Below, piece by piece: positions 1 to 64,000 of a stretch of DNA of 64,000 nucleotides. Numbering within the stretch: position 1 is the first letter of the stretch; every line of letters begins with the position of its first letter. Source of the stretch: an uncultured Gammaproteobacteria bacterium (lineage in GTDB: Bacteria; Patescibacteriota; Microgenomatia; UBA8517; JACQJR01). The translations under genes and the position numbers were made by a program. The stretch is taken from positions 19,842 through 83,841 of the forward strand of contig CAYTZB010000003.1 in assembly GCA_964442455.1 (NCBI GenBank), given 5' to 3'. The notes beneath the pieces are model-generated. The model searched no databases. It was not told where the DNA came from and saw only the letters and a list, made by a program, of their open reading frames with translations.

Positions 1-364
1 AGTCAGACAAGCCATAGAGGTTTTTAGAGAAATTGGTAAAGCAACAACGTCAGCTTTCTTTATTAGACAAAATTTCTATTTAGGAGATGGTGAGGTTTCT
101 TTGTGGTTGGCAGTAAAGCGTCAACGGCCTTCTTGGTATTGACTTTAAATTAACGTGAATTAGGCGAGTTTTTGTTGAGGGAAGACAAGGCAGGGTATTC
201 GTATATACCTGTTTTACATCATTTTTAATGCAAATTAAGGTTAAACAGGTATATAATAAATGAAATGAAAAAACTCTACTCCGCTAAAGCTTCGCAGGGC
301 AAGCGAGTACTATCTGGCATTAGGGCCCTTCGGCAAGCTCAGGGTAAACTGGGGAGGTATTTTT

Positions 365-1357
365 GTGGCTAAGAAGCGTCGTGTGTTGTCGGGAATAAGA
401 GCTACTGGGAGACTACACCTTGGGAATTATTTAGGTGCGGTGAAGGGTATGCTGGCACTGCAGGATGACCCTGGGTATGAAACCTTTTATATGGTTGCGG
501 ACCTTCATACTATTACAACGCCATACGACCCTGAAGAACTCCGGAAAAATGTACGCGAGGTGATTTTGGATTATCTTGCCGCAGGGCTTAATCCCAAAAA
601 ATCTGTCATTTTTGTCCAATCACACGTTCCCGAGCATGTTGAACTTGCGTATTTGTTTTCCACGCTCGTTAGCGTGGCTAGAATGCAGCATCTCCCCACT
701 TTCAAAGAAAAGGTAAAACAATACCCACAAGCGGTTACCATGGCCTTACTTAACTATCCGGTCTTGATGGCCGCTGACATATTGATGTATAAAGCTAATC
801 TTGTCCCTGTTGGCATTGATCAAGAACCACATCTCGAGATTGCGCGTGAGATTGCCCGAAAAGTTAACGAGCGATACGGTTTATCGTTTCCAGAACCACA
901 ACGCTTCTCAACAAATGGTGAATATGTTCCATCCTTGACTGGCGAGGGGAAAATGAGTAAATCAGTTGAGGGAAGTTATATTAATTTAACAGACGATTTA
1001 AAGACTATAAAAGAAAAGTTGGCTAAAGTACCCACAGACAGTGGAGTTTCAGGCGGACCTATTCCAGAAGTTGGTGGTGTTAGAAGTCTCTATGTATTTT
1101 ACAGTCTTTTCGCACCAGATAAGTTTAAAGAAGAATTTGAGAAACCATACAAAGAGGGCAGAATTCGTTATGAACGAATCAAAAATAGCCTAGCACAAGC
1201 TATCTACCACGAACTCGAACCAATTCAGAAGAAGAGAATAGAATTCGAAAAAAATCCGAAACAGGTTGACGAAATCATCGAGGATGGCAATTCCCGCGCA
1301 CGAGTTGTTGCACAAGAGACCCTCAAGGAAGTAAAAGAGTTAATGGGGTTAGGGTAG
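365..1357 (+). CDS. trpS: tryptophan--tRNA ligase (class I aminoacyl-tRNA synthetase)
   Basis: GTG start. HIGH-type motif HLGNY near the N-terminus and a KMSKS motif. About 330 aa, typical TrpRS size. Confidence 0.85.
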   Translation: MAKKRRVLSGIRATGRLHLGNYLGAVKGMLALQDDPGYETFYMVADLHTITTPYDPEELRKNVREVILDYLAAGLNPKKSVIFVQSHVPEHVELAYLFSTLVSVARMQHLPTFKEKVKQYPQAVTMALLNYPVLMAADILMYKANLVPVGIDQEPHLEIAREIARKVNERYGLSFPEPQRFSTNGEYVPSLTGEGKMSKSVEGSYINLTDDLKTIKEKLAKVPTDSGVSGGPIPEVGGVRSLYVFYSLFAPDKFKEEFEKPYKEGRIRYERIKNSLAQAIYHELEPIQKKRIEFEKNPKQVDEIIEDGNSRARVVAQETLKEVKELMGLG

Positions 1358-2569
1358 TCGCTCCGGGAGCGCTACTCCAACTGTACTATTATCTATGGTT
1401 GAGGCCCAATTTGCTACAATCGCGCGCGTGACCGGATAATAATCAAACCACGCCTGACCCTCTGCATCTGCAGTGAGTGTTCTAAATGTTTCTCTTCCCA
1501 TCCCTTTGCTATAGAGTTTAGAAGCGACAATGAGTCGATAACTTTTTACTCCGGAGTCCAAAGTTCTTTCCGTAAAGATGTATCCCCTCTTGGCGTCAAT
1601 AATGCTTTTTCTTACTATTGAAGTTTGTGGGGCGGACGTCCTTACCTTTTCAATTTTAGTAAACGCCTGTTCGATGGTGTCCGCGGTGTCCACCCCCCCT
1701 TCAGAACCTCCTATTTGAATCGCAATCTCGGGTTTTTTATTGGGTCTCCTTCCCTCAAGTTCAACACCGCCTTTCGCGTAGAGTAACAGACCATTATCTT
1801 CACCAACAATAGTCGATATTAACCACCCTTTTGGCACGGGATAAAGAGAATCAAATGCCGCAACTAAGAACCAGTCTCCCTTCTCGGTGGTAACACTGAA
1901 TCCGTACGGATTTTGAAGGTTTTCGCCCGGTAGAAATAGTCCTTGCGGAATCTTGAGGTTGGGAATTCGGGTTACTAGCACCTCAGGAGGAATTTGTGTC
2001 TGTGGGTTTAACTCGACAAAAGAGGCTGACCAGCCAACCTGAAGTTTGCTTCCTTTACAATCAATGTCTGCATTCCCTTTCCACACGTTACTATCTGGTC
2101 CAAATGTTCCTTGAATAGTCACTCGGGTGCCTTGGAGGGCATCGAACTCCGTGAAGGAGAAAGAGTTCTGTTTAATCGGAGGATCTTTTGCCACTGCCAA
2201 CATATTGTCAGTTGGGCAGCCAGGAATATTATACTTTATACTGAACAAGTGGATGATGTTCCCTGACTCTACTACAAAACCAACGTCGCGTCCTTCGGAG
2301 GTTGTACCAATATACGTCCCAGTAAATGTTCTCTCTCGTTTGAGCTCTGTAGGTGGGGTGGTGGGTGCTATTTCGACGCGTGGTGTCACTTCAATAAGCG
2401 GGGTGGGGGTTGGTTGTACCTCGGTGGTGGGCACTGGCCTCGGACTTGCTGCAGGTCCACCGCTCTCAGGTGGGGGAGCTGCCCTTGAATCTTGACCGCA
2501 CGCAACACCCAGTATTGCTATCCCCATTGCAATAGGCATTCTCAATCGCCGTTCAGTAAGAAACATCAC
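1349..2569 (-). CDS. hypothetical secreted/lipoprotein-like protein
   Basis: Hydrophobic N-terminal signal ending in ..LGVACGQ, then a Pro/Thr-rich linker (PTPTPLIEVTP...) and a globular domain. No recognisable catalytic motif. Confidence 0.4.
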   Translation of the reverse strand: MMFLTERRLRMPIAMGIAILGVACGQDSRAAPPPESGGPAASPRPVPTTEVQPTPTPLIEVTPRVEIAPTTPPTELKRERTFTGTYIGTTSEGRDVGFVVESGNIIHLFSIKYNIPGCPTDNMLAVAKDPPIKQNSFSFTEFDALQGTRVTIQGTFGPDSNVWKGNADIDCKGSKLQVGWSASFVELNPQTQIPPEVLVTRIPNLKIPQGLFLPGENLQNPYGFSVTTEKGDWFLVAAFDSLYPVPKGWLISTIVGEDNGLLLYAKGGVELEGRRPNKKPEIAIQIGGSEGGVDTADTIEQAFTKIEKVRTSAPQTSIVRKSIIDAKRGYIFTERTLDSGVKSYRLIVASKLYSKGMGRETFRTLTADAEGQAWFDYYPVTRAIVANWASTIDNSTVGVALPERLP

Positions 2570-2671
2570 GCATTTATATCTTTTCCAGAAGGGTTTGTCA
2601 ACTAACTTCTATTTCGCAGTCCCACGCTGTTGCCCAAGAAACCCTTCAAGAAGTAAAACGAGCAATGGGAC

Positions 2672-3361
2672 TTACCTAAGTTTTGCTAGTCTTTCTACAG
2701 CAGCCTCTATTTCATGCCACCCAGCTACACGAGTTATATGATGAGCTGTAGCATTTCTGTTCCAGGGCCAATCAAGTAAAATAACTGGAACATTCATCGC
2801 TTCAGCAACTTCTTGGTGATCCTCAATAACAAGATGCGCGCCAATTGCGTTTATTGCGGCTACTTTATGATCAAGTGCTGTGTTTCCTATATTTGGAGAA
2901 ACAGCTCTTGTGGATAAGTGAACTCCTGTTTCTGGGAAAAGCAGTCCATGTCTAGAAAGCCACGATACGGTCGTTTCGTTAAGGTGGGTGGGTCGTGCAC
3001 TGACGTAGTGAATTACATGATTTTGGCCAATATTTTGTAGGACTGGTACAGCATGAGGTAAAGGTTCTGCTTCGTGGTATAGGTCAGGATCTCTATAATA
3101 CCGCTGGAAGACTACATTTTTTTCATTTTCGGTAAGATGAGATGCATATTTTTCGATAAAACTAGGTAAGAAATTAAAAGTTGAGATATCTTCCGTTTGT
3201 AATGAAGTCCCAAACTCTTCATTAAATCGCATCAATACTCTCAAGAATAAATCGTTTATAGTAGAGTCTATGTCACAGGCAATCACAAGCCTGCGGTAAC
3301 TTTCAGGTGTTTGTGGTTTTTCTCCGTCTTCTTTGCTCATTTTTCTCCATATTACTCTCAC
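2672..3361 (-). CDS. HAD-superfamily hydrolase (possible nucleotidase/phosphatase)
   Basis: HAD motif I, DxDxT, present as VIACDIDSTIND. 229 aa. Confidence 0.45.
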   Translation of the reverse strand: MRVIWRKMSKEDGEKPQTPESYRRLVIACDIDSTINDLFLRVLMRFNEEFGTSLQTEDISTFNFLPSFIEKYASHLTENEKNVVFQRYYRDPDLYHEAEPLPHAVPVLQNIGQNHVIHYVSARPTHLNETTVSWLSRHGLLFPETGVHLSTRAVSPNIGNTALDHKVAAINAIGAHLVIEDHQEVAEAMNVPVILLDWPWNRNATAHHITRVAGWHEIEAAVERLAKLR

Positions 3362-3447
3362 AAAGTAAAACGAGCAATGGGACTCCTTTAAAGAGTATCC
3401 ATGCAGCCCATGGTACTCTCAATCTTTTTGTGCTATAATTTTCTATT

Positions 3448-5322
3448 ATGAAACCTCGGATTCCGAAACCAAAAATGAGAAAATTTGAGTTGCGCCTTCA
3501 CTTTAATTTGCGCACGTTTCTGCTTATTCTTCTTATTCTTTTCTTCACGGTGCCGTTTTTCTTTTCTCTCTCAGGGATGAGACAAGGGACAGAGGAGATT
3601 GCGCTTTCTGCTGCACTTACCGACATTAAGGAACGCAAAGTTGAGAAAGTACACATAGAACAGGATAGGGTATCGCTTACCTATAAAGATGGGACTGCGC
3701 GTGTCGCGTTCAAAGAATCTAATGAGTCATTTGGACAAATACTCAAGAATGCAGATATTGACCCCAGCACGGTCTCTTACACTGTCGCTGACCAGACTTT
3801 CTCACGGATATGGGTTGATATCTTGGGAATATTGCTTCCCGTGGGTCTTATGGTGCTTTTCTTTCTCTTCATTTTCAGGCAAGCAAGAGGCGCCCAAGAG
3901 ACACTCTTTAGTTTTGGGCAATCAAGAGCCCGCTTGTTTGCCAAAGGGAAACAAAATGTGACATTTAAGGATGTTGCAGGCGTTGATGAGGCAAAGAAGG
4001 AACTCGAGGAGGTGGTTGATTTCTTAAAGAACCCCGGAAAGTATCGCGCGATGGGCGCTCGAACCCCGAAGGGGGTACTCTTGTTTGGGCCAAGCGGAGT
4101 AGGTAAAACCCTCCTGGCGCGTGCATTAGCGGGTGAGGCAGGGGTGCCATTTTTCTCAATCGCAGGAAGCGAGTTTATGGAGATGTTGGTAGGAGTCGGT
4201 GCTTCACGCGTTCGTGACCTATTTGATAATGCCAAAAAAGCTGCCCCTTCCATTATTTTCATTGATGAGATAGATGCAATAGGAAGACAGCGTGGGTTTG
4301 GAGTTACCGGTGGCCATGATGAGCGAGAACAGACATTGAACCAAATTTTGGTTGAGATGGATGGATTTACACCGAATGATAATGTGGTGGTACTTGCGGC
4401 AACCAATAGGGGAGATTTGTTGGATCCGGCACTTCTTCGTCCTGGGCGATTTGACCGACGGGTAGTGCTTGACATGCCGGATAAAGAAGGGCGGCTGGCA
4501 ATTTTACGCATTCATGCACGAGGTAAGCGGTTTAGCCATAACATAAATTGGGATAGAACTGCCGAGCGTACTGTTGGGTTTTCTGGAGCAGATCTTGAGA
4601 ATATGCTCAATGAAGCGGCAATTTTGGCAGCGCGCGATGAGAAGAAAGAAATCACCATGGTTGAGATTGAGGAGGCGGCAACGAAGGTAAAGCTTGGACC
4701 TGCCAAGAAACGGCTTCAAACAGAAGAGGATAAGAAGATTACTGCGTATCATGAAGCAGGGCACGGTATTGTGACGCATAACTTGCCCCACATGGACCCG
4801 GTACACCGCATTTCTATCGTCGCGCGCGGTATGTCTCTGGGGCACACACTTATTCCTCCAGCGGCTGACCGCTCGCATGAAACGAAGAGTCATTTACTTG
4901 AGCAAATAACCGCGATGCTCGGCGGTCGAGCAGCCGAGGAGCTTGTGTTTCGTGAGATGACGACAGGCGCAGCCAACGATATTGAAGGAGCAACTCGTCT
5001 TGCACGGCATATGGTAATTGATTTTGGCATGTCGGAACTTGGTCCGATTGATTTAGGGCCGCAAGTGGAATATGGCGAGTTTGGGAAAGCATGGCTTGAA
5101 CCGACACAAGTTTCTCCTGCAATGCAAGAGAAGGTAGATCGCGAAGTCAAAAAAATAATTGATTCATGCTACAAGCAGGCACGAGCAACTCTTCACAGCG
5201 CACGTAGGGGACTCGATACGGTAGCGCAAGCTTTGATTGAGCGCGAGACCCTCGAGCGAGATGATTTTGAGAAACTTGTTGGTCCAAAGCCTACCACTGC
5301 CCCTGCTTTTGTGAAGGTGTAA
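3448..5322 (+). CDS. ftsH: ATP-dependent zinc metalloprotease FtsH
   Basis: N-terminal TM segments. AAA Walker A GPSGVGKT and SRH region. Zinc-binding HEAGH motif. 624 aa. Confidence 0.9.
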
Positions 5323-5324
5323 CT

Positions 5325-5921
5325 ATGGCAGGAGAAACGGTAATAAAAACTGAACTTCGAGAACGAGGAGAGCATTTCCTACACGAGCTTTACGATCGGA
5401 TTTCTATGTGGACGGCCCTACAGAATATGAGGCTTATTGCAGAGTTTGGGAGTCAAGAGATAAGAAATTGGCAACAAGGAGAGGGACGTGATCTTGGATC
5501 TTCTGTTTCTTTGAGATTTTTATTGGAAAAGGGAAGAATTGTCGCCAGTGATACGGTAACCTTTGGAATGGCATTAGGCGAGGGTTTGCGTTCACGATAC
5601 GATAGGGAACGCTCAATAAGACTGCAGCTTGGTGGTTTTTATTGGCCTCCAAGAGAAGGGAAGGAGCTGGGGATTGATGATCTACGGGCAATGGTTACCC
5701 AGAATTTCTCCGGTGATTTCCTCTTCGGTGAAGTTTACTTTGATCAGGGTCAGCAAAGGATACTGACTGATTGTTGGGCGGACGACTTTCGATTTGGTGG
5801 TCAAGGTATAGGCAAAGGAAGTTTGTATGGCTGGCCACAAGAGGAGATTGTAAGCGAGAGGGGAATGCAAGGATCCCTCAGAATTGTTGAACGAACGGTA
5901 CTTCAGGGGAGAAAACGATAG
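5325..5921 (+). CDS. hypothetical protein
   Basis: Long ORF immediately after ftsH in the same orientation. No motif recognised. Confidence 0.25.
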   Translation: MAGETVIKTELRERGEHFLHELYDRISMWTALQNMRLIAEFGSQEIRNWQQGEGRDLGSSVSLRFLLEKGRIVASDTVTFGMALGEGLRSRYDRERSIRLQLGGFYWPPREGKELGIDDLRAMVTQNFSGDFLFGEVYFDQGQQRILTDCWADDFRFGGQGIGKGSLYGWPQEEIVSERGMQGSLRIVERTVLQGRKR

Positions 5922-5953
5922 TTTTGGGTTCATTTCTGCTATAATTCCTTTAC

Positions 5954-6979
5954 ATGACCCCCAAAAAGCTCGTTCTTAATCCAAAGGATCAAGGTTCAGC
6001 GAAGCTGGTTCTTATTGATGGGAATGCTATTTTGCATCGCGCGTATCATGCGCTTCCTCCGTTAACCAACCGACAAGGCCAAATAGTCAACGCAGTGTAT
6101 GGATTTTGTACGATGCTTTTCCGCGTTGTTCAGGATTTGAAGCCTTCACATCTGGCAGTTGCATTCGATACCGAGAAACCAACCTTTCGGCATGCTGCGT
6201 ACGTGGGGTATCAAGCACAGAGACCTCGGATGGAATCAGATTTGTCAGAGCAAATTGCACTTGTTCAAGATATGGTAAGTACAATGGGGGTTCCCATTTA
6301 TATTGCTCCTGGATACGAGGCGGATGATGTGATTGGAACGCTTGCGCATCAAGCAAAAAGCAATAAGCAAAAAGCCGCGCCCGCCAAAGCTAAGCTTAGG
6401 CGATGCGGGCGGGCAATAAGCGAAGTAATCGTGGTAACCGGTGATCGGGATCTTTTTCAGCTTATTAACAAACACGTCAAAGTGTACTCTCCAATGAAGG
6501 GATTGTCAGAAGCACAGGTATTTGATGAGAAAGGGGTAGAGGATTACATGGGAATTCCCTCGACAAAAATCGTCGATTATAAAGCGCTTATTGGTGACTC
6601 TTCAGATAATTATTCCGGAGTTCCTGGAATTGGTCCGAAGACAGCAGTTGCCCTCCTTAAAAAGTATGGGAGCTTTGAGGGGATATATAAACACATAAAA
6701 GAGCTTGAACCATCGCTCGTTCAGAAACTATCAGAAGGACACGAAAGTGGGATACTATCTCGTGATCTTGCTACAATCAGAACCGATGCGCCGGTAGAAC
6801 TTGATCTTGAACATGCAAAGCTGCAGCCGTTTACAAGCAATGCGAGATTTATTAAAAGACTTCAAGAGCTTGGGTTTAAGAGTTTAGTGGCTCGGCTGCA
6901 AAATGGGACGGTCAAAGAGCAAAGAATGCCTAAAAAGAAGAAAGCTAGAAAAGGAGAGCAACAACTGAAGCTTGTGTGA
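5954..6979 (+). CDS. 5'-3' exonuclease (Pol I N-terminal / FEN-like stand-alone)
   Basis: LVLIDGNAILHRAYHALPPL and VVTGDRDLFQL motifs of the 5'-3' exonuclease family. H3TH region. Lys/Ala-rich low-complexity insert. Confidence 0.75.
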   Translation: MTPKKLVLNPKDQGSAKLVLIDGNAILHRAYHALPPLTNRQGQIVNAVYGFCTMLFRVVQDLKPSHLAVAFDTEKPTFRHAAYVGYQAQRPRMESDLSEQIALVQDMVSTMGVPIYIAPGYEADDVIGTLAHQAKSNKQKAAPAKAKLRRCGRAISEVIVVTGDRDLFQLINKHVKVYSPMKGLSEAQVFDEKGVEDYMGIPSTKIVDYKALIGDSSDNYSGVPGIGPKTAVALLKKYGSFEGIYKHIKELEPSLVQKLSEGHESGILSRDLATIRTDAPVELDLEHAKLQPFTSNARFIKRLQELGFKSLVARLQNGTVKEQRMPKKKKARKGEQQLKLV

Positions 6980-8088
6980 AAGGAATGAGAGTAGCGCTTG
7001 TACATGATTACATAAAAGAATACGGAGGAGCCGAGAGGGTTCTTGAGGCACTGCACGAGATTTGGCCGAAAGCACCAGTCTATACTACTGTCTATGCCCC
7101 TCGCTATTTAGGACCACACAGAGAGCGATTTAAAGAGTGGGACATTCGAACTTCTTGGTTGCAGTGGGTGCCGTTTAAAGAGAGGTTTATAAGTATCTTC
7201 AGGGTTATTGCACCCTTTCTGTTTAACAGCTGGGACTTCTCGAAATACGATGTAGTAATTGTCTCGGCAACCGGAGCTTATACGCCCAATTTAATTACAA
7301 AAGGAAAAGCTATCCATATTTGTTACTGTCATACGCCTCCTCGTTATTTGTATGGCTATCCGACGGCACGGGAGTGGAGTAAAAGCTTAGTACTTAGAGT
7401 TTTGAGCTTAGTGGCAAATCATGTGCTTCGGATGGTAGATTATACTGCTTCGCAACGGCCTGATTTTTTTATTGCAAACTCACAAGAAGTCGCTCGTCGA
7501 ATTAAGCGGTTTTATGGTCGCGATTCGGTAGCGATTTACCCACCCGTCGATATCCCAGCAACCCAGAAACCTAATAACCCACTATCCCGCACCTATTTTC
7601 TTGCTGGCGGAAGACTTGCTCGGCCTAAGAGGATTGATTTAGCCGTTGCTGCATGTACAAAGTTGAAGCTTCCTCTAAAAGTGTTTGGCAAACCATTCGC
7701 GGGTTATGGGGATGAATTGAAGGCTATTGCGGGTTCAACAGTTGAATTTCTCGGCGAGGTGAGTGATGAGGAAAAATATCGATTAATGGCTGGCGCAAAA
7801 GCATTTATTTTCCCTGCCCTTGAGGAAGATTTTGGGATTACTCCGGTTGAGGCAATGAGTGTGAGTACTCCTGTCATCGCACTTCGTTCAGGTGGAGTAG
7901 TGGAATCAGTAGTAGAAGGCAAAACCGGGATCTTTTTCAATGAACCAACAGTTGATACATTAGTTAATGCTTTGAAACAGTTTGATAGATTAAAGTTCAA
8001 TCACGTCGCAATTGCCAAACACGCTCAAAAATTTTCAAAAGAGAGATTTAAAAAAGAAATTCAAGAATTTGTGAATTCTAGAATCTAA
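6976..8088 (+). CDS. glycosyltransferase family 4
   Basis: C-terminal GT4 signature EDFGITPVEAMSVSTPVIA (E-X7-E-like region). Start overlaps the preceding stop. Confidence 0.7.
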   Translation: MKGMRVALVHDYIKEYGGAERVLEALHEIWPKAPVYTTVYAPRYLGPHRERFKEWDIRTSWLQWVPFKERFISIFRVIAPFLFNSWDFSKYDVVIVSATGAYTPNLITKGKAIHICYCHTPPRYLYGYPTAREWSKSLVLRVLSLVANHVLRMVDYTASQRPDFFIANSQEVARRIKRFYGRDSVAIYPPVDIPATQKPNNPLSRTYFLAGGRLARPKRIDLAVAACTKLKLPLKVFGKPFAGYGDELKAIAGSTVEFLGEVSDEEKYRLMAGAKAFIFPALEEDFGITPVEAMSVSTPVIALRSGGVVESVVEGKTGIFFNEPTVDTLVNALKQFDRLKFNHVAIAKHAQKFSKERFKKEIQEFVNSRI

Positions 8089-8649
8089 ATGATTTACTTG
8101 CCGTTTCTGCCTCGAGAAAAGATTAAACACCCAGCGCTCCTCTTGACCGCGCTTATAAGAATTGGGGCCAGTTATTTCTTTTTTATTGATCTTTGGGTCG
8201 GGTGGATTATCTGGACGGTTCTTGATACGCTAGACAGCATTCCTTTGAGAAATTTTGCTAAGTTAACGGCTATAGAATACGAGATATTTGATAAATATAT
8301 AGATAACGTTGTCTATATTGTGATGCTTTTGGCCTCAATAAAATATGGAGTTTTTTGGCCTCTCCTAGTATTAGTTTTTGCGAGAATAATCGGAGAGATT
8401 TTGTTTTTCAGAACGAAAGATGAAAAGTACTTAATTTACTTTCCTAATCTTTTTGAGCCTTATTGGCTCTGGACAGTAGCGGCGACTTCTCCACTGATTC
8501 CGACTTTTCTTGATATATTTAAAACCACAAACGGACTTATATATCTGGTACTACTCAAGTTGCTTCAGGAGGCTATTAAACATTATTTTGGCCCGAAGTA
8601 TATTTTCCCAATAGTTGATAGGTTTATGGGCCGAGACTATAACTTGTAA
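8089..8649 (+). CDS. hypothetical integral membrane protein
   Basis: Multiple hydrophobic helices. Start abuts the previous stop. Confidence 0.3.
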   Translation: MIYLPFLPREKIKHPALLLTALIRIGASYFFFIDLWVGWIIWTVLDTLDSIPLRNFAKLTAIEYEIFDKYIDNVVYIVMLLASIKYGVFWPLLVLVFARIIGEILFFRTKDEKYLIYFPNLFEPYWLWTVAATSPLIPTFLDIFKTTNGLIYLVLLKLLQEAIKHYFGPKYIFPIVDRFMGRDYNL

Positions 8650-8686
8650 TTTTACACTTTGAACTTTAAACTTTGAATCTAAGACT

Positions 8687-9553
8687 ATGCCAGAACTACC
8701 CGAAGTTGAAACAGTACGGAGAGGTCTAGAGAAGTATCTTGTGGGGCACACAATCACCGGCGTTGAAGTGAAACTTCGGAAATTAGTGAGTGGGGATACG
8801 CAGAATGTTATTGGCGGGAAGATAAAAGGTGTAAGACGAGCCGGCAAGGGACTCATTATTGATTTGGACAATGGGTATTCGGTTGCGATTCATATTAAAT
8901 TAACAGGACAACTGATTTATCAGGGGCCAGATTCGCCCAAGCTGAAACTTTCAGAGAAGGTGGGTGGTCAACTTCCTAACAAATGGACTCACGTGATTTT
9001 CAGGCTCGATAAGAATGCATTCCTTTACTATAACGATCTACGACAATTTGGGTGGATTAAGATTGTTAAGACCGATGAGATTAAAAATCTTCCGTTCTTT
9101 CGTGAGCTTGGTCCTGAGCCCCTCGTCACTGGAAGTTCCTCGGGGCAAGCCCCCTTAACGCTTGAGAAATTTAGAGAGATTGTTAGTCGTGCTTCTACCA
9201 AAATTAAACCGTTACTTATGGATCAAAAGAAAATCGGTGGGGTAGGGAATATTTACGCCAATGATGCACTATGGCTTGCTGGTATTGATCCCAGGCGAAC
9301 TGCAAAAGGTTTAACTCCCAATGAACAGTCGAAGTTGTATAATGCAATCCTTGAAGTGCTCAAAAAAGGGTTAGCCGAGGGTGGTGCTAGCGAACTTAAT
9401 TACGTCAATGCATTGGGACAGGAAGGGGGATATCAGAAGTACTTTTTGGTCTATGGACAAGAAGGCCAACCGTGTCCCAAGAAGCATGGATTAATACAGA
9501 AAATCTATTTAGCTGGAAGAGGCACGTATTTCTGTCCCGCCTGCCAGCGCTAG
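8687..9553 (+). CDS. mutM: formamidopyrimidine-DNA glycosylase (Fpg/MutM)
   Basis: N-terminal MPELPEVE with catalytic Pro2/Glu3. H2TH region. C-terminal zinc finger CPKKHG...CPACQ. Confidence 0.85.
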   Translation: MPELPEVETVRRGLEKYLVGHTITGVEVKLRKLVSGDTQNVIGGKIKGVRRAGKGLIIDLDNGYSVAIHIKLTGQLIYQGPDSPKLKLSEKVGGQLPNKWTHVIFRLDKNAFLYYNDLRQFGWIKIVKTDEIKNLPFFRELGPEPLVTGSSSGQAPLTLEKFREIVSRASTKIKPLLMDQKKIGGVGNIYANDALWLAGIDPRRTAKGLTPNEQSKLYNAILEVLKKGLAEGGASELNYVNALGQEGGYQKYFLVYGQEGQPCPKKHGLIQKIYLAGRGTYFCPACQR

Positions 9554-9584
9554 GGAGCAGGCTTTGCGGGCAGGCCGAAATGCC

Positions 9585-9655
9585 AAAAATAATTTTCAAT
9601 TTAAAATTTACAATTTTCAATGGAATAATGTTTAAAACATTAAAAATTTAGAATT
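9585..9655. repeat. AT-rich AATTTTCAATTT-type repeat element (intergenic mutM-recF)
   Basis: AAAAATAATTTTCAATTTAAAATTTACAATTTTCAATGGAATAATGTTTAAAACATTAAAAATTTAGAATTT, with an internal palindrome. Confidence 0.45.
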
Positions 9656-9656
9656 T

Positions 9657-10706
9657 ATGTTTATTAAGGCAATTACGCTTCAACATTTCCGAAGCTTTAG
9701 CAAGGCTACATTCTCTTTTTCTCCCAGAAAAACGACCATTATTGTTGGGCCAAACGCCTCGGGTAAAACAAATCTTCTTGAAGCGGTATATCTTCTTGCG
9801 ACAGGTAAGTCGTTCCGTGTGAGTATTGAGGAGGAAATGATAAAAACTGGCCAGGAGTTGGCACGAGTAACTGGAGTGGTTGAGACCGATGACGAACGCA
9901 AAACTTTAGAGGTGGTACTTACGCGTGGAGAGGTGGCGGGAGAGCGGGTAGGGAGAAAAAAACTCTCCATTAATCGTTTAGCAAAACGGCTTATGGATTA
10001 TCAAGGAACACTACGAATAGTTCTTTTTGGGCCTTGGGATATGGGACTGATTACCGATTCGCCATCCGTGAGAAGAAAATTCTTAGATAGTGTTCTTGTA
10101 CAAGTTGATCGTGAGTACAGACGAGCATTACTCTCTTACGAGAAAGGGCTTCGCGCACGCAATAAACTGCTTGAACGAATTCGGGATGAAGGTGCAGCAA
10201 GAGGTCAACTACTTTTTTGGGATAGACTCCTTATTAAAAATGGCGATTATTTAAGCAGTAAACGAGAGGAATTTCTGGAGTTTGTAAATAATACACCTGC
10301 CCTAGATAGCGAAATATTTCATCTAGAGTATGACAAGAGTGCAATTTCAGAAGCCCGACTTGCACAGTACGCGGATGAAGAAGTGTCAGCAGCAACGACA
10401 CTTGTCGGACCTCACCGTGACGATGTAGTCTTTAAAACTGATTCCAGAAATTTGGCAGTGTTTGGAAGTAGGGGAGAACAGCGTATGTGTGTGTTGTGGC
10501 TGAAATTAGCAGAATTGTCTTTTGTTGAAAAAACTACTGGTGAGAAACCAATCCTCCTTCTTGATGATATCTTTTCAGAGCTTGACCATCGCCATCGAGA
10601 AATTGTGATGGGCGTTATTGGCAAACAGCAGACTATTGTAACGACCGCAGATCCGCATACAATTATTGGTTTAAAAAAGGACGTAGAACGTATAGAATTA
10701 GGCTGA
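9657..10706 (+). CDS. recF: DNA replication and repair protein RecF
   Basis: Walker A GPNASGKTNLLEAVY. SMC-like signature. Walker B LLLDD near the C-terminus. Confidence 0.85.
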   Translation: MFIKAITLQHFRSFSKATFSFSPRKTTIIVGPNASGKTNLLEAVYLLATGKSFRVSIEEEMIKTGQELARVTGVVETDDERKTLEVVLTRGEVAGERVGRKKLSINRLAKRLMDYQGTLRIVLFGPWDMGLITDSPSVRRKFLDSVLVQVDREYRRALLSYEKGLRARNKLLERIRDEGAARGQLLFWDRLLIKNGDYLSSKREEFLEFVNNTPALDSEIFHLEYDKSAISEARLAQYADEEVSAATTLVGPHRDDVVFKTDSRNLAVFGSRGEQRMCVLWLKLAELSFVEKTTGEKPILLLDDIFSELDHRHREIVMGVIGKQQTIVTTADPHTIIGLKKDVERIELG

Positions 10707-11629
10707 TGAAACAATTTAATCGACATGAGTTGAAAAGATTGTATCGTCCACATACTGCTTCAGCAAACGAGGACAACGGGCAGGTGACGATTATTGGGGG
10801 ATCTAGCTTGTTCCATGGGGCACCGATTTTGGCCTTGAAAGTAGCCAGTAGAATCGTTGACATGGTCTTTTTTGCAACACCTGAGTCGAGTGTCGGGAAG
10901 GTTGCAGAACAGCTAAAATCCCAGCTTTCCTCATTTATTTGGATTCCGTGGGATGAAGTTGACGCATATATTGAAAAATCGGATGCGGTTCTTATTGGGC
11001 CGGGGATGATGAGATACCACAAAGAAGTTAAAAGTGCCCTGCCCACAGATGCTACGCATCAAGTGTTGCAGGCGGGAAAGTTCAAAAATCAAAGTTTAGA
11101 TGGGGCAGGAAAGAAGACAAGAGAGATTACCGAAAGACTTTTAAAACAGTTTCCCCACAAACAGTGGGTGATTGATGCGGGGAGTCTTCAAACGATGGAT
11201 GTTGCTTGGATTCCGGAGAATGCGATTTTGACACCGAATAAAAAGGAATTCGAAATGCTTTTTGAAGCTAATTTAGCTAACCAGCCAACTAGTGAATTAG
11301 TTGAAAAGATGGCTAAAAGGTATAACTGCTTTATTGTCTTAAAGGGTGAGACAACGATTGTGTGTCCGCCAGCTGGCGGATGTGTGGGGATAACGGGTGG
11401 CAATCCTGGACTAACAAAAGGTGGGACAGGAGATGTTCAAGCAGGATTAACTGTTGCGTTAGCTGCAAAAAACGAACCGTTCCTGGCTGCCTCATCTACA
11501 GCATGGATTATCAAAAAGGCAGCAGACGAGCTTTACGAGCGTGTGGGTATTGTCTATAACGCAGACGATGTGGCTGATGAGATACCGGTTATTTTTTCTC
11601 TCCAATCACTTTCGAAAGTTGATAAGTGA
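10706..11629 (+). CDS. nnrD: ADP-dependent NAD(P)H-hydrate dehydratase (YjeF C-terminal domain)
   Basis: GGSSLFHGAPILA and GGNPGLTKGGTGDVQAGL motifs of the carbohydrate-kinase YjeF_C family. Confidence 0.7.
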   Translation: MKQFNRHELKRLYRPHTASANEDNGQVTIIGGSSLFHGAPILALKVASRIVDMVFFATPESSVGKVAEQLKSQLSSFIWIPWDEVDAYIEKSDAVLIGPGMMRYHKEVKSALPTDATHQVLQAGKFKNQSLDGAGKKTREITERLLKQFPHKQWVIDAGSLQTMDVAWIPENAILTPNKKEFEMLFEANLANQPTSELVEKMAKRYNCFIVLKGETTIVCPPAGGCVGITGGNPGLTKGGTGDVQAGLTVALAAKNEPFLAASSTAWIIKKAADELYERVGIVYNADDVADEIPVIFSLQSLSKVDK

Positions 11630-11819
11630 TAGTGACGGCAAGTAGTGTAACAATGACGGCATAAATAAGTTTTGAAAGGACCGTTGAGCCACCACCAACA
11701 AGGGGTTTGATATACGTATCGATTGTTTCCTGGATAAACTCATTCCATGCAAGCGCGGCGACAAATCCAAACCCGCTGGTTGCGAGGGTCAACATTTGTT
11801 TAAGAATTTCTCTCGGCAT
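11589..11819 (-). CDS. small membrane protein (2 TM), hypothetical
   Basis: 76 aa with two hydrophobic helices. Convergent overlap with the nnrD 3' end. Confidence 0.3.
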   Translation of the reverse strand: MPREILKQMLTLATSGFGFVAALAWNEFIQETIDTYIKPLVGGGSTVLSKLIYAVIVTLLAVTITYQLSKVIGEKK

Positions 11820-11895
11820 GGTTCGGCAAGCACTTCGGCCATGAGCTCAGTGCTGAATGGCTCACCACAGTTGTGCTACTATATCAGTGTAGCAT

Positions 11896-12954
11896 ATGTA
11901 CGAACCCAAATATACCATCACGAACGAGATTCTTAAAAATATTGGAATCGTTGAGGCATGTCGAGAGGTAATTGAGAACGCACCTCTTATCCCCAGTTAC
12001 GAGAAGAAATTCCAAGATGATGCGGCACTACGCACTGTCTATCACGGGACGCACCTAGAAGGGAATGATCTAACCTTCACCCAAGCACAACGAGTACTGG
12101 AAGGAGAACAAATTGTGGCACGCGAGAGGGATATTCAAGAGGTAATTAACTATCGCAATGTCATGCGTTTTTTAGATACCATAACCCGCCCGCTCACGTA
12201 CACCATTGACTTACTCTGTCGCTTACATACGTTAACGATTGAACGACTATTGCCACCGGAGAGTGTGGGTGCCATTCGTCAGACTCAAGTCGTGGTGAAA
12301 GATGCTGCAACAGGAGAAGTAACGTTTCGTCCTCCCTCCAGCGTTGAGGTACCGTTTCTACTTGATGATTTTTTCAACTGGCTTAACTCTAAAGAGGGGA
12401 GAGATGTACATCCGGTGTTGCGCGCAGGCATTACTCACTATGTGCTCGTTGCCATTCATCCATTCGTTGAAGGAAACGGGCGTGCTTCGCGCTCATTTGC
12501 AACATTGGTCCTTTTTGCCGAAGGATATGATATTAAGCGGCTTTTTTCTCTTGAAGAATATTTTGATAAAGATGCCGCGGCATACTACGAGGTATTACAG
12601 AAAGTGTCTTCGGAGTCGCGAGACTTAGCCGAGCGTGATCTCACCCCTTGGATTACCTATTTTACAAGCGGATTGGCAGCTGAGCTTGAGAAAGTGAAAG
12701 AGCAGGTGCGTCGTATATCTGCTGATTTGCAGATTAAGCGGCGCGTTGGTCATCAAGTTGCGCTTAGTGAGCGGCAATTAAAAATCATGGAATATCTGAA
12801 TGCTCATGGGAATATTCAAATGAAATATGCCAAAAAGCTCATTCCCATGGTGTCGGAGGACACTATCCTTCGTGAATTTCAAGACCTTGTGAGACAGGGT
12901 ATAATTAAGAAGGAAAGCCATGGCCGAGGGTCGACGTATAAAATTAAAACTTAA
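11896..12954 (+). CDS. Fic family protein (AMPylation-type active site) with C-terminal winged-helix
   Basis: Canonical Fic motif HPFVEGNGRASR (HxFx[DE]GNGRxxR). N-terminal HLEGN inhibitory-like segment. C-terminal HTH-like region. Confidence 0.85.
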   Translation: MYEPKYTITNEILKNIGIVEACREVIENAPLIPSYEKKFQDDAALRTVYHGTHLEGNDLTFTQAQRVLEGEQIVARERDIQEVINYRNVMRFLDTITRPLTYTIDLLCRLHTLTIERLLPPESVGAIRQTQVVVKDAATGEVTFRPPSSVEVPFLLDDFFNWLNSKEGRDVHPVLRAGITHYVLVAIHPFVEGNGRASRSFATLVLFAEGYDIKRLFSLEEYFDKDAAAYYEVLQKVSSESRDLAERDLTPWITYFTSGLAAELEKVKEQVRRISADLQIKRRVGHQVALSERQLKIMEYLNAHGNIQMKYAKKLIPMVSEDTILREFQDLVRQGIIKKESHGRGSTYKIKT

Positions 12955-12956
12955 GA

Positions 12957-13157
12957 ATGAGCACAACTGACCCACAATTTTTCTATATGATACTGGTCCT
13001 GCCGACACTTTTTGGGTTGACTTTGGTTGGGGAAGGATTGACAAAAATTTTTCGTGAAGAAAACGGAGGTTGGATGTCAGTAATATTTGGATTTTTGTTC
13101 ATTGGAGTGGTTGTGTTTGCTTTTTTCTTTTTCTCTACCCTCACACCGAAACCCTGA
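12957..13157 (+). CDS. small membrane protein, hypothetical
   Basis: 66 aa with two hydrophobic helices. Abuts the fic stop. Confidence 0.2.
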   Translation: MSTTDPQFFYMILVLPTLFGLTLVGEGLTKIFREENGGWMSVIFGFLFIGVVVFAFFFFSTLTPKP

Positions 13158-13203
13158 GAGGGTGCTTTCAGCATAATTGTCTAAACTCTAATCAAATGTT
13201 ACA

Positions 13204-15000
13204 ATGGGCGTGGAAACGTACATGACCTTTCGAGAGCTTTCCAACTATCTAGAAAAGCTTGAAAAAACTACCTCAAGAAATGAGATAACAAGGATTCTTG
13301 CTGAGTTATTCAAAAAGACTCCGGCAACAGAAATAGATAAAGTCTGTTACCTCCTCCTTGGAGAGCTTGTTCCGGCCTATAAGGGGATTGAGTTTAATTT
13401 GGCAGAGCGGATGATGGTGAGGATTCTTGCTCGGGCTTATGGTGTGGAACCAGGAAAAGTGGCAGCGATGTACAAAAAGAGTGGTGATCTGGGAGATGTG
13501 GCTACCGCCTTGGCGGCAAATTCGAAGCACGAAGCACGAAATTCGAAACTATCTGTTCCTGAGGTGTATGACCGACTTATGGAAATTGCAACAGAAGGGG
13601 GAGCAGGGAGTCAGGGGAGGAAAATTACGAAGATGGCAAAGTTACTTTTGGAATTAGATTCCATTTCTGCTAAGTTTGTAGCAAGAATTCCAGTTGGAAG
13701 ACTGCGTCTCGGTTTTTCAGACGTCACCATACTTGATGCGTTGTCGGTGATGGAAAAAGGAGACAAGTCTGCCCGACCACAGATTGAGCAGGCGTACAAT
13801 GTAACAGCCGACATCGGAATGATTGCTCAACACGTTAAGAAGGGAGGAATAGGCTCACTTTCTCGAGTAAAAGCACAGCCAGGTATTCCCATACGGCCCT
13901 CTCTTGCCGAACGACTACCCACGGCAGAAAAGATTATTGAAAAGGTAGGCCCAAAAGTAGGGGTTGAGCCAAAGTTGGATGGATTTCGGACAACCATTCA
14001 TATTTGGTATGAAGGAGGTAAAAAACAAGTGGCAACGTTTTCGCGCAATCTTGAGAATACAACGCACATGTTTCCAGAAATCATAGCGGCGGCACGAAAA
14101 CTTCCTGTCAGAAGCGTTATTTTGGATGGAGAAACAATTGGATACAATCCAAAAACTGGTAAGTTCTTACCGTTTCAAGAAACAGTGCAACGCAAACGGA
14201 AGCATGGTATTGAAGAGGCAGCAAAGAAACTCCCACTTCGTGTTTTTGTATTTGATATTTTATATCTTAATGGTCGTGACCTTCTGTCAGTTCCGTTTAT
14301 TAAACGACGCGAGATCTTAGAGAAGACACTTAAAGTGCATCAAGATGGAGTAAAGTTGGTCGTGCAGAGAATAACCTCTGATGTCGCGGTTGTTAAAGAA
14401 GAATTTAAGAAAAATATTACTGCAGGGCTCGAGGGAATTGTTGCGAAAAAGTTAGATAGTCCTTATCGTGCAGGAAGCAGAGGGTTTGAATGGATAAAAC
14501 TCAAAGGTGGTTCAGGCGCACTTGAGCAACTGCGAGCAGGAGGAAAAGGAGGACTCTTAGACACGGTTGATTGTGTCGTGATGGGTGCATACAGAGGGCG
14601 TGGGAAGCGAGCCTCTTTTGGTGTTGGAGGATTTTTGTTGGGTGTCAGAGAGGGAGACCAATACTTTACGATTTCAAGACTTGGTACTGGGCTTTCTGAT
14701 GAACAGTTCAGGGAGGCCAATAAACGTATAGAAAAATTAAAGGTTAAAGAACAGCCGAAAGAATACGTGGTAGTCAAAGAGGCCACTCCTGATATTTGGG
14801 CAAAACCTTCGCTTGTTGTTGAAATTTTGGCAGATGAGATAACCCTTTCTCCACGCCATACTGCCGGGAATAAAAGTGGACGTGGGTACTCTTTGCGTTT
14901 TCCACGCTTAGTAAGATTTAGAGATGATAAGAATGCGCAAGATGCTACTTCTGTTAAGGAAATTGAATCGATGTATAAAAGCCAAAAAACAAAAGGATAA
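13204..15000 (+). CDS. ATP-dependent DNA ligase (archaeal/eukaryotic-type)
   Basis: Adenylation motif I KLDGFR. EGIVAKK-type motif. Length about 598 aa. The N-terminal DNA-binding domain contains an in-frame repeat-derived segment NSKHEARNSK. Confidence 0.8.
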   Translation: MGVETYMTFRELSNYLEKLEKTTSRNEITRILAELFKKTPATEIDKVCYLLLGELVPAYKGIEFNLAERMMVRILARAYGVEPGKVAAMYKKSGDLGDVATALAANSKHEARNSKLSVPEVYDRLMEIATEGGAGSQGRKITKMAKLLLELDSISAKFVARIPVGRLRLGFSDVTILDALSVMEKGDKSARPQIEQAYNVTADIGMIAQHVKKGGIGSLSRVKAQPGIPIRPSLAERLPTAEKIIEKVGPKVGVEPKLDGFRTTIHIWYEGGKKQVATFSRNLENTTHMFPEIIAAARKLPVRSVILDGETIGYNPKTGKFLPFQETVQRKRKHGIEEAAKKLPLRVFVFDILYLNGRDLLSVPFIKRREILEKTLKVHQDGVKLVVQRITSDVAVVKEEFKKNITAGLEGIVAKKLDSPYRAGSRGFEWIKLKGGSGALEQLRAGGKGGLLDTVDCVVMGAYRGRGKRASFGVGGFLLGVREGDQYFTISRLGTGLSDEQFREANKRIEKLKVKEQPKEYVVVKEATPDIWAKPSLVVEILADEITLSPRHTAGNKSGRGYSLRFPRLVRFRDDKNAQDATSVKEIESMYKSQKTKG

Positions 15001-15150
15001 AAACCCAGAGGACCCGCCTAATCTTACTTTGCGCCTTTTGCAGTATTATTCATACACGGCGCAAATAGCGATTTATCGGCGGGCAAGTGCAACGACGGTT
15101 AGGGAGATAGAGAGTATGTATCAACAGCAAGGGAAAAGTAAATTTCCTTC

Positions 15151-15420
15151 TTGACAGAAAGAATTCGATACATTGTAATAGGAGGTGGGCATAGCCCATT
15201 TTTTATTGGAAATATGGATACTGAACGACGAAATGGTCAACAAAGACAGGAAATACTTCGTCGTGTCATGGACGGTAAAGTAGCTCCTGATGACACTTCA
15301 CAGCTTATGAGGAGTGTCGAAGCAGGATGGCGGGCAGAAGGAGAGTTGTTTGAAGGCCAGCCTCATGATGTAGAAATAGTGCAACAACAGCGTCTTGATT
15401 CTCAAGAAACACCCCGTTAA
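15151..15420 (+). CDS. hypothetical protein
   Basis: 89-aa ORF only. It follows a duplicated ligase 3' segment. Confidence 0.15.
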   Translation: MTERIRYIVIGGGHSPFFIGNMDTERRNGQQRQEILRRVMDGKVAPDDTSQLMRSVEAGWRAEGELFEGQPHDVEIVQQQRLDSQETPR

Positions 15421-15460
15421 GTACGCTTCTTTAATGATTGTTTAATGCTATGATTAGTTA

Positions 15461-16858
15461 ATGAATCTTGCTGCGCATACCGTTGAGCACATGCCTCCTC
15501 CTCCACGGTTTCGTGCTCTTCTCGGGCCAAGTTTCATTCTCCTTGGGTTAGGGCTAGGGAGTGGAGAACTAATTCTTTGGCCCTTTCTTACCTCGAATTA
15601 CGGTATGGGAATTATCTGGGGAGCGGTTTTAGGAATCACCATGCAGTTTTTTATCAACATGGAGATTGAACGCTACTCCTTGGTTCGAGGAGAAAGTATT
15701 TTTGTGGGTTTTGCCAGAAAACTTTCGGGGCTACCCTTTTGGTTTATATTCTCAACCTTTATTGGTTTTGGCTGGCCGGGAATTGTGGGTGCTTCAGCCA
15801 AATTGGTGGGTAATGTGTTTGGAATTGATGAGTCGCATTACGTTGCCATGGGTATGTTGGTTCTTATGGGGTTGATTTTAACATTGGGCCCCGTTCTTTA
15901 TAAAACAGTCGAGCGAGTTCAGATGGGGTTGATCGCAATTGGCGTACCAAGTATTTTTATTTTGGTGTTACTTTTAGCTGACCCAGTATCATGGGTTTCG
16001 TTCTTTAAAGGATTGGTAGGAGTGGGGGGTGGCTATTTTCTTCTACCCGAGGGATTACCAATTGCATCGTTCTTGGCTGCCTTTGCGTTTGCAGGTGCAG
16101 GAGGAAACCTTAATCTTGCGCAATCGTTCTATATTAAAGAGAAAGGGTATGGTATGGGGAGATTTAGTGGGAGGATTACGAGCATCCTGACAGGAAAGGT
16201 GGAGAATATAAAACTTGAAGGAGCGCGGTTTGAAATGGATAAGGAGAACTTGGGTCGTTTTAGAAAGTGGTGGGAGTTAATTAATAGAGAGCATTTACTG
16301 GTATTTTGGGCAACGGGTGCGTTTACTATTTCACTTTTGGGTCTTTTAGCATATGCAACAGTGTTTGGTAAAACAACACCAGCTGCCGGTATTAACTTTG
16401 TCTTGTATGAAGCAGCAGAGATTGGTCTCCAAACAGCCCCAATAATAGGGACAATTTTTTTGGTGCTTGGAGGAGTGATGCTTTTTGCAACGCAAATGAC
16501 AGTTCTCGATGCGACAAGTCGTGTTATGGCTGAAAACCTCTTGCTAATTCGAAGTCAGGTATGGAAGCCAAAGATACTTCCTAGTATTTATTATTCGTTT
16601 CTGTGGGCGCAGATTGTGTTTGGCGCAATTGTCTTTTTAACCAATCTTCGCGAGCCATTATTCCTCTTGACACTTGGAGCAGTAATTAACGCAGGAGCAA
16701 TGGCGGTTCACGTGGCGCTAACTTTATGGCTAAATATAACCTCTCTTGAGCGACAACTTCGTCCTTCTCTTTTGCGTCAAGGCGCTATGGTCGCTGCCTT
16801 TTTATTTTTGGGGTACTTTACCGCGAGGGTATTACTTGAGTCTGTTTTTAAGGTATAA
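15461..16858 (+). CDS. Nramp-like polytopic membrane transporter (putative divalent metal transporter)
   Basis: About 11 TM helices. N-terminal LLGPSFILLGLGLGSGELILWP...MQFFINMEIERYSL resembles the Nramp/MntH first-repeat signature, but distantly. Confidence 0.45.
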   Translation: MNLAAHTVEHMPPPPRFRALLGPSFILLGLGLGSGELILWPFLTSNYGMGIIWGAVLGITMQFFINMEIERYSLVRGESIFVGFARKLSGLPFWFIFSTFIGFGWPGIVGASAKLVGNVFGIDESHYVAMGMLVLMGLILTLGPVLYKTVERVQMGLIAIGVPSIFILVLLLADPVSWVSFFKGLVGVGGGYFLLPEGLPIASFLAAFAFAGAGGNLNLAQSFYIKEKGYGMGRFSGRITSILTGKVENIKLEGARFEMDKENLGRFRKWWELINREHLLVFWATGAFTISLLGLLAYATVFGKTTPAAGINFVLYEAAEIGLQTAPIIGTIFLVLGGVMLFATQMTVLDATSRVMAENLLLIRSQVWKPKILPSIYYSFLWAQIVFGAIVFLTNLREPLFLLTLGAVINAGAMAVHVALTLWLNITSLERQLRPSLLRQGAMVAAFLFLGYFTARVLLESVFKV

Positions 16859-16897
16859 AGGAGTTTTGTTGATAAGAAGGTATGGTACTATGAGACT

Positions 16898-19375
16898 ATG
16901 CCCTTCGACTCGGCTCAGAATAAACCCACTAAAGTACAAGGATTGACTTCCCAAGAAGCAAAACAAAGGCTTGCCAGGTTTGGTCCTAATATCCTTCCTG
17001 AGCGACCACCCCCATCAGATCTTGTTATTTTTATCTCACAAATCAGGAGCCCACTCGTGTATGTATTGCTTTTCGCAGCACTTGTTACCGCAACACTGGG
17101 GAAAATTGGCGATACAACAATTATCCTTACGGCAATTTTTATCAATACAGTACTTGGATTTTGGCAAGAAAGGCGCGCGAACCAAACCCTTGCATCACTT
17201 CGTCAATTGGTAGTACCACATGCAGTGGTCGCTCGAGACGGAAAACACAGGAAAATACCTCTTTCGGACGTTGTTCCAGGAGATATTGCACTACTTGCCC
17301 ATGGTGAGGGAGTACCCGCTGATGGAGAAATCACTGAGGCAGTAGATTTATTTGTTAATGAAGCGATACTCACAGGAGAGAGTAAACCCGCCCCCAAAAA
17401 GTTGGAAAGCGAGGTGTTTATGGGAACAGTGGTGGCAGGGGGTCGAGGAATAATGCGCGTTTCTGCTACTGGAGCCTCAACTGAAGTTGGAAAGATTGCG
17501 CAAGCTGTGAGTGGTCCTGCCGAACAAACTCCGCTGAAACGACAATTACATAGATTGTCCAAACAACTTGCCGCTCTTGTGGGTGTGTTGACAGTATTTG
17601 TGTTTACCTTTGGAGTACTCACCGGACGGCCATTGCTTGAAATGTTTTTAACCGCAGTGGCACTGGCAGTTTCCGCAATTCCTGAGGGACTTCTTATATC
17701 AACCACAGCAGTTCTTGCGATTGGCATGACAAAAATTCTTAAAAGAAGAGGTCTCGTACGGCGCCTCTTGGCAGCTGAGACATTGGGAGGAGTTACGGTT
17801 ATCTGCGTTGATAAAACAGGAACACTTACTGAAGGAATAATGCGTGTCGTGGGAACTGAGGGGGATAAGGAATGGTTGGTGAAAGCAACCGTACTGTGTA
17901 ACAACCTTCATGACCCGTTTGAGGTTGCACAGTTTACCTGGGCGGAAGAGAAAATAAAAACAGAAGGAGGGGATGCACAGCGCATTATTGAAACATATCC
18001 AAGAGTAGACGAGATTATATTCTCAAGCAGAGAGAAATATCAAGCTGTTCTTTGTCACGACACAGAAGCGAATAAACAAACGCTTTTTGTGATGGGGGCG
18101 CCAGAGGTGATACTTGAGAAATGCAAAATGTCGCGCCAGAACATTCTAGAATGGGAGCAACAGTTTAAGGAGTATGGAGGAAAGGGACACCGTATGGTGG
18201 GATTTGCGTATAAGGAGATTAACAGGAATCTTTCATCTCTTTCCACTAAAGAGGTAAGGGATCTTGTATGGATTGGAATTTTGCTTTTCGATGATCCTGT
18301 ACGAGCCGGTGTAAAAGAAGCATTGGAGGAAACACAGCAGGCAGGAGTTGAAGTCAAGGTGATAACAGGAGATTATCCCGATACCGCGCGTGCGGTATTG
18401 GACAAATTAGGGCTGAGGGTAGGTGATCACGAGATACTTTTAGGACCGGAGTTGGCTTCTATGGGAAGAGAAGAGCTTGAGAATCGTATCCCTAAAATAA
18501 TCCTCTTTGCTCGTACCACGCCTGAACAAAAACTAACAATTGTTGAGACACTCAAAGAACGCGGGGAAATTGTCGCGATGACCGGGGATGGTGTAAATGA
18601 TGCACCTGCACTCTCAAGAGCAGACATAGGCATTGTAGTAGGCGAAGCAAGTGAGGTTGCACGCGAATCGGCTGATTTAGTGCTTCTCGATTCGAATTTT
18701 TCAACAATTGTGGCGGCAATTGAGGAAGGGAGGGGGATTTTTGATAATCTTCGCAAGATCGTCGTTTATTTGCTGTCTGATGCATTCTCTGAAATTACGA
18801 CTGTGGTTGGTACGATTCTTCTTGCGTTTCCACTTCCTCTTACTGCTGCGCAAATACTCTGGATTAATTTAATCTCGGATGGATTTCCAAATCTTGCCTT
18901 AACAGTTGATCCTAAACGCCATGGGCTTATGAAAGAGTCTCCTCGCAATACACGAGAGCAGGTTGTGACGCGTACAATTGCGATCATCATTGGAACAGCA
19001 AGTGTATTTTCAGGAATTTTGGCATTGGTAGTGTTTGTATTCTTCTATACCACAACCAGAGATTTACACATTGCACGTTCTGTTGCATTCCTCACCCTGG
19101 GTGTTAATTCTCTCTTGTTTGTATTCTCAGTGAGAAACTTGGGGGAATTTATCTTAAGAGACGGGTGGTTAGCAAACCGGTGGTTAGTTGCGGCTGTTGG
19201 TGTTGGGTTTTTCCTCCAGGCACTTCCGTTTTACGTGCCACTCTTGCGAGAATTTTTTGGCGTTGAGCCCCTTAATATTGTTCATTGGGCGACCGCACTC
19301 GGTGCAGGAATTTTGGTGGTTTTCTTTATTGAGCTTTCAAAAGTATTATTTATTAAGAGAACAAACAATCCTTAA
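16898..19375 (+). CDS. P-type cation-transporting ATPase (P2-type, Ca2+/Mg2+-like)
   Basis: Phosphorylation motif DKTGTLT and hinge motif GDGVNDAPAL. 10-TM architecture. 825 aa. Confidence 0.85.
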   Translation: MPFDSAQNKPTKVQGLTSQEAKQRLARFGPNILPERPPPSDLVIFISQIRSPLVYVLLFAALVTATLGKIGDTTIILTAIFINTVLGFWQERRANQTLASLRQLVVPHAVVARDGKHRKIPLSDVVPGDIALLAHGEGVPADGEITEAVDLFVNEAILTGESKPAPKKLESEVFMGTVVAGGRGIMRVSATGASTEVGKIAQAVSGPAEQTPLKRQLHRLSKQLAALVGVLTVFVFTFGVLTGRPLLEMFLTAVALAVSAIPEGLLISTTAVLAIGMTKILKRRGLVRRLLAAETLGGVTVICVDKTGTLTEGIMRVVGTEGDKEWLVKATVLCNNLHDPFEVAQFTWAEEKIKTEGGDAQRIIETYPRVDEIIFSSREKYQAVLCHDTEANKQTLFVMGAPEVILEKCKMSRQNILEWEQQFKEYGGKGHRMVGFAYKEINRNLSSLSTKEVRDLVWIGILLFDDPVRAGVKEALEETQQAGVEVKVITGDYPDTARAVLDKLGLRVGDHEILLGPELASMGREELENRIPKIILFARTTPEQKLTIVETLKERGEIVAMTGDGVNDAPALSRADIGIVVGEASEVARESADLVLLDSNFSTIVAAIEEGRGIFDNLRKIVVYLLSDAFSEITTVVGTILLAFPLPLTAAQILWINLISDGFPNLALTVDPKRHGLMKESPRNTREQVVTRTIAIIIGTASVFSGILALVVFVFFYTTTRDLHIARSVAFLTLGVNSLLFVFSVRNLGEFILRDGWLANRWLVAAVGVGFFLQALPFYVPLLREFFGVEPLNIVHWATALGAGILVVFFIELSKVLFIKRTNNP

Positions 19376-19381
19376 GAGAAT

Positions 19382-20353
19382 ATGGCAATTCCTTTAGCAA
19401 TACTTATTTTTTTCTTCGTGTTCCTCCTTCTGCTTGGAGCGAATATGGTTGTTGCTGGGTTGCGTCACTTTTCTTCTACGTCAAAGACTTCTGTATTTAC
19501 CCTTTCAGCAATTCTTCTTGCGCTTGCAACATCGTTTCCAGAGCTTTTTGTTGCGTTGACATCAGGGCTTGAAGGAAGTTCAGAACTTTCATTGGGTAAT
19601 GTCTTGGGCGCTAATGTTACAAACCTTACCTTGGTGGCTGGGGGAGCAGCACTTCTTGCTGGTCGAGTGACGATGCAGGGTGCCTTTTTGCAGCGTGAAG
19701 CATGGTTTGCACTCATCGCAGGCGTAATTCCACTTGTGTTGTTATTGGATGGTGTTATATCTCGTGTTGATGGGATGATTCTTATTACTGTATGGGGAGC
19801 GTATGTTGCTCACTTCTTTCATATTCGTTTTGTACAAATTGCGCATAGACTTGTACAAGAGGGGTTTTGGTACAGATTCTTACATAGAGTTGAAGTGGAT
19901 GTTAATGGGGCGAGAAGAAAAGAGCTGGCTCGACTTTTGTTAGGGGTAGCACTGCTTCTTTTCTCAGCTGACGTCATTGTCCGGTTATCACTTTCTCTTG
20001 CAACAGACATTGGTATACCGATCTTTTTAGTAGGTGTTCTGGTCGTGGCACTTGGGACAACACTTCCTGAGCTTGCATTTTCGTTCCGCTCTCTTGCTGA
20101 TGGTGAACCACAGATGTTTTTAGGCAATATTTTGGGATCCCTTATTACGAATGCAACGCTTGTCGTAGGGGTAGCAGCGCTTCTTTCTCCTATTCGCGTT
20201 GAACTCACTCCAGTGTTAACGGTCGGCGCGGTTTTTGTTATAACGTATGCACTTTTTTGGTTTTTTATACGAACAAAGCAACGTCTTGATCGTTTTGAAG
20301 CTCTAGCTCTCGTGGTAGTGTATATTTTATTTGTGATTGTTATTCGCTCATGA
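19382..20353 (+). CDS. Ca2+/Na+ antiporter, CaCA family (YrbG-like)
   Basis: Two alpha-repeat signatures, GNVLGANVTNL and GNILGSLITNATLV. About 10 TM helices. Confidence 0.75.
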   Translation: MAIPLAILIFFFVFLLLLGANMVVAGLRHFSSTSKTSVFTLSAILLALATSFPELFVALTSGLEGSSELSLGNVLGANVTNLTLVAGGAALLAGRVTMQGAFLQREAWFALIAGVIPLVLLLDGVISRVDGMILITVWGAYVAHFFHIRFVQIAHRLVQEGFWYRFLHRVEVDVNGARRKELARLLLGVALLLFSADVIVRLSLSLATDIGIPIFLVGVLVVALGTTLPELAFSFRSLADGEPQMFLGNILGSLITNATLVVGVAALLSPIRVELTPVLTVGAVFVITYALFWFFIRTKQRLDRFEALALVVVYILFVIVIRS

Positions 20354-20383
20354 ACCTCAAAAGCGTGTTACAATTATCCTGCC

Positions 20384-21889
20384 ATGAAGGTAGTTACTGA
20401 CCTTCACTCACATTCTCGCTATGCTCGGGCGGTTTCTCAACAGATGGTGCTTCCGGTAATTTCCGAGTGGGCAGCAAGAAAAGGAATAGATGTAGTTTCG
20501 ACAGGGGATTGGACGCATCCGTTGTGGTTAAGAGAGATTCAAGCACAGCTTGAAGAAGTAGCACCAGGCCTTTATGCAGTAAGGGCGGGTGACACGGGTG
20601 GAAGGGGTCCCGACACGCGCGCAGACTTTAATGTCGAGCACTGGCGGGAGGGAAAACCCGGGGCAGGACCCGCCTTTCCATTGTTCCTTCTTTCCACAGA
20701 AGTTGCAGCAATTTATTCCCAAGGAGGAAAAGGACGTAGAATCCACATGCTTATTTTTGCACCCAGTTTGACGGCGGTTGAAAAGATAAACAAAGAGCTG
20801 ACGCGACGAGGCGCAAACCTTTTTTCTGATGGTAGGCCAATTTTGGGAATGTCGGCGCGTGATGTAACACAGATTGTATTGGAAGCGGACGAGCGGTGTC
20901 TTGTAATACCGGCTCACGCGTGGACCCCTTGGTTTTCTCTTTATGGTTCAATGTCTGGTTTCGACTCAATTGAAGAGTGTTTTGGAGATATGGCGAAATT
21001 TGTTTATGGTATTGAAACGGGATTGTCGTCCGACCCTGCAATGAATTGGAGGGTTGCTGATTTAGACAATCGGGCAATTCTTTCGTTTTCAGATGCACAT
21101 AGCCCGGCAAAGTTGGGGAGAGAGGCGACGGTGTTTGATCTGCCGGAAGTAAGCTACAACAGCATCTACGATGCTATTAGGTTATCGGGTAACTGGGACA
21201 CTGGGACACTGGGTAAAAATAATCCCAGTAACCAAGATACCCAGAAACCTAGTAACCCCAAAATTGCTTATACCATTGAGTTTTATCCTGAGGAAGGAAA
21301 ATATCATTTTACTGGCCATCGTGATTGCAACGTTCGTCAAACTCCCGAGGAGACAAAAGAGTTGGGGACTACTTGCCCTGTATGTAAAAGACTATTAACA
21401 GTTGGGGTTATGCACCGCGTTGAAGAACTTGCGAAGCGACAAAACTCGCGCCGGGCCAGAGGCCCTCAAGGGCCGGAGGCAAAACTAAAAACTAAAAATG
21501 ACGAGCATGGTGTGCGGTGGATACAGCATCAGCAGAATAATCGTCCTTCTTACGTGATGATAGTGCCGTTGCTCGAGATTTTATCGGAAGCAATTGGGTC
21601 ACTAACGACAAGCCAAAGAGTTATTAATGAGTATAAAAAGTTAACTGAATTATTGGGAAGTGAGTTCTTTGTTTTACTACAAACAAAATCCGAAGAAATC
21701 GAAAGAGTATCTGGAGGGAAAATACGAGAAGCACTTGAGAAAGTGAGAAGTGGTAATATTGTCATCGAGCCGGGGTATGATGGAGTTTTTGGAAAAGTAA
21801 AAATATGGCGTGAAGAAACGCAAAGAGCAAAGGGGAAAATGCAAAGCATAGAAGAAGAAAATAAAGAGAGCCAGATGGGACTATTCTAA
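20384..21889 (+). CDS. PHP-domain nuclease, Endonuclease Q-like (TIGR00375-type)
   Basis: N-terminal DLHSHSRYA PHP motif. Internal AHAWTPWFSLYG and SFSDAHSPAKLGRE segments as in EndoQ. C-terminal Cys/His zinc-ribbon-like HRDCN...TCPVCKR. Also carries low-complexity inserts and one copy of a GC-rich palindrome. Confidence 0.55.
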   Translation: MKVVTDLHSHSRYARAVSQQMVLPVISEWAARKGIDVVSTGDWTHPLWLREIQAQLEEVAPGLYAVRAGDTGGRGPDTRADFNVEHWREGKPGAGPAFPLFLLSTEVAAIYSQGGKGRRIHMLIFAPSLTAVEKINKELTRRGANLFSDGRPILGMSARDVTQIVLEADERCLVIPAHAWTPWFSLYGSMSGFDSIEECFGDMAKFVYGIETGLSSDPAMNWRVADLDNRAILSFSDAHSPAKLGREATVFDLPEVSYNSIYDAIRLSGNWDTGTLGKNNPSNQDTQKPSNPKIAYTIEFYPEEGKYHFTGHRDCNVRQTPEETKELGTTCPVCKRLLTVGVMHRVEELAKRQNSRRARGPQGPEAKLKTKNDEHGVRWIQHQQNNRPSYVMIVPLLEILSEAIGSLTTSQRVINEYKKLTELLGSEFFVLLQTKSEEIERVSGGKIREALEKVRSGNIVIEPGYDGVFGKVKIWREETQRAKGKMQSIEEENKESQMGLF

Positions 21890-22518
21890 TGTTTCTCTCG
21901 CGCGAACAAGCAGCCGAATTACTTGCCCAACAATTAAAAGAAAAAGGCTATGGTGGAGAGAATACTATTGTTCTTGCAATCCCGCGAGGTGGGGTGGTAA
22001 CGGGTAGAGTAGTTGCCGATGCCCTTGGTGCACCGCTTGATATTGTGATCACTCGCAAAATTCCTGCCCCCCATCAACCTGAGTTGGCGCTTGGGGCAGT
22101 TGGTCCTGAAGGGGTTAGAATTGTGAATTGGGAAACTGTCGCTCATGCAGGTGTTGATGAGGAGTATATAGATACGAAAAGTGAATTATTAGAAAAGGAA
22201 ATAGCAGAGAGAGAACGACTGTTTCGTGGTGGTAAACCTGCGCTTGATGTAAACAAAAAAGTAGTCATGGTAACTGATGATGGAGTGGCGACAGGGGCAA
22301 CGGTTGAGGCAGCAGTTGCATATCTAGGGACAAAAAATCCAAGTAAAATTGTTGTTGCTGTACCAGTTGCTTCTCAAGATGCTGTAATGAAATTAACCCC
22401 GCTTGTTGATGAGATGGTAGTGCTTGAAAGTCCGGAAGATTTCGGAGCTGTTGGTCAATTCTACAGACAGTTTCCCCAAGTAACCGACGAGGAAGTTATA
22501 GAGATACTTAGAGGTTAG
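21889..22518 (+). CDS. phosphoribosyltransferase-domain protein
   Basis: Type I PRTase PRPP-binding motif VVMVTDDGVATGATVEAA. 209 aa. Start overlaps the previous stop (ATGA). Confidence 0.65.
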   Translation: MFLSREQAAELLAQQLKEKGYGGENTIVLAIPRGGVVTGRVVADALGAPLDIVITRKIPAPHQPELALGAVGPEGVRIVNWETVAHAGVDEEYIDTKSELLEKEIAERERLFRGGKPALDVNKKVVMVTDDGVATGATVEAAVAYLGTKNPSKIVVAVPVASQDAVMKLTPLVDEMVVLESPEDFGAVGQFYRQFPQVTDEEVIEILRG

Positions 22519-22533
22519 CTATTAGAGGTTAGT

Positions 22534-22914
22534 ATGGCAAAAATAGCATCATTTGAGGATCTAAAAGTTTGGCAAAAGGCTCGAGAGTTAGTTAATATTT
22601 TGTATGATTTGACTGTTAATCTTCCTCAGGAAGAAAAATTCAACCTTATAGATCAAATGAGGCGGGCTGTGGTATCTATTACAGCAAATATAGCTGAGGG
22701 ATTTTCGCGTTACCATCTCGCAGAAAGTATTATGTTCTATCGTAATGCGCGCGGCTCACTCTCTGAATTAAAAAGTCACTTATATGTTTGTTTTGATCGT
22801 CAATATATTGACGAAGGAACTTTAGGAGATCTTTTTAGTAAGATAGATGAGGTAGGTAAAATGTTAAATGGTTTGATTAATAAAACCGAAACATTTAGAA
22901 AAACTAGGCTCTAA
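22534..22914 (+). CDS. four-helix-bundle protein (23S rRNA intervening-sequence protein family, TIGR02436-like)
   Basis: DLKVWQKARELV...ITANIAEGFSRY...ARGSLSELKSHL pattern, typical of this family. Confidence 0.75.
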   Translation: MAKIASFEDLKVWQKARELVNILYDLTVNLPQEEKFNLIDQMRRAVVSITANIAEGFSRYHLAESIMFYRNARGSLSELKSHLYVCFDRQYIDEGTLGDLFSKIDEVGKMLNGLINKTETFRKTRL

Positions 22915-22926
22915 CAGCCAATAGCT

Positions 22927-23415
22927 ATGCAACTAATAGTAGGATTGGGTAATCCAGGGAAACAGTATGAGAACACCCGACATAACGTTGGGTACATTGT
23001 AATTGAGGAACTCAAAAAGAGAAAATTACCTAAAAGTGTAGTAGCTAAGAAAACTGGTGTTTATATGAATGAGTCGGGCAAAGCAGTAAAAAAACTGACT
23101 ACTGACTACCGACTACTGACTACCGCCCTCTATGTTGTTCATGACGACTTAGATATTCCACTTGGACAGTTTAAAATTCAGTTTGCCAAAGGGCCAAAAG
23201 ATCATAAGGGAATACAATCGATTGAGGAGACGCTTGGAACAAATGAATTTTGGAGAGTTAGAGTTGGAATAGAAAATAGGGGACAGGTTACAGGGAACAG
23301 GGAAAAAGGTGAGGAATATGTGTTGCAAGATTGGACGAGTGAGGAGCGCACTATAATAGATGCTGTTATTAAGGAAGTAGTACGTGAGATTACTCGTCGG
23401 ATTCGGGAAGCTTAG
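22927..23415 (+). CDS. pth: peptidyl-tRNA hydrolase
   Basis: N-terminal LIVGLGNPGKQYENTRHNVG with catalytic His. Short low-complexity insert. Confidence 0.85.
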   Translation: MQLIVGLGNPGKQYENTRHNVGYIVIEELKKRKLPKSVVAKKTGVYMNESGKAVKKLTTDYRLLTTALYVVHDDLDIPLGQFKIQFAKGPKDHKGIQSIEETLGTNEFWRVRVGIENRGQVTGNREKGEEYVLQDWTSEERTIIDAVIKEVVREITRRIREA

Positions 23416-24043
23416 TTTCTTCTGTTGACGGCAAGAGAGAATGATGGTAATGCTTTTTAAGCAAGATAAGTGAAATTATAAATGAGGTAAATGTCAATAA
23501 GAAAAGAAGCCAGAGAAGGGTGTAAAAACCAAAGATAGATGCAATAAGTGCCCCTACAAACGATCCTGTTGCCGAGACAAGGAATGCCATGGCATTCCAG
23601 TTGCCCCATGCAATTGCAAGATGGCTGGGTGCACTTTGAGAAAGTAACACATCATATGCCGGTACTCTTATTGCTGTTGCAACGCCAAGAATAAATTGGA
23701 CCATAAAGAGTAAAGATGGAGAAGAAACAAAGAGGTAGAGAAAATACCCGAGCGATGCTACGAAGTATCCTATGACAACGAAGTGCCTGAAGTCTCTTAC
23801 TCTATCTTCAATGCGCGAGAAGAGAAAAATTCCAATTCCTGCTGTAAGGGAGTAGATAGTCACTGCAATACCCGCTTCTAAAATCCCCCCTCCCACTCGC
23901 TCGACAAAAATAGCAAAAATAGGCGCAATTAGCGATGCTCCTGTAATAAGCAATCCATCAGTTAAATAAAGAATTGCTCTCAAAATGAGGTTTGAAAATG
24001 CTTTACGAACCTGTTCTGTTAAATAAGATAGCACTTTTATCAT
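23390..24043 (-). CDS. MFS-like six-helix membrane protein (half-size; possibly truncated transporter)
   Basis: 217 aa with about 6 TM helices, resembling one half of a major-facilitator transporter. No partner half is adjacent. Confidence 0.35.
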   Translation of the reverse strand: MIKVLSYLTEQVRKAFSNLILRAILYLTDGLLITGASLIAPIFAIFVERVGGGILEAGIAVTIYSLTAGIGIFLFSRIEDRVRDFRHFVVIGYFVASLGYFLYLFVSSPSLLFMVQFILGVATAIRVPAYDVLLSQSAPSHLAIAWGNWNAMAFLVSATGSFVGALIASIFGFYTLLWLLFLLTFTSFIISLILLKKHYHHSLLPSTEETKLPESDE

Positions 24044-24071
24044 TTCCGGTCTTCTAGTCTATAATACTGGT

Positions 24072-24371
24072 ATGCAGTCTATAAAACAAATACTTGATAA
24101 ATTTGATCCCTTAAAAGATAAATACATTTCTCGGGAGTTTCAGAAGTATGGATATGAGTTAGCCGAGGAGTTGGGGGATTTAGAGCATAAAGGGCTCTAT
24201 ATGAAACTTGCAAAAGAGTTGCCAAGAGCAATATTGGAGCATGCACGGAATTTTGTGAAGGATGCGGGGAGTGTGGATTCAAGGCCGAGATTGTTCATGT
24301 GGAAAGTAACTCAGCTCCGTAAGGAACTGAAAGCACGAAGCACGAAATCCGAAGCACGAAACAATATTTAA
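24072..24371 (+). CDS. hypothetical protein; C-terminal tail encoded by a palindromic repeat
   Basis: 99-aa ORF. Its last roughly 14 codons (KARSTKSEARNNI) come from the CGAAGCACGAA repeat element. Confidence 0.3.
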   Translation: MQSIKQILDKFDPLKDKYISREFQKYGYELAEELGDLEHKGLYMKLAKELPRAILEHARNFVKDAGSVDSRPRLFMWKVTQLRKELKARSTKSEARNNI

Positions 24372-24443
24372 TGTTTTAAACATTTTAAAATTCAAAACGT
24401 TTTGAATTTGTTTCGAATTTCGATATTCGAATTTCGAATTTAT
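24329..24443. repeat. AT-rich palindromic element, CGAAGCACGAA...TTCGAATTTCG family (intergenic copy)
   Basis: GAAGCACGAA units on the left arm and TTCGAATTTCG units on the right arm form an imperfect long hairpin. Same family as the rRNA insertions. Confidence 0.6.
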
Positions 24444-24450
24444 TAAGACT

Positions 24451-25422
24451 ATGTCATTAGACGGTAACTGGATTGATTTAATAATTTTGATTATCCTTGC
24501 TTTCTATGTCCTCGAAGGATACGAGAGGGGAGTGTGGATACTTCTTGCTGATTTGGCTTCCTTTATTGGGGCGCTTGCCGCGGCACTGCGGTTTTATCCT
24601 ACGGGCAGCAAGTTTTTTATTGATAATTTTTCTCTTCCTCACTCATTTGCCAATGCGCTTGGGTTTCTGGTGATTGCAGTACTTTCTGAAGTCATTTTTT
24701 CCACTCTCATTGTACGATGGGTATTGCCTAAACTTCCGCGTGCACTATGGGAGACGCGACTGCAAAAATTCCTTGGGATTATTCCCTCCTTCATTAATGG
24801 TCTTATTCTTATTGCCTTTTTCTTGACACTTTTTATTGCGTTGCCACTTCGTCCACCCATAAAAACAGCGATTAACAACTCAAAAATTGGTGGCTACTTA
24901 GTTTCCCAAACGGTTCGGCTTGAGCGTCAATTGGCAGATATCTTTGGGGGAGCCCTTAAGGATACGTTAACTTATTTTACGATTGAGCCTCAATCTCATG
25001 AAAGCGTTCCTCTTAATTTTGAGCCAGAAGAACTTACCGTTGATGAGGCGGCGGAAACGCAAATGTTCGCACTTGTTAACAAAGAGCGTCGCGAGCGGGG
25101 AATACCCGAGCTTGTGTGGGATCAGAAAATTGTTATCGTGGCGCGAGCGCATTCACGCGACATGTGGGAGCGACGCTATTTTTCGCATGTTGACCCTGAT
25201 GGAAAAAGTCCGGGTGATCGGCTTGAACAAGGTGGTGTGAATTTTACGTACGCAGGTGAAAATCTTGCCCTTGCCCCAACGACACAGCTTGCCCACCAAG
25301 GCTTAATGAACTCTGAAGGCCACAGACGCAATATTTTAGACCCAAGTTTCAGAAGAGTGGGGATTGGAGTAATAGACGGTGGAGTTTATGGAAAGATGTT
25401 TACGCAGAACTTTGCTGATTAG
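24451..25422 (+). CDS. CvpA-like membrane domain fused to a CAP/SCP (cysteine-rich secretory protein) domain
   Basis: N-terminal multi-TM region like colicin V production protein. C-terminal CAP motifs HSRDM...GENL...GHRRNILDPSFRRVGIGV. Confidence 0.6.
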   Translation: MSLDGNWIDLIILIILAFYVLEGYERGVWILLADLASFIGALAAALRFYPTGSKFFIDNFSLPHSFANALGFLVIAVLSEVIFSTLIVRWVLPKLPRALWETRLQKFLGIIPSFINGLILIAFFLTLFIALPLRPPIKTAINNSKIGGYLVSQTVRLERQLADIFGGALKDTLTYFTIEPQSHESVPLNFEPEELTVDEAAETQMFALVNKERRERGIPELVWDQKIVIVARAHSRDMWERRYFSHVDPDGKSPGDRLEQGGVNFTYAGENLALAPTTQLAHQGLMNSEGHRRNILDPSFRRVGIGVIDGGVYGKMFTQNFAD

Positions 25423-25843
25423 GCGAAGTATTACCACTGTTTTTACTTCTTAGTTCATGGAGTTCCTCAAGAGCAGTTTTAATTTCCAGTTCTCTTTTTG
25501 GGCCGATTAGTATTAGATAATTAGATAACTGTTGGTCTTTTCCTATAGTTTCTTCGAGCTGAGTTATTGTTTCTATACCGTTCCTTCTTAGAGCTGAGTG
25601 GGTTCCATAGGGTAAACTAAGATGAGTTAGAGCGTTATCACCCCATTGTTTAATGTTCAATTGATACAGATTAAATAGTTGTCTTGCGGTATAAGGCAGA
25701 CTTTTATAATCGATTGAGGATAAATCAAGTTTTCCGTCAACACGATTCGTGGCAAAAAATTGATGGGTTCTACCCTTGTAGTTTTCAGAAAATACTTTGC
25801 CTGATTCTGACTGAAGCGGTAGGTCTTCTTCCTGTTCAGCCAT
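25400..25843 (-). CDS. hypothetical protein with RpoA-CTD-like helix-hairpin-helix segment
   Basis: LSLPYGTHSALRRNGIETITQL resembles the RNA polymerase alpha C-terminal domain HhH. 147 aa. Confidence 0.3.
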   Translation of the reverse strand: MAEQEEDLPLQSESGKVFSENYKGRTHQFFATNRVDGKLDLSSIDYKSLPYTARQLFNLYQLNIKQWGDNALTHLSLPYGTHSALRRNGIETITQLEETIGKDQQLSNYLILIGPKRELEIKTALEELHELRSKNSGNTSPNQQSSA

Positions 25844-25905
25844 AGTTTTAACAGGTTAGGTTATAATTTTACTACAACTTACTGAAATTACAAATTTTTA
25901 AAGGT

Positions 25906-26244
25906 ATGAATATGGGTAAATATGAAGAAATTTATGCAGTTGTAAGAAAGATTCCAAAAGGGAAAGTGGCAACGTATGGGCAGATAGCGAAACAGTTAAA
26001 AGTTCAAAATGCAAAGTTAAAATTTAACCCAAGATTAGTGGGACGAGCGCTTCATAAGAATCCATACCCCAAAATTATTCCGTGTCATCGGGTGGTTGAT
26101 AGAAATGGAAAAATTGCAGATAGCTTTGCCTTTGGTGGTGCAAGGGAACAAAGGAAACGATTGTTGGAAGAAGGAGTGGGATTTAAAGATACTATGCATG
26201 TGGATTTGGGGAAATGCTTTTGGGGAATTTCTGTAGTAAAATAA
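25906..26244 (+). CDS. methylated-DNA--protein-cysteine methyltransferase, DNA-binding domain (MGMT/Ogt-like)
   Basis: Active-site PCHRVV motif with the cysteine retained. Short 112-aa single-domain form. Confidence 0.7.
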   Translation: MNMGKYEEIYAVVRKIPKGKVATYGQIAKQLKVQNAKLKFNPRLVGRALHKNPYPKIIPCHRVVDRNGKIADSFAFGGAREQRKRLLEEGVGFKDTMHVDLGKCFWGISVVK

Positions 26245-26251
26245 ATGCAGG

Positions 26252-26815
26252 ATGGGTAGACAGCGCTTTCTGTTTCTTTCAATTCCTGTTTTAATTTTTA
26301 TCGCATTTTTGATTGGGACAAAAATTGGAAAGGTTGGTTTTCCATACGGTGCAGTTGCTGGCTCACTCGAAAAATTTGAATATCTCGCAAAACAACAAAG
26401 CAATGTTTGTGCAAGGCTTAGTGCAGAACAACTTTCAACTTATCCTGAAGATGCGCGACTTGCGGGTTCTTGTTGTGGACCTATGGATTTCCACAGCTAT
26501 AGTGAGCAAGTCGAGGGTTTAAAAAAATACAAAAGCATTTCTCAAATTCCAAAAGACCCATATGATATACCAGTAACGCTTGCCAAAGAGCTCCTAAGTT
26601 ATAAAGATAATATTACGCTTAATTCGGATCAGCAAAAAGTTTATGATGAGGCTACAGAATTATCTCATGAAGGTGGACCGTGTTGTTGTCGGTGTTGGCG
26701 TTGGGATGCTTTTGAAGGTTTAGCAAAATACTTAATAACACAAAATAATTTTACATCTGAACAAATTGCCAAAATTTGGGATTTGGAAGATGGGTGCGGC
26801 GGTTCGGGTCATTAG
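26252..26815 (+). CDS. membrane-anchored Cys-rich protein (uncharacterised PCC-W-D domain)
   Basis: N-terminal TM segment. Motifs GSCCGP and GGPCCCRCWRWDAFEGL. Paralogous to the C-terminal domain of the rhodanese fusion at 30588-31793. Confidence 0.35.
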   Translation: MGRQRFLFLSIPVLIFIAFLIGTKIGKVGFPYGAVAGSLEKFEYLAKQQSNVCARLSAEQLSTYPEDARLAGSCCGPMDFHSYSEQVEGLKKYKSISQIPKDPYDIPVTLAKELLSYKDNITLNSDQQKVYDEATELSHEGGPCCCRCWRWDAFEGLAKYLITQNNFTSEQIAKIWDLEDGCGGSGH

Positions 26816-26864
26816 GGTAAGCTTGACTTCTCTCATAAACCTGAACTAGAATGGCGTAGTTCTC

Positions 26865-27104
26865 ATGGCCCGCGAACAAGAAGGCTACTACACGCCCGAT
26901 CCTGAATCAGAGTCCCAGAGAGAGGCAACGATAGCTGTGTATCAGAAATTACCTCCCACAGAGAAAGTCATGATAGATGAACTCGTAAGACGTATCGAGG
27001 AGAAGAGAATAAGAAGGTTTGGAATAAGGAGTGCAATTGAGTTCATAGGTGCCTTAGGAATTTTTCTTGTTAGACAAGAAGAAAACACTGTAAAGAGACC
27101 GTAG
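26865..27104 (+). CDS. hypothetical small protein
   Basis: 79-aa ORF only. Confidence 0.15.
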   Translation: MAREQEGYYTPDPESESQREATIAVYQKLPPTEKVMIDELVRRIEEKRIRRFGIRSAIEFIGALGIFLVRQEENTVKRP

Positions 27105-27135
27105 GATTTTCTGCCCGCACATAAAAGAAGAATAT

Positions 27136-27936
27136 ATGGATGATCTTGAAAACCTTCCACGCCGCGAGCGGCGAAGACTTTTGCGTGAGCAGCAAAGAGA
27201 GCAAGAAGGGAAAAGGGGAGTAGCTGCGGGAGCACGCAATTGGATTATTGGATTATTGATTATTGTACTGTTCGCTGCTGGGGTGTGGTGGTTTTATAAA
27301 GAATCAACAAAACCTTTACCGGGGCAAGCGGTAGCAGATTTGGGTAGAGAACATGTAACTGACATATCAGACGTTACATACAATTCAAATCCACCAACAT
27401 CTGGGAAACATTTTCCGGTATGGGCAAAGAGGGGAATGTATGACAGAGTACTTTCTGATGGATATCTTCTCCATTCACTTGAGCACGGTTATGTTGTCGC
27501 AAGTTATAATTGCGACAAGTTAAAAGTTCAAAGTGTAAAGTTCAAAGTTATTTCTAGGGTTTTTGCGCATGAAACTGAAGAACCTCATGAAGAGCCGGTA
27601 GACGCAACTCCTTCAGGTGAAATAAAACCATTAACCCGAATGACAGTACAAACAAAAGCTGGTATGAGCTGGTTTACTCCCGAGGATCCGCCATCTATTG
27701 AAGTAGAACTTCCAGAGAGCTTTAAGAGTGAAAGTTGTAAAAACCTAGTTGATGAATTATCCCAAATAGCAAAAGGATACGATAGGGTTATTGTTGTTCC
27801 TAGAGTGGACCTTGACACCCCTATTGCTCTTACTGCGTGGGGAAGAATTGAAAAGATGGATAGTTTTGACCGAGAACGGATTAAGACGTTTATCTCCGCC
27901 TTCCACAACAAAGGCCCTGAAAAAACGCAAGAGTAG
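27136..27936 (+). CDS. DUF3105-like membrane-anchored protein
   Basis: N-terminal TM segment. GKHFPVWAKRG...LHSLEHGYVV signature typical of DUF3105. Confidence 0.45.
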   Translation: MDDLENLPRRERRRLLREQQREQEGKRGVAAGARNWIIGLLIIVLFAAGVWWFYKESTKPLPGQAVADLGREHVTDISDVTYNSNPPTSGKHFPVWAKRGMYDRVLSDGYLLHSLEHGYVVASYNCDKLKVQSVKFKVISRVFAHETEEPHEEPVDATPSGEIKPLTRMTVQTKAGMSWFTPEDPPSIEVELPESFKSESCKNLVDELSQIAKGYDRVIVVPRVDLDTPIALTAWGRIEKMDSFDRERIKTFISAFHNKGPEKTQE

Positions 27937-27969
27937 TAATGTTTACACACCGTTTGCTACACTAAAGAT

Positions 27970-28641
27970 ATGGAAAAGTACCCGTTTAAGATTTTAGTCG
28001 TATTTTATTCATTCACCGGGCATACAGCAAAACTCGCCACGCATATTGCAGGTGGTGCTCAAGAAATAAGTGGTGCAGATGTAATCGTGCGTCAAGCGCC
28101 AGAAATTCTTCCCAACGAGGTTTTTGAGCGCTATCCGCAGGCACAGAAAGCCAGAGAAGTAAACCAGCATATCCCTGTTGCAACTATTGAAGAGTTAACC
28201 TCTGCTGATGGCATTGCCTTTGGGACGCCAGTCCATTTTGGAAGTTTTGCAAGTCAGCTCAAACAATTTATCGATCAATTGACACCAGCATTTCTGAAAG
28301 GAACAGTGGTTGGAAAACCTGCTGTATGTTTTGCGAGTGCGGGAGGCATACACGGTGGTGAGGAGGCAGCTCTTATTTCGCTGATGATTCCACTTCTCAA
28401 CTTAGGAATGATACCAATTGGCGTACCATATCCTATTCAAGGAGAGAGTAGAGAGTTTGACGCCGGGAGCCCCTACGGCGCTATCTTTGTATCGGGACAC
28501 GAGGGTGAGAAAGAGCTTACCGAAGGCGATATAAAAATTGCTCGTATCTTAGGGAAACGACTTTCAGCTATGGCGAAGGTGATGAAATATGGGTCTATGC
28601 AATTTCCTGAATGCCAGTTTTTAACCAGTAAATACGAATAA
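27970..28641 (+). CDS. WrbA-like flavodoxin-fold NAD(P)H:quinone oxidoreductase
   Basis: KILVVFYSFTGHTAKLA flavodoxin-like FMN-binding start. Size and motifs match the WrbA family. Confidence 0.7.
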   Translation: MEKYPFKILVVFYSFTGHTAKLATHIAGGAQEISGADVIVRQAPEILPNEVFERYPQAQKAREVNQHIPVATIEELTSADGIAFGTPVHFGSFASQLKQFIDQLTPAFLKGTVVGKPAVCFASAGGIHGGEEAALISLMIPLLNLGMIPIGVPYPIQGESREFDAGSPYGAIFVSGHEGEKELTEGDIKIARILGKRLSAMAKVMKYGSMQFPECQFLTSKYE

Positions 28642-28668
28642 TCTCCGCTTGTACCCAAAACTGACCTA

Positions 28669-28716
28669 TTGACAATCCCCGAGAGGATTACTACAATATC
28701 CCTGGTGGGGGGATAT
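28669..28716 (+). promoter_or_regulatory. sigma70-like promoter (TTGACA-17 nt-TACAAT) overlapping an inverted-repeat operator ATATCCC-N5-GGGGATAT
   Basis: The -35 TTGACA lies at 28669-28674 and the -10 TACAAT at 28692-28697. A GC-rich palindrome sits at 28696-28716, resembling CsoR operators (ATACCC...GGGGTAT), directly upstream of csoR. Confidence 0.45.
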
Positions 28717-28739
28717 CCTTCAACCAACCTAGGACACAT

Positions 28740-29009
28740 ATGGCCTATAGACCAAAAGATACCCAAGAAAGAATTATTCATAGACTAAAAATTGCCGAAG
28801 GACACTTAAAACGCGTTAAGAAAATGGTTGAGATGGGTGCGTATTGTCCTGATGTTATCCACCAATCGCAAGCTGTCCAAGCAGCACTCAAAAAAGTTGA
28901 TGAGATTGTCCTCCATGGCCATCTCCACACATGCGTACTTGGAGATATTCATGGATCTGAAAAAGAAAAACTAACAGAGGAACTCGTTTTACTTTTTAAG
29001 AAGACGTAG
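28740..29009 (+). CDS. csoR: CsoR/RcnR-family metal-sensing transcriptional repressor
   Basis: 89 aa. Cys-His-Cys ligand spacing as in CsoR (..YCPDVIHQ...HLHTCV). All-helical protein. Confidence 0.75.
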   Translation: MAYRPKDTQERIIHRLKIAEGHLKRVKKMVEMGAYCPDVIHQSQAVQAALKKVDEIVLHGHLHTCVLGDIHGSEKEKLTEELVLLFKKT

Positions 29010-29012
29010 GGA

Positions 29013-29567
29013 ATGCTTTCTATGACTATGACCGACCCAAACGGGATTAACAAATTGTTAGCAAAAGTTGAGGGGGTGGTGCGTGAGAAAAAACTTGATT
29101 TATCGTCTGACGAAGACCTTTCAATCGGAATAATGAATCTTATCTCAATAGAGGAGCATCTTTTCTTTACCTCCCAAAAAACAGGCAAAGAGGAATATCT
29201 TAGCCTCTTAAATGAGGTGAGGGATATGCGCAAAGAGCTTTTGGGGCGGCTCGTTACCGACTATGAAGGAGAGGTGTGGTGTATCTCAAAGCATCTGCTT
29301 GCTGCTTCGATGAGGTTGATAGAAGTTGGAACGAAATATCTAGCAAAGGGAAAGAAATCCGATGCCCGTGAATTTTTCTCAAAAGCTTATAAGCTTTACA
29401 GTCTTTTTTGGGGACTAAATCTTGGATTAGTGAAAGTTAATGAGATTAAAAGAGAGGACGACAATGTTCGTTTCCTCAATGATGATGGAAAAAAGAGTGC
29501 ATCAGTTTCGTTACTGGACAAATTAGGGCAGGTTCTCAAAAAGGCAATTGATTGTTGCAGGGAGTAA
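29013..29567 (+). CDS. hypothetical helical protein
   Basis: 184-aa ORF co-oriented with and downstream of csoR. Confidence 0.3.
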   Translation: MLSMTMTDPNGINKLLAKVEGVVREKKLDLSSDEDLSIGIMNLISIEEHLFFTSQKTGKEEYLSLLNEVRDMRKELLGRLVTDYEGEVWCISKHLLAASMRLIEVGTKYLAKGKKSDAREFFSKAYKLYSLFWGLNLGLVKVNEIKREDDNVRFLNDDGKKSASVSLLDKLGQVLKKAIDCCRE

Positions 29568-29570
29568 CTT

Positions 29571-30077
29571 ATGCAAAAAGATTGGAAGATTTTAGCAGGT
29601 AGTATTTTGTTTACCTTTCTTCTTATTGTTGGCTTGGTTCTTTGGCAGGGGAGAGGAGGATTAAGCAAAACCCAAGTATTGTCAGACGGTTCTGGAATTG
29701 AGCTTTCTCCTCAACCTTCGGATTGGGGCGAAATACAGATTAATGGAGGAATTGTAACCCGTGAATTTGAGATTAAAAATACAAGCGAAAGATCAATAAA
29801 ACTTAAAAAAATTGTAACCTCATGTATGTGTACCACTGCCGCAGTCAAGATTGGGGAAGAGTCAACAAGATTTTTTGGAATGGAGATGAGCGGTGATAAG
29901 AATCCGCCGGTTAATATGGAAATTGATGCAGGTGAGGTAGCAAAGATTATTGTTAAATTCGACCCAGCAGCTCATGGCCCTCAGGGCGTGGGGCCGTTTG
30001 AAAGAATAGTCTGGCTCACTTTTTCTGACCCGGCGGGAGTCAAAGAGCTTAAGTTTAATGGGAGAGTTGTGCAATGA
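29571..30077 (+). CDS. DUF1573-like protein with N-terminal TM anchor
   Basis: IVTSCMCTT motif typical of DUF1573. Confidence 0.4.
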   Translation: MQKDWKILAGSILFTFLLIVGLVLWQGRGGLSKTQVLSDGSGIELSPQPSDWGEIQINGGIVTREFEIKNTSERSIKLKKIVTSCMCTTAAVKIGEESTRFFGMEMSGDKNPPVNMEIDAGEVAKIIVKFDPAAHGPQGVGPFERIVWLTFSDPAGVKELKFNGRVVQ

Positions 30078-30586
30078 ACATACTAAGGTATTTACTGGTT
30101 GCCATTCTCCCTGTCTTTTTTTTAGCAAAACCTGCGTTTGCTCATTGTCCTTTATGCGTTGCAGGAGCAGGCATTGGTCTTTCGCTCGCAAATAGTTTGG
30201 GAATTGATGATAGCATAACTGGTGTGTGGATAGGAGCCTTTCTGGGAGCAGTTTCTTTTTGGACAGAGGTGTTTCTATCCAAGAAGAAAATCAAAAATGT
30301 GCTGATGCGACCGTTACTCTATCTCGTTATCTTTATTAGCACCATTTGGTCATTCTATGCATTCGGTTTGGTCAACAAGCATTTTGGTACCATTTTCGGT
30401 CTTGATAAGTTGACCTTTGGCATAATTTCCGGAGGAGCTGTCTTTTATTTGGCTGATTTTGTTGATGGTTGGGTGATAAAGAGGGTGGGCCGAGTATTTA
30501 TCCCTTATCAGCGAATTTATGTGAGTTTAGGAAGTATGCTTGTTTTGAGCATACTTATTTATATTCTTATTAACTATTATATTTAA
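30074..30586 (+). CDS. hypothetical integral membrane protein
   Basis: About 5 TM helices. Overlapping start (ATGA). Confidence 0.35.
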   Translation: MNILRYLLVAILPVFFLAKPAFAHCPLCVAGAGIGLSLANSLGIDDSITGVWIGAFLGAVSFWTEVFLSKKKIKNVLMRPLLYLVIFISTIWSFYAFGLVNKHFGTIFGLDKLTFGIISGGAVFYLADFVDGWVIKRVGRVFIPYQRIYVSLGSMLVLSILIYILINYYI

Positions 30587-30587
30587 T

Positions 30588-31793
30588 ATGTCGCGTATTA
30601 TCTCGAAAACAATGAAGTTTAATAAAAGGATACTATTATTTCTTGTCTTTAGTAGTCTTATAATTGTGGGATTTCTTTTGGGCACAAATTATAACTCCCT
30701 ACAAAATTTTTCCTTTCCCGAGACTTTTAGAATAAAGATTGCTGAGAATATCTCTCCAAGACAACTTGATAAAGAGCTTAAAGACAAAAACTTCACTTTT
30801 GTTAACGTTCATACCCCCTATGAGGGGGAAATTAAAGGGACGGATATGTTTATCACCCATGATGAAATGATTGCGAATAAAGCTCAACTTCCAAATGACA
30901 AAAACGCTCCGATTATCCTTTACTGTAAAACTGGAAGAATGAGTGCCGATGCCCTTGCGACTCTTCGGGGTATGGGTTATACGAACGTCCGCCATCTTGA
31001 AGGAGGAATGGATGCATGGAAGAGGGCGGGGTATGAAGTGCTTGACCTATCAAGGCTTCCGGAAGAAGTTTTACCCAAAGAAGGTATGGTGCTTCCGGTT
31101 AAGTGGGGACAGATAGGTCCACGGCTCGTTGAAGCGGGAGTGATAGATTTGGATAAATTCAATAATAATTTAACGGACGAACAGAAAAAGATTTTGACCC
31201 AAAGTTCAAGCGAGTTTATCAAAATAGATAGTTCCAATAGCCATTTTGTTGTCAATATGCTGTGGGCGTTGGGTCTGGCGCAAAAAAGCATAGTGTACGA
31301 GGAAGGCCCAATGGGGAAAGAGCATAAGGCAGGAGTTGGTAACTTTGCCTCAACAGGGGGGTGGACGCTTGGTCGAGAAGATGCAGTTCGTTATCTTAAC
31401 CAATATGAGCTTGTCCCGTTAACTGCCGAACAGCAGCAAAAGGTTGCTGAGATTGCCAAGAATGTGTACCGGCCCTGTTGCGGAAATTCAACGTGGTTTC
31501 CTGATTGCAACCATGGGATGGCAGCGCTGAGTGCGATTGAGCTTATGGTTGCCGAAGGTGTACCAGAGGAGCAGATTTATAAGTATATCCTCGCGCTTAA
31601 TTCCTACTGGTTTCCTGATACTTATATAGTGACTGCAACCTATTTTGCTCGGCAGGGCATACAGTGGAAAGATGTAGATGCTAAGCTTGTGTTAGGGAAA
31701 GATTTTTCTTCAGCGCAGGGAGCGCGTGAGGTTGCCAAAAAGGTTGGACCGTTGCTCTATAGAGCAGAACGGAGCGGAAGTTGCGGAGCATGA
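30588..31793 (+). CDS. rhodanese-domain protein fused to an uncharacterised Cys-rich domain
   Basis: Rhodanese active-site loop YCKTGRMS...HLEGGMDAWKRAGY. C-terminal domain with the PCCGNSTWFPDCNHG motif and a terminal SCGA. Confidence 0.6.
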   Translation: MSRIISKTMKFNKRILLFLVFSSLIIVGFLLGTNYNSLQNFSFPETFRIKIAENISPRQLDKELKDKNFTFVNVHTPYEGEIKGTDMFITHDEMIANKAQLPNDKNAPIILYCKTGRMSADALATLRGMGYTNVRHLEGGMDAWKRAGYEVLDLSRLPEEVLPKEGMVLPVKWGQIGPRLVEAGVIDLDKFNNNLTDEQKKILTQSSSEFIKIDSSNSHFVVNMLWALGLAQKSIVYEEGPMGKEHKAGVGNFASTGGWTLGREDAVRYLNQYELVPLTAEQQQKVAEIAKNVYRPCCGNSTWFPDCNHGMAALSAIELMVAEGVPEEQIYKYILALNSYWFPDTYIVTATYFARQGIQWKDVDAKLVLGKDFSSAQGAREVAKKVGPLLYRAERSGSCGA

Positions 31794-31813
31794 GCGGGAG
31801 GGAGGTGAGATAG

Positions 31814-32074
31814 ATGAAGTTAAATGAACAGGCCTTTGCAAATGCGTCAGCTATACTTACCGGACTTGTTTATCTTGTTTGTTCTCTTTTAGTAGCGCTT
31901 TTCCCGGATTTTTTCAGAATAGTTAGTCAAAGCTGGTTTCATGGCATCAATTTAGAGACAATCTGGACAGGAAGTGCTAGAGGAAATTTCTTATTGGGGC
32001 TTATTACGGCGGTAGTTGGAACGTGGTTAACAGGTTGGGCGTTCGCGTGGGTGTACAATAAATTGAGTAAGTAA
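31814..32074 (+). CDS. small membrane protein
   Basis: 86 aa with two or three hydrophobic helices. Confidence 0.3.
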   Translation: MKLNEQAFANASAILTGLVYLVCSLLVALFPDFFRIVSQSWFHGINLETIWTGSARGNFLLGLITAVVGTWLTGWAFAWVYNKLSK

Positions 32075-32133
32075 CCCTCCTTCGTCCGCCAGCTGGCGGA
32101 CTTCGGCGAGGGCAAGGGAGGTGAGAAAGTACC

Positions 32134-32274
32134 ATGATGGGATGGGGATATGGCAACATGATGAATTGGGGAGGTGGCACGCTTGGTTTTTTGGCTACGC
32201 TGTTTTGGGTTGTGATTTTGATTGACTTAATTTTAGTAGGAGTATGGCTTTGGAAACAGATTAACAAGAAATAA
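32134..32274 (+). CDS. 46-aa membrane peptide (not in ORF track)
   Basis: ATG preceded by GGAGGTGAGAAAG. Translation MMGWGYGNMMNWGGGTLGFLATLFWVVILIDLILVGVWLWKQINKK has a Gly-rich N-terminus and one TM helix. Confidence 0.3.
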   Translation: MMGWGYGNMMNWGGGTLGFLATLFWVVILIDLILVGVWLWKQINKK

Positions 32275-32293
32275 CTTTCAAGAAGGGAGAGAA

Positions 32294-32605
32294 GTGAAGA
32301 TTCAATTGATTAGAAATGAAGGGTGCCATATTTGGCAAACTACAGAAAAGGAACTTAGGGCGGCGCTTGCTCAAGCAGGGATACCGCCCGAGTATGAAAT
32401 TGTGGTGGTTAGTAACAATGAGGATGCTACTCGGTATCGTTTCTTTGGCTCTCCTCAAATAACGATTGATGGACAAGATTTAGATCCCACAGCCCAAAAT
32501 TTCGAACAGTTTCAAGCGCTTGGATGTCGTATTTATATCTGGCAGGGGAAAATGTATGAATATCCGCCGAAAGAAATGATTCTAGCTGCTCTCCAAAGGA
32601 AATAA
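32294..32605 (+). CDS. hypothetical small protein upstream of the heavy-metal ATPase
   Basis: 103 aa with GTG start. Two Cys (GCH..., LGCR). Possible thioredoxin-like or metal-handling accessory, but no firm motif. Confidence 0.3.
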   Translation: MKIQLIRNEGCHIWQTTEKELRAALAQAGIPPEYEIVVVSNNEDATRYRFFGSPQITIDGQDLDPTAQNFEQFQALGCRIYIWQGKMYEYPPKEMILAALQRK

Positions 32606-32607
32606 AT

Positions 32608-34821
32608 ATGACCTACACGTGTCCCATGCATCCTGGTGTTCGCCAGGATAAACCTGGGCGTTGTCCGAAGTGTGGAATGGACTTAATTCCCATTACAAAA
32701 AAGCAAGAGCAAAAAGGTATAGATCATAATAATCATATGGAACATATGATGAAACCTGCTTCAGAATTATCCTGGTGGGAAAAATTTAAGATGAGCATGG
32801 GTATGACAATGGGTATGGAGCATGGCGGGTTGGCAGGAAGAGAAATGGCTCGTCTCATGGAACAAGATATCAGAAACAAATTCTTTTTTGCCTTGTTCTT
32901 TTCGATTCCAATTGTCGCTTACTCGCCCTTGGGAGAAAAATTTTTGGGAAAACTTCCCAGTCCGATCCCGGTACACTGGCTGACGTTTATCCTAACGACA
33001 CCTGTCTTTTTCTACTCCGGTTGGATTTTCCTTTACTCGTCATATAAAGCCCTGCAGAAAAAAACACTCAATATGGCGGTTTTAATTGCCGTCGGCATCA
33101 CGGCGGCATACTGCTTTAGCATCGTTCTGACTTTATTGGGTTCAAGCGATTCGTATTATGAGGCCGCGGCGCTTTTGATCACTTTCGTTCTTTTCGGCCA
33201 TTGGATGGAAATGAAGTCAAGGCGTGGCACGACAGATGCTTTGCAAGCGCTTTTTGCGTTAGTCCCGCCGCAGGCGAGGGTAATAAGAAATGGCAAGGAA
33301 GAGCTTATCCCGACCGCTCAAGTCAAGGTCGGCGACACTGTCGTTCTTAAACCCGGCGATAAAGTGCCGGTAGATGGTCAAATTATAGACGGTGAAACTG
33401 CGATTGATGAATCACTAGTCACCGGCGAATCAATCCCGGTTGCCAAGGAAGAAGGCGACAAAGTAATTGGCGGGTCTATCAATCACTCCGGATCGGTCAG
33501 GTTCAAAGCCACAAAGGTCGGGGAGGATACAGCCCTTGCCCAAATTGTCAAAATGGTTGAAATCGCCCAAAGCTCCAAAGCTCCAGGGCAAAAGATTGCT
33601 GATAGATTCGCCCAGTATTTGGTAATTGTCGCGGTCGGCGGCGGACTGCTTGCCTTTGGAGCATGGTACTTCATTATGGGTGCACCTCTCCTTATTGCGC
33701 TTACCTTTGCAATATCAACCACTGTCATTGCCTGCCCCGACGCTTTAGGCCTTGCAACACCAACTGCCGTCGCGGTTGGTACCGGGTTGGGCGCTAAGCA
33801 TAATATTCTTATTAAAGATGCACCAACGCTTGAACAAATGTCCAAAATCCAATCAGTAGTTTTAGATAAAACCGGAACCTTAACCGAAGGTAAACCTAAA
33901 ATTACCGACGTTATCGTTGTCAAAGGTTTTACCAAAGATGAACTACTTAAACTTGCTGCTGCTGCCGAAGTAAAATCAAGCCATCCATTAAGTTTAGCGG
34001 TTATTGAGGAGGCCAAAAAAAGAAAACTAAAAATCCCGGCAAACGTTTCGAAATTTAAAAACCTTGAGGGTCATGGCGTAGAGGCAACTGTAGAAGGCAA
34101 GCATGTACTCATTGGAACTGTTAGGTTAATGAAAGATCGTGGTGTAGACATAAAACCTCTGCAAAAAGAAATAGATAGACTCCTTGCAGAAGGCAAAACA
34201 ATAATGATTCTTCCAATAAACGGTAAGATTGCTGGTGTTGCAGCCGCAGCAGATCCTATAAAGGAAAATGCCAAAAAGGCAGTCGAGCGAATGGAAGAGC
34301 TAGGACTTGAGGTAGCGATAATTACCGGAGATAACCAAAAAACTGCAGAGGCAATAGGTAAACAGCTCGGCATCAAAAGAATTTTTGCAGAGGTTTTGCC
34401 CCAAGACAAAGCAAAATATGTAAAAAAACTTCAGGATGAAGGAAAGTTTGTGGCAATGGTAGGAGATGGGGTTAATGATGCGCCAGCATTAGCCCAAGCT
34501 GATATTGGTATAGCAATAGGCGCAGGAACCGATGTGGCAATTGAGACAGCAAAAGTGGTGTTAATGAAATCTGATCCAGCTGATGTATTGCGGGCAATCA
34601 GACTTTCCAAAGCAACAGTTACTAAGATGAAGCAGAATCTGTTTTGGGCATCAATTTATAATCTTTTGGCAATTCCTGTTGCAGCAGGCGTGCTTTATCC
34701 AACGTTTGGTATATCCCTAAGACCTGAAATATCAGCACTACTCATGAGTCTTTCTTCCATAATAGTTGCTACCAACGCAGTTTTACTAAACAGAGCAGAG
34801 AAAGATCTGGTGTCAGTGTAA
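32608..34821 (+). CDS. heavy-metal-translocating P1B-type ATPase (CopA-like)
   Basis: N-terminal zinc-ribbon-like metal-binding motif CPMHPGV...CPKCGM. Transmembrane CPD (CPx) motif. DKTGTLT, GDGVNDAPAL. Confidence 0.8.
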   Translation: MTYTCPMHPGVRQDKPGRCPKCGMDLIPITKKQEQKGIDHNNHMEHMMKPASELSWWEKFKMSMGMTMGMEHGGLAGREMARLMEQDIRNKFFFALFFSIPIVAYSPLGEKFLGKLPSPIPVHWLTFILTTPVFFYSGWIFLYSSYKALQKKTLNMAVLIAVGITAAYCFSIVLTLLGSSDSYYEAAALLITFVLFGHWMEMKSRRGTTDALQALFALVPPQARVIRNGKEELIPTAQVKVGDTVVLKPGDKVPVDGQIIDGETAIDESLVTGESIPVAKEEGDKVIGGSINHSGSVRFKATKVGEDTALAQIVKMVEIAQSSKAPGQKIADRFAQYLVIVAVGGGLLAFGAWYFIMGAPLLIALTFAISTTVIACPDALGLATPTAVAVGTGLGAKHNILIKDAPTLEQMSKIQSVVLDKTGTLTEGKPKITDVIVVKGFTKDELLKLAAAAEVKSSHPLSLAVIEEAKKRKLKIPANVSKFKNLEGHGVEATVEGKHVLIGTVRLMKDRGVDIKPLQKEIDRLLAEGKTIMILPINGKIAGVAAAADPIKENAKKAVERMEELGLEVAIITGDNQKTAEAIGKQLGIKRIFAEVLPQDKAKYVKKLQDEGKFVAMVGDGVNDAPALAQADIGIAIGAGTDVAIETAKVVLMKSDPADVLRAIRLSKATVTKMKQNLFWASIYNLLAIPVAAGVLYPTFGISLRPEISALLMSLSSIIVATNAVLLNRAEKDLVSV

Positions 34822-34928
34822 ATGCACTTTTGCTTCGAGGAACAAAGCTATAAAGCAGTTGGGGCTTGACATAATATACACCTTTTGTGGTAGTGTGAAA
34901 AAGGGAGCGGTAACCGCTCCTTAACTAT

Positions 34929-35249
34929 ATGGCAACTAGTGCTGTGACAGATAACGATTTTGAGGATAAGGTAATAAAGAGTAAAACACCCATTCTTGTT
35001 GATTTCTGGGCCGCATGGTGTGGGCCGTGCCGGCTTGCTGAACCTGTTCTTGAGGAGCTTTCTTCGGAATATAAAGATAAAATAGTTGTTGCAAAATTAA
35101 ATGTTGACGAAAATCAAAAGATGACGGAAAAGTATAGTGTCATGTCTATTCCTACCACAATTCTTTTTAAGAATGGCCAAGAAGTCGGGCGTCAAGTAGG
35201 TTTTGCGGGGAAAACAGAGTTTGAAGAACTAATAAAAAAAGCACTTTAG
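34929..35249 (+). CDS. trxA: thioredoxin
   Basis: WCGPC active site in WAAWCGPCR. 106 aa. Confidence 0.85.
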   Translation: MATSAVTDNDFEDKVIKSKTPILVDFWAAWCGPCRLAEPVLEELSSEYKDKIVVAKLNVDENQKMTEKYSVMSIPTTILFKNGQEVGRQVGFAGKTEFEELIKKAL

Positions 35250-35257
35250 TGCTTTTT

Positions 35258-35392
35258 CAAATCCGAAGCACGAAATCCGAAATCTGAAACAATATTTAAA
35301 TTCAAAATCACAAGTTCAAAACGTTTAGAATTTGAGAAATTAGAATTTTGAATTTGTTTCGAATTTAGAAATTCGAATTTAGAATTTACTTA
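35258..35392. repeat. AT-rich palindromic element, CGAAGCACGAA family (intergenic copy)
   Basis: AATCCGAAGCACGAAATCCGAAATC ... TTTCGAATTTAGAAATTCGAATTT arms. Follows a hairpin right after the trxA stop. Confidence 0.6.
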
Positions 35393-35409
35393 AAAGGAGG
35401 TGATAAATT

Positions 35410-35667
35410 ATGGATCCAACAAATCCAACAGGGACTGATCAGCCGATGCCGGGAGGCTCTGCTCCAACCAGCGGAGGGGGTGAACCGGTCTCAACACCGA
35501 GCGGACAAGGCGGACCAACTGTTCCACCACCACAACCAACTCCTGGTGCGTCAACACCTCCAACGGAGCCTACCTCGCCGGCAGGCGGGCCAGTACAAAC
35601 TCCATCTGAAGGGGGAGACGAGCCTACAGGCGGGCAAACCCCCCCTCCAGTAGGTGGTCAACTCTAG
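35410..35667 (+). CDS. Pro/Gly/Thr-rich small protein (low complexity)
   Basis: Strong SD AAAGGAGGTG 8 nt upstream of the ATG. 85 aa, compositionally biased. Confidence 0.25.
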   Translation: MDPTNPTGTDQPMPGGSAPTSGGGEPVSTPSGQGGPTVPPPQPTPGASTPPTEPTSPAGGPVQTPSEGGDEPTGGQTPPPVGGQL

Positions 35668-35755
35668 GGGAGTGTAAAAGGCCACCGGCCAAGAGGGCCT
35701 TCACCGAACCAGAAGGTTCTCCGAACCGGAGGTCTGGCCCGGAAGGGAGAGTTTT

Positions 35756-36805
35756 ATGGTACAGAGCGTCTATGATGTGGCTATTATAGGTAGTGGCCCT
35801 GCTGCATTTACTGCTGCTATTTACACAACGCGTGGTGCGGCAAAGACGTTGATTTTGGGTGGAAGCAAATGGGGTGGGCAGTTGATGTTGACAACAGAAG
35901 TTGAGAACTTTCCGGGCTTCCCTTCAATACTTGGACCAGAGCTCATGGAAAAAATGAAGGGACATGCTACAAAATTTGGAGCGGTGTTTGTAGCAGCGGA
36001 TGTTGAGGAAGTAGACTTTGCCCCGCCAACTGGCCCGCTTCGACGCGAGGCGAGCGGGGTATTTACGCTTAAAGCAGGCGGTCAGGAGTACAAGGTTGCA
36101 TCAGTTATCATTGCAACCGGAGCAAGCGCACGCTGGCTTGGTCTCCCTTCAGAACAAAAGTATATTGGTCGAGGTGTTTCTTCCTGTGCACCATGCGATG
36201 CCCCGTTTTTTAAAGATAAGAACGTCATTGTGGCGGGAGGAGGGGACTCGGCTATTGAAGAAGCGTTGGTGCTCATTAAATATGCAACCACAGTAACAAT
36301 TGTCCACAGACGTGATAGCTTTCGTGCCTCGAAGATTATGCAACAGCGTGCGCTAACAAATCCAAAGATAAAGGTTATGTGGGATACGGTGGTTGAAGAG
36401 GTTATGGGGAATGAGAAAGTGACTGGTGTTAAGCTCAAAAACGTAAAGACAAACCAAATAACTGAGTTGCCAATTGACGGAGTGTTTGTGGCTGTCGGAC
36501 ATGATCCTGCAACGAATCTACTTACGGGAAAAGTACAGCTTGATGAAAAGGGGTATGTCAAGATTGTTACTCACGATAAATACAATACTTCTAATGAAGA
36601 AGGAAAAGTGATTGGTAATAAATTTTCTACCATGACAAGTGTAGAAGGTGTTTTTGTCGCAGGAGATGTCCATGATTTCCATTACCGACAAGCGATAACT
36701 GCCGCTGGCTTTGGCTGTCAAGCCGCTATGGATGCGCTCGCGTGGTTAGATGACCTCCGGTCCAGAGAGACCTCCGGTCCGGCGGAAGTGCGCGTTGGGG
36801 CTTGA
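35756..36805 (+). CDS. trxB: thioredoxin-disulfide reductase
   Basis: FAD-binding GSGPAA. Redox CAPC motif. NADPH-binding GGGDSA. About 349 aa. Confidence 0.8.
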   Translation: MVQSVYDVAIIGSGPAAFTAAIYTTRGAAKTLILGGSKWGGQLMLTTEVENFPGFPSILGPELMEKMKGHATKFGAVFVAADVEEVDFAPPTGPLRREASGVFTLKAGGQEYKVASVIIATGASARWLGLPSEQKYIGRGVSSCAPCDAPFFKDKNVIVAGGGDSAIEEALVLIKYATTVTIVHRRDSFRASKIMQQRALTNPKIKVMWDTVVEEVMGNEKVTGVKLKNVKTNQITELPIDGVFVAVGHDPATNLLTGKVQLDEKGYVKIVTHDKYNTSNEEGKVIGNKFSTMTSVEGVFVAGDVHDFHYRQAITAAGFGCQAAMDALAWLDDLRSRETSGPAEVRVGA

Positions 36806-36837
36806 CACTCGACTTTTAATACCTGATACTTACTCCA

Positions 36838-37557
36838 ATGGCCAAAAAACTACCAAATCTTCCAAATCTCATTACTCCTATCCTTGTCGTTCTTCTTGTC
36901 GCTGCAGCATTCACCATTGGTATGTTTTGGCAAAAAGTGCAAGTTTTAGAGAAAGGTGCAGGGACTCAAACTACAACAGGAGCAACACGAACACCCGCAC
37001 CTGCTCCCACAGTACTTTCTTCTGAGAAATTTTCAGAGGTAGTTCGCGACGCAGTTTTTGTTGCCGGAAATAAAGATGCGAAAGTGAAATTAGTTGAGTT
37101 TACCGATTTTGAATGTCCTTTTTGTGGAAGATTCTTTACCGATACATTTCCGCAAATAGAAAAGGAATACCTTACAAATGGGAAGATTGCTTACTATATC
37201 CGCCATTTTCCGCTTTATTCTATTCACCCCAATGCGGAAAACGCAGGGTTAGCCGCTGAATGTGCGCGCGAGCAGAATAAATTCAAGGAAATGCACGACA
37301 TGATTTTCCAAAATCAAAAAGCGATAAGTGTGCAAGACTTAAAAGGGTATGCGGCAAAGCTTGGGCTCAAAACCGACCAATTTAATTCTTGTCTTGATGA
37401 TAAAAAGTACAAAGCGAACATTGATAGAGACGTAAAGTTGGGAAATGAGGTTGGTGTCTCCGGAACCCCCACTTTTTACCTCAACGGCCGCGTCATCAAT
37501 GGCGCCCAACCGTTTGCCAACTTCAAAACCGCGATTGATGAAGAATTGAAGAAGTAA
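36838..37557 (+). CDS. DsbA-like thiol:disulfide oxidoreductase with N-terminal TM anchor
   Basis: CPFC active site in FECPFCGRF within a thioredoxin fold. Confidence 0.7.
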   Translation: MAKKLPNLPNLITPILVVLLVAAAFTIGMFWQKVQVLEKGAGTQTTTGATRTPAPAPTVLSSEKFSEVVRDAVFVAGNKDAKVKLVEFTDFECPFCGRFFTDTFPQIEKEYLTNGKIAYYIRHFPLYSIHPNAENAGLAAECAREQNKFKEMHDMIFQNQKAISVQDLKGYAAKLGLKTDQFNSCLDDKKYKANIDRDVKLGNEVGVSGTPTFYLNGRVINGAQPFANFKTAIDEELKK

Positions 37558-38316
37558 CTATCTTCTTCCTACTCGCCTTCCTAAGCCAGAGCGATAATTG
37601 GGATCACTAGAAGTTTTGAAAACTGAAGGGAGACATGTTGATAATAAATTTGCTCCTGATTTCCAATTTTGAGCTAAGTTATATCTGATGTTTCCTCTTA
37701 CAAGATTAATGAGTTCGTCTCTTCGGTCAATCCAATTACCGCCCTCTTTTATTATCTCTTCCATAGATGGTCTAGATTCATTTAGATACGCTTCGCGAAG
37801 CTCTGCTAATTTCACATCAGGATAAACAAAAATATAAATAGCTCTTCTTAATGCTTGCTCGGTGACTTCTTCTGAATCTTCAGTGGAGATGTTTGAATTA
37901 AGGAAGGCAGTGTCGTCAATTATATCTACACTTTCTATAATTTTCCTCCTTAGGATACCTACTACTTCTGAAAATCTTAGCTGAGGAATTCTTAAGTCTA
38001 TGCCACCCCAAAAAGTACCTTCGTGTATACTTTCAGGTTCATCTGATTTAGTATCAAGTAAACTTTCTATTAATTTATTTAAGGAGCCCACTTCATAAAT
38101 TGGAGTTTTTGATCCAACTGTGATGAGGCAATACTCTACCGGTTTATATGGTGGTAAGTATCCGGGGTTAAAGATAGAAGGTGGTACAACTTTATCGCTT
38201 GTAACTGTAATAGCGGGATTTGTATAGAGCTGTTCTCGGATGCGCGTGAGTAGTGAAGCTGAAGTTTCGCCGGTTTCTTGTGGTGGTTGTGATGGTTGTT
38301 CAGCTTTGTTCCTCAT
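37558..38316 (-). CDS. hypothetical protein
   Basis: 252-aa ORF with no recognisable motif. Confidence 0.3.
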   Translation of the reverse strand: MRNKAEQPSQPPQETGETSASLLTRIREQLYTNPAITVTSDKVVPPSIFNPGYLPPYKPVEYCLITVGSKTPIYEVGSLNKLIESLLDTKSDEPESIHEGTFWGGIDLRIPQLRFSEVVGILRRKIIESVDIIDDTAFLNSNISTEDSEEVTEQALRRAIYIFVYPDVKLAELREAYLNESRPSMEEIIKEGGNWIDRRDELINLVRGNIRYNLAQNWKSGANLLSTCLPSVFKTSSDPNYRSGLGRRVGRR

Positions 38317-38414
38317 GCCCTTTCTAGTCTATTGGTCACTTTGACAAGCAAACTCTTTTTACATCCAAATTTAATTTTTGTCAAGGATAATTGATGAAGA
38401 ATTGAAGAAGTAAG

Positions 38415-38774
38415 TTAGCGAGAAAACCTTCGCATCACCGCACCTGCTCCTAACAAGGCAAGAAGCACAATTCCTACAGCAACAGCTGGAACTCCAGTTT
38501 TAGGAAGCTCGCTTACTACTCCTGTTTGGGGAAGGGAAGTGGGTACGGGACTTGAGGTTGGTCGGAGTGTGGGAAGAGGTGATTGTCGTACGACTTGTTG
38601 GGAAGTGGGTTCTTGCGAGCGGCGCTGCCAAAGATACCATCCACCCGCAACAATCACTACAACTACAAGAAATCCAATAATCGTTGGTATATATCCTCGT
38701 GCTCGTTCCAAGTAAGGTGGACCTTCGGGAGAAATTTCAGGAGAACGGAGAGGTTGTGTGTACTCATCCGGCAT
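38415..38774 (-). CDS. small LPXTG-motif cell-surface protein
   Basis: C-terminal LPKTG followed by a hydrophobic stretch and RRFSR tail (sortase sorting signal). N-terminal signal-anchor. Pro/Ser/Thr-rich middle. Confidence 0.4.
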   Translation of the reverse strand: MPDEYTQPLRSPEISPEGPPYLERARGYIPTIIGFLVVVVIVAGGWYLWQRRSQEPTSQQVVRQSPLPTLRPTSSPVPTSLPQTGVVSELPKTGVPAVAVGIVLLALLGAGAVMRRFSR

Positions 38775-38887
38775 GGTGGATACAGTATATAGTATTTTTA
38801 CTTGTTGTCAAGAAACAAGCTCTGAAGTAATGAGCAGTTACTGAATACTTGCTCAACAAACCTTTTTGCGCTAAAATATACATCTGA

Positions 38888-38959
38888 GGCCCTGTAGTCT
38901 AGCGGTTAGGACACGACCCTTTCAAGGTTGGGACACGGGTTCGATTCCCGTCAGGGCCA
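38888..38959 (+). tRNA. tRNA-Glu(TTC)
   Basis: Manual cloverleaf. Acceptor GGCCCTG/CAGGGCC. Anticodon loop CTTTCAA. T-loop TTCGATT. Confidence 0.85.
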
Positions 38960-38967
38960 CCCAAAAT

Positions 38968-39100
38968 ATTTTCCATTGTCCATCTTGCCTGTCGGCAGAC
39001 AGGTTTTCCAGTTTCCAATTATTGTCGATTTACTAATCTTCAAATTGATGAATGGAAAATCAATGGCAAATGGCAGTTGGAAATTGGCAAATTTTAAATA
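38968..39100. repeat. AT-rich TTCCAATT/AATTGGAA-type repeat element between tRNA genes
   Basis: Hairpin CCTGTCGGCAGACAGG followed by TTCCAGTTTCCAATT ... GGAAATTGGCAAATTT palindromic arms. Confidence 0.5.
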
Positions 39101-39101
39101 T

Positions 39102-39175
39102 GGGCCGCTAGCTCAACTGGATAGAGCAGGAGCCTTTTAAGCTCTTGGTTCTGGGTCCGAGTCCCAGGCGGCTCA
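39102..39175 (+). tRNA. tRNA-Lys(TTT)
   Basis: Manual cloverleaf. Acceptor GGGCCGC/GCGGCTC. Anticodon loop CTTTTAA. T-loop TCCGAGT-type. Confidence 0.85.
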
Positions 39176-39182
39176 CTGTTAT

Positions 39183-39256
39183 TGCGGGTTCGTCTAACGG
39201 CAGGACTGCGCTCTTTGGAAGCGTATATCGGGGTTCGAATCCCTGACCCGCAGCCA
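39183..39256 (+). tRNA. tRNA-Gln(TTG), CCA encoded
   Basis: Manual cloverleaf. U1-A72 acceptor TGCGGGT/ACCCGCA. Anticodon loop CTTTGGA. T-loop TTCGAAT. 3' GCCA. Confidence 0.8.
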
Positions 39257-39336
39257 AATTGGGCACCATGGCGACACAAGTTCTTTAGATTCCCTTCCTT
39301 TTACCCCAAGTCCTTAGTACAGGGGTTTAACAAGAT

Positions 39337-40671
39337 ATGTATGGCGTGGGGTATAATACGGCTGTGAAAGACCTCTACGAACTGATTAGCAGAAAAAAAC
39401 TCAGTACGCCAGATAAGGTGTTGGGCTTCTGTTTCGAAAACAAGTTTAAGGAGGTTCTCGAAACTTGTTTCGAAGCACTTGTTATCACTCACAAGGCCAA
39501 GGGTAGTGAAGTTGTGCCCTCTTTGTTTAGTTTTTCAGCATCCTTAACACTAAGCGGGTCAAATTATCCTTGTGAGTCTTTAATGTGCCGAATGGACAGA
39601 GTAGCAGAGTTAGCGAAGTTTTCTTGTTTGTATTCCGATCGGACAACTATTTACAACCCCTTTGATTTTGTTTATTTCTACTTGAACCCGCAAGACGAAC
39701 CGGGGATGTCAGATGAAAGATTTCGAAAGGAAGCAGCCAATGCCTTTATGATATCTCTAGAATTTAGACCGTTGATAGAACGTGGACTCATTGTTTTTTC
39801 TAAAACAATCTCTTTAATTTGTTCAGAATGCAAAAAGAAAAAAGACAAGAAGGTTAACTCTATAGTGCAGGAATTAGAGGCAATTTCAAAAAACACACTC
39901 TTCCCATTACTTAAAGAAGAGATAGAAATAGAATATGGAGACGGTTTCTTCAACTTGGCTGGGATTGACTCGCTTATTGGGGATAATGTTTACTTACACT
40001 ATAAAAAATTTCCAACGTTTTTGTTAAAGAGTGGCAAAAAGGTAGAGAGCTTGAAAAGACTTGAGTATAACAATCCCTTGGTTCAGAGGATCGTTGGAGA
40101 AGCGATAGATAGTCTAGTTTTCCAAAAAATAGACAATCTTGAAAGCCTGACTCAGACATATTTGACATCCAATGTGCTTGAAAGGCTCTTGTTGGAAAAG
40201 TTGCAAATACAGACAGAGAGTAGGGCTTTCACCATGTTTACTGAGGGACTTCCAATAGTTCAAGATTTATCTTACGAGGAGATTATGAAAACAAGAGACT
40301 CCTACCCTGACGAGTTCGGGTCTTTTCAGGAACATGTTTCCAACTTGGTAACCAAAGCGAGGGCTTTCGAAACACAAAAAGAGTTTGATACGTACATATC
40401 CAGTAAACTTAAAAGGGATCTAAAAGATTTGGAAAAAATCCAAAACGAGGCAAAAAGGAAACTACGAATAAAAGGTTTTGCCGAAGGCGCATTTCTCAGT
40501 GCAGCAATAGCCATCTCCCCTTTGCCTAATTCTGCAATCCCTGGAATTTTGGGTGTTGCTAAGGCAATCTACGGTTGTACAAAACTAGTCACCGAAGCCG
40601 ACGAAACCGAAAAAAGAGTCCGTCGAAGTCCATTATTCTTTTATTACAAGCTTAGCAGGGCTAGGCACTAA
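39337..40671 (+). CDS. hypothetical protein (444 aa, no recognisable domain)
   Basis: Long ORF between the tRNA cluster and the rRNA operon. Predicted helical/coiled-coil regions. Confidence 0.3.
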   Translation: MYGVGYNTAVKDLYELISRKKLSTPDKVLGFCFENKFKEVLETCFEALVITHKAKGSEVVPSLFSFSASLTLSGSNYPCESLMCRMDRVAELAKFSCLYSDRTTIYNPFDFVYFYLNPQDEPGMSDERFRKEAANAFMISLEFRPLIERGLIVFSKTISLICSECKKKKDKKVNSIVQELEAISKNTLFPLLKEEIEIEYGDGFFNLAGIDSLIGDNVYLHYKKFPTFLLKSGKKVESLKRLEYNNPLVQRIVGEAIDSLVFQKIDNLESLTQTYLTSNVLERLLLEKLQIQTESRAFTMFTEGLPIVQDLSYEEIMKTRDSYPDEFGSFQEHVSNLVTKARAFETQKEFDTYISSKLKRDLKDLEKIQNEAKRKLRIKGFAEGAFLSAAIAISPLPNSAIPGILGVAKAIYGCTKLVTEADETEKRVRRSPLFFYYKLSRARH

Positions 40672-40703
40672 TTGATTATGGGCTCGAAAGGGTCTAGACC
40701 GAC

Positions 40704-41447
40704 ATGCTCAGCCAATTAAAACTACAGAATAACATGGACACAGATATTAAAAGACGAATAGAGGCGGCCTACACACTACTGCAGCAAGAGACGACTACGC
40801 GCGAAAAATTCGAGTCAGTGAGAACACTCATAAAGGGAATTAACCCTCAACTTGATAAGCAACTGACTAACGTTTCTCGTGCGCTTTCTGACATGGAGAA
40901 TCTCCAAAAAGGTCAAGTGATTGAGCTATCAGCCGAGCACTTACCAGAGCCAACAGAAGAAGATAAACGAAGAAAACGAGCACTTCTTTTGTTCATACGT
41001 ACATGGAAACAATTGGCTAGTGAAGTTGAACGAGTAAGGGCAGAAGTTGAGAAAATGGGAGAGCAGGAGTCAGTTAAGGAGAAAGCAACGAGTGTGAGCA
41101 AACTTGTGGGGCTGGCAAAAGGACCGTTTGGGATTATAACAGTTATTGCCCTTCTTATTGCTGGTGGATTTATACTTATTAATGGGCAAAGATCCTCAGT
41201 CCCAACCCAGCGTGTTACATCTTTACCATCCCCACCAAAAACTAAAGTGATTATTTTTAATGATAAGAAAATTCCAGTTAGTGGACTTCGAGTAGGTGAG
41301 GGTCCAGAATGTGAGGGACCGCATTACCATGCCAATGACGGTACCGCTACCCGCTCTCTTGATGGAAGTTTAGTTCCTGACCCCGGAGGTTGCGGATACG
41401 GCAAGGTGAGCGAGGTGGAAGTCGTCGAAGAAACAATCTTACAATAA
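40704..41447 (+). CDS. hypothetical coiled-coil protein with single TM and Cys/His-containing C-terminal tail
   Basis: N-terminal coiled-coil. TM GPFGIITVIALLIAGGFILI. C-terminal GPECEGPHYH...GGCGYG. Confidence 0.3.
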   Translation: MLSQLKLQNNMDTDIKRRIEAAYTLLQQETTTREKFESVRTLIKGINPQLDKQLTNVSRALSDMENLQKGQVIELSAEHLPEPTEEDKRRKRALLLFIRTWKQLASEVERVRAEVEKMGEQESVKEKATSVSKLVGLAKGPFGIITVIALLIAGGFILINGQRSSVPTQRVTSLPSPPKTKVIIFNDKKIPVSGLRVGEGPECEGPHYHANDGTATRSLDGSLVPDPGGCGYGKVSEVEVVEETILQ

Positions 41448-41551
41448 TATGGTATTTTACCTAAAAGTTCTCTTGACAAATTAATCTCCAGTTGATATCC
41501 TTTAGGTGGATATGAGAAGATTGTGACCAAGCCGGATGTATCTTCGTAGCG

Positions 41552-41579
41552 AATCCCGACTTGGTCGGGATTTTTTTGT
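41552..41579 (+). terminator. rho-independent terminator
   Basis: Stem ATCCCGAC-TTGG-TCGGGAT followed by a T7 tract. Confidence 0.5.
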
Positions 41580-41961
41580 ATACAATTGACATTTTTATAA
41601 CAGCATTCAAGAAAACCGCGACCCGTAAGGTCGCGGATGAATTGAACGCTGATATGTCATCCTCCTTTAGAGGTGAAAACCCCGTTCGTAAGAACGGGGA
41701 GGATGTCATAAATAGCATACAACCCTCCAGCAAACGCAGCTTGAGCCGTTCCGCCAGCTGGCGGATGAAAAGCGAAAGCTAAGTTGCGGAGGGTGGTTTA
41801 ATAAGCACCTTGACAATCAGAAAGTGATCGGAAGTCAATTTTTTGTACTTTCGATGTAACTCAGTACAAAAATACTGAGCGAAGTCGAATGTATTTTTGA
41901 GGGTTTGATCCTGGCCCAGGATGAACGCTAGCGGCGTGCCTTAGGCATGCAAGTAGAACGG

Positions 41962-42160
41962 TCCTTGTGCTTTGCACAAGGAAATTCGAAGCACGAATTT
42001 TAAAGCACGAAATTCGAATATCGAAGCACGAAACAAATCATAAATTCAAATTTTCAAATGTTTCAAACATTAGAATTTTGAACATTTAGTATTGTTTCGA
42101 ATTTCGTATTTCTGATTTCGAATTTAATTTTCTTTCGGATTTTCTCGCGCAGAGCGCGAG
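41962..42160 (+). repeat. intervening-sequence-like palindromic element inserted in 16S helix 6 (V1)
   Basis: Lies between GCAAGTAGAACGG and GGATAGTTGCAAACGGGTGAGTAACGCG. Bounded by hairpins CCTTGTGC-TTTG-CACAAGG and CTCGCGC-AGAG-CGCGAG. Core is the CGAAGCACGAA...TTCGAATTTCG element. Confidence 0.6.
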
Positions 42161-42941
42161 GATAGTTGCAAACGGGTGAGTAACGCGTAGGAATCTACCC
42201 TTTGGTGGGGTATAGTCCGCCGAAAGGCGGGGTAATTCCCCATAGTCTTGCAAGAGTAAAGCGCGTAACTGCGCACCAAAGGAGGAGCCTGCGTCCTATC
42301 AGCTAGTTGGTAGGGTAATGGCCTACCAAGGCAGTGACGGGTAGCTGGATTGAGAGATCGGTCAGCCACAAGGGCACTGAGACACGGGCCCTACACCTAC
42401 GGGTGGCAGCAACTGGGAATCGTCGGCAATGGGGGAAACCCTGACCGCGCGACGCCGCGTGAGGGATGACGGCCTTCGGGTTGTAAACCTCTAATATCCG
42501 CCGAAAGGCGAGATAAACTAGCGCCCGCAAACCACGTGCCAGCAGCTGCGGTGATACGTGGGGCGCAAGCGTTATCCGGATTTACTGGGCGTAAAGCGTT
42601 CGTAGGCGTCTCGGTAAGTCGCACTTTAAATACTCGGGCTTAACTCGAGAAATGGGTGCGATACTGTCGGGATTGAGTGTGCGAGGGGGTACTGGAACTG
42701 CCGGTGTAGGGGTGAAATCCGTTGATATCGGCAGGAACACCAAGGGCGAAGGCGAGTACCTGGCGCATAACTGACGTTGAGGGACAAAAGCTAGGGGAGC
42801 GAACCGGATTAGAGACCCGGGTAGTCCTAGCCGTAAACGATGCTCGCTAGCTGCCTCACTCTTTCTGTGCATGAGATTATCTTACTAATTATTTTGTGCT
42901 TAGAAAGTGTGGGGTGGCGTAAGCTAACGCGTTAAGCGAGT

Positions 42942-42990
<49 letters not shown>

Positions 42991-43107
42991 ACCTGCACAA
43001 CCAGTGGAGCATGTGGTTTAATTCGAGACAAACCGAAGGACCTTACCTGGGTTTGACATGCTACCGTTCACCCCGATGGAAACATCGGGGGATCAGCAAT
43101 GATGGTA

Positions 43108-43151
<44 letters not shown>

Positions 43152-43538
43152 CGGCTTCAGTGCCGTAACGAGCGCAACCCCTACCTGCTGTTAGATTATT
43201 CAGCGGGGACGGTCTCCCTTCGGGGAGAAGGAAGGAGGGGATGATGTCAAGTCAGCATGGCCCTTATACCCAGGGCAACACACATGCTACAATGACCGCG
43301 ACAATGGGTTGCCAAGCCGTAAGGTGGAGCTAATCCCATCAAACGTGGTCTCAGTGGGGATTGTGGGCTGCAACTCGCCCACATGAACGCGGAATTGGTA
43401 GTAATCGCGGGTCAGCTATACCGCGGTGAATACGTTATCAGGTCTTGTACACACCGCCCGTCAAGCCAGCAAAGTTGGGGGCACCTGAAGGTCCCTTTTT
43501 GGGAACGAGGGTGAATCCAGCGATGAGGACTAAGTCGT

Positions 43539-44282
43539 AGACGCAAACTGCGTTTGTTGCGACCTTCTGGAGTAATCCAGTTGAAAAATTCAACTGTATC
43601 GGTGAACTCCTACTTGATATTCGCGTCATCTTCGGATACGCTGAATTAAAAAGGAGAATACCGAGGGAAGTCTCCCATTAGATACGAAGTTATCTAACGG
43701 GATGACCCCGTAGAGACTACACGTTGACTCCTCAAGAATGACTAAAGCATATTTGCTTGGCGCTTTACATGACGGTACCGTACGGAGACTAACTTATCGC
43801 ATCGTCCAGAAAGATCAAGAGTACATTGAATTTCTTGTAAAAGGGATTCAGAATCTTGGTCAAAAAGTCTGGATGTATAAAGAAGGGAAGAGCAGACAAC
43901 TTTATGTTGCCGAGTTCTCAAGAAACTTCTTAAAAGATTTTGTTTTGCAAACTTTGCAGGACAAAGTTGATTACATCCGAGGTTATTTCGATGCAGAAGG
44001 TGGAGTCTCGAGAAATCCAAAAGTTCGATACTACATTTATTTCGCTCAGAAAAATCTAAAAGATTTAGAGCAGGTAAAAAGATTTTTAGAAGAACTAGGG
44101 ATAGAATGCGGTATCTTACATAATCCAAGCAAAGGAGTAGACCCCAATTATTGGCGATTTTTCGTTAGAGCTTGTTCTTACGGAAGATTTGCACACTTAA
44201 TTGGAAGTTGGCATCCTGTTAAAAGTCAATTTTTGAGGATGAAGATATAGTCCATGCCACTAGTAATAGTTGGAGTAACATG
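43539..44282 (+). mobile_element. intron in 16S rRNA at E. coli position ~1506 (putative group I), encoding a homing endonuclease
   Basis: Removing 43539-44282 restores the universal AAGTCGT|AACAAGGTA. The 5' exon ends in U and the insertion ends in G. Confidence 0.7.
43738..44250 (+). CDS. LAGLIDADG-family homing endonuclease (intron-encoded)
   Basis: Two LAGLIDADG-like motifs, LLGALHDGTV and IRGYFDAEGGV. 170 aa. Located entirely inside the 16S insertion. Confidence 0.8.
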   Translation: MTKAYLLGALHDGTVRRLTYRIVQKDQEYIEFLVKGIQNLGQKVWMYKEGKSRQLYVAEFSRNFLKDFVLQTLQDKVDYIRGYFDAEGGVSRNPKVRYYIYFAQKNLKDLEQVKRFLEELGIECGILHNPSKGVDPNYWRFFVRACSYGRFAHLIGSWHPVKSQFLRMKI

Positions 44283-44595
44283 AACAAGGTATCCGTACTG
44301 GAAGGTGCGGATGGATCACCTCCTTTCTAGGAGAAATAGGGTTCACGGCCCTATCCGCCAATTGGCGGAGTGATATTCACCCGAGAGTTTACCTTTACTC
44401 TCGTTTCCTCCCAAAGCCCATTTTGGGCATTGTGGCGGACCAGCCTAAATACTTTTGTTTTTGGCTGGAAACAACAAAAGGATTCTTCCGGTCACTTTCT
44501 GAAGGTCAAGGAAAAAATCCCTAGCAAACGCTGGGGATTTTTTGCCTCCGGCCCTTGAGGGCCTCTGGCCCGGAGGGTATAATTAATGTGCCTTT

Positions 44596-44805
44596 GGGCT
44601 GCTGGTTCAGCGGTAGAACGCTTTCCTGATGACAAACAAAGTTTGACATATCAAATTTTGATACATAACATGGGTGCGTGGCTCAGTGGTAGAGCGTCGT
44701 CCTGATAAGACGAAGGTCCTTGGTTCGATCCCAAGCGCACCCACACAGCAAAGTACAAAATTTGTTATAAGAAAGAGGTGCTAGGTTCGACTCCTAGGCA
44801 GCCCA
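44596..44805 (+). tRNA. split tRNA with GAU anticodon (tRNA-Ile-like) carrying a 136-nt insertion in the anticodon loop
   Basis: The 5' half 44596-44632 and 3' half 44770-44805 pair perfectly: acceptor GGGCTGC/GCAGCCC, D-stem GTTC/GAAC, anticodon stem CTTTC/GAAAG, T-arm CTAGG-TTCGACT-CCTAG. The anticodon loop CTGATGA is interrupted at the canonical 37/38 site. Confidence 0.6.
44672..44743 (+). tRNA. tRNA-Ile(GAT), nested inside the insertion of the outer tRNA
   Basis: Manual cloverleaf. Acceptor GGGTGCG/CGCACCC. Anticodon stem TCGTC/GACGA. Loop CTGATAA. T-loop TTCGATC. Confidence 0.85.
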
Positions 44806-45277
44806 CTACCAAAATCAAAATTTCAAGTCCGTTATCCCTCCCTCACCCACACAATTCACAGTTGACCCATTCGGCTTAGCTCAGGTCTTCGACTCTGAGG
44901 TTGAGCACCTCAGTGCTCAGACTCGAAGAGGTCAATCCTGAATATAATTGAAGGGTTGACAAGCTTCTTTTAATTCCTCTATAATGTAACGTACTGGGTT
45001 AGCCAGTTTTCCTGAATGAGAAGAATCTTACAATCCTTAAAAGCGATTTCGCGGAAATTTTGGCGTGGCAAAGAATAGATAGCTAAGGAAATTCTTCTTG
45101 AGTTTGAAACTGGCGAACCCGCCAGTTTTTTTTGTGTACCTTTAGAATTATAAAAACAAGCTTTGCTTGTTTTTCGCTTTGCTCAAAATAGTACACAACC
45201 CTACCAAAATCGCAGCACGAAGCGTATACGAATAGTATTGAAAAGCTGAGTGCTAAGATTGGGAGGGTATTACATAC

Positions 45278-45350
45278 GGGCCCGTAGTTCAACCGGCAGA
45301 ACACTTCATTTGCAATGAAGAGGTAGGCGGTTCGACACCGCCCGGGTCCA
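45278..45350 (+). tRNA. tRNA-Ala(TGC)
   Basis: G3:U70 identity pair (GGGCCCG/CGGGTCC). Anticodon loop TTTGCAA. T-loop TTCGACA. Confidence 0.85.
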
Positions 45351-45909
45351 CAATCCGCCAGCTGGCGGAGGTTCTTTGACAACCAAGAGAAAATTGTGCA
45401 AGATTTAAACTATTTGCCTTTTGATAACACGAGGCAAGATAGTGGAGTAGAGCCGTGTCAACAGAACGCGCACAGTGGATGCCTTGGCACACGCTACCGA
45501 AGAAGGACGCAGTTGGCCGCGATACTCGTCGGATAGGTGCCAACAACCGATAATCCGGCGATTTCCGAATGGGGAAACCCCTCCGATGGTAACATCGGAG
45601 AGCCCCCGATTTAATCGGGGGTGGGGAACTCGGGGAACTGAAACATCTAAGTACCCGGAGGAAGAGAAATCTAAGAGATTCCGTCAGTAGCGGTGAGCGA
45701 AAGCGGAAGAGCCTAAACCCCCTCGTGGGGTGTTGTGGGACTAACATACGGGATGGAGGAGGATAGCAGAAGAGTCTGGAATGGCTCACCAAAGAAGGTG
45801 AAAGTCCGGTACGCGAAATCCAAATCCACCTAGTTTTGCTCCCAAGTACCATGGAGCAGATACTCTGTGGGAATCTGGGGGGACCACCCTCCAAGGCTAA
45901 ATATAGTGT

Positions 45910-45952
<43 letters not shown>

Positions 45953-46009
45953 TGGGCGGGACGCCCAGTGAAATAGAACCTGAAACTGTGTGCGAACAAG
46001 CCGGTAGAG

Positions 46010-46203
46010 CTTGTGCATGGCACAAGAAATTCGAAGCACGAATTTTAAAGCACGAAATTCGAATATCGAAGCACGAAACAAATCATAAATTCAAATTTTC
46101 AAATGTTTCAAACATTAGAATTTTGAACATTTAGTATTGTTTCGAATTTCGTATTTCTGATTTCGAATTTAATTTTCTTTCGAGTTTCTCGCGCTGTGCG
46201 CGA
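46010..46203 (+). repeat. intervening-sequence-like palindromic element in 23S helix 25 region (E. coli ~540)
   Basis: Lies between ...GAACAAGCCGGTAGAG and TGATACCGTGCCTATTGAAGAATGAGCCGGCGAGT. Hairpins CTTGTGC-ATGG-CACAAG and CTCGCGC-TGTG-CGCGAG. The core is nearly identical to the 16S copy. Confidence 0.6.
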
Positions 46204-46716
46204 GTGATACCGTGCCTATTGAAGAATGAGCCGGCGAGTCCTCATCGTTTCTGTGTCTAAGTCATTAACTGACGCAGGCATAGAGAAATCGAGTGTGAAT
46301 AGCGCGTTTCTGGTCTATACCAGATTAGAAACGGTGGGGGACCCGAAACCGGGCGATCTATCCATGGGCAGGGTGAACCCCGCAGAAATGCGGGGGAAGG
46401 CCCGAACCCGTCTAGGGGACAATCTGGTGGGATGACCTGTGGATAGCGGTAAAATGCCAATCGAGCCCGGAGATAGCTGGTTCTCCCCGAAAGGTCTATG
46501 GGGACCGCGGAAGTAAAAAGCGTGTCAGGGGTAGAGCACTGAATGGGTGGAGGAGGGTAACCGACTTCACTCAATCAAACTCCGAATACTGGCGCGTATA
46601 AATCCAGACAGACTCACGGGGCTAAGCTCGTGAGTCGAGAGGGAAACAGCCCAGATTCTCGTCTAAGGTCTCGAAGTCTTGGCTCAGTTGGAAAGGATGT
46701 CATATTCCCAAGACAC

Positions 46717-46747
<31 letters not shown>

Positions 46748-46845
46748 TAAAGAAAGCGTAACAGCTCACTGGAAGAGGCCCGCATGGGCTGGGAGTATGG
46801 CGCCGAAAATGATCGAGGATTAAGCCAAGCACCGAAGACAGAGGG

Positions 46846-47013
46846 CCTTGTCATTTGGACAGGGAAATTCGAAGCACGAATATCGAAGCTCGAAACAATA
46901 TCAAAATTCAAAAATTTAAATTTCAAAATTATTTTGAATTTAGTATTTTAAGAATTGTAATTTGTTTCGGATTTCGGATTTAGAATTTCGGATTTTCTCG
47001 CCCAGAGGGCGAG
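46846..47013 (+). repeat. intervening-sequence-like palindromic element in 23S helix 45 region (E. coli ~1170)
   Basis: Lies just before the conserved TTGGTAGGGGAGCGTTCCGTA. Hairpins CCTTGTC-ATTTG-GACAGG and CTCGCCC-AGAG-GGCGAG flank a GAAATTCGAAGCACGAA ... TTTCGGATTTCGGATTT core. Confidence 0.6.
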
Positions 47014-48369
47014 GTTGGTAGGGGAGCGTTCCGTATGCGGTGAAGTTTCACCGTAAGGTGAGGTGGAGCGTACGGAAGTGAGAATGCCGGCATGAGTAGC
47101 GTACGAGTCCGGTGAGAATCCGGACCGCCGAATACCCAAGGTTTCCGTCGCAACGTTCGTCGACGACGGGTTAGTCGGTCCTAAGGAGAGCCCGCCAACT
47201 GGCGGGGTATCTGATGGGAAAGCCGTTAATAATCGGCTACTCGTTTTGTATCGTTATTTAGCCAGGGGTTGACGAGTGTGGAGGTGTTGGGCCCTATACA
47301 GATTGGGGTGTAAGCTGCAAGGCAGTTCCGGCAGGGAAATCCGCCGAAGCGTTTTAACCGAGCAGCAATGCAGACCCCCGTAAGGGGGAATTCAACTACC
47401 TTTAGACTCCGAGAAAAGACTCGTGGTGAGATACAGAACGGACCGTACCGCAAACCGACACTGGTGGGTTGGCAGAGTATGCTAAGGCGAGTGGGAGAAA
47501 GAGGCTCAAGGAACTCGGCAAACAAGCTGGACGTAAGTTCGCAAGATGTCCTCCCCACCCTTTCTGGGTATCAGTATTCCGATATGGGTATTGGTATTTA
47601 GAAAGGGTGGGGTGCAACAAATGACTGTCTCTCGACTGTTTAGCAAAAACACAGGTCCCTGCAAACCCGAAAGGGAAGGTATAGGGGCTGACGCCTGCCC
47701 AGTGCCGGTAAGTCAAGGGGAGGTGTCCGTTGTCCGCCTTTGGCGGACTATGGAGCACTGAACTGAAGCTCCGGTAAACGGCAGCAGTAACTATAACTGT
47801 TCTACGGTAGCGAAGTTCCTTGTCGTGTAAGTTACGACCCGCACGAAAGGCGTCACGAGGAGACAACTGTCTTGAGCCTTTACCCAGCGAAATTGCGATG
47901 GCTGTGAAGACGCGGCCTACTTGCACCAGGACAAATAGACCCCGTGGAGCTTTACTGCAACCTGGCATTGCTACCATTTGTTTTGATTGTTGAGCGTAGG
48001 AGGGAGTCCTTTCCGCAAGGTCAGGACGTCAATGAAACACCTCTCTTCAAAATACGTGGGGCTTATCTGAGTCCGCTGGAAACGCGGATAGAAACAGTGC
48101 TTGGTGGGCAGTTTTACTGGGGCGGTATCCTGCTAAAGTGTAACGCAGGAGTGCAAAGGTCGGCTTAGCACGGATGGAAATCGTGCTGGACGGGTAAGAC
48201 CTTAAGCCGGCTTGACTGCAAGGTCGACGGACCGAGCAGGTACGAAAGTAGGTTCTAGTGATCCTCGCGTTCGTCGTGGGACGGCGCGGGCTTAACGGAT
48301 AAAAGCTACCCCGGGGATAACAGAGTAGTCGGTCCCGAGAGTCCATATCGACGGGCCGGTTCGCTACCT

Positions 48370-48720
48370 CAACAATGACATCGGGGTCCTTCGATGGTAA
48401 CATCGGAGTGCTGTTAGTCAAACTCTACCAGTAGTTTGGCAAAATATCGACTCATAACGGTGAATCCTGTATATTGACATTCGTGTATCTTTCGGGATAA
48501 CGTTAGTTAATAATGGTAACACCGTGGGAAGTTTATCGGATGTTCAACAACAATTAATTTTAGGTTGTGTCTTGGCGGTATAAAATTCCGATATAACCCC
48601 GTATCGACTTTTTCTTTTTAAGAAAAGATGGAGAGTTTTCTCCATAATACGTCGACGCCCATTTTGTTGTGATGGGTGAAGGTATAGTCAGGCTACCACG
48701 AAAGTGGATAGGTTTATTTG
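48370..48720 (+). mobile_element. ORF-less intron-like insertion in 23S rRNA at E. coli ~2499/2500 (candidate group I intron)
   Basis: Removing 48370-48720 restores GCTACCT|CGATGTCGGCTC (E. coli GGCACCTCGATGTCGGCTC). The exon ends in U and the insertion ends in G. GAAGGTATAGTCAGG resembles the group I S element AAGATATAGTCC. Confidence 0.45.
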
Positions 48721-49157
48721 CGATGTCGGCTCAGCGTATCCTGGGGGTGAAGAAGCTCCCAAGGGTTGGTCTGTTCGCCCATTAAAACGCTACGCGAGCT
48801 GGGTTCAGAACGATGTGAATCAGTTCGGACTCTATCCGGTGCAAGCGTGAGAGTCTTGAGGGGATCTGGCCTCAGTACGAGAGGACCAGGCTGGAGGAAT
48901 CCCTAGTGTGCCGGTTGTCCCATCCGGGGCAACGCCGGGTAGCTACATTCCTACGGGATAACTGTTGAAAGCATCAAATCAGGAAACCCACCCCAAGATG
49001 AGGACTCCTTATCAAGACCCCTGGAAGATTACCAGGTTGATAGGTAGGAGGTGGAAGGAGAGCAATCTCTTAAGCCTACCTATACTAATTGGTCAACACA
49101 CGGCTTACTCCACACATTTTGTTTCGTGTTATTAGAAGGCAATTTTCTCATGAGTTG

Positions 49158-49280
49158 TTTGGCCTGGTGGCTCGAGCGGTATGGAACCACCTCTTCCCAT
49201 CTCGAACAGAGAAGTGAAACGTACCAGCGCCGACGATATCCTAACATTACGTTTGGGGAAAATAGGTCGTTGCCAGGCCA
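49158..49280 (+). rRNA. 5S rRNA
   Basis: TTGGCCTGGTGGC...CCCATCTCGAACAGAGAAGTGAAAC...TGCCAGGCCA. Typical 5S ends and loop C. About 120 nt. Confidence 0.8.
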
Positions 49281-49309
49281 AATTTAAAGAAAGGTGGTTG
49301 TCGTGATTT

Positions 49310-50407
49310 GTGACTGTAAAAAACTCCTTAAAAACTAACAAGACTCTATCTACGGGAATGGCTGCACTCCTTGCTAAAGAGGAGTATCGACCACGAGTAC
49401 TCCGCAGAGGCGAGACACTCCAAGGAAGCGTACGAGAGGTAACTGCTGGTCGTGTCTTCATTGATATAGGTGCCAAATCAGAAGGAGTAGTAAGTGGAGA
49501 GGAGTATGATGCCGTACGCGAATTTGCGAAGACGTTGCAAGTAGGTGCCTACGTTCCGGTGACAGTCATTACTCCTGAGACCCCGGAAGGTACAGCTCTT
49601 GTATCGTTAAGAGGGGCGGCACGTACCTTTGCTTGGGAGAAAGCAGCTGCCGCGGCGGCGAGTCAGGAACCCCTTCAGGCACGGGTGATACATGTTGCGA
49701 GGGGAGGAATAACAGTAGAACTCTTTGGCATCTCCTGTTTTATCCCGACTGTGGAGCTTGGCAAATATGTGCGCGAAGCAAGTTTTGCCCTTGATGGGAA
49801 AAGCATTGCGGTCCGAGTAATTGAAGTTGATAGAGAGAAAGAACGCATTATACTGTCTGAACGAGCAGTATCGGAAAAAGAGGAAATTTTACGCGTGCAA
49901 GAATTGGTGAAGCGTATACCTGCGGGAGAGCGTCTTGTGGGTGAAGTTACCAAAATTGCTCCTTTTGGCGCCTTTATAGAGATTGTGAAAGACAATGTAC
50001 GTATTGAAGGGCTTGTGCATATCTCTGAGCTTTCTTGGGAGAAAATAGATGACCCGAGTTCGGTCGTTTCAATGGGGGATAAGGTAGAGGTAGTAGTCCT
50101 GGGTGAGCGGGAAGGACGCCTCGCTTTATCACGCAAACGTGCAGGGCGAGATCCTTGGCAGGGAACAGCGCAGCGTTTTCCCTCCGATACTCCTGTGTCT
50201 GGGACGGTAACAAAAATCACGGACAGAAATATCGTCGTTGAAGTTGAGGGAGGATTGGAGGCTATTATTCAAAAACGCACCCTTCCTCCTGGTGCGCAGC
50301 CAAAAGTTGGCGAGCGCATAGAATGTTTTGTAGAGAGGGTTGAAGAAGATAAACGGAGGATGATGCTGTCGGTTCGGCTTACTGCAAAGCCGGTGGGATA
50401 TAAATAA
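49310..50407 (+). CDS. S1 RNA-binding domain protein (short ribosomal protein S1-like, 4 S1 repeats)
   Basis: GTG start. Repeated S1-fold segments (G.V..V...G.FI..G...G..H.SE). 365 aa. Confidence 0.7.
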   Translation: MTVKNSLKTNKTLSTGMAALLAKEEYRPRVLRRGETLQGSVREVTAGRVFIDIGAKSEGVVSGEEYDAVREFAKTLQVGAYVPVTVITPETPEGTALVSLRGAARTFAWEKAAAAAASQEPLQARVIHVARGGITVELFGISCFIPTVELGKYVREASFALDGKSIAVRVIEVDREKERIILSERAVSEKEEILRVQELVKRIPAGERLVGEVTKIAPFGAFIEIVKDNVRIEGLVHISELSWEKIDDPSSVVSMGDKVEVVVLGEREGRLALSRKRAGRDPWQGTAQRFPSDTPVSGTVTKITDRNIVVEVEGGLEAIIQKRTLPPGAQPKVGERIECFVERVEEDKRRMMLSVRLTAKPVGYK

Positions 50408-50500
50408 AAAATTTTCCATTTTCCAATTTCCATTTGCCAATGATTTTCAATTTATAATTTGAAAATTGACAAATCAATAAATAAATGGACAATGGTAGAT
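50402..50500. repeat. AT-rich TTCCAATTT/GGACAATGG repeat element overlapping the radA 5' end
   Basis: TTTTCCATTTTCCAATTTCCATTTGCCAATG ... ATGGACAATGGTAGATGGACAATGGCAAAT. The annotated radA N-terminus MDNGRWTMAN is encoded by this repeat. Confidence 0.5.
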
Positions 50501-51867
50501 GGACAATGGCAAATCGTACTTCCAACTTTGTTTGTCAGCAATGTGGTTATAGTCAGGTAGGGTGGGCTGGCCGTTGTCCGAACTGCGGCTCATGGGGAAG
50601 TTTGGTTGAAACAATTGAGGCAATCAATAAACGAAAAGTTAAAAGCGAAAAACATAAAGAATTAGAAGTTATCGAGCTTACTAAAGTTAAAGGAGAAGGG
50701 TTAAGGAGAATTTCTTCAGGAATTCACGAAGTTGATAGAGTATTGGGTGGTGGTATTGTCCCTGGGCAAGTAGTTCTTCTCGCGGGTGAGCCAGGAATTG
50801 GGAAGTCAACGCTTCTTTCCCAGATTGCAGAAAAAATATACTCACCGAGCCAGAGGCTCTCTAGAGCCGGAGGCGCGAATTCAAAGAAAAAGAATATTCT
50901 TTACGTTTCTGGAGAAGAGTCAGCAAGCCAAATAAAACTTCGGATAGAGAGACTTGGACTTTCCGGCAAAGATGTATTTGTTATCGGAGAGACAGATGTA
51001 GACGAAATACTAGAAGTGATTAGTAATCAGTTGTTAGTGACTAGTGCCCTAGTAATTGTTGATTCCATCCAAACTCTTTCAACTACTGATCTTTCGGGTA
51101 TGGCAGGGAGTGTCGGTCAGGTAAGAGAATGTGCCGCTCGGCTCATTGCGATGGGTAAACAAAACTCAGTGCCTGTATTTCTTGTGGGCCATGTTACCAA
51201 AGAGGGGACTATTGCTGGCCCGCGAGTACTTGAGCATATGGTTGATACGGTGCTGTGGTTTGAGGGAGACCGCGCTCATGTATTACGGTTGCTGCGGGCA
51301 GTCAAAAATCGTTTTGGTCCAACAGACGAGGTGGGTATTTTTACTATGGAGGAACGGGGACTCCATCCTGTTGAAAATCCTTCCTCTCTCTTTATCTCTG
51401 GACTCACAAATGTTCCCGGACAGGTTTCTACCGTTATTGTTGAAGGGACAAGGCCCCTTATCGTTGAGATACAAGCACTCGTGGTACCCACAAAGATGCC
51501 CTTTCCCCGTCGAACCGTGCAAGGGTTGGATGCTCGACGTGTGGAGTTTCTTTTAGCTGTTGCCACTCGACGGGCGGGGATACAGTTTGATAGTTTTGAC
51601 GTGTTTGTGAATGTTCCTGGTGGGATATCTATTCGAGAGCCGGCGGCAGATTTGGCTATACTTCTTGCATTGACCAGCGCCGCCCTTAATAAACCACTTC
51701 CTCCTCATGCCGCGATATTCGGAGAAGTGGGACTGCTGGGAGAAGTAAGACCCGTATCGCAGGAAAGACGACGCATCAAGGAGGCAAGACGACTTGGGTT
51801 TAAAACTCTTGTGACGAGTAGCGTTGTCCGCACGGTTGGAGAGGCGATAAAGAGGTTTGTAAAATAG
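50485..51867 (+). CDS. radA: DNA repair protein RadA/Sms
   Basis: Zinc finger CQQCGY...CPNCGSWGS. Walker A GEPGIGKST. KNRFG motif. C-terminal Lon-like domain. The true start may be the internal ATG at 50506 (MANRTSNFVC...). Confidence 0.85.
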   Translation: MDNGRWTMANRTSNFVCQQCGYSQVGWAGRCPNCGSWGSLVETIEAINKRKVKSEKHKELEVIELTKVKGEGLRRISSGIHEVDRVLGGGIVPGQVVLLAGEPGIGKSTLLSQIAEKIYSPSQRLSRAGGANSKKKNILYVSGEESASQIKLRIERLGLSGKDVFVIGETDVDEILEVISNQLLVTSALVIVDSIQTLSTTDLSGMAGSVGQVRECAARLIAMGKQNSVPVFLVGHVTKEGTIAGPRVLEHMVDTVLWFEGDRAHVLRLLRAVKNRFGPTDEVGIFTMEERGLHPVENPSSLFISGLTNVPGQVSTVIVEGTRPLIVEIQALVVPTKMPFPRRTVQGLDARRVEFLLAVATRRAGIQFDSFDVFVNVPGGISIREPAADLAILLALTSAALNKPLPPHAAIFGEVGLLGEVRPVSQERRRIKEARRLGFKTLVTSSVVRTVGEAIKRFVK

Positions 51868-52609
51868 CTAAATGGTTGATTGTTAATTGTTAACTAAACT
51901 ATGTAGCCATTTAACCATTTGACTATTTCTTTCCCCACAACTTATCCACATTCTCTTAATTATCCAAACTTATTACGAAAAACAAGCTTAAATTTCAACC
52001 CTAAATTATTATAAGATATTACGTTTTCGGTCTGTGAATTATTATAGGCCTTGACAAGATAGAATATAGGTGTTACTGTAGCAAAGGAATGCGAAAAGTA
52101 ATAAAGAAATTCTTGCACACAATAAGAACCTGCTTCACAGAACCTTGGCCTTTCAGGCTAAGAATACGTAAAACTCGTATTAATCAAGGAGCGAAAGAAT
52201 GGCGTGAGCTTGCACGGTTAGGACAGAATTTAATTGTGATGCAGATGGGGAGATGAACGAATTTGCACTTTAAAAAAAGAGCATTGCTGTCGCTGGGTCA
52301 CTCCAAGTACCATACGATACCTGGTGACTTCTCCACGGGCAGTAATGCTCTTTGTGAATGGTTGCTGCTCATGAGACACAACGGTTTAGGCAGACAACCG
52401 ATTTCAGCGTAAGACTTAAAAATAATTTTGTCAAGTCCTTAATCGCTTTTCTTGGGCGGGAGTGTATGTAGGGCAGGCGTACACTCTCGCACAGGGGAAG
52501 CGATTTTTTTGCCTCCGGGCCCTTGAGGGCCTCTGGTCCGGAGGGCCTTCACAGGTCTTCATAGTTTAAAACTTGACAACACAGCTTATAGTTTGTTATA
52601 GTCTGGGCA

Positions 52610-53899
52610 TTGAACATGAGAAATAGAGCGTGGCATTCCGCACTACAGGTAAATTCTCTTCTCAAGGGAGCATTGCTTGGAGCTTTAATTCTTATAATAG
52701 TGTTAGGAGCAAGAGTACTTTTTAGCTCCCCAGGAGCAGATGCTCTTGGTACAGCGGCAATTTGTTTCACTGCTGACCCCGCATTCCCCGATGGGTATGA
52801 ATATATTCCCGGAGCACTGGATGTGTGGGTACTTTATTCCGACTCAAATGGCAATGAAATAGGTCAAATTCCTAATGTCAACGTTCATGCTCAAGCTCTC
52901 CACAACGGCTCCTGTGATAAAGATCTAAGTTGTCAATTCCATCCACGTACAGAAATAGATGGTCCTGGCTGTGGATTTAGTGCAGATGGTATGACAGGGA
53001 CCAATGGCTATACACATCTTGAACCTCTCAATTGCGGACACAATAATTTCGCGCTTTCTGCATCTAATCTTCCGCCCGGAATAAACTATGTAGGATCTAC
53101 CTTTAATGATAGCGGGCTCAATCAAGTTGATATAAGTCAGCTTTCACTTCAGAACGGAAGAGTCGATGTGGTTAAATTGTATTACTTGCCAGCACCACAA
53201 CAGACACCAACACCCACACCTACTCCTACACCTACCCCAACTCCAGTTGTTGGGGGCCCGATATGTCCTTACTCTTCAACTCAGGCGCGCGTGCAAAAAG
53301 ATACGAGTTCGCCGTGGGATATCTTTAAAGCCATAACAAGTGGACAGCAAATAAGACTTGGGGGATTTCATGATGGGACGGGACTTTTGGCAGGGGATGT
53401 TCGTCTTGATGTCAGTGGCCCACTGAACTTTTCAAATGTTGGCAATGGGGCCTTTATTACTCCCACCGCATCAGGTGACTATGCATTGAGGGTAACTACA
53501 CCTGGTAAACCAGGTTCTGCATGTGAGGCCCAGGCATTCTTCCGAGTGCTTGCCGCTCCAACCCCAACACCAACTCCCACACCGAGCCCGAGTCCATCGC
53601 CGACCGCAACCCCAACTCCCACCCCCGCACCGACTGTAACGCCCTCACCCACACCTACTCCTGTGCCTCAACAGCAACAACAGCAGCAACAACAGCAACA
53701 GCAGCAACAACAGCAAATCATTATTACCCAAGTAGGCTTGCCTGCGCAAGCAGGACCGTCGCAACCACCCCAGGTACTTGGGGCTGTTGCACCCTCAGTT
53801 CTCCCCAAGACCGGAGCAGGAGCTGTATTTGCAGCGCCTTTACTTTTGGGCGTGTGGCTGTTGGGGAGAAGACTACGTAAACACTTCAAGCTCACTTAA
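52610..53899 (+). CDS. LPXTG-anchored cell-surface protein with Pro/Thr linkers and a poly-Gln tract
   Basis: N-terminal signal peptide. PTPTPTPTP linkers. Q16 tract from (CAR)16 at about 53669-53716. C-terminal LPKTG, hydrophobic segment and RRLRK tail. Confidence 0.6.
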   Translation: MNMRNRAWHSALQVNSLLKGALLGALILIIVLGARVLFSSPGADALGTAAICFTADPAFPDGYEYIPGALDVWVLYSDSNGNEIGQIPNVNVHAQALHNGSCDKDLSCQFHPRTEIDGPGCGFSADGMTGTNGYTHLEPLNCGHNNFALSASNLPPGINYVGSTFNDSGLNQVDISQLSLQNGRVDVVKLYYLPAPQQTPTPTPTPTPTPTPVVGGPICPYSSTQARVQKDTSSPWDIFKAITSGQQIRLGGFHDGTGLLAGDVRLDVSGPLNFSNVGNGAFITPTASGDYALRVTTPGKPGSACEAQAFFRVLAAPTPTPTPTPSPSPSPTATPTPTPAPTVTPSPTPTPVPQQQQQQQQQQQQQQQQIIITQVGLPAQAGPSQPPQVLGAVAPSVLPKTGAGAVFAAPLLLGVWLLGRRLRKHFKLT

Positions 53900-53913
53900 A
53901 GTTAGGCGGTTCC

Positions 53914-54663
53914 ATGAGACCCTCAGGCATAATCTATGATTTCCGCTCAAAGAGAAACTTTGGACAAACAAGGATTGTGCTAACTTTTCCTCTTCGTTTG
54001 TTCTATCGTACTCTTCATCTACTGGGAACAGGACTTGTTGTGGGAGGAGTAGGGGGATTGGTGTTCTTGTTTGGGCCGATTATGAGGGAAGAGGTTATGT
54101 ATCGCATCCATCTCTTGAGGGGCGCCACACAGGAACAAACATACTTTGGTCAACTGGTTGAACATGCGTCTGCAGAGCAGCAAGAGCGTGAGTTTGTCAT
54201 GACACGCGCACAAGAGCTGGGAGCGCCAAACACATCATTTTCTATTGTAATTCCTAAAATAGGGGCACGCGCTCGGGTTACTGCAAACGTTTCGCCAGCT
54301 GATGAAGCTTCTTATGTCGAGTCGTTGCAGAGGGGAGTAGCTCACGCAGCTGGTACTGTCTTTCCTGGTATGGAGGGGACGACCTTCCTTTTCGCCCATT
54401 CTACCGATACACCTTTCAATATTGCTCGCTACAATGCAGTGTTCTATCTTTTACGTGAGATGGAACCAGGAGATACGATTCTTGTTTTTTTTACTGACCA
54501 GTTCTATGAGTATCGGGTGGTGGAGAAGAGAATTGTTGACCCAGAGGATACGTCGTGGATTACCAACGCAAGGACAACTGCCGAGCAACTCGTATTGCAA
54601 ACATGCTGGCCGCCCGGCACAACGCTCAAGCGGTTACTGGTGATAGCCGAACCCGTAAGGTAG
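53914..54663 (+). CDS. sortase (transpeptidase)
   Basis: N-terminal TM anchor. Catalytic LVLQTC (TLxTC-type). Conserved His in TFLFAHST. Adjacent to the LPXTG substrate gene. Confidence 0.6.
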   Translation: MRPSGIIYDFRSKRNFGQTRIVLTFPLRLFYRTLHLLGTGLVVGGVGGLVFLFGPIMREEVMYRIHLLRGATQEQTYFGQLVEHASAEQQEREFVMTRAQELGAPNTSFSIVIPKIGARARVTANVSPADEASYVESLQRGVAHAAGTVFPGMEGTTFLFAHSTDTPFNIARYNAVFYLLREMEPGDTILVFFTDQFYEYRVVEKRIVDPEDTSWITNARTTAEQLVLQTCWPPGTTLKRLLVIAEPVR

Positions 54664-54862
54664 AGGGTACCACGTGATACTTTCTTTCTGTAACTCCCTA
54701 TTGACAGGAATGTAGTATAGAGTTATAGTAATGTAACCTCCCAAGAAGGCTCTCTTCTTGAAGGATCCCTTTCAAGTTTAAGAACGTAAGTTATGATACG
54801 TGGCTAGGGGCGCGGGTATAACCTCCTAGGCGCGTCGTTTCCACAAAATTTTCTATTACCTT

Positions 54863-56044
54863 ATGACTGTCAAGCAGTACATTCCTACTACACAAGAAAT
54901 ACCTCCTTTTCCTGATGCCCACCTTCCCACCGAGTATGTGGAAGGTGTGCTTGATATTGCAGAGGAAGGGTCAGGGTTGCTTCGTCCTGAATATCATCCA
55001 ACAGACCATGACGTTTATATCTCAGCTTCGCAGATTAGGAGGTTTGCGTTGAGGCCGGGCGATGTCGTTGGAGGACAAGCCCGTGTTCCGAAAGAGAATG
55101 AACGATATTGGGGACTTTTAAAGGTTGAGCGGGTGAATGGCACGCCGGTCGAGGAACTTCGTGATAGATTAAACTTTGACGAGTTGGTACCCATTCATCC
55201 GAATAGGCCGCTTAAACTATCAACGGGGAAAGAGCCGTTAACCACCCGTGTCATTGATTTGATAGCTCCCATTGGATTTGGCCAGAGGGGCTTAATTGTC
55301 TCGCCACCCAAAGCCGGCAAAACGTGGTTATTGAAAGACATTGCAACAGGGATTGCCAAAAACTATCCGGATGTCCATTTAATGGCAGTCTTAATTGGAG
55401 AACGGCCGGAAGAGGTGACCGATATTACGCTTCACATTAAAGAAGTGACAAACGATCGCGGTGAGGTTGCCGCGAGTAATTTTGATGAGCCTCCGGATGC
55501 ACAAGCTGCGGTAGCCGAGCTTGCGCTTGAGCATATTAAACGCTTGGTTGAAGTCGGCCGCGATGTGGTAATACTCCTTGACTCAATTACCCGTCTTGCC
55601 CGTGCTTACAATTTGGCGTTGCCCACTTCAGGTCGAACGTTAACAGGTGGGTTTGATCCGGTGGCGCTCTACCCTGCGAAACGGTTTTTTGGTGCGGCAC
55701 GCAATTTTAAAGACGGCGGAAGTTTGACGATTATTGGAACGACTATAGTTGAGACCGGGTCAAAGATGGATGACTTAATTTATGAGGAATTTAAAGGGAC
55801 GGGGAATATGGAGCTCCACTTAGTGCGCTTTTTGGCGGAGCGGCGTATTTTCCCTGCCGTTGACGTCTCACGCTCTGGCACCCGCCAAGAAGAGCTTTTA
55901 TATGGTGAGGATTTGCCCAAAGTAGTGACGATGCGCCGGATGCTCGAGATGCTCTCGCCTGATGAGAGGACAGAAGTATTCCTGGAGAGACTTAAGAAAA
56001 CGGAAGACAACAAGGAATTCTTGGAAAGCCTATCGAAAGGATAA
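54863..56044 (+). CDS. rho: transcription termination factor Rho
   Basis: OB/CSD-like N-terminus. Walker A GQRGLIVSPPKAGKT. Q- and R-loops. 393 aa with no large N-terminal insertion. Confidence 0.9.
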   Translation: MTVKQYIPTTQEIPPFPDAHLPTEYVEGVLDIAEEGSGLLRPEYHPTDHDVYISASQIRRFALRPGDVVGGQARVPKENERYWGLLKVERVNGTPVEELRDRLNFDELVPIHPNRPLKLSTGKEPLTTRVIDLIAPIGFGQRGLIVSPPKAGKTWLLKDIATGIAKNYPDVHLMAVLIGERPEEVTDITLHIKEVTNDRGEVAASNFDEPPDAQAAVAELALEHIKRLVEVGRDVVILLDSITRLARAYNLALPTSGRTLTGGFDPVALYPAKRFFGAARNFKDGGSLTIIGTTIVETGSKMDDLIYEEFKGTGNMELHLVRFLAERRIFPAVDVSRSGTRQEELLYGEDLPKVVTMRRMLEMLSPDERTEVFLERLKKTEDNKEFLESLSKG

Positions 56045-56045
56045 T

Positions 56046-56165
56046 AAGCTCCTAAAATTTCTAATTTCTAATTATTCTAATTGACCTAAAGAATTTTCAA
56101 GCACCAATTAGACATTTTATCATTGGGATTTTATTAGAAATTAGTAATTAGGTTAATTAGGTGAA
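56046..56165. repeat. AT-rich CTAATTGACC/ATTAGTAATTAG-type repeat element
   Basis: TTTCTAATTTCTAATTATTCTAATTGACCTAA ... AAATTAGTAATTAGGTTAATTAGG. Related copies lie in-frame inside the giant surface-protein gene at about 62215-62300. Confidence 0.5.
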
Positions 56166-56213
56166 TTTGGATGTTTGACTTCTTTCTAATATTTTGCTAC
56201 AACAATAACTAAC

Positions 56214-57287
56214 TTGAAACGACTCCTTTCCGATTTCAATATTTTTTTATATCGGTTTCTTTTCTACCTTCGTCGTCGAGTTCTACGTGGATTTTTTCAG
56301 TTTGAGCGTGGGAAGGGTCTGTTTGTCGGAGCTCTCTATCAGCAGCGAGGGCGTTTGGTGCGGCCATTTCTTCACTCGAGTATGGGTGTAATTACGGCCA
56401 TGAGTTTACTGCTCGCGCCTGTCGTGGCGCAACAGTTACCCCAAGGGAATGAGGATCCCTGGCAAGCAGTCCCTGCGGTTCTTTCTGCCGAAACCGAAAA
56501 TCCGCAGACCGCAACGCTTATATCCGACAAACCTCGTGATCGTATTATTGAATATACTGTTCAGAGTGGCGATACAGTTGGGGTACTCGCCCAGAAGTTT
56601 GGTATTTCAGAAGAGACTATTCTTTGGGCGAATAATTTAAGCGCACGCTCGACTCTCAAGCCCGGACAGACCATACAAATTTTGCCGGTGTCGGGAATTG
56701 CCCATAAAGTAGGACCGGGTGATACGATTTATTCGATTGCAAAGAAATACACTGCCGAACCACAGGCTATTGTTGATTTTCCCTTCAATACCTTTACCAA
56801 TGATGAAACATTCGCGTTGGCAGTAGGGCAGATTATCGTTGTGCCTGATGGAGCGCCGCCAAAGGAAGCACCCGCGCCGCTCGCGCAACGCCGACGTACC
56901 ACACCTGACGCAGGAACAGTCACTGCTTCGGGGACCTTTATTTGGCCGGTTTCTGGAAACTTCTCACAGGGTTTTGCTTGGTATCACAGGGGGATAGACA
57001 TTGCCAACAAGGCAGGGCCTGATGTACTGGCCGCGGATTCGGGTACGGTTGTGTTTGCCGGGTGCGTGGGCGGAGGATACGGATGCCACGTCATTATTGA
57101 CCATGAAAACGGATATAAGACGCTATATGGACATTTTTCTCAAATCTATGTCGCTCAGGGACAGCGAGTTGCGAGAGGGAATGCGATAGGGAAGATGGGC
57201 TCAACCGGCCGCTCAACCGGCACCCACCTTCACTTTGAGATTATCCAGTCTGGAGTCCAGGTAAATCCGTTGAGTATATTAAGATAG
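56214..57287 (+). CDS. LysM-domain M23 family metallopeptidase
   Basis: Two LysM repeats (YTVQSGDTVGVLAQKFGI; HKVGPGDTIYSIAKKY). M23 motifs HRGIDI and GSTGRSTGTHLHFEI. Confidence 0.75.
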   Translation: MKRLLSDFNIFLYRFLFYLRRRVLRGFFQFERGKGLFVGALYQQRGRLVRPFLHSSMGVITAMSLLLAPVVAQQLPQGNEDPWQAVPAVLSAETENPQTATLISDKPRDRIIEYTVQSGDTVGVLAQKFGISEETILWANNLSARSTLKPGQTIQILPVSGIAHKVGPGDTIYSIAKKYTAEPQAIVDFPFNTFTNDETFALAVGQIIVVPDGAPPKEAPAPLAQRRRTTPDAGTVTASGTFIWPVSGNFSQGFAWYHRGIDIANKAGPDVLAADSGTVVFAGCVGGGYGCHVIIDHENGYKTLYGHFSQIYVAQGQRVARGNAIGKMGSTGRSTGTHLHFEIIQSGVQVNPLSILR

Positions 57288-57360
57288 TGGACCCGAGGGG
57301 ATTCGAACCCCTAGTCTCTTCCATGCCATGGAAGCGCGATAGCCATTACGCTACGGGCCC
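57288..57360 (-). tRNA. tRNA-Ala(GGC)
   Basis: Reverse-complement cloverleaf. G3:U70 (GGGCCCG/CGGGTCC). Anticodon stem CTTCC/GGAAG with loop ATGGCAT. T-loop TTCGAAT. Confidence 0.75.
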
Positions 57361-57361
57361 T

Positions 57362-57435
57362 TGGTGGACCTGCCGAGAATCGAACTCGGAACTTACCCAT
57401 GCGAAGGGTACGGTATACCACTTACCTACAGGCCC
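57362..57435 (-). tRNA. tRNA-Ala(CGC), CCA encoded
   Basis: Reverse-complement cloverleaf. G3:U70 (GGGCCTG/CAGGTCC). Anticodon stem TACCC/GGGTA with loop TTCGCAT. T-loop TTCGATT. 3' ACCA. Confidence 0.75.
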
Positions 57436-57584
57436 ATACTGACCCCCTAATTATAGTAAACCAAGCGGGGCTTGACAAGCTCACATAAACTATTTCACAA
57501 TGAGGACGGGCCCTCCGAATCGGAGGGTAAGCTGGGGGAAGCAATGGATTCCACGTTAAAGGTGGTTTCTTCATACTGCCCCAA

Positions 57585-57680
57585 TTAAAATTTTCAATTT
57601 CTAATTTACAATTTGCAATGAATTTTTAATGAAACATTGAGATATTAATTAATTGAATGAAAATTGAAAATTAAAAATTA
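57585..57680. repeat. AT-rich AATTTTCAATTT-type repeat element upstream of the membrane/TPR gene
   Basis: AATTAAAATTTTCAATTTCTAATTTACAATTTGCAATGAATTTTTAATG ... AATGAAAATTGAAAATTAAAAATT. Confidence 0.45.
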
Positions 57681-59647
57681 TGTCCGATCTTTTATCCAAA
57701 CTTCAAAGTTGGGGGCTTTTGCTTCTCATATTCCTTTTGCCTCTCTTTTTCCTTCCCATAACAACTGATTTTTTTGATTTTCAAAAGCTTGCACTTCTTG
57801 TTGTAGGAACACTTCTTCTAGCGCTCGTATGGGCGCTGCGTGGGGTAGTCATAGGTCGACTCTCGTTCACCACAACAATATTTGATTTACCGGTTGTTGC
57901 GCTCGCGCTGTCATCAGTTCTTGCAGCATTTGTCCGTACTCCAAACAAAATGGACGCATTTCTTATTCCAGGAACTGCCACACTTATACTTTCTTGTACA
58001 CTTTTGTATTTTCTTATCACCCAAACCGTGAGAACCGACCGAGCACGCCTGCTTGTTTATGTGTTGTTCGGCTCGGGAATTATTGTTGCGCTTGTGTCTG
58101 CGGCCGCCTCAATGGGACTTCTTGAGTCCGTCACTATCCTTCCCGCTTTTATGAAGCAGAAAGTGTTTTCTTTGGTGGGTGCACCATTACCCACAATGAC
58201 ATTTGTGGGGGTTCTGGTTGTCCTTGCATTGGGGGGAATTATTAGGACGGTGCGCGCACAGCAATTTTTACTCTCCGGGCTTTTTGTCGTGCTCTCGGTC
58301 GTGTTTGCCTTGAGTTTGGGGGCAGTGTTACTGCAAGCTGCTCCCGGCAAACCCGCAGCGCCAAAACTTCTTCCGCTAACGACTGGCTGGGCAATTGCCA
58401 CAGAAGCGCTCAAACACTCACCCTTTGGGGTTGGTCCAGGCAACTTTATTGCTGGTTTTATGCAATATCGGCCAGTCGAATTTAATCAAACAGACGTGTG
58501 GAATCTACGCTTTGCTGTATCCTCAAACTGGTATCTCCAACTTTTTACCGAAGCGGGAATTGTGGGACTTTTAGTTTTTGTGTTTTTGGTGTGGAGGATT
58601 GTGCGATTAAAGACAATGGACAGTTCTATCCGCTATACGTTATACGCTATACTACTACTCTTTCTTCTCATTCCCGCTAACCTTTTATTACTTATTATTT
58701 TTTACTTATTACTTGCCCTGGCGGGAGTGGTAACTGCGAGAACACCCGTCCCGTATGCTAATCCAGTTAATGCCGAGTATGGAGTACCTAACACTGCGCT
58801 TCCCGCGCTGGTACTGGTGGTGGTTGTAGGTGTAGCGATTACAGTGGGCATCTTTGGGAGTCGGGCGTACGCGGCGGAGATGACGTACAAGCGAGCTCTA
58901 TCTGCTGCTGCCCGAAATGATGGGATTGCGCTTTACAACTTAATGATTGAGGCAATAAAGCGCAACCCACGTGTCGACCGTTATCGTATTACGTATTCAC
59001 AAACCAACCTTGCCTTAGCCAACACCATTGCACAAAAACAAGATATTACCGACCAAGACAGACAAACTATCACCGCACTGGTACAACAGGCTATAAGGGA
59101 GGGGCAGGGAGCGGTGGCGCTCAACCGTGAGAGCGCAATAAATTGGGAGAATTTGGCAAATATCTATCGCTCGCTTATCCCATTTGCTCAAGGAGCGGAC
59201 CAATGGGCATCGACCGCGTATAGCCAAGCGATTGCATTCGACCCCGTTAATCCACTTTTAAGGGTGGCGCTGGGGGGCGTGCACTATGGGGCAGGCAGAT
59301 TTGACGAGGCCATTCGCTCGTTTGAGCTTGCCACAATTGCCAAACCAGACTTTGCCAATGCCCACTATAATTTAGCCGCCGCGCTGCGAGAGAAAGGTGA
59401 CCAAAGTTCGCTCGAGCGGGCAGTCAAAGAGATGGAGCAAGTGCTCTCTCTTGTCCAACCGGGTACCCAAGATTACCAGACTGCCCAAAGAGAGCTAGAG
59501 AATTTGAAGAGTAAGCTGCCTAAAACTTCAACTGCAGGTGGGGAAACCTTACAAGCACCGCAACCGTCTCCGGCGCCGGTAATCAAGCCACCGCTTGAGC
59601 TTCCGGAGGAAGCCGGGCCACCCGAGGGACCAACCCCGAGCCCATAA
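57680..59647 (+). CDS. polytopic membrane protein (O-antigen ligase/Wzy-like) with C-terminal TPR repeats
   Basis: About 12 TM helices followed by TPR-like repeats (AYSQAIAFDP..., AHYNLAAALREKGD). Pro-rich tail. Confidence 0.5.
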   Translation: MSDLLSKLQSWGLLLLIFLLPLFFLPITTDFFDFQKLALLVVGTLLLALVWALRGVVIGRLSFTTTIFDLPVVALALSSVLAAFVRTPNKMDAFLIPGTATLILSCTLLYFLITQTVRTDRARLLVYVLFGSGIIVALVSAAASMGLLESVTILPAFMKQKVFSLVGAPLPTMTFVGVLVVLALGGIIRTVRAQQFLLSGLFVVLSVVFALSLGAVLLQAAPGKPAAPKLLPLTTGWAIATEALKHSPFGVGPGNFIAGFMQYRPVEFNQTDVWNLRFAVSSNWYLQLFTEAGIVGLLVFVFLVWRIVRLKTMDSSIRYTLYAILLLFLLIPANLLLLIIFYLLLALAGVVTARTPVPYANPVNAEYGVPNTALPALVLVVVVGVAITVGIFGSRAYAAEMTYKRALSAAARNDGIALYNLMIEAIKRNPRVDRYRITYSQTNLALANTIAQKQDITDQDRQTITALVQQAIREGQGAVALNRESAINWENLANIYRSLIPFAQGADQWASTAYSQAIAFDPVNPLLRVALGGVHYGAGRFDEAIRSFELATIAKPDFANAHYNLAAALREKGDQSSLERAVKEMEQVLSLVQPGTQDYQTAQRELENLKSKLPKTSTAGGETLQAPQPSPAPVIKPPLELPEEAGPPEGPTPSP

Positions 59648-59697
59648 TCCCTTAATTTCCCGTATACTCCCGTTGCTTCCCATGCTATCCTTAAATT

Positions 59698-60132
59698 GTG
59701 AAGAAAACTTCTGAGGAAATTGGACGAGAACTAGCGGAGAAAACGTTTAGAGAACTGGGAATTTACGGGAACAGAGGGGAATCTAAGGGAAAATCTCCCG
59801 CCCGCCTTGCCGCGAGGCAGGTAAATTCCCCCAAACTCCCGTTTCAAATTCCAGCTATAGAAAAAACTATGAGGCAAGCGCAAAGCACCCAGGGTTACAA
59901 GGCTTCTGCGGCCTGGCAAGCGGCATCTTTATTAAGAGATTTAGTCGAGCTTTATCTTGAAATTATTCCGGCGCGGCAATTTAGAAGAAAGACCCAGCTG
60001 GAGGACGCGGCCAGAAGTCCAGAAGTATGGTTTCGACTATCGAGGAAGGTTGGGCAAGACCGACAACAAGAGAATATCTTGATTATCTTGGCTTTTCTCA
60101 AGCGAGCCTTACAGAGGTTCGTGGAGATGTAG
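59698..60132 (+). CDS. hypothetical; possible N-terminal part of a disrupted four-helix-bundle-like gene
   Basis: Overlaps the next ORF in another frame. Flanked by TTCCCGTAATT-type repeats. Confidence 0.2.
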   Translation: MKKTSEEIGRELAEKTFRELGIYGNRGESKGKSPARLAARQVNSPKLPFQIPAIEKTMRQAQSTQGYKASAAWQAASLLRDLVELYLEIIPARQFRRKTQLEDAARSPEVWFRLSRKVGQDRQQENILIILAFLKRALQRFVEM

Positions 60133-60446
60133 AGAGATTGTACACGGATGGCTACTTGAAATCGGGAAAGTTTGAAATTCCTACTCCTTCCCGTAATTCC
60201 CCCTATCCTTCCGTAAATTCCCGGAAATATCCGACAGAATATGGGAAACTACGGGAGAGACTACGGGAGTTTACGGGAAGGGATATAAAAGCTTCAGACC
60301 TTAATTACGAAATTTTTACCGAGCTTGTAAATAAAACTGATTTTCTACTAAAAAGGACTGTAGGGGGTTTACAAAGTAGAATTATAAAAGAAGAAAAGCG
60401 CAAACTTACCCAAGATTTGGAAGCAATATACAGAAAGCATTGGTAG
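60027..60446 (+). CDS. four-helix-bundle-like protein (C-terminal part)
   Basis: YLDYLGFSQASLTEVRGDVERLYTDGYL resembles the conserved FLYIALGSLSELETQL...GYI block of TIGR02436 proteins. Contains a repeat-derived segment SRNSPYPSVNSRKYP. Confidence 0.3.
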   Translation: MVSTIEEGWARPTTREYLDYLGFSQASLTEVRGDVERLYTDGYLKSGKFEIPTPSRNSPYPSVNSRKYPTEYGKLRERLREFTGRDIKASDLNYEIFTELVNKTDFLLKRTVGGLQSRIIKEEKRKLTQDLEAIYRKHW

Positions 60447-60498
60447 ATTTCAATATTTCCCGTAATTTCCCGCTTCCTGTATATTCCCTTAATTTCCC

Positions 60499-63400
60499 TT
60501 AATTTCCCGTATTCTGTAGCTCAATTACCCACCAATTAAACTTCACATCAACCGCTACGGGATTGTCGAAGCCGACGGTGAACTCGCCAGCCTGTTTACT
60601 CTTAACGTACAGCACATTATTTAGAGTAGATGAGAGTGGTGTCACATAGACAAGGGTATTATCTGTTACAAAAGGTGATTTAATAGTAATTTGTGAGACA
60701 TTTGCGGGCAATACCGCCTGTCCGGCAGTCGCATTCGTTTGAATTTCGCCTGGTGCAAGGGTTCCTGAATTAGTAGCAGTATTATCAGTAGCAATTACAA
60801 GTTTCTCAGTCTCCACCTGGGCAAATTGTGCTCGCCTCGATTCGACATCGGCGAAGCGGGCGGAACCCGAGGCATTAATTGAAGCAACAGTTGCGCCTCC
60901 CGCGCCTTTTATGAGTAAGTTCCCAAAACCTGACTGGTTAGCTGATTCACTAGTTAGCTGGTTATCTAGGTCTATAACTAGATTTTGGTTGGGGAGTGGG
61001 GTAATGGTGTTTATCGCCAGTTTCCCCTCAACAGTTAGGTTGCCTTTAATAACCACGTCTCCATTTGTGGCAATTTGCACTCTGTCGCCCATGATGTAAA
61101 GGGGTTGGGCGGCAAGAGACTGAATAGACAATGGTGCGGACAACGTATTTATTGCAGTAACCATTTGACCATTTGGCCATACAGCCATGTCAGGATTGTT
61201 AGATGGTTGAATGGTTGATTGTTGAATTATTAAATCACTTCCTACATATACCGAGCCGACAGTCGCCAGATTACCTAGAATATTGGTAGTAGGTAAGCTG
61301 CCGTAGTCTGTAGTCTGTAGTCCGTTAGCTAGACTTGCAGAATCGGTGGCAACATTAGTGCTCCAGTCGTTTGCTTGGCTCATCAGCTTTTGGTCAACCT
61401 CGACTTGTGAGAGGAGATCCTCAATTTCAGCGAGAGTCAGTTTTTCAGGAGTCGGTTGTTGGTTTTCGGTCTGTCGGTTGTCGGTTGAAACCGATACCTG
61501 ACTACCTGATAACTGAGAGCTGATACCTGATAAACTGGATTGTAATTCATTCATCTTATTATTAACTTCATCCAAATCCGCCCGTGTCAAAGTATCTGCC
61601 GATATGTTTTGAGCCAACAAGTCCCCAAATGTCCCTCGGCGGGCGATTATCTCATCAGCGTATATGGTTCCTGCCACGTTAGCATCTTTACTAACCTCTA
61701 AGCTCTCTGCTCTAAGCTCTCCGCTAATTGTGGCATTACCTTGAATTTCTACATCCCCCTGGACAATTAGTTTGCCAAAACCGCTTTCAGCTATTTGACC
61801 ATCTGGCCATGTAGCCATGTCAGGATTGTTAGATGGTTGAATGGTTGCATGGTTACTCAGATCTATGACTAGATCTTCTCCTCCTGTTCTAATCTCACTT
61901 GTTTCAACAACCGGCGAGATTATTTTCTTTTCAGCAACTAGTTCTTGGGTTTGGACAACTCCTGCTTTTAAGCTAGCGACGATTAATTCCCCGAAGGCAC
62001 CCACACGATCGATAACTTCGTCTCCAATTTTTAATTTCCAATTTTTAATTTCCAATGAATTTTCATTGGTCATTGAATCATTAGAAATTGATTGTAAATT
62101 GTTACTTGAAAATTGATCATTACTGACAAGGCGTAAATCGCCGCTGTCAGTGAGATATACATCCGGATCATACCAGCCAACGTTGACGAAAGTAAGGATT
62201 CGGCCACAGGCCGTAGAATTTCTAATTGACCTAATTTCTAATTGACCTAATTGGTCATTGGTGCTTGGTACTTGATTAGAGCAATTAGTAATTAGTAATT
62301 CGTCATTTGAGCCGTCAAACGGCTCAAATGCTTTTCCAATAATAGGTCCTGCCCTCGTTGCTTTCATCGCAATCCCTGGAGTAGAGGAAGAAGTTAAGAA
62401 GTCTCCCGCCTCAATTGGCCCATTTTCGGTTGAGACCCTAGTTTGTACCTGCCCTACAATTCCTACTAATGCAGTCAGATGAGGATTCTTCTGGTCATAA
62501 ATATCATTGCCGACAAATCCAGGGTTGCTAGATACAACCCCTACCATTGATTTTCCATTTACACATTTTTCTGCCTTTCCCTCTAATGAAAGGCATACCA
62601 AATCTCCTGTTTCCAAATCTCCAGGTATTTGCTGATAGAAATACTCAGCATAGTCAGCACCATTGATATTTACAGTACCCGCAGCATTGATTGAGCGACC
62701 GGAGGTTGCGTCTCTCCATATATGCATAACTGTGTCCGTCCCAGTGTTTGGCCCAGTAGGGCTTAGACCGTTAGCGGGATAGTAAACATCCATCACAGTT
62801 CCACCAGCGCTTACAAAGTCAATAAATTTAGTTCCCCCAGTGTTACTATTTGTTACTGTCAGCTTTCCTGTGCTCGTGAGCTGCATTAGGTTACTTTCTG
62901 TGGAACCGCCGGATGCTTCCCAAAACCAAGCAAACTGCTTTGAGGATGATCGTGTATCTATCCTAAACCATGCGGCATCTGGATTTGTTGCCCCTGATTT
63001 GAGCGGTATACCTCTTTCAGTCATTACTCCAAGGTTTAAGATTGCTTCATCTGCAACCGTGGCGGTTTGAGTTTCAAGTTCCAGGCCTGCTACAACATCG
63101 GCATTTTCTAAAATAAGTGCGGTATGGGTACCTGTGAAAGAGGTATAAAAAGCAGAGGAGTTACCAAAGTTTGGATTTCCAGAAGAAGAGAAATCGTTAA
63201 AGTCGGCCGCTGCAGCAGAAACAACTTGGAAAGGTCCGCCGGCGACAGTTATTGAGTTTTTAATAAGGTTTGGTGAGGCGAGTTTGAGCACCGAGTTAAG
63301 GCTGAAATCAAAACTTTGCATCCAAATTTTATTTGGAGCACAGGTTGTAACACAATCTACCTCTCCGCCAATTGCTAGAATGGCTTTGTTGTCTGCGATG

Positions 63401-64000
63401 TTTGTTCCGGAGTTATAAGGATGGACAGGCGAGCCGGTGACCGAAACAGCAGCAATATCCGCAGGCCCGCCGGTTGAGTAAGCAGTTCCCGAGTCATCAG
63501 ATTTTCCGGTTGAGGCATTAGAATAACCATCAACTAAAGTGTCAGAATCCGTACCAACAACAGATAGGGCACCATAGGCAGAGGTAGTGGTGTTTCGTGT
63601 TCCAACATAAATGTAGCGATTATAGTCATCAACAGCGACCGCCTTTGTTACATTGGTTGAACCTAAGAGTTGCTGATAATTATCCGCTGTCGCCTGTTCT
63701 GTAATCCGGCTTGCTGTGTGGTTCTGTAGTGCCCGTCTGCCAACCTCATACATATGTTTAATTTGACCAGCGGTTAGAGTTTCGGCAGTAACGAATGGCT
63801 CGTCAAGGGAACCTTGGAAGTAGCTACCGTCATCATTTCTGCCTAAGGAGAAGGAGGCTGTTTTGTCGGTGAGTGTGGTAGAGGCGGAGGCGGAGTTGTC
63901 CAGTACGCCGTTTACATAGATTTTAAGTGTTGTCCCGTCATAGGTGCCCACAACATAATACCAACTAGTTGTTGATGTTAACGCAGTATTGCTTATTACT
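60499..64000 (-). CDS. giant cell-surface protein (partial; N-terminus beyond window) with LamG/concanavalin-A-like lectin domain and internal repeats
   Basis: Frame stays open to the window edge: upstream codons read ...AVISNTALTSTTSWYYV. The M at 63951 is an internal GTG. LamG-like motif LKIYVNGVLDN...GSLDEPFV. Duplicated module IQPSNNPDMA(T/V)WP(D/N)GQ. More than 1,165 aa within the window. Confidence 0.55.
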   Translation of the reverse strand, partial: VISNTALTSTTSWYYVVGTYDGTTLKIYVNGVLDNSASASTTLTDKTASFSLGRNDDGSYFQGSLDEPFVTAETLTAGQIKHMYEVGRRALQNHTASRITEQATADNYQQLLGSTNVTKAVAVDDYNRYIYVGTRNTTTSAYGALSVVGTDSDTLVDGYSNASTGKSDDSGTAYSTGGPADIAAVSVTGSPVHPYNSGTNIADNKAILAIGGEVDCVTTCAPNKIWMQSFDFSLNSVLKLASPNLIKNSITVAGGPFQVVSAAAADFNDFSSSGNPNFGNSSAFYTSFTGTHTALILENADVVAGLELETQTATVADEAILNLGVMTERGIPLKSGATNPDAAWFRIDTRSSSKQFAWFWEASGGSTESNLMQLTSTGKLTVTNSNTGGTKFIDFVSAGGTVMDVYYPANGLSPTGPNTGTDTVMHIWRDATSGRSINAAGTVNINGADYAEYFYQQIPGDLETGDLVCLSLEGKAEKCVNGKSMVGVVSSNPGFVGNDIYDQKNPHLTALVGIVGQVQTRVSTENGPIEAGDFLTSSSTPGIAMKATRAGPIIGKAFEPFDGSNDELLITNCSNQVPSTNDQLGQLEIRSIRNSTACGRILTFVNVGWYDPDVYLTDSGDLRLVSNDQFSSNNLQSISNDSMTNENSLEIKNWKLKIGDEVIDRVGAFGELIVASLKAGVVQTQELVAEKKIISPVVETSEIRTGGEDLVIDLSNHATIQPSNNPDMATWPDGQIAESGFGKLIVQGDVEIQGNATISGELRAESLEVSKDANVAGTIYADEIIARRGTFGDLLAQNISADTLTRADLDEVNNKMNELQSSLSGISSQLSGSQVSVSTDNRQTENQQPTPEKLTLAEIEDLLSQVEVDQKLMSQANDWSTNVATDSASLANGLQTTDYGSLPTTNILGNLATVGSVYVGSDLIIQQSTIQPSNNPDMAVWPNGQMVTAINTLSAPLSIQSLAAQPLYIMGDRVQIATNGDVVIKGNLTVEGKLAINTITPLPNQNLVIDLDNQLTSESANQSGFGNLLIKGAGGATVASINASGSARFADVESRRAQFAQVETEKLVIATDNTATNSGTLAPGEIQTNATAGQAVLPANVSQITIKSPFVTDNTLVYVTPLSSTLNNVLYVKSKQAGEFTVGFDNPVAVDVKFNWWVIELQNTGN

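Follow-up and report, generated by a model that had tools for sequence, protein, structure and literature searches.

The closest described relative of the protein considered here is EndoQ of P. furiosus (PfuEndoQ; PDB 5ZB8, 7K30-7K33), a PHP nuclease whose zinc ligands are His8, His10, Glu76, His84, His139 and Asp193, in which Arg114 and His195 are likewise essential, and which carries a PIP motif in a disordered C-terminal position (PMC5961232). Its lesion pocket is formed by Thr142, Glu167, Leu168, Gly169, Leu170, Ser171 and Asn191, with Trp144 as wedge (PMC5961232, PMC8307549). Also known is a Bacillus-type EndoQ (B. pumilus / B. subtilis YqxK), another bacterial protein of the EndoQ family, to which the passages citing it in PMC5961232 and PMC6202378 attribute the same activity as that of PfuEndoQ. 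Two further families bear on the locus. TT1426 of T. thermophilus (PDB 1WD5) is a structural-genomics protein of phosphoribosyltransferase fold that provides no functional lead, its entry name being just hypothetical protein. [quoted passage not shown]

Within the window, by which we mean the whole 64,000-nucleotide stretch of DNA analysed, ORF calling places four genes in a row on the + strand, the first three exactly where an earlier, sequence-only reading of this DNA had put them: an EndoQ-like PHP nuclease gene (20384-21889, 501 aa), a gene for a TT1426-type (COG1926-like) type I phosphoribosyltransferase-domain protein, hereafter the transferase (21889-22518, 209 aa), a 4HB protein gene (22534-22914, 126 aa) and the peptidyl-tRNA hydrolase gene pth (22927-23415; TIGR00447, E 6.4e-45). 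Profile scores confirm the identities proposed for the three neighbours. The stop of the EndoQ gene and the start of the transferase gene have one base in common (TAATG, a 1-nt overlap), gaps of 15 nt and 12 nt separate the genes that follow, and a scan of the locus found no convincing promoter or terminator between the genes of this row. Their co-orientation is weak evidence of an association because about 88% of the window's genes already lie on the + strand. The 501-aa protein is identical to one from a Candidatus Microgenomates bacterium (P0001), and the source genome is that of a Candidatus Microgenomates (CPR/Patescibacteria) bacterium.

The assignment of the 501-aa protein to the EndoQ family, proposed on the basis of its PHP start DLHSHSRYA and the stretches AHAWTPWFSLYG and SFSDAHSPAKLGRE, all of which are found in the translation, is borne out by sequence and structure comparisons alike. 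The protein matches TIGR00375 (E 2.4e-45, 155.5 bits) and, as a single-sequence query, the PfuEndoQ chains (E 5.6e-46). A profile built from 20 homologues gives a single colinear alignment to PfuEndoQ (E 3e-68; positions 3-433 against residues 3-388), and Foldseek searches with an AF2 model (pTM 0.80) retrieve 5zb8 and 7k30 at E 4e-34 to 2e-31 with TM-scores of 0.82-0.84. The TIGR00375 score lies well under the curated cut-off of that model (326.6 bits; model type 'hypoth_equivalog'), a shortfall that reflects divergence and inserts and no missing domain. Identity to PfuEndoQ is about 27%, and PF27218 (MJ0043_C) is a precomputed Pfam domain on the identical protein P0001. These alignments and the model show the window protein to be a full-length, stand-alone bacterial member of the EndoQ family.

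PfuEndoQ and the window protein have the same colinear three-domain layout. In the latter, the PHP catalytic domain (20384-21190, aa 1-269) contains a first variable insert (20582-20683, aa 67-100; pLDDT <50 at 72-96) whose length ranges from 0 to ~50 residues across homologues; a second, low-complexity insert (21191-21259, aa 270-292; pLDDT <50 at 271-289) occupies the junction with the zinc-binding domain (21269-21439, aa 296-352); and a third (21440-21532, aa 353-383; low pLDDT at 353-366) precedes the C-terminal helical domain MJ0043_C (21533-21811, aa 384-476; pLDDT ~90), which aligns with Pfu residues 293-388. A charged tail predicted to be disordered (21815-21886, aa 478-501; pLDDT <30) ends the protein, and all of these features are encoded on the + strand. 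The three variable low-complexity inserts, ~90 residues in total, and 7 extra residues (IYSQGG...) following the catalytic Glu set the window protein apart from PfuEndoQ, inserts 2 and 3 having no counterpart there in the profile alignment.

Sequence and profile alignments to PfuEndoQ, read against the residue lists in PMC5961232 and PMC8307549, show that every mappable catalytic, wedge and lesion-pocket side chain is kept in the window protein. The metal-binding and essential residues H8, H10, E76, H84, R114, H139, D193 and H195 of PfuEndoQ correspond to H8, H10, E106, H121, R151, H178, D237 and H239, and the wedge and pocket residues T142, W144, E167, G169, L170 and S171 to T181, W183, E211, G213, L214 and S215, respectively. 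None of the listed PHP-domain residues other than H8 and W183 varies among 20 homologues; for L214 this holds in homologue set A2, with conservation of 90% or more in set A1. The Gln found in place of H8 in about a quarter of homologues is tolerable, since the Pfu H8A mutant is still active (PMC5961232). Side chains are changed at Pfu L168 and N191 (window T212 and F235), two residues that line the Pfu pocket with main-chain atoms only, and basic character is lost at the Pfu DNA-backbone contacts R251 and K276 (window D314 and T339), mutation of which causes a moderate drop in Pfu activity (PMC5961232). [quoted passage not shown] Its ligands H312, C315, C331 and C334 align with Pfu C249, C252, C268 and C271; the four positions are invariant among the 20 homologues, and of 269 bacterial relatives, 264 have His at the first of them. 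The site is predicted to be a variant His-Cys3 ligand set instead of the Cys4 set of PfuEndoQ, where the first ligand is Cys.

Comparison with the Bacillus-type EndoQ, made through the Brevibacillus laterosporus orthologue (L123:2983-4164), places the window protein in a different bacterial branch from the characterised enzymes. The two have the PHP ligands and the GKYH...C...CPxC region in common, at 26-33% identity, but the Bacillus-type protein has a Cys4 zinc site, is devoid of the SDGRP loop region, stops directly after the helical domain with neither tail nor QxxLF, and resides in a sporulation-related neighbourhood (NUDIX - EndoQ - spoIIM - fur). Other bacteria encode fusions of EndoQ to a UvrD/PcrA helicase (1000-1200 aa), whose N-terminal 420 residues match the same profile (E ~1e-140) and which share with the window protein both the His first zinc ligand and the QxxLF end; unlike them, the window protein has no helicase domain. 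The older, wrong database name of the window protein, 'DNA helicase UvrD', stems from such fusions, and homologues already bear the NCBI name 'endonuclease Q family protein'.

The last five residues of the window protein, QMGLF (21872-21886, + strand; aa 497-501), form a candidate beta-clamp-binding motif that matches the bacterial clamp-motif consensus QL[SD]LF. In the 20-homologue alignment, Q497 and F501 never vary, and conservation of L500 reaches 90% or more. A Qxx[LIMV]F motif or its hexapeptide variant forms the C-terminus in 65 of 79 relatives (one per locus), motifs of this type having an internal background rate of 2.6e-4 per position, and the tail motif ends 116 of the 120 top matches. 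Among 95 long forms (>=900 aa, of which three were scanned, all of them EndoQ-UvrD fusions), 64 have it at the end of the helicase, which shows selection for the protein's terminus. Both PfuEndoQ and the window protein have a C-terminal tail that is disordered (predicted in the latter), with the PIP sequence QRTLLQYI in the former and QMGLF, a candidate clamp motif of bacterial type, in the latter, where no Thermococcales-type PIP box is found. The conservation and position of this tail suggest that it is most likely the bacterial counterpart of the archaeal PIP motif and a tether to the beta clamp; no dnaN was seen in the window.

By homology with PfuEndoQ, we infer that an abasic site or a base deaminated to uracil, hypoxanthine or xanthine would be flipped into a rigid pocket next to the zinc site of the PHP domain, with W183 as wedge, and that EndoQ, most likely tethered to the beta sliding clamp by its QMGLF-ended disordered tail, would hydrolyse the phosphodiester bond directly 5' of the lesion. 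The nick could then be processed by strand-displacement synthesis and by two candidate downstream enzymes encoded on the + strand of the window, a stand-alone 5'-3' exonuclease/flap endonuclease of the Pol I N-terminal type (5954-6979) and, as nick sealer, a Lig1-type ATP-dependent DNA ligase (13204-15000; TIGR00574 423.8 bits against a cut-off of 217.8), which synteny places in the same gene row in relatives. The C-terminus of the exonuclease/flap endonuclease reads ...GEQQLKLV. The other repair genes listed in the sequence-only reading, encoding an MGMT-like protein (25906-26244), Fpg (8687-9553), RecF (9657-10706) and RadA (50485-51867), are all present, as is the ligase, and the gene content (EndoQ, Lig1-type ligase, MGMT) would agree with a repair set made up partly of archaeal-like parts. 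The EndoQ-UvrD-type fusions found elsewhere in bacteria fit a nick-initiated excision pathway. Indirect support for cleavage 5' of dU, dI, dX or an AP site by the window EndoQ comes by analogy from gene replacement: in three lineages (L111/112, L115 and L120-122), the slot of EndoQ between the ligase-side genes and DUF4870-4HB-pth is occupied by a family-4 UDG (TIGR00758, 175-196 bits against a cut-off of 125.3), and in L114 mere fragments of EndoQ are left there. Family-4 UDG shares the position in the Microgenomates row and the lesion, uracil in DNA, but has an unrelated fold and excises the base where EndoQ would incise the strand, making it an analogue and no homologue; its presence in the slot supports a uracil-repair role of EndoQ.

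Other readings of the 501-aa protein concern its identity and its purpose. That it belongs to another PHP subfamily (histidinol phosphatase, Pol X/Pol III PHP or RNase AM/YcdX type) and is no lesion endonuclease might be argued from the TIGR00375 score under the curated cut-off and from Pfam-A, in which a marginal PHP_C match (21.5 bits) stands alone. We find this extremely improbable, given the colinearity with PfuEndoQ across all three domains and the presence of both the EndoQ-specific zinc domain and the MJ0043_C domain; the profile colinearity and the Foldseek separation (E ~1e-34 for EndoQ against E >= 2e-5 for other PHP proteins, the next-best PHP structure being found at E 2e-5 and TM 0.43) rule such an identity out. 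As to purpose, a review has raised the idea of phage restriction for Bacillus EndoQ (PMC8307549), and the window carries a SoFic-like Fic gene 8 kb ahead of EndoQ, so that the protein might chiefly restrict phages with uracil-containing or otherwise modified DNA, possibly in addition to a role in repair. Restriction as the chief role nevertheless appears improbable to us: the EndoQ locus is a conserved row of housekeeping and repair genes (ligase, pth, MGMT) and no variable defence island, EndoQ is interchangeable there with a repair UDG, no phage-borne EndoQ homologue was found, and the candidate clamp-binding tail would suit replication-coupled repair. Searches of PADLOC-DB returned no match to defence-system models for EndoQ and the 4HB protein, and for the transferase a ShosT match alone (15.8 bits), within the PRPP loop. 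Lesion repair is the probable function of the window EndoQ.

The transferase matches PF00156 (Pribosyltran; E 1.9e-14, 53.7 bits against a cut-off of 26.3) and, over its full length (residues 2-207), TT1426/1wd5 (E 3.8e-37), with which it has in common a PRPP-binding loop, intact in the window protein as VVMVTDDGVATGAT (a hydrophobic run, two acidic residues, G-x-T-G); none of the equivalog models for named transferases or for Prs matched it at its cut-off. The suggestion that the transferase and the 4HB protein form an uncharacterised functional module with EndoQ draws on the tight packing and co-orientation of the three genes and on the lack of a convincing internal promoter or terminator. 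It does not survive comparison of 80 EndoQ loci, among which the pairing is not general: in 13 of them the transferase comes directly after EndoQ in the same orientation, always with a gene row of the window's Microgenomates type, a 4HB gene follows EndoQ in none, and pth is found downstream in 26. The nearest relatives of the window, with transferases 93-94% identical, are without the 4HB gene; close homologues of the latter are found upstream of pth in loci that have EndoQ, in those with a degraded copy or with UDG in its place, and in those without it; and the transferase is still beside pth in L110, where EndoQ is missing. Together with the want of a PADLOC defence match beyond the 15.8-bit one to ShosT and with the + strand being the default, these observations make the three-gene module highly unlikely, and we regard it as largely refuted. 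A lineage-specific Microgenomates pair of EndoQ and transferase alone, serving for example nucleotide salvage coupled to repair in organisms incapable of de novo nucleotide synthesis, fares a little better while still being unlikely. The TAATG overlap is shared by the window and its three nearest relatives (L081, L082 and L083), pointing to real co-translation of the two genes in this sub-lineage; the transferase occurs nowhere else in the ~0.9 Mb of EndoQ-flanking sequence than in the 13 loci; and its PRPP loop is intact. Against the pair, most of the 13 loci have the two genes kept apart by a DUF4870 gene or by several hundred nt, L110 keeps the transferase by pth without EndoQ, and 25 of 27 loci retrieved with the transferase as query had no EndoQ match, eight of these having enough upstream sequence (>= ~1.8 kb) and the rest being uninformative. 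Moreover, the chemistry of EndoQ is DNA nicking, which releases no free base for a transferase (PMC5961232). The neighbouring genes are members of a conserved Microgenomates gene row and no partners of EndoQ. This row leads from the ligase to a Na/Ca exchanger and then to a slot holding EndoQ, family-4 UDG or nothing, followed by the optional genes for a small DUF4870 membrane protein, the transferase and the 4HB protein, by pth and, further on, by MGMT.

Within this row the 4HB gene forms a cassette of its own, attached to pth irrespective of the presence of EndoQ. Its product, identical to a protein named 'four helix bundle protein' (P0121), scores far over both curated cut-offs (TIGR02436, 113.9 bits against 24; PF05635, 126 bits against 33.8). 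In all contexts examined, in eight Microgenomates lineages, its close homologues immediately precede pth; they are more conserved than pth (60-74% against 31-58% identity). The gene has a GC content of 34%, compared to 40-46% in adjoining genes. Directly upstream of its start and overlapping the transferase stop codon is an array of TTAGNNN heptads (TTAGAGG TTAGCTA TTAGAGG TTAGTAT; 22508-22535, + strand); related loci totalling 1.14 Mb contain 18 such arrays, 16 of them no more than 120 nt away from a 4HB gene. At the 3' boundary of the cassette (22899-22928, + strand), CTAGGCTCTAA overlaps the 4HB stop and shows complementarity to the TTAGAG motifs upstream, and TAGCTAT repeats positions 22516-22522. 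The stem bracketing the cassette pairs TAGAG..CTTAG with CTAAGCTCTA, which overlaps the stop codon; 8 of 8 lineages retain its 10-bp outer part, and covariation is slight. Complementary sequence also brackets rRNA intervening sequences, but the relatives found there reside in rRNA whereas the window 4HB gene lies between protein-coding genes. The Avd protein of diversity-generating retroelements was considered and rejected as an identity for the 4HB protein (NF033474, 50.5 bits, under the cut-off of 80); no reverse transcriptase was found among the window ORFs scanned.

Far from being only sporadic in bacteria, as had been supposed, EndoQ relatives occur in no fewer than 598 bacterial genomes of species level and make up at least 8000 clusters at 90% identity and, counting matches with E <= 1e-30, at least 1222 clusters at 50% identity, and the family is common in uncultivated bacteria. 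We lean slightly towards the view that this bacterial branch swapped the PCNA motif for a beta-clamp motif and that, in many CPR bacteria, it replaces UDG as the main route of uracil repair. More tentatively, and with considerable doubt, the 4HB gene may be an intervening-sequence-type cassette sitting within a row of protein-coding genes, outside rRNA. If so, one would be dealing with an element that is either mobile and site-specific or processed by RNase III, or else with a factor that has a functional tie to pth and translation; in either case the widespread, uncharacterised 4HB family would gain its first testable context outside rRNA.

The gene set proposed by the sequence-only reading is present in the window: open reading frames and domain searches agree on a 501-aa EndoQ-like nuclease (20384-21889, + strand; TIGR00375, E = 2.4e-45), a 209-aa transferase (21889-22518, + strand; PF00156) whose ATG shares one base with the EndoQ stop codon (TAATG), a 126-aa four-helix-bundle (4HB) protein (22534-22914, + strand; TIGR02436 and PF05635, far above the cut-offs) and pth (22927-23415, + strand; TIGR00447). 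All of the motifs it had quoted occur in the 501-aa translation, and the other repair genes it had named were located elsewhere in the window, namely those encoding a Lig1-type ATP-dependent ligase (13204-15000), an MGMT-like protein (25906-26244), Fpg (8687-9553), RecF (9657-10706) and RadA (50485-51867). The window also encodes a stand-alone 5'-3' exonuclease/flap endonuclease (5954-6979). At 155.5 bits, the match of the nuclease to TIGR00375 lies under the curated cut-off of 326.6. Searched alone, the 501-aa protein aligned with the chains of Pyrococcus furiosus EndoQ (PfuEndoQ) in four colinear segments (E = 5.6e-46), and a profile built from 20 homologues aligned with them in one stretch (profile positions 3-433, residues 3-388; E = 3e-68). 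The AlphaFold model of the protein (pTM 0.80) matches the PfuEndoQ structures 5zb8 and 7k30 with E values of 4e-34 to 2e-31 and target-normalised TM scores of 0.82-0.84, and the PHP protein ranking second reaches only E = 2e-5 and a TM score of 0.43, a gap that rules out assignment to a different PHP subfamily. Profile searches and predicted fold both point to a real EndoQ; the protein adds one member to a family that is already known, and correctly named, in current databases.

All of the catalytic, wedge and pocket side chains of PfuEndoQ that could be mapped, using residue lists taken from PMC5961232 and PMC8307549, are kept in the window protein. The metal ligands H8, H10, E76, H84, H139 and D193 of the Pyrococcus enzyme correspond to H8, H10, E106, H121, H178 and D237, the essential residues R114 and H195 to R151 and H239, the wedge residue W144 to W183, and the pocket residues T142, E167, G169, L170 and S171 to T181, E211, G213, L214 and S215. 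The mapped residues are invariant in the homologue alignments with the exception of H8 and W183, L214 being at least 90% conserved; the position of H8 is occupied by Gln in about one quarter of the homologues, and an H8A mutant of PfuEndoQ is still active (PMC5961232). Two pocket positions differ, Pfu L168 being T212 and N191 being F235 in the window protein, and it is by their main-chain atoms only that L168 and N191 line the pocket of the Pyrococcus enzyme (PMC5961232). Two contacts of PfuEndoQ with the DNA backbone are likewise not basic here (R251, which is D314, and K276, which is T339); mutation of R251 and K276 lowered activity only moderately (PMC5961232).

The window EndoQ nevertheless differs from PfuEndoQ in a number of features. 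Its first zinc ligand is a His, as in 264 of 269 bacterial relatives, and H312, C315, C331 and C334 are invariant; seven extra residues follow the catalytic Glu; three inserts of variable length (aa 67-100, 270-292 and 353-383) are predicted to be disordered; and the tail (aa 478-501) is charged, predicted to be disordered and closes in QMGLF. The Bacillus-type enzyme, represented by a Brevibacillus YqxK orthologue, has a Cys4 site and neither the SDGRP loop nor the tail, and is a branch other than that of the window protein. Within the tail motif the homologue alignment shows no change at Q497 or F501 and hardly any at L500. Of 79 relatives that the genome scan supplied, 65 have a C-terminal Qxx[LIMV]F or its hexapeptide variant, relative to a background of 2.6e-4 per internal position, as do 116 of the 120 top database matches. 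The motif also stands at the protein end in 64 of 95 long forms of at least 900 aa (three of the 95 were scanned, all of them EndoQ-UvrD fusions), which argues that selection acts on the protein terminus rather than on the EndoQ fold. In bacteria, the classical motif for binding the beta clamp is a terminal pentapeptide of the QL[SD]LF type. Given that the PCNA-binding PIP motif of PfuEndoQ likewise occupies a disordered C-terminal position (PMC5961232) and that QMGLF is terminal in the window protein, we infer that the PCNA tether has probably been swapped for a beta-clamp tether in this enzyme. The literature search found no paper linking EndoQ to CPR bacteria (Patescibacteria) or to the beta clamp. 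The C-terminus of the exonuclease encoded at 5954-6979, a Lys-rich linker followed by GEQQLKLV, resembles a clamp-binding motif as does the EndoQ tail.

EndoQ has been described from most Euryarchaeota and from only limited groups of bacteria (PMC5961232, PMC6202378), and its occurrence in bacteria had been taken as sporadic in the sequence-only reading. This does not hold: the genome scan yielded at least 598 confirmed relatives, a word-indexed search at least 8000 matches, and an exhaustive profile search 4357 clusters at 50% identity (E <= 1e-3), 1222 of them at E <= 1e-30. Among the matches listed, most relatives are Patescibacteria (Microgenomates, Parcubacteria, Saccharibacteria), and others come from Nitrospirota/Thermodesulfovibrionia, Syntrophaceae, Thermodesulfobacteriota, Omnitrophota, Margulisiibacteriota, Acetothermia and Dehalococcoidia. 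The searches show a large bacterial EndoQ branch, dominant in CPR/Patescibacteria and extending to Nitrospirota, Thermodesulfobacteriota, Omnitrophota and further phyla, whose signature is a His-Cys3 zinc site, frequent fusion to a UvrD-type helicase and a terminal QxxLF tail. Lengths of 1000-1200 aa are common among the top cluster representatives (P0271, P0281, P0301 and P0261 among other database proteins, and also the protein of locus L060), and a UvrD/PcrA helicase follows the N-terminal EndoQ in all four long representatives scanned. The existence of such fusions accounts for the old NCBI name of the window protein, 'DNA helicase UvrD'; newer NCBI records already designate homologues 'endonuclease Q family protein'. 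Some EndoQ genes, such as P0243 (891 aa) and P0249 (936 aa), bear inteins near profile positions 158-220, in the PHP domain, that carry LAGLIDADG_3 endonucleases. No EndoQ homologue was found in the phage collection, and a PADLOC scan of the EndoQ, transferase and 4HB proteins returned no defence-system match other than one of 15.8 bits in the PRPP loop of the transferase.

The window EndoQ is identical to a protein of a 'Candidatus Microgenomates bacterium' (CPR/Patescibacteria), and other traits of the window, including insertions in its rRNA genes, a LAGLIDADG_3 open reading frame in the 16S gene, genes lying nearly all on one strand and the GC skew, fit a CPR origin. Close to its 3' end the 16S gene (41893-44328) is interrupted by about 700 nt of inserted sequence, in which a LAGLIDADG_3 homing endonuclease is encoded (43738-44250); the Rfam match stops at 43595 and the true 3' end (GATCACCTCCTT) lies past the open reading frame, at 44314-44325, an arrangement consistent with published CPR 16S insertions. 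The 23S match (45451-49107) spans 3657 nt for a model of 2925 nt, so that insertions amount to about 730 nt. Up to about 52 kb all 2-kb bins have a positive GC skew; beyond that point it is near zero, with one slightly negative bin. A single replichore arm probably holds the whole window, a position that makes co-orientation uninformative as to operons. A Fic-domain protein (11896-12954; PADLOC SoFic match, E = 3.4e-48) has a Fic counterpart at the corresponding place in L082, one of the nearest relatives.

The suggestion that the transferase and the 4HB protein form an uncharacterised module with EndoQ found no support when the neighbourhood was compared across related genomes. In a sample of 80 EndoQ loci whose flanks were searched with the window proteins, pth was found downstream of EndoQ in 26, a 99-aa open reading frame in 19 and the transferase in 13, always on the same strand and between EndoQ and pth; the 4HB gene was downstream in none of the 80. 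The 13 loci with the transferase are all of the Microgenomates row type of the window, and outside that group the gene after EndoQ varies (Wzy-like, MFS, DUF498, beta-CASP, FtsZ, thioredoxin). A search started from the transferase recovered 27 metagenomic loci, of which 25 lacked an EndoQ match, most being too short to inform since only eight of the 25 have about 1.8 kb or more of upstream sequence; the remaining two carry EndoQ and belong to the window's own lineage. The EndoQ/transferase overlap is kept in the three nearest relatives and the next slot differs: the transferase abuts pth in L082-L084, and an unrelated 182-aa open reading frame lies there in L081. Instead of a three-gene module, the row is accordingly a synteny block of this lineage in which one slot varies. 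With about 88% of the genes on the + strand, co-orientation carries little meaning, and counts of predicted promoters and terminators in 13000-26500 are at chance level and therefore silent on operon limits. Identities of L081 to the window are uneven (CvpA/CAP 96%, transferase 93%, Na/Ca exchanger 91%, EndoQ 75%, pth 57%; the pth of L082 is 78% identical), a pattern that suggests either recombination or more rapid change near the variable slot. The gene for a half-size MFS protein of 217 aa (23390-24043, - strand) shares 26 nt at its 3' end with the end of pth; this arrangement is kept in L081, and gene order is the same in L084.

The 4HB gene forms a unit of its own, tied to pth. Its closest homologues (60-74% identical) all lie directly upstream of pth, in 13 loci from seven additional lineages, and it is what precedes them that changes: a Na/Ca exchanger and the transferase, with EndoQ absent, in L110; EndoQ and DUF4870 in L116; a PCMT-type methyltransferase in L113; a glycoside hydrolase and DUF4870 in L117-119; and EndoQ fragments and DUF4870 in L114. 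The finding of homologues at the same site elsewhere excludes an insertion unique to this genome. Four TTAGNNN heptads (22508-22535) precede the 4HB start and overlap the transferase stop, and a 3' element, CTAGGCTCTAA, complementary to the upstream TTAGAG motifs, overlaps the 4HB stop. TTAGNNN arrays together with a complementary CTAAGCTCTAA element enclose the 4HB gene linked to pth, both in the window (22508-22535 and 22899-22928) and in L111, L113 and L117-L122, and 16 of the 18 TTAGNNN arrays found in 1.14 Mb are within 120 nt of a 4HB gene. The flanks can pair in nine of nine loci from six lineages (-26 to -39 kcal/mol; z -2.3 to -5.0 relative to shuffles), and RNAalifold recovered a 10-bp outer stem in eight of eight lineages with almost no covariation. 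The minimum-free-energy fold of the window unit pairs its two ends; the centroid structure does not join them.

The unit may be a mobile cassette or else an old gene that has often been lost. Its make-up recalls the 23S rRNA intervening sequences, likewise bounded by a stem, from which the family takes its name, and rRNA insertions of CPR bacteria carry such open reading frames (bioRxiv 10.1101/2024.02.27.582315). The GC content of the gene is below that of its neighbours, and the 4HB protein is more conserved than pth in the same loci. The ends of the unit are marked by a 7-nt direct repeat (TAGCTAT) and a 17-nt imperfect inverted repeat, which were considered as a target-site duplication and discarded as too short, and partly palindromic, to stand as one by themselves; the comparison across lineages carries more weight, even with its near lack of covariation. 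A diversity-generating retroelement (DGR) was also rejected, the Avd model scoring under its cut-off and a reverse transcriptase being absent from the window open reading frames scanned, and an Rfam scan of 22300-23100 gave no family match at E <= 1. Elsewhere in the window, a 139-aa open reading frame (60027-60446) scores 24.6 bits against PF05635 (cut-off 33.8) and returned no tblastn match with the 4HB protein; it may be a degraded second copy or a chance resemblance.

Tracing the 4HB homologues also disclosed an alternation at the EndoQ position. In L111/112, L115 and L120-122 the row runs from the ligase to a family-4 uracil-DNA glycosylase (UDG), DUF4870, 4HB and pth, with MGMT further on, and the UDG occupies the slot of EndoQ (L111:1957-2607, L115:2463-3086, L120:2359-3018); the UDGs of L111, L115 and L120 exceed the cut-off for family 4. 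Neither the window nor the regions flanking the 80 EndoQ loci yielded a UDG. Alternation of the two at one row position amounts to in-situ displacement by an analogue, which supports a role of EndoQ in uracil repair. In L114, four tblastn pieces of EndoQ (residues 1-125, 209-235 and 417-487) lie between the Na/Ca exchanger and DUF4870 (L114:751-1680), in what looks, from the sequence, like a decaying EndoQ gene.

In the repair pathway that is most probable, EndoQ would be recruited by the clamp, a uracil, hypoxanthine, xanthine or abasic residue would be flipped into the pocket that adjoins the PHP zinc site, and the strand would be nicked 5' of the lesion, flipping and nicking being proposed from the conserved residues and the Pfu structures. 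Strand-displacement synthesis may then raise a lesion-bearing flap for the 5'-3' exonuclease (5954-6979) to cut, and the Lig1-type ligase (13204-15000) would seal the nick; these displacement, flap and sealing steps are deduced from gene content and the archaeal pathway. Where a UvrD-type helicase is fused to EndoQ, as in other bacteria, it is presumably this helicase that takes over after the nick.

Basic classification is unchanged by this work, as databases already name the EndoQ family, and annotation of the transferase and the 4HB protein as partners of EndoQ should be avoided. The weight of the observation is modest and comes mainly from the proposed clamp-motif swap, the EndoQ/UDG alternation and the pth-attached 4HB cassette. 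That EndoQ and family-4 UDG take turns at a single locus is a natural experiment in support of their functional equivalence. If the tail binds the beta clamp, one repair nuclease would have been re-wired from PCNA to the bacterial clamp, and incision repair of deaminated bases would be coupled to replication in bacteria with small genomes.

Follow-up and report, generated by a model that had tools for sequence, protein, structure and literature searches.

Genes at the locus

The window, that is, the whole stretch of 64,000 nucleotides that was analyzed, is a contig of Candidatus Microgenomates (CPR). Every gene that an earlier note on this DNA had listed was found in its place and with its family: DUF3105, FMN_red/WrbA-like, CsoR (PF02583), DUF1573, a rhodanese fusion, DUF5676, DUF2703/Trx-like, P1B ATPase with HMBD, Trx, TrxB, and DsbA-like. 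All genes of the window described below lie on the + strand. Gene neighborhoods were compared in 80 species loci for the Cys-rich protein family A and in 42 metagenome loci, each of at least 6 kb, for the Cys-rich domain family B.

An ORF at 26252–26815, 2 kb upstream of the csoR promoter, encoded the family A protein of 187 aa with an N-terminal membrane anchor. It was followed by genes for a membrane-anchored DUF3105 protein (27136–27936; Pfam PF11303, E 8e-30) and a WrbA-like NAD(P)H:FMN flavodoxin-fold protein (27970–28641; Pfam FMN_red, E 8e-15), the latter also upstream of the csoR promoter. DUF3105 was a repeated neighbor of family A (within 2 kb in 20 of the 80 species loci), and the WrbA-like gene was seldom conserved near B (2 of 42 loci).

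From csoR to copA (28740–34821), ten genes were arranged on one strand with one strong promoter in front, and a CsoR-type G-tract palindrome overlapped this promoter. The ORF at 29013–29567 (p184) encoded a soluble helical protein with a C-terminal DCCRE, no Pfam family and no hydrophobic segment. The membrane-anchored DUF1573 protein (29571–30077; PF07610, E 1.4e-10) had an S-C-M-C-T motif, and 38 of the 42 B loci had a member of its family at most 2 kb from B. TM170 (30074–30586), a multi-pass membrane protein without a Pfam family and conserved in loci L001 and L005, had A-H-C-P-L-C right behind its first (signal-like) hydrophobic segment, and in 29 of the 42 loci its gene immediately preceded that of B. 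p184 and TM170 recurred near csoR in Microgenomates and also in the DPANN loci L032, L044, and L058. The rhodanese fusion was followed by a DUF5676 protein with two TM segments (31814–32074; PF18926, E 5e-20; at most 2 kb from B in 29 of 42 loci), a 46-aa single-TM peptide (32134–32274; ORF and hydrophobic segment), and a small DUF2703 protein of thioredoxin fold (32294–32605; PF10865, E 1.4e-7). The N-terminus of the 46-aa peptide was rich in Met, Gly, and Trp (MMGWGYGNMMNWGGG) and might bind metal; L001 had a 63-aa gene at the matching position.

Behind the block lay the genes of a thioredoxin (34929–35249; PF00085, E 5e-31), a thioredoxin reductase (35756–36805; Pyr_redox_2, E 4.6e-43), and a DsbA-like (Thioredoxin_4) membrane-anchored oxidoreductase (36838–37557; PF13462, E 1.2e-35). 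The gap between the ATPase gene and the thioredoxin gene was 108 nt, and the thioredoxin gene is probably a separate transcription unit. In L003, the Trx, TrxB, and DsbA genes were on the strand opposite to the csoR block.

CsoR, promoter, and operator

The csoR product (28740–29009; PF02583, E 6.5e-22) aligned position for position with M. tuberculosis CsoR (2HH7), and all five Cu(I)-sensor residues, i.e., the Cu(I) ligands and second-shell residues, were present (Y35, C36, H61, C65, and E81). The best sigma70-like promoter in 25800–38400 was TTGACA-17-TACAAT (28669–28697, + strand; 11/12 positions). Its -10 box was overlapped by a predicted CsoR-type operator, the G-tract palindrome ATATCCCTGGTGGGGGGATAT (28696–28716, no strand assigned). 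The inverted repeat was exact, with 7-nt arms (ATATCCC and GGGATAT) and 7 nt in between; in the notation of the earlier note, which had reported the repeat at this position with a spacer of N5, the spacer is N6 (ATATCCC-N6-GGGGATAT).

A search for the motif elsewhere in the window gave a single further match, with three mismatches, at 42193 inside the 16S rRNA gene, so that the operator was the only such site. Counterparts were located upstream of csoR in L003 (ATATACCCTAGGGGGGTATAT) and L005 (ATATCCCCCATGGGGGGATAT). The operator resembled the Streptomyces CsoR consensus ATATACCCCTNAGGGGTATAT (PMC3902906) and the proposed S. aureus CsoR site ATACCctggGTGGGTAT (PMC10233261), which bears out the likeness to known CsoR operators that had been claimed before.

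These features mark a copper/redox locus that begins with a true CsoR of the Cu(I) type behind a canonical operator, and the reading of 28740–34821 as a copper-inducible operon is well supported. CsoR control had previously been assigned to the whole 11 kb. It was justified for 28740–34821 but only there, because the window has a single operator and the genes of A, DUF3105, and WrbA precede it, and because of the 108-nt gap before Trx/TrxB/DsbA and the opposite strand of these genes in L003.

P1B copper ATPase

The ATPase (32608–34821) scored above the cut-off of the TIGR01511 copper subfamily (589 bits vs. 397). It had an N-terminal HMBD (PF19335), a Met/His-rich linker, and a CPD motif, and N-x6-Y-N-x4-P and M-x2-S-S-x5-N were read off the translation. 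The replacement of CPC by CPD, pointed out in the earlier note, was confirmed, and the related loci L001 and L003 shared the CPD variant.

Family A

The counts for family A were 496 homologues, 319 clusters at 50% identity, and 323 species genomes, and the family was common in ammonia-oxidizing archaea. The protein had one N-terminal hydrophobic segment only and eight invariant Cys (C53, C74, C75, C144, C145, C146, C148, and C182). The tail was D-G-C-G-G(-His), with C182 present in 86/86 sequences and Gly/His repeats behind it in many members. The AF2 model was mainly helical (pLDDT 85). No Pfam family was obtained above threshold, and there was no NCBIfam or PDB match. DUF5714 was weakly matched by 22 of 25 members (best E 1e-3).

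Rhodanese fusion and family B

The gene at 30588–31793 encoded a membrane-anchored fusion, with a single N-terminal hydrophobic anchor, of a rhodanese (residues 57–146; PF00581, E 4.7e-13) and domain B (residues 155–401). For the C-terminal B domain of 245 residues (31050–31793), 6340 homologues were collected. The core motif R-P-C-C-x-N-x-T-x-F-x-D-C-N-H-G (C297, C298, C307, and H309) was present in 233/240 sequences, and R295, N300, D306, N308, and H309 were invariant polar residues. The flexible tail G-S-C-G-A (C399) had Cys third from the C-terminus in about 238/240 sequences. The Cys/Gly tails noticed earlier in both proteins are real and conserved. The AF2 model was confident (pLDDT 86, pTM 0.89) except for the tail (<50), and because model confidence was low in the Cys tails of both A and B, these tails are probably mobile.

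Domain B had no PDB sequence match, no Pfam or NCBIfam family, and no match among PDB folds (best E about 1, TM <0.25). The Cys-rich proteins had been described as uncharacterized, in agreement with these Pfam, NCBIfam, PDB-sequence, and PDB-fold searches, and as far as sequence and model comparisons reach, A and B are two large conserved families outside any described family.

The fused rhodanese raised the question of sulfur. In a persulfide or sulfane-sulfur pathway, B would take persulfide from the rhodanese for sulfur transfer or sulfide detoxification. The catalytic loop C-[KR]-[TS]-G-x-M-S was intact in 90/92 fused homologues, a persulfide could sit on the vicinal Cys or the mobile Cys tail, and CsoR-family regulators include persulfide sensors. 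However, the present CsoR had the complete Cu(I) signature, His ligand included, and not the CstR-type pattern, and none of the loci showed a gene for sulfide:quinone oxidoreductase, persulfide dioxygenase, or TusA/DsrE. Among the sequences sampled, the fusion occurred only in Microgenomates-type ones; many B proteins lacked a rhodanese, some of them from the same operon type, and in other lineages B was fused to cupredoxin, fused to a CxxC membrane domain, or unfused. The persulfide idea of the earlier note, which rests on the Microgenomates-type fusion, was thus not supported, and we consider this pathway quite improbable.

Similarity between A and B

The two Cys-rich segments had been called clearly paralogous. 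BLASTP left the claimed region unaligned, and the first profile comparison aligned another stretch. With more diverse alignments, hhalign gave the register of the earlier note as the top match, B 274–331 (31407–31580) vs. A 119–173 (26606–26770), with about 52 collinear columns (probability 76%, E 2.3e-5). The A segment consisted of an I-x-L-T-x-x-Q-Q helix, G-P-C-C-C-x-C-W, and two helices, and the helix order in both segments agreed with the AF2 secondary structure. The score (39.4) exceeded those of 60/60 column shuffles (maximum 24.0), 60/60 block shuffles (maximum 35.2), and the reversed profile (19.6). The block-shuffle median was 28 against the real 39, i.e., one or two short motif blocks supplied most of the score. 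A profile similarity of about 55 residues above all controls therefore stands, but it is marginal and limited to about one-fifth of domain B. Remote paralogy of A and B is probable for these roughly 55 residues, which form a helix-PCC-helix-helix core. The link between them through gene pairs, fusions to a common membrane domain, and Cys tails is stronger than that through sequence similarity.

Gene neighborhoods and fusions

CsoR was found within 8 kb of B in 34 of 42 loci and a P1B ATPase in 35 of 42, and 34 of the 42 loci had B in a pump operon headed by csoR. Two gene orders were observed, with csoR at the head of both, although synteny within Microgenomates may largely reflect close relatedness. 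A was near B in just 2 of the 42 Microgenomates-type loci. The copper link of A was independent of B. Around A, a P1B ATPase was present within 300 nt in 13, within 2 kb in 19, and within 10 kb in 40 of the 80 species loci, and in ammonia-oxidizing archaea the A frame abutted or overlapped that of the HMA-CPC pump directly upstream. The co-occurrence with metal and redox genes thus held in many genomes of both prokaryotic domains. Since it was conserved and no known family could be assigned, the earlier proposal of an uncharacterized module beside such genes held on both counts.

Fusions of B to cupredoxin (P0430 and P0435) and of A to SCO1/SenC (P0263) and a YtkA-like domain (P0296) were detected. 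A third, unnamed membrane family, M, which the earlier note had missed, was a partner of both A and B. This 4-TM CxxC domain was fused to A in some proteins and to B in others and was present in about 45 of the 80 A loci. One near-invariant Cys lay in a TM helix and a second one at the C-terminus. One member weakly matched MerT (E 2e-4, below threshold) and another MerF, weaker still (E 0.76). TM170 was tried as a member of M and rejected (hhalign probability 1.5%).

These properties of M, and the frequency of A in ammonia-oxidizing archaea, which depend strongly on copper enzymes, would fit a MerP-MerT-like uptake relay for a thiophilic metal. A or B would catch Cu(I) or another soft metal outside, and M would import it for the cuproproteins of minimal-genome organisms. 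For B, encoded with an exporter in a copper-induced operon in the window and its relatives, this is the wrong regulatory logic; M is not encoded in the window, and the MerT match is that of one sequence below threshold. Uptake is therefore an unlikely role.

The most frequent neighbor of A was a DsbA-like gene, within 300 nt in 20/80 and within 2 kb in 37/80 loci, vs. 19/80 for pumps at the latter distance. Thioredoxin-like genes and, in 10 loci, CcdA/DsbD_TM genes were further repeated neighbors of A, and the csoR operon of L003 included DsbD_TM and a redoxin. With the Trx and TrxB genes behind the operon, these data would also fit a thiol-disulfide relay in place of metal carriers. In such a relay, A and B would be redox-active cysteine proteins, and electrons would pass between them and DsbA-like oxidoreductases via a CxxC membrane partner (M, or TM170 in the window). 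The relay would be analogous to the reducing DsbD/ScsB or the oxidizing DsbB/VKOR and would repair or form surface disulfides, especially under copper stress. The eight invariant Cys of A and its DsbA-like neighbors suit a disulfide-rich DsbA substrate or a redox partner as well as they suit a copper protein, the M-A and M-B fusions resemble the DsbD layout of a membrane and a periplasmic domain, and mobile terminal Cys tails, as in A and B, are typical of shuttle or resolving cysteines. However, A and B had no predicted thioredoxin fold, no CxxC motif, and no match to a Pfam redox family, and no terminal electron acceptor or donor could be named. The metal itself is suggested by the fusions to cupredoxin, Sco, and YtkA and by how closely the genes are coupled to those of pumps. 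We regard such a relay as a serious but distinctly less probable explanation than copper handling.

Adjoining A-B gene pairs, also missed by the earlier note, were found in the distant lineages Parcubacteria, Aenigmarchaeota, and Micrarchaeota, and A and B were neighbors in 9 of the 80 A loci. The archaeal and Parcubacterial pairs in L006, L011, and L012 had no CsoR or P1B ATPase nearby and were set among housekeeping genes. This setting, the short and marginal A-B similarity, and the invariant polar residues of B, as active-site-like as metal-site-like, would suit unrelated disulfide-stabilized surface proteins with another job (e.g., enzyme or adhesin), their similarity being convergent Cys-rich, low-information matching and their neighborhood inherited synteny. 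That is hardly probable, since P1B ATPase, DsbA, and cupredoxin accompany the families repeatedly, in bacteria as well as archaea and in differing gene orders, several independent fusions join the families to copper proteins, and one membrane domain is fused to A and B alternately.

Proposed copper handling

The best explanation of the whole, to which we give roughly even chances, is a copper-inducible operon with A and B as extracytoplasmic proteins for thiolate-based Cu(I) handling. Apo-CsoR would bind the palindrome over the -10 box, and Cu(I) at C36/H61/C65 would release it. The cell would then make the Cu(I)-exporting CPD variant of the P1B ATPase together with membrane-anchored or membrane-embedded Cys-motif proteins. 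This set would comprise DUF1573 (SCxC), TM170 (HCPLC), DUF5676, the Met-rich peptide, and the rhodanese-B fusion with its PCC...C-x-H and mobile C-terminal Cys.

A and B, presumably functional partners outside the cytoplasm, may bind or pass on Cu(I) via clustered thiolates; neither gave a match to a copper-binding family, fold, or motif in any library, and the signs of metal binding all come from context. Hundreds of ultra-small bacteria and archaea encode them next to one another, to copper pumps, or to disulfide enzymes, so that they are probably new parts of copper handling outside the cell. The flexible terminal Cys, with the His-rich tail in A, would serve as a capture-and-hand-over arm beside the pump exit, together with DsbA-type oxidoreductases. 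Exported copper could then be sequestered and surface thiols protected, or proteins of the cupredoxin and Sco types could receive it. The rhodanese fused to B in Microgenomates may serve to load these cysteines with sulfane sulfur or to repair them with it.

Gene content and reach of CsoR control

The locus holds a Cu(I)-sensing CsoR, an operator, a copper pump and conserved Cys-motif proteins that are predicted to face outward. The gene list of the earlier note was upheld in both positions and family assignments. It comprised the 187-aa Cys-rich protein A (26252–26815, +), a DUF3105 protein (27136–27936), a WrbA-like FMN_red protein (27970–28641), CsoR (28740–29009, PF02583), a DUF1573 protein (29571–30077), a rhodanese fusion (30588–31793, +, PF00581) whose 245-residue C-terminal domain is designated B (31050–31793), a DUF5676 protein (31814–32074), a DUF2703/thioredoxin-fold protein (32294–32605), a P1B ATPase with an N-terminal HMBD (32608–34821), and thioredoxin, thioredoxin reductase and a DsbA-like protein (34929–37557). 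Searches of all island proteins against Pfam and NCBIfam assigned no family to A, domain B, p184 (29013–29567), TM170 (30074–30586), a 46-aa Met/Gly-rich peptide (32134–32274) and a 79-aa ORF (26865–27104). The window is a contig of a Candidatus Microgenomates bacterium (CPR); under the tags HYV21_00070 and HYV21_00110, public data contain identical proteins. A, B, DUF1573, DUF3105 and DsbA each had a single N-terminal hydrophobic segment and are therefore predicted to be membrane-anchored, with their bulk outside.

Comparison of CsoR with PF02583 (Trns_repr_metal) gave E 6.5e-22 and 78 bits (cut-off 22.8), and its closest PDB matches were the M. tuberculosis and Geobacillus CsoR structures. 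Work on M. tuberculosis CsoR defined Y35, C36, H61, C65 and E81 as a Cu(I)-sensor signature. Alignment with that protein (2HH7) showed that the numbering was kept and that all of these residues were present, so that the window CsoR carries the full x-C-H-C Cu(I) ligand set (C36, H61, C65) and the Y35/E81 second shell.

The top sigma70-like promoter within 25800–38400 was TTGACA-17-TACAAT at 28669–28697, in front of csoR. The inverted repeat reported there by the earlier note, ATATCCC/GGGATAT (28696–28716; ATATCCCTGGTGGGGGGATAT), was exact and started within the -10 box. Its proposed likeness to known CsoR operators was borne out: the window site and the csoR-upstream counterparts in two compared loci from other genomes (ATATACCCTAGGGGGGTATAT in L003 and ATATCCCCCATGGGGGGATAT in L005) were closely alike to the streptomycete consensus ATATACCCCTNAGGGGTATAT (PMC3902906) and to the proposed S. 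aureus site ATACCctggGTGGGTAT (PMC10233261). An operator search of the 64-kb window found no second site, the nearest variant being a chance match with three mismatches inside the 16S rRNA gene.

Between csoR and the ATPase gene, both included, adjacent genes overlapped or were separated by at most 60 nt, so 28740–34821 would most simply form one copper-derepressed transcript. The genes of A, DUF3105 and WrbA lay upstream of the operator, and those of Trx, TrxB and DsbA started after a 108-nt gap and were on the opposite strand to the csoR block in L003. CsoR control, which had been claimed for an island of 11 kb, is therefore justified for about 6 kb (28740–34821) only, with the flanking gene sets outside.

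Directly upstream of A were a fusion of CvpA (Colicin V production) with a CAP domain (24451–25422) and an MGMT-like DNA_binding_1 protein (25906–26244), whose stop lay 8 nt ahead of the A start. L003 and L004 showed this order too, so A may share its transcript with housekeeping genes and not with the copper operon. A Pro/Gly/Thr-rich 85-aa ORF without family match lay between trx and trxB (35410–35667); small genes of 66 aa and 59 aa occupied this position in L001 and L003, so the ORF may be a real conserved gene and not noise. The products p184 (soluble and helical, with a DCCRE end) and TM170 (with an A-H-C-P-L-C motif after its first, signal-like hydrophobic segment) recurred as a pair, often divergent from csoR in Microgenomates, and the pair was also found in the DPANN archaeal loci L032, L044 and L058 of family A.

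Copper pump

The window ATPase scored 589 bits against the copper subfamily model TIGR01511 (cut-off 397), and the Cu(I)-pump motifs N-x6-Y-N-x4-P (NLFWASIYNLLAIP) and M-x2-S-S-x5-N (MSLSSIIVATN) were read from its translation. The CPC motif of P1B-1 pumps was replaced by CPD, as had been noticed earlier, and CPD was kept in L001 and L003. This motif has been noted in a few Rhizobiales copper pumps (PMC5552934). The pump is a rare variant and not a new class; with its HMBD head, it offers a further handle on the diversity of P1B metal sites. A second P-type ATPase (16859–19372) was of the non-heavy-metal type, with AIPEGL replacing the CPx motif.

Families A and B

Domain B had 6340 detectable homologues, and an archaeal query yielded a further set. 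The domain either stood by itself after a membrane anchor (about 300 aa) or was fused to a rhodanese (about 400 aa), to a cupredoxin (proteins P0430 and P0435) or to a four-TM CxxC domain (about 490–510 aa). The core motif R-P-C-C-x-N-x-T-x-F-x-D-C-N-H-G was present in 233 of 240 B sequences, and about 238 of the 240 had a Cys third from the C-terminus (G-S-C-G-A and variants). The rhodanese domain of the window protein matched PF00581 with E 4.7e-13, and its catalytic-Cys loop CKTGRMS was kept in 90 of 92 homologues.

For family A, 496 homologues and 319 clusters at 50% identity were obtained, and the family occurred in the genomes of 323 species, which belonged to DPANN archaea, CPR bacteria, Nitrosopumilales and Anaerolineae. 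The 150 best representatives, which were those inspected, all proved to be close members; the more distant tail comprises about 90 proteins (E 1e-10 to 1e-3). A had eight invariant Cys residues, and its D-G-C-G-G tail often continued into Gly/His repeats. AlphaFold models were mainly helical with a disordered Cys tail for both A (pLDDT 85, pTM 0.75) and B (pLDDT 86, pTM 0.89).

Pfam searches at E 10 returned no family for 23 B members and only weak matches to DUF5714, itself uncharacterised, for 25 A members; neither set matched DUF411 or thioredoxin. The DUF5714 matches occurred in 22 of the 25 A members over the PCCCxCW region (A residues 127–166 against profile positions 106–145; best E 1e-3), and B gave none. 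Membership of A in DUF5714 was rejected: all scores were sub-threshold, with 13.9 bits for the window protein against a gathering cut-off of 26.2. The PCYCGC-motif proteins (Pfam PF13798), a candidate family for A and B, were absent from the matches of both member sets at E values up to 10. An hmmsearch of PDB sequences gave no match for A and no significant match for B (best E 0.41), and Foldseek comparison of both AF2 models with the PDB gave a best E of about 1 and TM below 0.25. The description of these Cys-rich domains as uncharacterised was confirmed, neither A nor B reaching any Pfam or NCBIfam threshold or PDB match.

Similarity between A and B

The earlier note had called A and B "clearly paralogous". 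BLASTP of A against the rhodanese protein left the claimed region unaligned. With shallow alignments, hhalign placed another register on top (B 160–205 with A 97–133, probability 86%), which was preferred because B has the "L-T-x-E-Q-Q/K" helix twice. Once the alignments were made more diverse (33 sequences of B and 86 of A), hhalign ranked B 274–331 with A 119–173 first (52 columns, probability 76%, E 2.3e-5). This was the register originally proposed: PCC fell on PCC, and the Cys of D-C-N-H-G fell on the last Cys of C-C-C-x-C-W. In both proteins, the helices of the models also come in the same order.

The A-B score of 39.4 exceeded those of 60 column shuffles (maximum 24.0), 60 eight-column block shuffles (maximum 35.2) and the reversed profile (19.6). 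The median of the block shuffles was 28, and much of the score is therefore due to one or two motif blocks. Judged from these alignments, remote homology of A and B over a core of about 55 residues is likely but unproven; "clearly" was too strong.

Probable A-B partnership and family M

Evidence that A and B belong together was stronger from gene pairs and from the membrane family M than from sequence similarity. A was directly upstream of B in an Aenigmarchaeote (L006, whose B was 40% identical to the window B), a Parcubacterium (L011) and a Micrarchaeote (L012), and the two lay within 300 nt of each other in 9 of 80 species loci. Four TM segments characterise family M, together with a C-terminal Cys and, within a helix, a near-invariant G-x-G-C-x-x-C. 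The family was found in about 45 of the 80 A loci, being fused to B in seven of these and to A in two, and many A loci had a stand-alone M. Fusions with B were seen in L011 (7001–8530), L082, L080, L068, L067, L090, L030 and L062, and fusions with A in L071 (9434–10585) and L066 (5156–6313). M was absent from the window.

TM170 was rejected as an M domain (hhalign probability 1.5%, the common part being the CPxC motif only). The identification of M as a known transporter was also rejected, as Pfam gave no consistent match and MerT a single sub-threshold one (E 2e-4). A DsbD/CcdA identity was likewise rejected, no DsbD_TM or DsbD_2 match being found in TM170, the M-B fusions or 15 stand-alone M proteins.

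Copper and thiol gene neighborhoods

Among 42 Microgenomates-type metagenome loci around B, each of at least 6 kb, CsoR was encoded within 8 kb in 34 and a P1B ATPase within 8 kb in 35; DUF1573 was present in 38, and TM170 and DUF5676 in 29 each. Two different gene orders were observed, with csoR heading both.

In the 80 species loci around A (mean flank 11.7 kb), a P1B ATPase was found within 300 nt in 13 and within 10 kb in 40, and DUF3105 within 2 kb in 20. Further repeated neighbors were CcdA/DsbD_TM proteins, ArsR-type and membrane-bound MarR-type regulators and COX2-like cupredoxins. Fusions joined B to cupredoxin, and A to SCO1/SenC and to a YtkA-like domain. Conserved co-occurrence with metal and redox genes, whose absence the earlier note had named as a refutation, was thus clearly present in the B loci, the A loci and the fusions. 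The earlier observation was real and its interpretation took the right direction; paralogy and the reach of CsoR control had been overstated.

In ammonia-oxidising archaea, the A reading frame directly followed that of an HMA-CPC P1B ATPase, abutting it or, in most loci, overlapping it (L024, L028, L029, L034, L048, L060 and L078, with the labels Nitrosotenuis, Nitrosarchaeum, Nitrosotalea and Nitrosopumilaceae). This looks like a two-gene copA-A unit. The L028 record was labelled "Saccharibacteria".

The strongest neighbor of A was DsbA, a DsbA-like gene lying within 2 kb in 37 of the 80 loci. A serious rival to copper handling is therefore a thiol-disulfide relay, in which A, B, M and TM170 would work with DsbA-like proteins in a manner analogous to DsbD/ScsB or DsbB; this is the main alternative.

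Two further kinds of protein were also observed near A. Unannotated, recurrent proteins with the motif D-G-K-C-D-S-C-G-M (about 160–255 aa, with several His-x-His motifs) accounted for 12 ORFs in 8 loci, for example L015 (8187–8963), L017 (1226–2609), L040 (2179–3602) and L070 (361–1778). They were sometimes tandem paralogues, and their motif resembles the CxxCGM of HMBD/TRASH domains. Archaeal proteins of 164 aa (L039 10659–11150, L043 2564–3073, L057, L063, L077 and L081) joined a membrane anchor to a Cys-rich segment on the outside (CAEACGENGADSCSISSCPYH) and, at the C-terminus, a MarR/DUF7343 winged helix; they may sense metals or redox state at the membrane.

Proposed mechanism

When copper rises, the pump would export Cu(I), and A- and B-type proteins would bind it or hand it on via clustered thiolates. 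The candidate ligands are C297, C298, C307 and H309 in B and the C144–C148 cluster in A. The mobile terminal Cys of both could act as a hand-over arm, for which the C-terminal cysteines of MerA, which deliver Hg(II), provide a parallel. Surface thiols would thereby be protected and the metal sequestered; in other lineages, cupredoxin or Sco clients might be supplied.

A wider proposal, which we put forward tentatively and regard as possible but rather doubtful, is that A, B and M form an unrecognised extracytoplasmic Cys relay, mainly in CPR, DPANN, ammonia-oxidising archaea and Anaerolineae. Such a relay would pass Cu(I) straight from P1B pumps to cupredoxin/Sco clients or to a thiolate sink, or else would provide a quinone-independent drive for surface thiol chemistry in cells that have no respiratory chain. 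On this view, A and B would be paralogues that have diverged from each other and share a new helical "LTxxQQ-PCC" metal/redox-site fold with a swinging C-terminal Cys. A persulfide carrier and an unrelated function of A and B both rank below the thiol-disulfide relay.

The CsoR and CopA operon type is well known. New are the accessory families, which are A and B here and M in other loci, the pairing of A with B in ultra-small lineages of both bacteria and archaea, and the tight wiring of all three families to pumps and DsbA. In the literature that was searched, there was no mention of A, B, M or the neighboring DUFs in a copper context, no paper naming DUF5714, and nothing relevant on DUF3105 or DUF1573 with copper or on CPR with CsoR. 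The findings bear on the outer-face receiver of Cu(I) from P1B pumps, which is poorly known outside Gram-negative bacteria, and on the making and protection of surface disulfides in ultra-small CPR and DPANN cells. They put names to two families that are large and conserved but lack annotation (over 6000 sequences for B, over 300 species for A) and to the membrane family M, all repeatedly wired to copper pumps, CsoR/ArsR sensors, DsbA, CcdA, cupredoxin and Sco. They also offer small soluble domains for expression and testing, and they justify the definition of new Pfam families and an improved annotation of thousands of "hypothetical proteins" in groundwater metagenomes.

Comparison with known systems

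By analogy, CopL and CopG appear to be the closest functional counterparts of A and B. The CsoR-regulated copZA and copXL (copBL) operons of Firmicutes and Actinobacteria share with the window a Cu(I)-sensing CsoR that acts through a G-tract palindromic operator on a P1B copper ATPase and an accessory protein tethered outside the membrane. CopL is a CsoR-controlled surface lipoprotein proposed to bind copper extracellularly (PMC10233261), a role that A and B may share. However, the window operon has no gene for a CopZ/HMA chaperone, and its pump has CPD, not CPC or CPH. None of the searches related its accessory proteins to CopL; these proteins use clustered Cys and are several (DUF1573, TM170, B and DUF5676).

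CopG (DUF411) binds a tetranuclear copper cluster (Cu4) through its CxCC motif (PMC7558416). It resembles A and B in having a short Cys run (PCCCxC in A, PCC...C in B) and in being an extracytoplasmic protein with a genetic link to copA. In contrast, CopG is thioredoxin-like and uses adjacent Met residues, whereas a mostly helical structure is predicted for A and B, which match no thioredoxin family and have a terminal Cys tail not described for CopG. A CopG/DUF411 identity was rejected on the Pfam searches at E 10 and the mainly helical AF2 models.

The DsbD, ScsB-ScsC and CcdA-ResA systems have a membrane domain with essential Cys, coupled or fused to extracytoplasmic Cys domains, occur with DsbA-like or redoxin genes and have a link to copper tolerance. 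Likeness to them was seen in L003, where CcdA and a redoxin lie within the csoR operon. M differs from DsbD in that four TM segments are predicted and DsbD_TM is not matched; A and B are neither thioredoxin nor Ig-like domains, and the window has neither M nor CcdA.

The MerP-MerT-MerA system moves a soft metal between Cys pairs. Points of likeness are vicinal Cys, a small Cys-bearing membrane protein and a C-terminal Cys tail that is flexible, as in MerA. No Mer family was reached above threshold, the regulator is CsoR and not MerR, and the reductase is absent. An uptake relay of the MerP/MerT kind ranks lower than the thiol-disulfide relay.

Ribosomal RNA operon

A complete rRNA operon (16S, tRNA-Ile, tRNA-Ala, 23S and 5S) was located at 41893–49278. 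The 16S match was 1703 nt long against a 1533-nt model and the 23S match 3657 nt against 2925 nt, and both genes therefore contain sizeable insertions, as is often reported for rRNA genes of CPR. The 16S end and tRNA-Ile were about 1 kb apart, with a 170-aa ORF (43738–44250) in this stretch.

Follow-up and report, generated by a model that had tools for sequence, protein, structure and literature searches.

The window, that is, the whole 64,000-nucleotide stretch of DNA analysed here, carries a 16S rRNA gene that matches Rfam RF00177 with 1295 bits and is interrupted by a 744-nt insertion, exactly at 43539-44282. The insertion is real and its coordinates are exact. When it is left out the gene reads AAGTCGT|AACAAGGTA, as stated in the initial annotation, according to which its deletion restores the universal 16S 3' sequence; the wider context after in-silico deletion is ...GGACTAAGTCGT|AACAAGGTATCCGTA... 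The last base of the 5' exon is U (U43538) and that of the insertion is G (G44282), again as had been described, and the G+C content is 39% in the insertion against 52% in the exons. The interrupted gene is composed as follows:

41893..43538, + strand: 16S rRNA 5' exon, its last base being U1498 of the E. coli numbering (RF00177, 1295 bits; alignment to E. coli rrsH)
43539..44282, + strand: group I intron, 744 nt, 39% G+C, as judged from deletion, shared junctions and covariation
43738..44250, + strand: gene of a predicted LAGLIDADG homing endonuclease of 170 aa, a 513-nt ORF in the P8 loop
44283..44326, + strand: 16S rRNA 3' exon, running from A1499 to the 3' end, with helix 45 and the anti-Shine-Dalgarno CCUCC

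Since AAGTCGTAACAAGGTA occupies positions 1492-1507 in E. coli rrsH, the break in the 16S gene falls after U1498, and the label "position 1506" given to it in the initial annotation is wrong by this position count; S1506 is a different insertion site, known from eukaryotic nuclear rDNA. The intron lies in the strand between the top of helix 44 and helix 45, within the functional 3' minor domain, and its site adjoins the decoding-centre residues A1492/A1493. An intron at position 1498 of a CPR 16S gene is of an already known and catalogued kind, as Tsurumaki et al. 2024 reported group I introns with LAGLIDADG_2/_3 genes at this position in CPR (PMC11270868), and the site is probably their "16IS10", which we take from the text of that paper. 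In the same survey 48% of CPR 16S genes carry insertions, and CPR insertions of this class were reported to be removed from transcripts (PMC11270868). Thus, the earlier statement that bacterial 16S introns are rare holds for bacteria generally but not for CPR.

For comparison we used 21 homologous introns at one site, the present one and 20 from other MAGs. A junction-motif scan showed that AAGTCGT|...|AACAAGGT is common to 19 of the 21 independently assembled related loci; locus L019 is a twentieth 16S case, with AAGTCGA at the 5' junction, and L014 is the sole locus of the 21 outside a 16S gene. The hosts are very divergent, their 16S sequences being about 70-82% identical to that of the window. 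From 5' to 3', the proposed ribozyme elements are:

43534..43538, + strand: P1 5' strand, exon GUCGU, 5/5 pairs with the guide GCGAC, U43538 forming a U.G wobble
43539..43555, + strand: P1 extension hairpin AGACGCA-AAC-UGCGUUU, variable and absent in some relatives
43554..43563, + strand: internal guide sequence, UUGUU at 43554-43558 (P10) and GCGAC at 43559-43563 (P1)
43565..43582, + strand: P2 hairpin with GUAA tetraloop at 43572-43575; 7/7 pairs compensatory, 97% of cells paired, RNAalifold agrees
43590..43594, + strand: P3 5' strand UCAAC, pairing with 43723-43727; 4/5 pairs compensatory, 99% of cells paired
43599..43664, + strand: P4-P5 domain, with P4 UCGGUG/UACCGA, A-rich J4/5 and J5/4, and P5 CUCCU/AGGAG
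within 43599..43664, + strand: putative distal P5 extension with a UUCG-capped hairpin
43665..43709, + strand: P6 GGG/CCC enclosing variable P6a/P6b; 100% of cells paired, changes only from G-C to G.U
43713..43718, + strand: P7 5' strand G-A-GACU with bulged A, the guanosine-binding helix, part of the R element GUAGAGACUACA
43723..43727, + strand: P3 3' strand GUUGA, closing the P3/P7 pseudoknot
43729..43735, + strand: P8 5' strand UCCUCAA, pairing with 44233-44239, with 2 nt between its end and the start codon of the ORF
44233..44253, + strand: P8 3' strand UUGAGGA, J8/7 UGAAGAUAU and P7 3' strand AGUCC, together the S element AAGAUAUAGUCC
44257..44273, + strand: P9 hairpin with GUAA tetraloop at 44263-44266 and a bulged U; 4/6 pairs compensatory, 89% paired, RNAalifold agrees
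44282..44282, + strand: terminal guanosine (omega-G) at the 3' splice site, the final base being G in 21/21 introns

Across the 21 introns the proposed P1-P9 helices and the P3/P7 pseudoknot leave 85.7% of cells paired, a value reached by none of 500 shuffles (which give 74.5%) and far from the 36-48% obtained with slid registers. Both sides have changed in a compensatory manner at 30 pairs of the alignment, and the covariation score reaches 0.349, shuffles giving 0.138. Moreover, RNAalifold independently recovers P1, P2, P3, P4, P5, P6 and P9. The R element GUAGAGACUACA and the S element AAGAUAUAGUCC are nearly invariant in these introns; the consensus sequences by which they were recognised are those of the literature. 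The P3-P9 core, whose absence had been named in advance as the finding that would speak against a group I intron, is therefore present and covaries across the 21 introns.

The initial annotation had also suggested looking for a pairing between the exon end and an internal guide, and this was found, GUCGU pairing with GCGAC and including the U.G wobble. The guide GCGAC is invariant in 21/21 introns, and a U.G pair stands at the 5' splice site in 20/21. P10 is formed by UUGUU, located directly 5' of the P1 strand, and by AACAA of the 3' exon (44283-44287), with 6/6 pairs in the present intron and at least 3 contiguous pairs in 18/21; covariation is impossible in this helix because its exon side is invariant. 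In the introns possessing the P1 extension hairpin, compensatory changes occur at 2/3 basal and 1/4 apical pairs. The P4/P5 helix is paired in 92% of cells, with compensatory changes at 4 pairs, and is likewise found by RNAalifold, and the distal P5 extension, poorly aligned by MAFFT, is paired in 37%. In P6 the register of GGG against CCC(C) is ambiguous by one base and undecidable by covariation. The P7 5' strand pairs with 44249-44253 in 100% of cells, and L019 and L020 show a single compensatory change there, from G-C to U-A; these two introns also have an insertion of 75-82 nt between P7 and P3. P8 has 3 compensatory pairs, including the synonymous codons UUG/UUA and AGG/CGG, which are matched by changes upstream of the ORF. 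The segment 44233..44253 overlaps the last six codons of the ORF and its stop codon (LRMKI*).

Some other pairings were considered and set aside. GUUGAA-AAA-UUCAAC could be drawn as a P2.1 hairpin, but relatives do not have it, and its UCAAC covaries with GUUGA as P3. An extension of P3 by UGU/ACA was discarded, G/A variation in that column being uncompensated. RNAalifold replaces P7 by GUAG/CUAC and P8 by CAUCC/GGAUG, two hairpins that are both invariant; these hairpins arise because pseudoknots are banned in the program and because of coding conservation (WHP codons), and the P8 chosen here, unlike CAUCC/GGAUG, has compensatory changes.

A group I scan with Rfam had also been suggested at the outset. 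RF00028 (Intron_gpI) matches partially over P8'/J8-7/P9, with 29.4 bits and an E-value of 2.2e-5, and a second partial match, of 15.3 bits, lies in the 5' half of the intron; both are below the gathering threshold of 50 bits, and at gathering thresholds Rfam calls no intron anywhere in the window. Scanning 43530-43745, the 5' half, by itself gave no useful result. We attribute the low score (29.4 against 50 bits) to the 513-nt ORF in L8, which splits the core and with it the model. In the CPR survey the group I class was assigned by Rfam cmscan, and a cut-off of E <= 1e-4 is quoted there for I-ShaI (PMC11270868); the E-value of 2.2e-5 would pass it, if it was generally applied.

The ORF in L8 encodes a protein of 170 aa in which both motifs, LLGALHDGTV and IRGYFDAEGGV, are present. 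Pfam recognises LAGLIDADG_3 (PF14528; E 1e-16, 61.4 bits against a cut-off of 22.5) over residues 79-156 only, and does not detect the N-terminal domain. The AF2 model (pLDDT 90.4, pTM 0.86) has two alpha-beta-beta-alpha-beta-beta-alpha domains in one chain, which pack against each other by way of the two LAGLIDADG helices, at H3-12 and H73-86. The best full-length match of this model in Foldseek is I-DmoI (E 8e-10, TM 0.70), together with I-Tsp061I (E 3.6e-7, TM 0.72). Thus, the earlier description of a 170-aa protein with two LAGLIDADG motifs is borne out by the ORF, by the motifs and by a confident two-domain model resembling I-DmoI. At the sequence level, phmmer against PDB sequences gave only insignificant matches, with a formyltransferase first, and a profile search reaches I-DmoI at an E-value of about 0.04-0.1, which is not significant, so that the fold comparison alone is decisive; in the profile alignment E87 falls on the "AEGD" motif of I-DmoI. 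The predicted catalytic D12 is invariant in 38 homologues, and the predicted catalytic E87 is E in 34 of the 38, D in 3 and K in 1. It must be taken into account that the first motif, LLGALHDG, is one residue short of the canonical spacing; given this and the Pfam result for the N-terminal domain, activity on that half-site is something that we infer. Inspection by eye shows no Shine-Dalgarno-like sequence ahead of the ORF start, which abuts the P8 strand. Gene callers also predict spurious "proteins" by reading through into the 3' exon.

As the closest structures of the two-domain model are I-DmoI and I-Tsp061I, the enzyme is probably a compact monomer. CPR LAGLIDADG proteins were described as predominantly single-domain, those of LAGLIDADG_3 having an N-terminal "non-domain region" (PMC11270868); in our model this region becomes a second, cryptic LAGLIDADG domain. 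On this basis we lean towards the view that the CPR 16S-1498 LAGLIDADG_3 proteins would count, at 170 aa, as some of the smallest LAGLIDADG endonucleases that are two-domain monomers, nearest to archaeal rRNA-intron enzymes in structure and with a C-terminal LRMKI fixed by the ribozyme core (P8, J8/7, P7), and would not be single-domain homodimers with an uncharacterised N-terminal extension, which is what domain databases suggest. More than 1000 homologues of the endonuclease were found, mostly of 170 aa, and their named sources are Microgenomates or Patescibacteria.

Taken together, the core covariation and the two-domain model support the earlier reading of a group I intron in a CPR-type 16S gene with a two-motif LAGLIDADG gene. 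What the sequences show directly are the exact junctions, a ribozyme structure that is conserved and covaries, the class of fold of the protein and its broad occurrence at this single site. We consider that a mobile intron of this kind lies in the 16S gene after U1498 with a probability of roughly 0.9, and infer from it splicing, cleavage and homing. The intron would be transcribed inside the pre-16S rRNA, where the GCGAC guide and the exon end GUCGU would form P1 with the U.G wobble at the splice site. The P3-P9 core would fold with the P3/P7 pseudoknot, the guanosine pocket of P7 beside the bulged A, and the J8/7 sequence AAGAUAUAGUCC, and an external guanosine would attack after U43538. UUGUU would then pair with the 3' exon AACAA as P10, G44282 would enter the pocket and the exons would be ligated to AAGUCGU-AACAAGG. 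The 170-aa enzyme from the P8 loop, with two small domains and probably an I-DmoI-like monomer, should cleave 16S genes that lack the intron across this highly conserved site, the predicted target carrying GAGGACTAAGTCGTAACAAGGTATCCGT, and the intron could then be copied into the cut gene by repair.

It is also conceivable, though improbable, that the intron is real and its protein is a needed RNA maturase or a dead nuclease, the element being inherited vertically and not by homing. Some group I introns of organelles are known to have LAGLIDADG maturases, according to the part of the survey that cites Belfort 2003 (PMC11270868), and the non-canonical spacing of the first motif and the Pfam miss of the N-terminal domain would fit a protein of this type, as would the overlap of the ORF with the ribozyme core, by which RNA and protein functions are coupled. 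However, both predicted catalytic acids are kept, D12 throughout the 38 homologues and E87 in most of them, and the core is complete, with stabilising GUAA tetraloops in L2 and L9. Moreover, the likeness of the endonucleases does not follow that of the host 16S genes: L017 has the top-scoring host 16S over a long alignment (77%), yet its protein is just 59% identical, and the endonucleases of L002-L004 reach 81-82% protein identity. The authors of the CPR survey likewise deduce horizontal transfer through homing (PMC11270868).

It seems very unlikely that the insertion is an intervening sequence removed by RNase III or a different host nuclease with no ligation, leaving a fragmented 16S rRNA, or that it is retained in the mature rRNA. 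Unligated intervening sequences are known in bacterial rRNA, three hairpin-type insertions resembling them occur in the same operon, and the intron does not reach the curated threshold of Rfam; but a simple excised hairpin does not explain a full group I core, guide, U.G pair, terminal G and P10 maintained by selection across 21 introns. Besides, the ends of the insertion form no obvious long stem by eye and are unpaired in comparative folding, and the site is in the functional 3' minor domain beside A1492/A1493. Both an archaeal-type bulge-helix-bulge intron, brought to mind by the best fold matches being encoded in archaeal rRNA introns, and an assembly chimera are scarcely credible, as GUCGU|AGAC and ACAUG|AACAA form no bulge-helix-bulge motif by eye, covariation supports a group I core, and the recurrence of the same insertion in 20 independent assemblies from different studies rules out a chimera.

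The group I intron described here shares the gene, position, host clade and Pfam family PF14528 with the CPR 1498 insertions (PMC11270868). In that survey PF14528 was confined to 16S insertions, 35 of which lay within group I introns, and the only enzyme assayed was I-ShaI, a different CPR enzyme from a 23S intron (PMC11270868). The survey has no helix-by-helix structure for site 1498, whereas a helix-level model is given here. As presented in the same source (PMC11270868), the bacterial 16S group I introns of Salman et al. (PNAS 2012), some with LAGLIDADG genes, are the only experimentally characterised bacterial 16S introns, and their host phylum differs from that of the present intron. I-DmoI (from a Desulfurococcus mobilis 23S rRNA intron) and I-Tsp061I (from a Thermoproteus 16S rRNA intron) are compact two-domain monomers that share the fold of the present enzyme with just 19-24% sequence identity. 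The present enzyme, of 170 aa, is also the shorter one compared with I-DmoI, whose chains have 188-200 aa. The host element differs as well, being a bacterial group I intron here and of the archaeal type for I-DmoI and I-Tsp061I. The archaeal rRNA introns are protein-spliced.

With IC3 introns (Azoarcus tRNA-Ile, cyanobacterial tRNA-Leu) the present one shares a compact core, about 250 nt long when the ORF is left out, a single tetraloop P2 and an L9 tetraloop, and the absence of P2.1 and of a P5abc-type three-helix extension; its R/P4 stretches presumably resemble those of the Azoarcus intron. Unlike IC3 introns, it has an ORF in L8, and its J8/7 sequence AAGAUAUAGUCC is typical of many subgroups. 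The P7-P3 insertion of L019 and L020 resembles IA introns.

The locus opens no new question. It is a clean and well-resolved example of a presumably mobile unit of ribozyme and endonuclease beside the decoding centre of the ribosome. A class so far catalogued in bulk only gains from it a structural model at the level of helices and a two-domain interpretation of its endonuclease. Automated rRNA callers truncate the intron-bearing gene, and the Rfam match ended at 43595. The universal primer 1492R, the complement of AAGTCGTAACAAGGTARCCGTA (E. coli 1492-1513), has its binding site interrupted by the intron, so that standard near-full-length 16S PCR with this primer should fail on the intron-bearing gene. 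If the two-domain monomer reading is true, the enzyme would be a very compact natural scaffold for recognition of the 1492R region, which ranks among the most conserved DNA sites in biology, and would hint at an exchange of rRNA-intron endonucleases from archaea to CPR.

The window carries a complete rRNA operon (16S, tRNA-Ile(GAU), tRNA-Ala(UGC), 23S and 5S), whose 16S gene is interrupted at 43539-44282 by an insertion of 744 nt with 39% G+C, the exons having 52%. Exact deletion of this segment gives back the normal 16S 3' end, GGACTAAGTCGT joined to AACAAGGTATCCGTACTGGAAGGTGCGGATGGATCACCTCCTTT, in agreement with the initial annotation. The Rfam 16S alignment stops wrongly at 43595: with the gene interrupted, intron bases are forced into the 3' end of the model. 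As A43539 and A44283 are the same base, the intron boundary is formally shiftable by one base. In group I introns, a U precedes the 5' splice site and a G closes the intron; this rule, together with the pairing in P1 and in P10, settles the boundary as originally drawn, with U43538 as the last base of the 5' exon and G44282 as the last base of the insertion. The position 1506 first assigned to the site must be corrected: AAGTCGTAACAAGGTA corresponds to positions 1492-1507 in E. coli rrsH, and therefore the intron sits after U1498.

The insertion gave no Intron_gpI match at the Rfam gathering score, because an ORF of 513 nt sits within the core. Permissive settings returned two partial matches, one of 29.4 bits (E 2.2e-5) aligning P8', J8/7 (GAAGAUAUAGUCC) and P9, and another of 15.3 bits over the intron 5' half. 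Comparative evidence was obtained from homologues of the encoded protein, which number more than 1000. A genome scan for endonuclease homologues yielded 21 loci, and a junction-motif scan found AAGTCGT before the insertion and AACAAGGT after it in 19 of them; in a 20th, L019, the 5' junction reads AAGTCGA and the U.G pair is thereby lost. The resulting 21 introns, including that of the window, were aligned after cutting the ORF interiors, and the following hand-drawn structure was scored on that alignment.

Elements of the intron, in window coordinates
43534-38 with 43559-63: P1, GUCGU / GCGAC
43539-55: P1 extension hairpin, variable
43554-58 with 44283-87: P10, UUGUU / AACAA
43565-82: P2, L2 = GUAA
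43583-89: J2/3, A-rich
43590-94 with 43723-27: P3, UCAAC / GUUGA
43599-604 with 43659-64: P4, UCGGUG / UACCGA
43605-06 and 43657-58: J4/5 and J5/4, AA and AA
43607-11 with 43652-56: P5, plus a distal extension with UUCG cap
43665-67 with ~43707-09: P6, enclosing P6a/b
43710-12: J6/7, GUA
43713-18 with 44249-53: P7, G-[A]-GACU / AGUCC
43729-35 with 44233-39: P8, UCCUCAA / UUGAGGA
44240-48: J8/7, UGAAGAUAU
44257-73: P9, L9 = GUAA
44282: terminal G (omega-G)

Two controls were used, 500 shuffles and the sliding of 3' partners by 1-3 columns.

Scores of the structure on the 21-intron alignment
Standard pairs: 85.7% of cells; shuffled 74.5% (0/500 reach the observed value); slid 36-48%
Pairs changed on both sides: 30; shuffled 22.7; slid 15-20
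Covariation score: 0.349; shuffled 0.138; slid at most 0.132
P2: compensatory changes in 7/7 pairs; 97% of cells paired
P3: 4/5 pairs; 99%
P4/P5: 4/10 pairs; 92%
P7: one compensatory pair (G-C to U-A); 100%
P8: three compensatory pairs; 81%
P9: 4/6 pairs; 89%

Run blind on the same alignment, RNAalifold, which cannot draw the P7 pseudoknot, found P1, P2, P3, P4, P5, P6 and P9. The host 16S bodies are very divergent (about 70-82% identical to that of the window), and therefore the conservation of the intron reflects selection on the ribozyme and not recent common descent. The splice sites are conserved as well. The guide sequence GCGAC is invariant (21/21) and forms five pairs with exon GUCGU, the splice-site U.G being present in 20 of the 21 introns and the terminal G in all. 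The bases directly 5' of GCGAC pair with the first 3'-exon bases to form P10, with 6/6 pairs in the window intron and at least three contiguous pairs in 18/21. Thus, the core pairs and their covariation, with these conserved splice-site features, bear out the earlier proposal of a group I intron. Its compact core and L2 and L9 tetraloops may resemble those of IC3 introns. In L019 and L020, an additional 75-82 nt separate P7 from the 3' strand of P3, which is the place of P7.1/P7.2 in IA introns, and L007 and L018 carry additional hairpins 3' of P9.

The ORF (43738-44250) occupies the P8 loop, starting 2 nt past the P8 5' strand, and its end runs into the core: 44233-44250, UUG AGG AUG AAG AUA UAG (LRMKI*), serves at the same time as the 3' strand of P8, as J8/7 and as the opening bases of P7. 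The almost invariant FLRMKI terminus of the protein family in the homologue alignment is explained by this double use of the same bases. Synonymous codon changes (UUG/UUA, AGG/CGG) have their counterparts in the 5' strand of P8, which is non-coding, and this speaks well for P8 in the form given above. Group I ORFs lie mostly in peripheral loops, and overlap with the core calls for controlled expression (PMC3984707). Several database homologues, among them P0053, P0078 and P0094, have 197 aa, as the called gene leaves the intron and crosses the 3' exon, ending in ...GGDGSPPF, which is translated GGATCACCTCCTTT; these versions are gene-calling artefacts on rRNA.

Pfam detects LAGLIDADG_3 only at residues 79-156 (E 1e-16). 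In the confident AlphaFold2 model (mean pLDDT 90.4, pTM 0.86), the chain folds into two alpha-beta-beta-alpha-beta-beta-alpha units, and a LAGLIDADG-type helix opens each of them (H3-12 and H73-86). The top Foldseek match in the PDB was I-DmoI (E 8e-10, TM 0.70, full length), followed by I-Tsp061I and the WhiA N-terminal domain, each of which is one chain with two LAGLIDADG domains. A profile alignment places IDYIRGYFDAEGGV of the endonuclease opposite IAFIKGLYVAEGD of I-DmoI. The model, the fold match and this alignment uphold the two LAGLIDADG motifs first read from the sequence. Across 38 homologues (69-100% identity), D12 is invariant; at position 87, 34 have E, three D and one K. The predicted endonuclease is most likely a compact monomer and not a homodimer.

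The operon carries other insertions. A 162-nt AT-rich element occurs at 41981-42142 in 16S (helix 6 tip, E. coli ~70-100) and at 46026-46187 in 23S (after position 543, where helix 25 intervening sequences lie), the copies being 99% identical; a third, shorter and diverged, lies at 46843-47019 (23S ~1159-1181, helix 45 site). The 162-nt element and its GC-rich base stems together form a single long hairpin (-77.5 kcal/mol, z = -8.9), resembling a mobile intervening sequence of the RNase III type that 16S and 23S have in common. At 48370-48720, after E. coli 23S position ~2500, there is an ORF-less insertion of 351 nt with a sub-threshold Rfam group I match (48405-48710, 32.2 bits, E 1.6e-6), probably another group I intron of the operon. 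The 16S gene also has a 39-nt insertion (42851-42889, after E. coli ~829) and several CPR-typical deletions (E. coli 465-498, 1128-1141 and 1436-1444). At ~44598-44634, GGGCUGCUGGUUCAGCGGUAGAACGCUUUCCUGAUGA resembles by eye the 5' half of tRNA-Ile(GAU), 37 nt upstream of the complete gene (44672-44744); ARAGORN reported complete tRNA genes only, and not this stretch. The spacer from tRNA-Ile to tRNA-Ala is unusually long (~530 nt).

Among the readings of the 16S element, that of a mobile group I intron has the best support. The structural prerequisites for splicing and homing are present at the locus, and from them we infer that the ribozyme would excise from pre-16S rRNA via two guanosine-initiated transesterifications, and that the endonuclease would cleave intron-less 16S genes at the insertion site, leading to homing. 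Similarity between the endonucleases does not follow that between the host 16S genes: among long 16S alignments, L017 gives the best match (77%, top score), yet its protein is only 59% identical, as opposed to 81-82% in L002-L004. This mismatch fits lateral spread, which a CPR survey likewise concludes (PMC11270868). One homologue, L014 (CAYOVA010000018.1, 254-751; 69% identical), lies outside any rRNA gene, with neither 16S or ribozyme flanks nor the LRMKI end, and may be free-standing or relocated. The record title of eight MAGs (L002, L004, L005, L009, L011, L013, L014 and L021) is 'uncultured Gammaproteobacteria bacterium', and that of L018 is 'uncultured Pseudomonadales bacterium'; on MAGs with a CPR-type intron these titles are probably placeholders or errors.

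The window's 16S intron belongs to a catalogued CPR class, and its kind is already described. Among 380 CPR 16S genes surveyed by Tsurumaki et al. (2024), 48% had insertions, 35% of which were group I by the Rfam model; LAGLIDADG_3 proteins were confined to 16S insertions, 35 of them within group I introns, and sites 16IS5 and 16IS10 were common to LAGLIDADG_3 and LAGLIDADG_2 proteins. The survey explicitly names an insertion 'at position 1498' and relays the removal of such insertions from transcripts (PMC11270868). Its Pfam-based description of the protein has a 'non-domain' N-terminal region, whereas we read two domains. What is added here is a helix-level model tested by covariation, the overlap of ORF and ribozyme core, and this two-domain reading of the protein.
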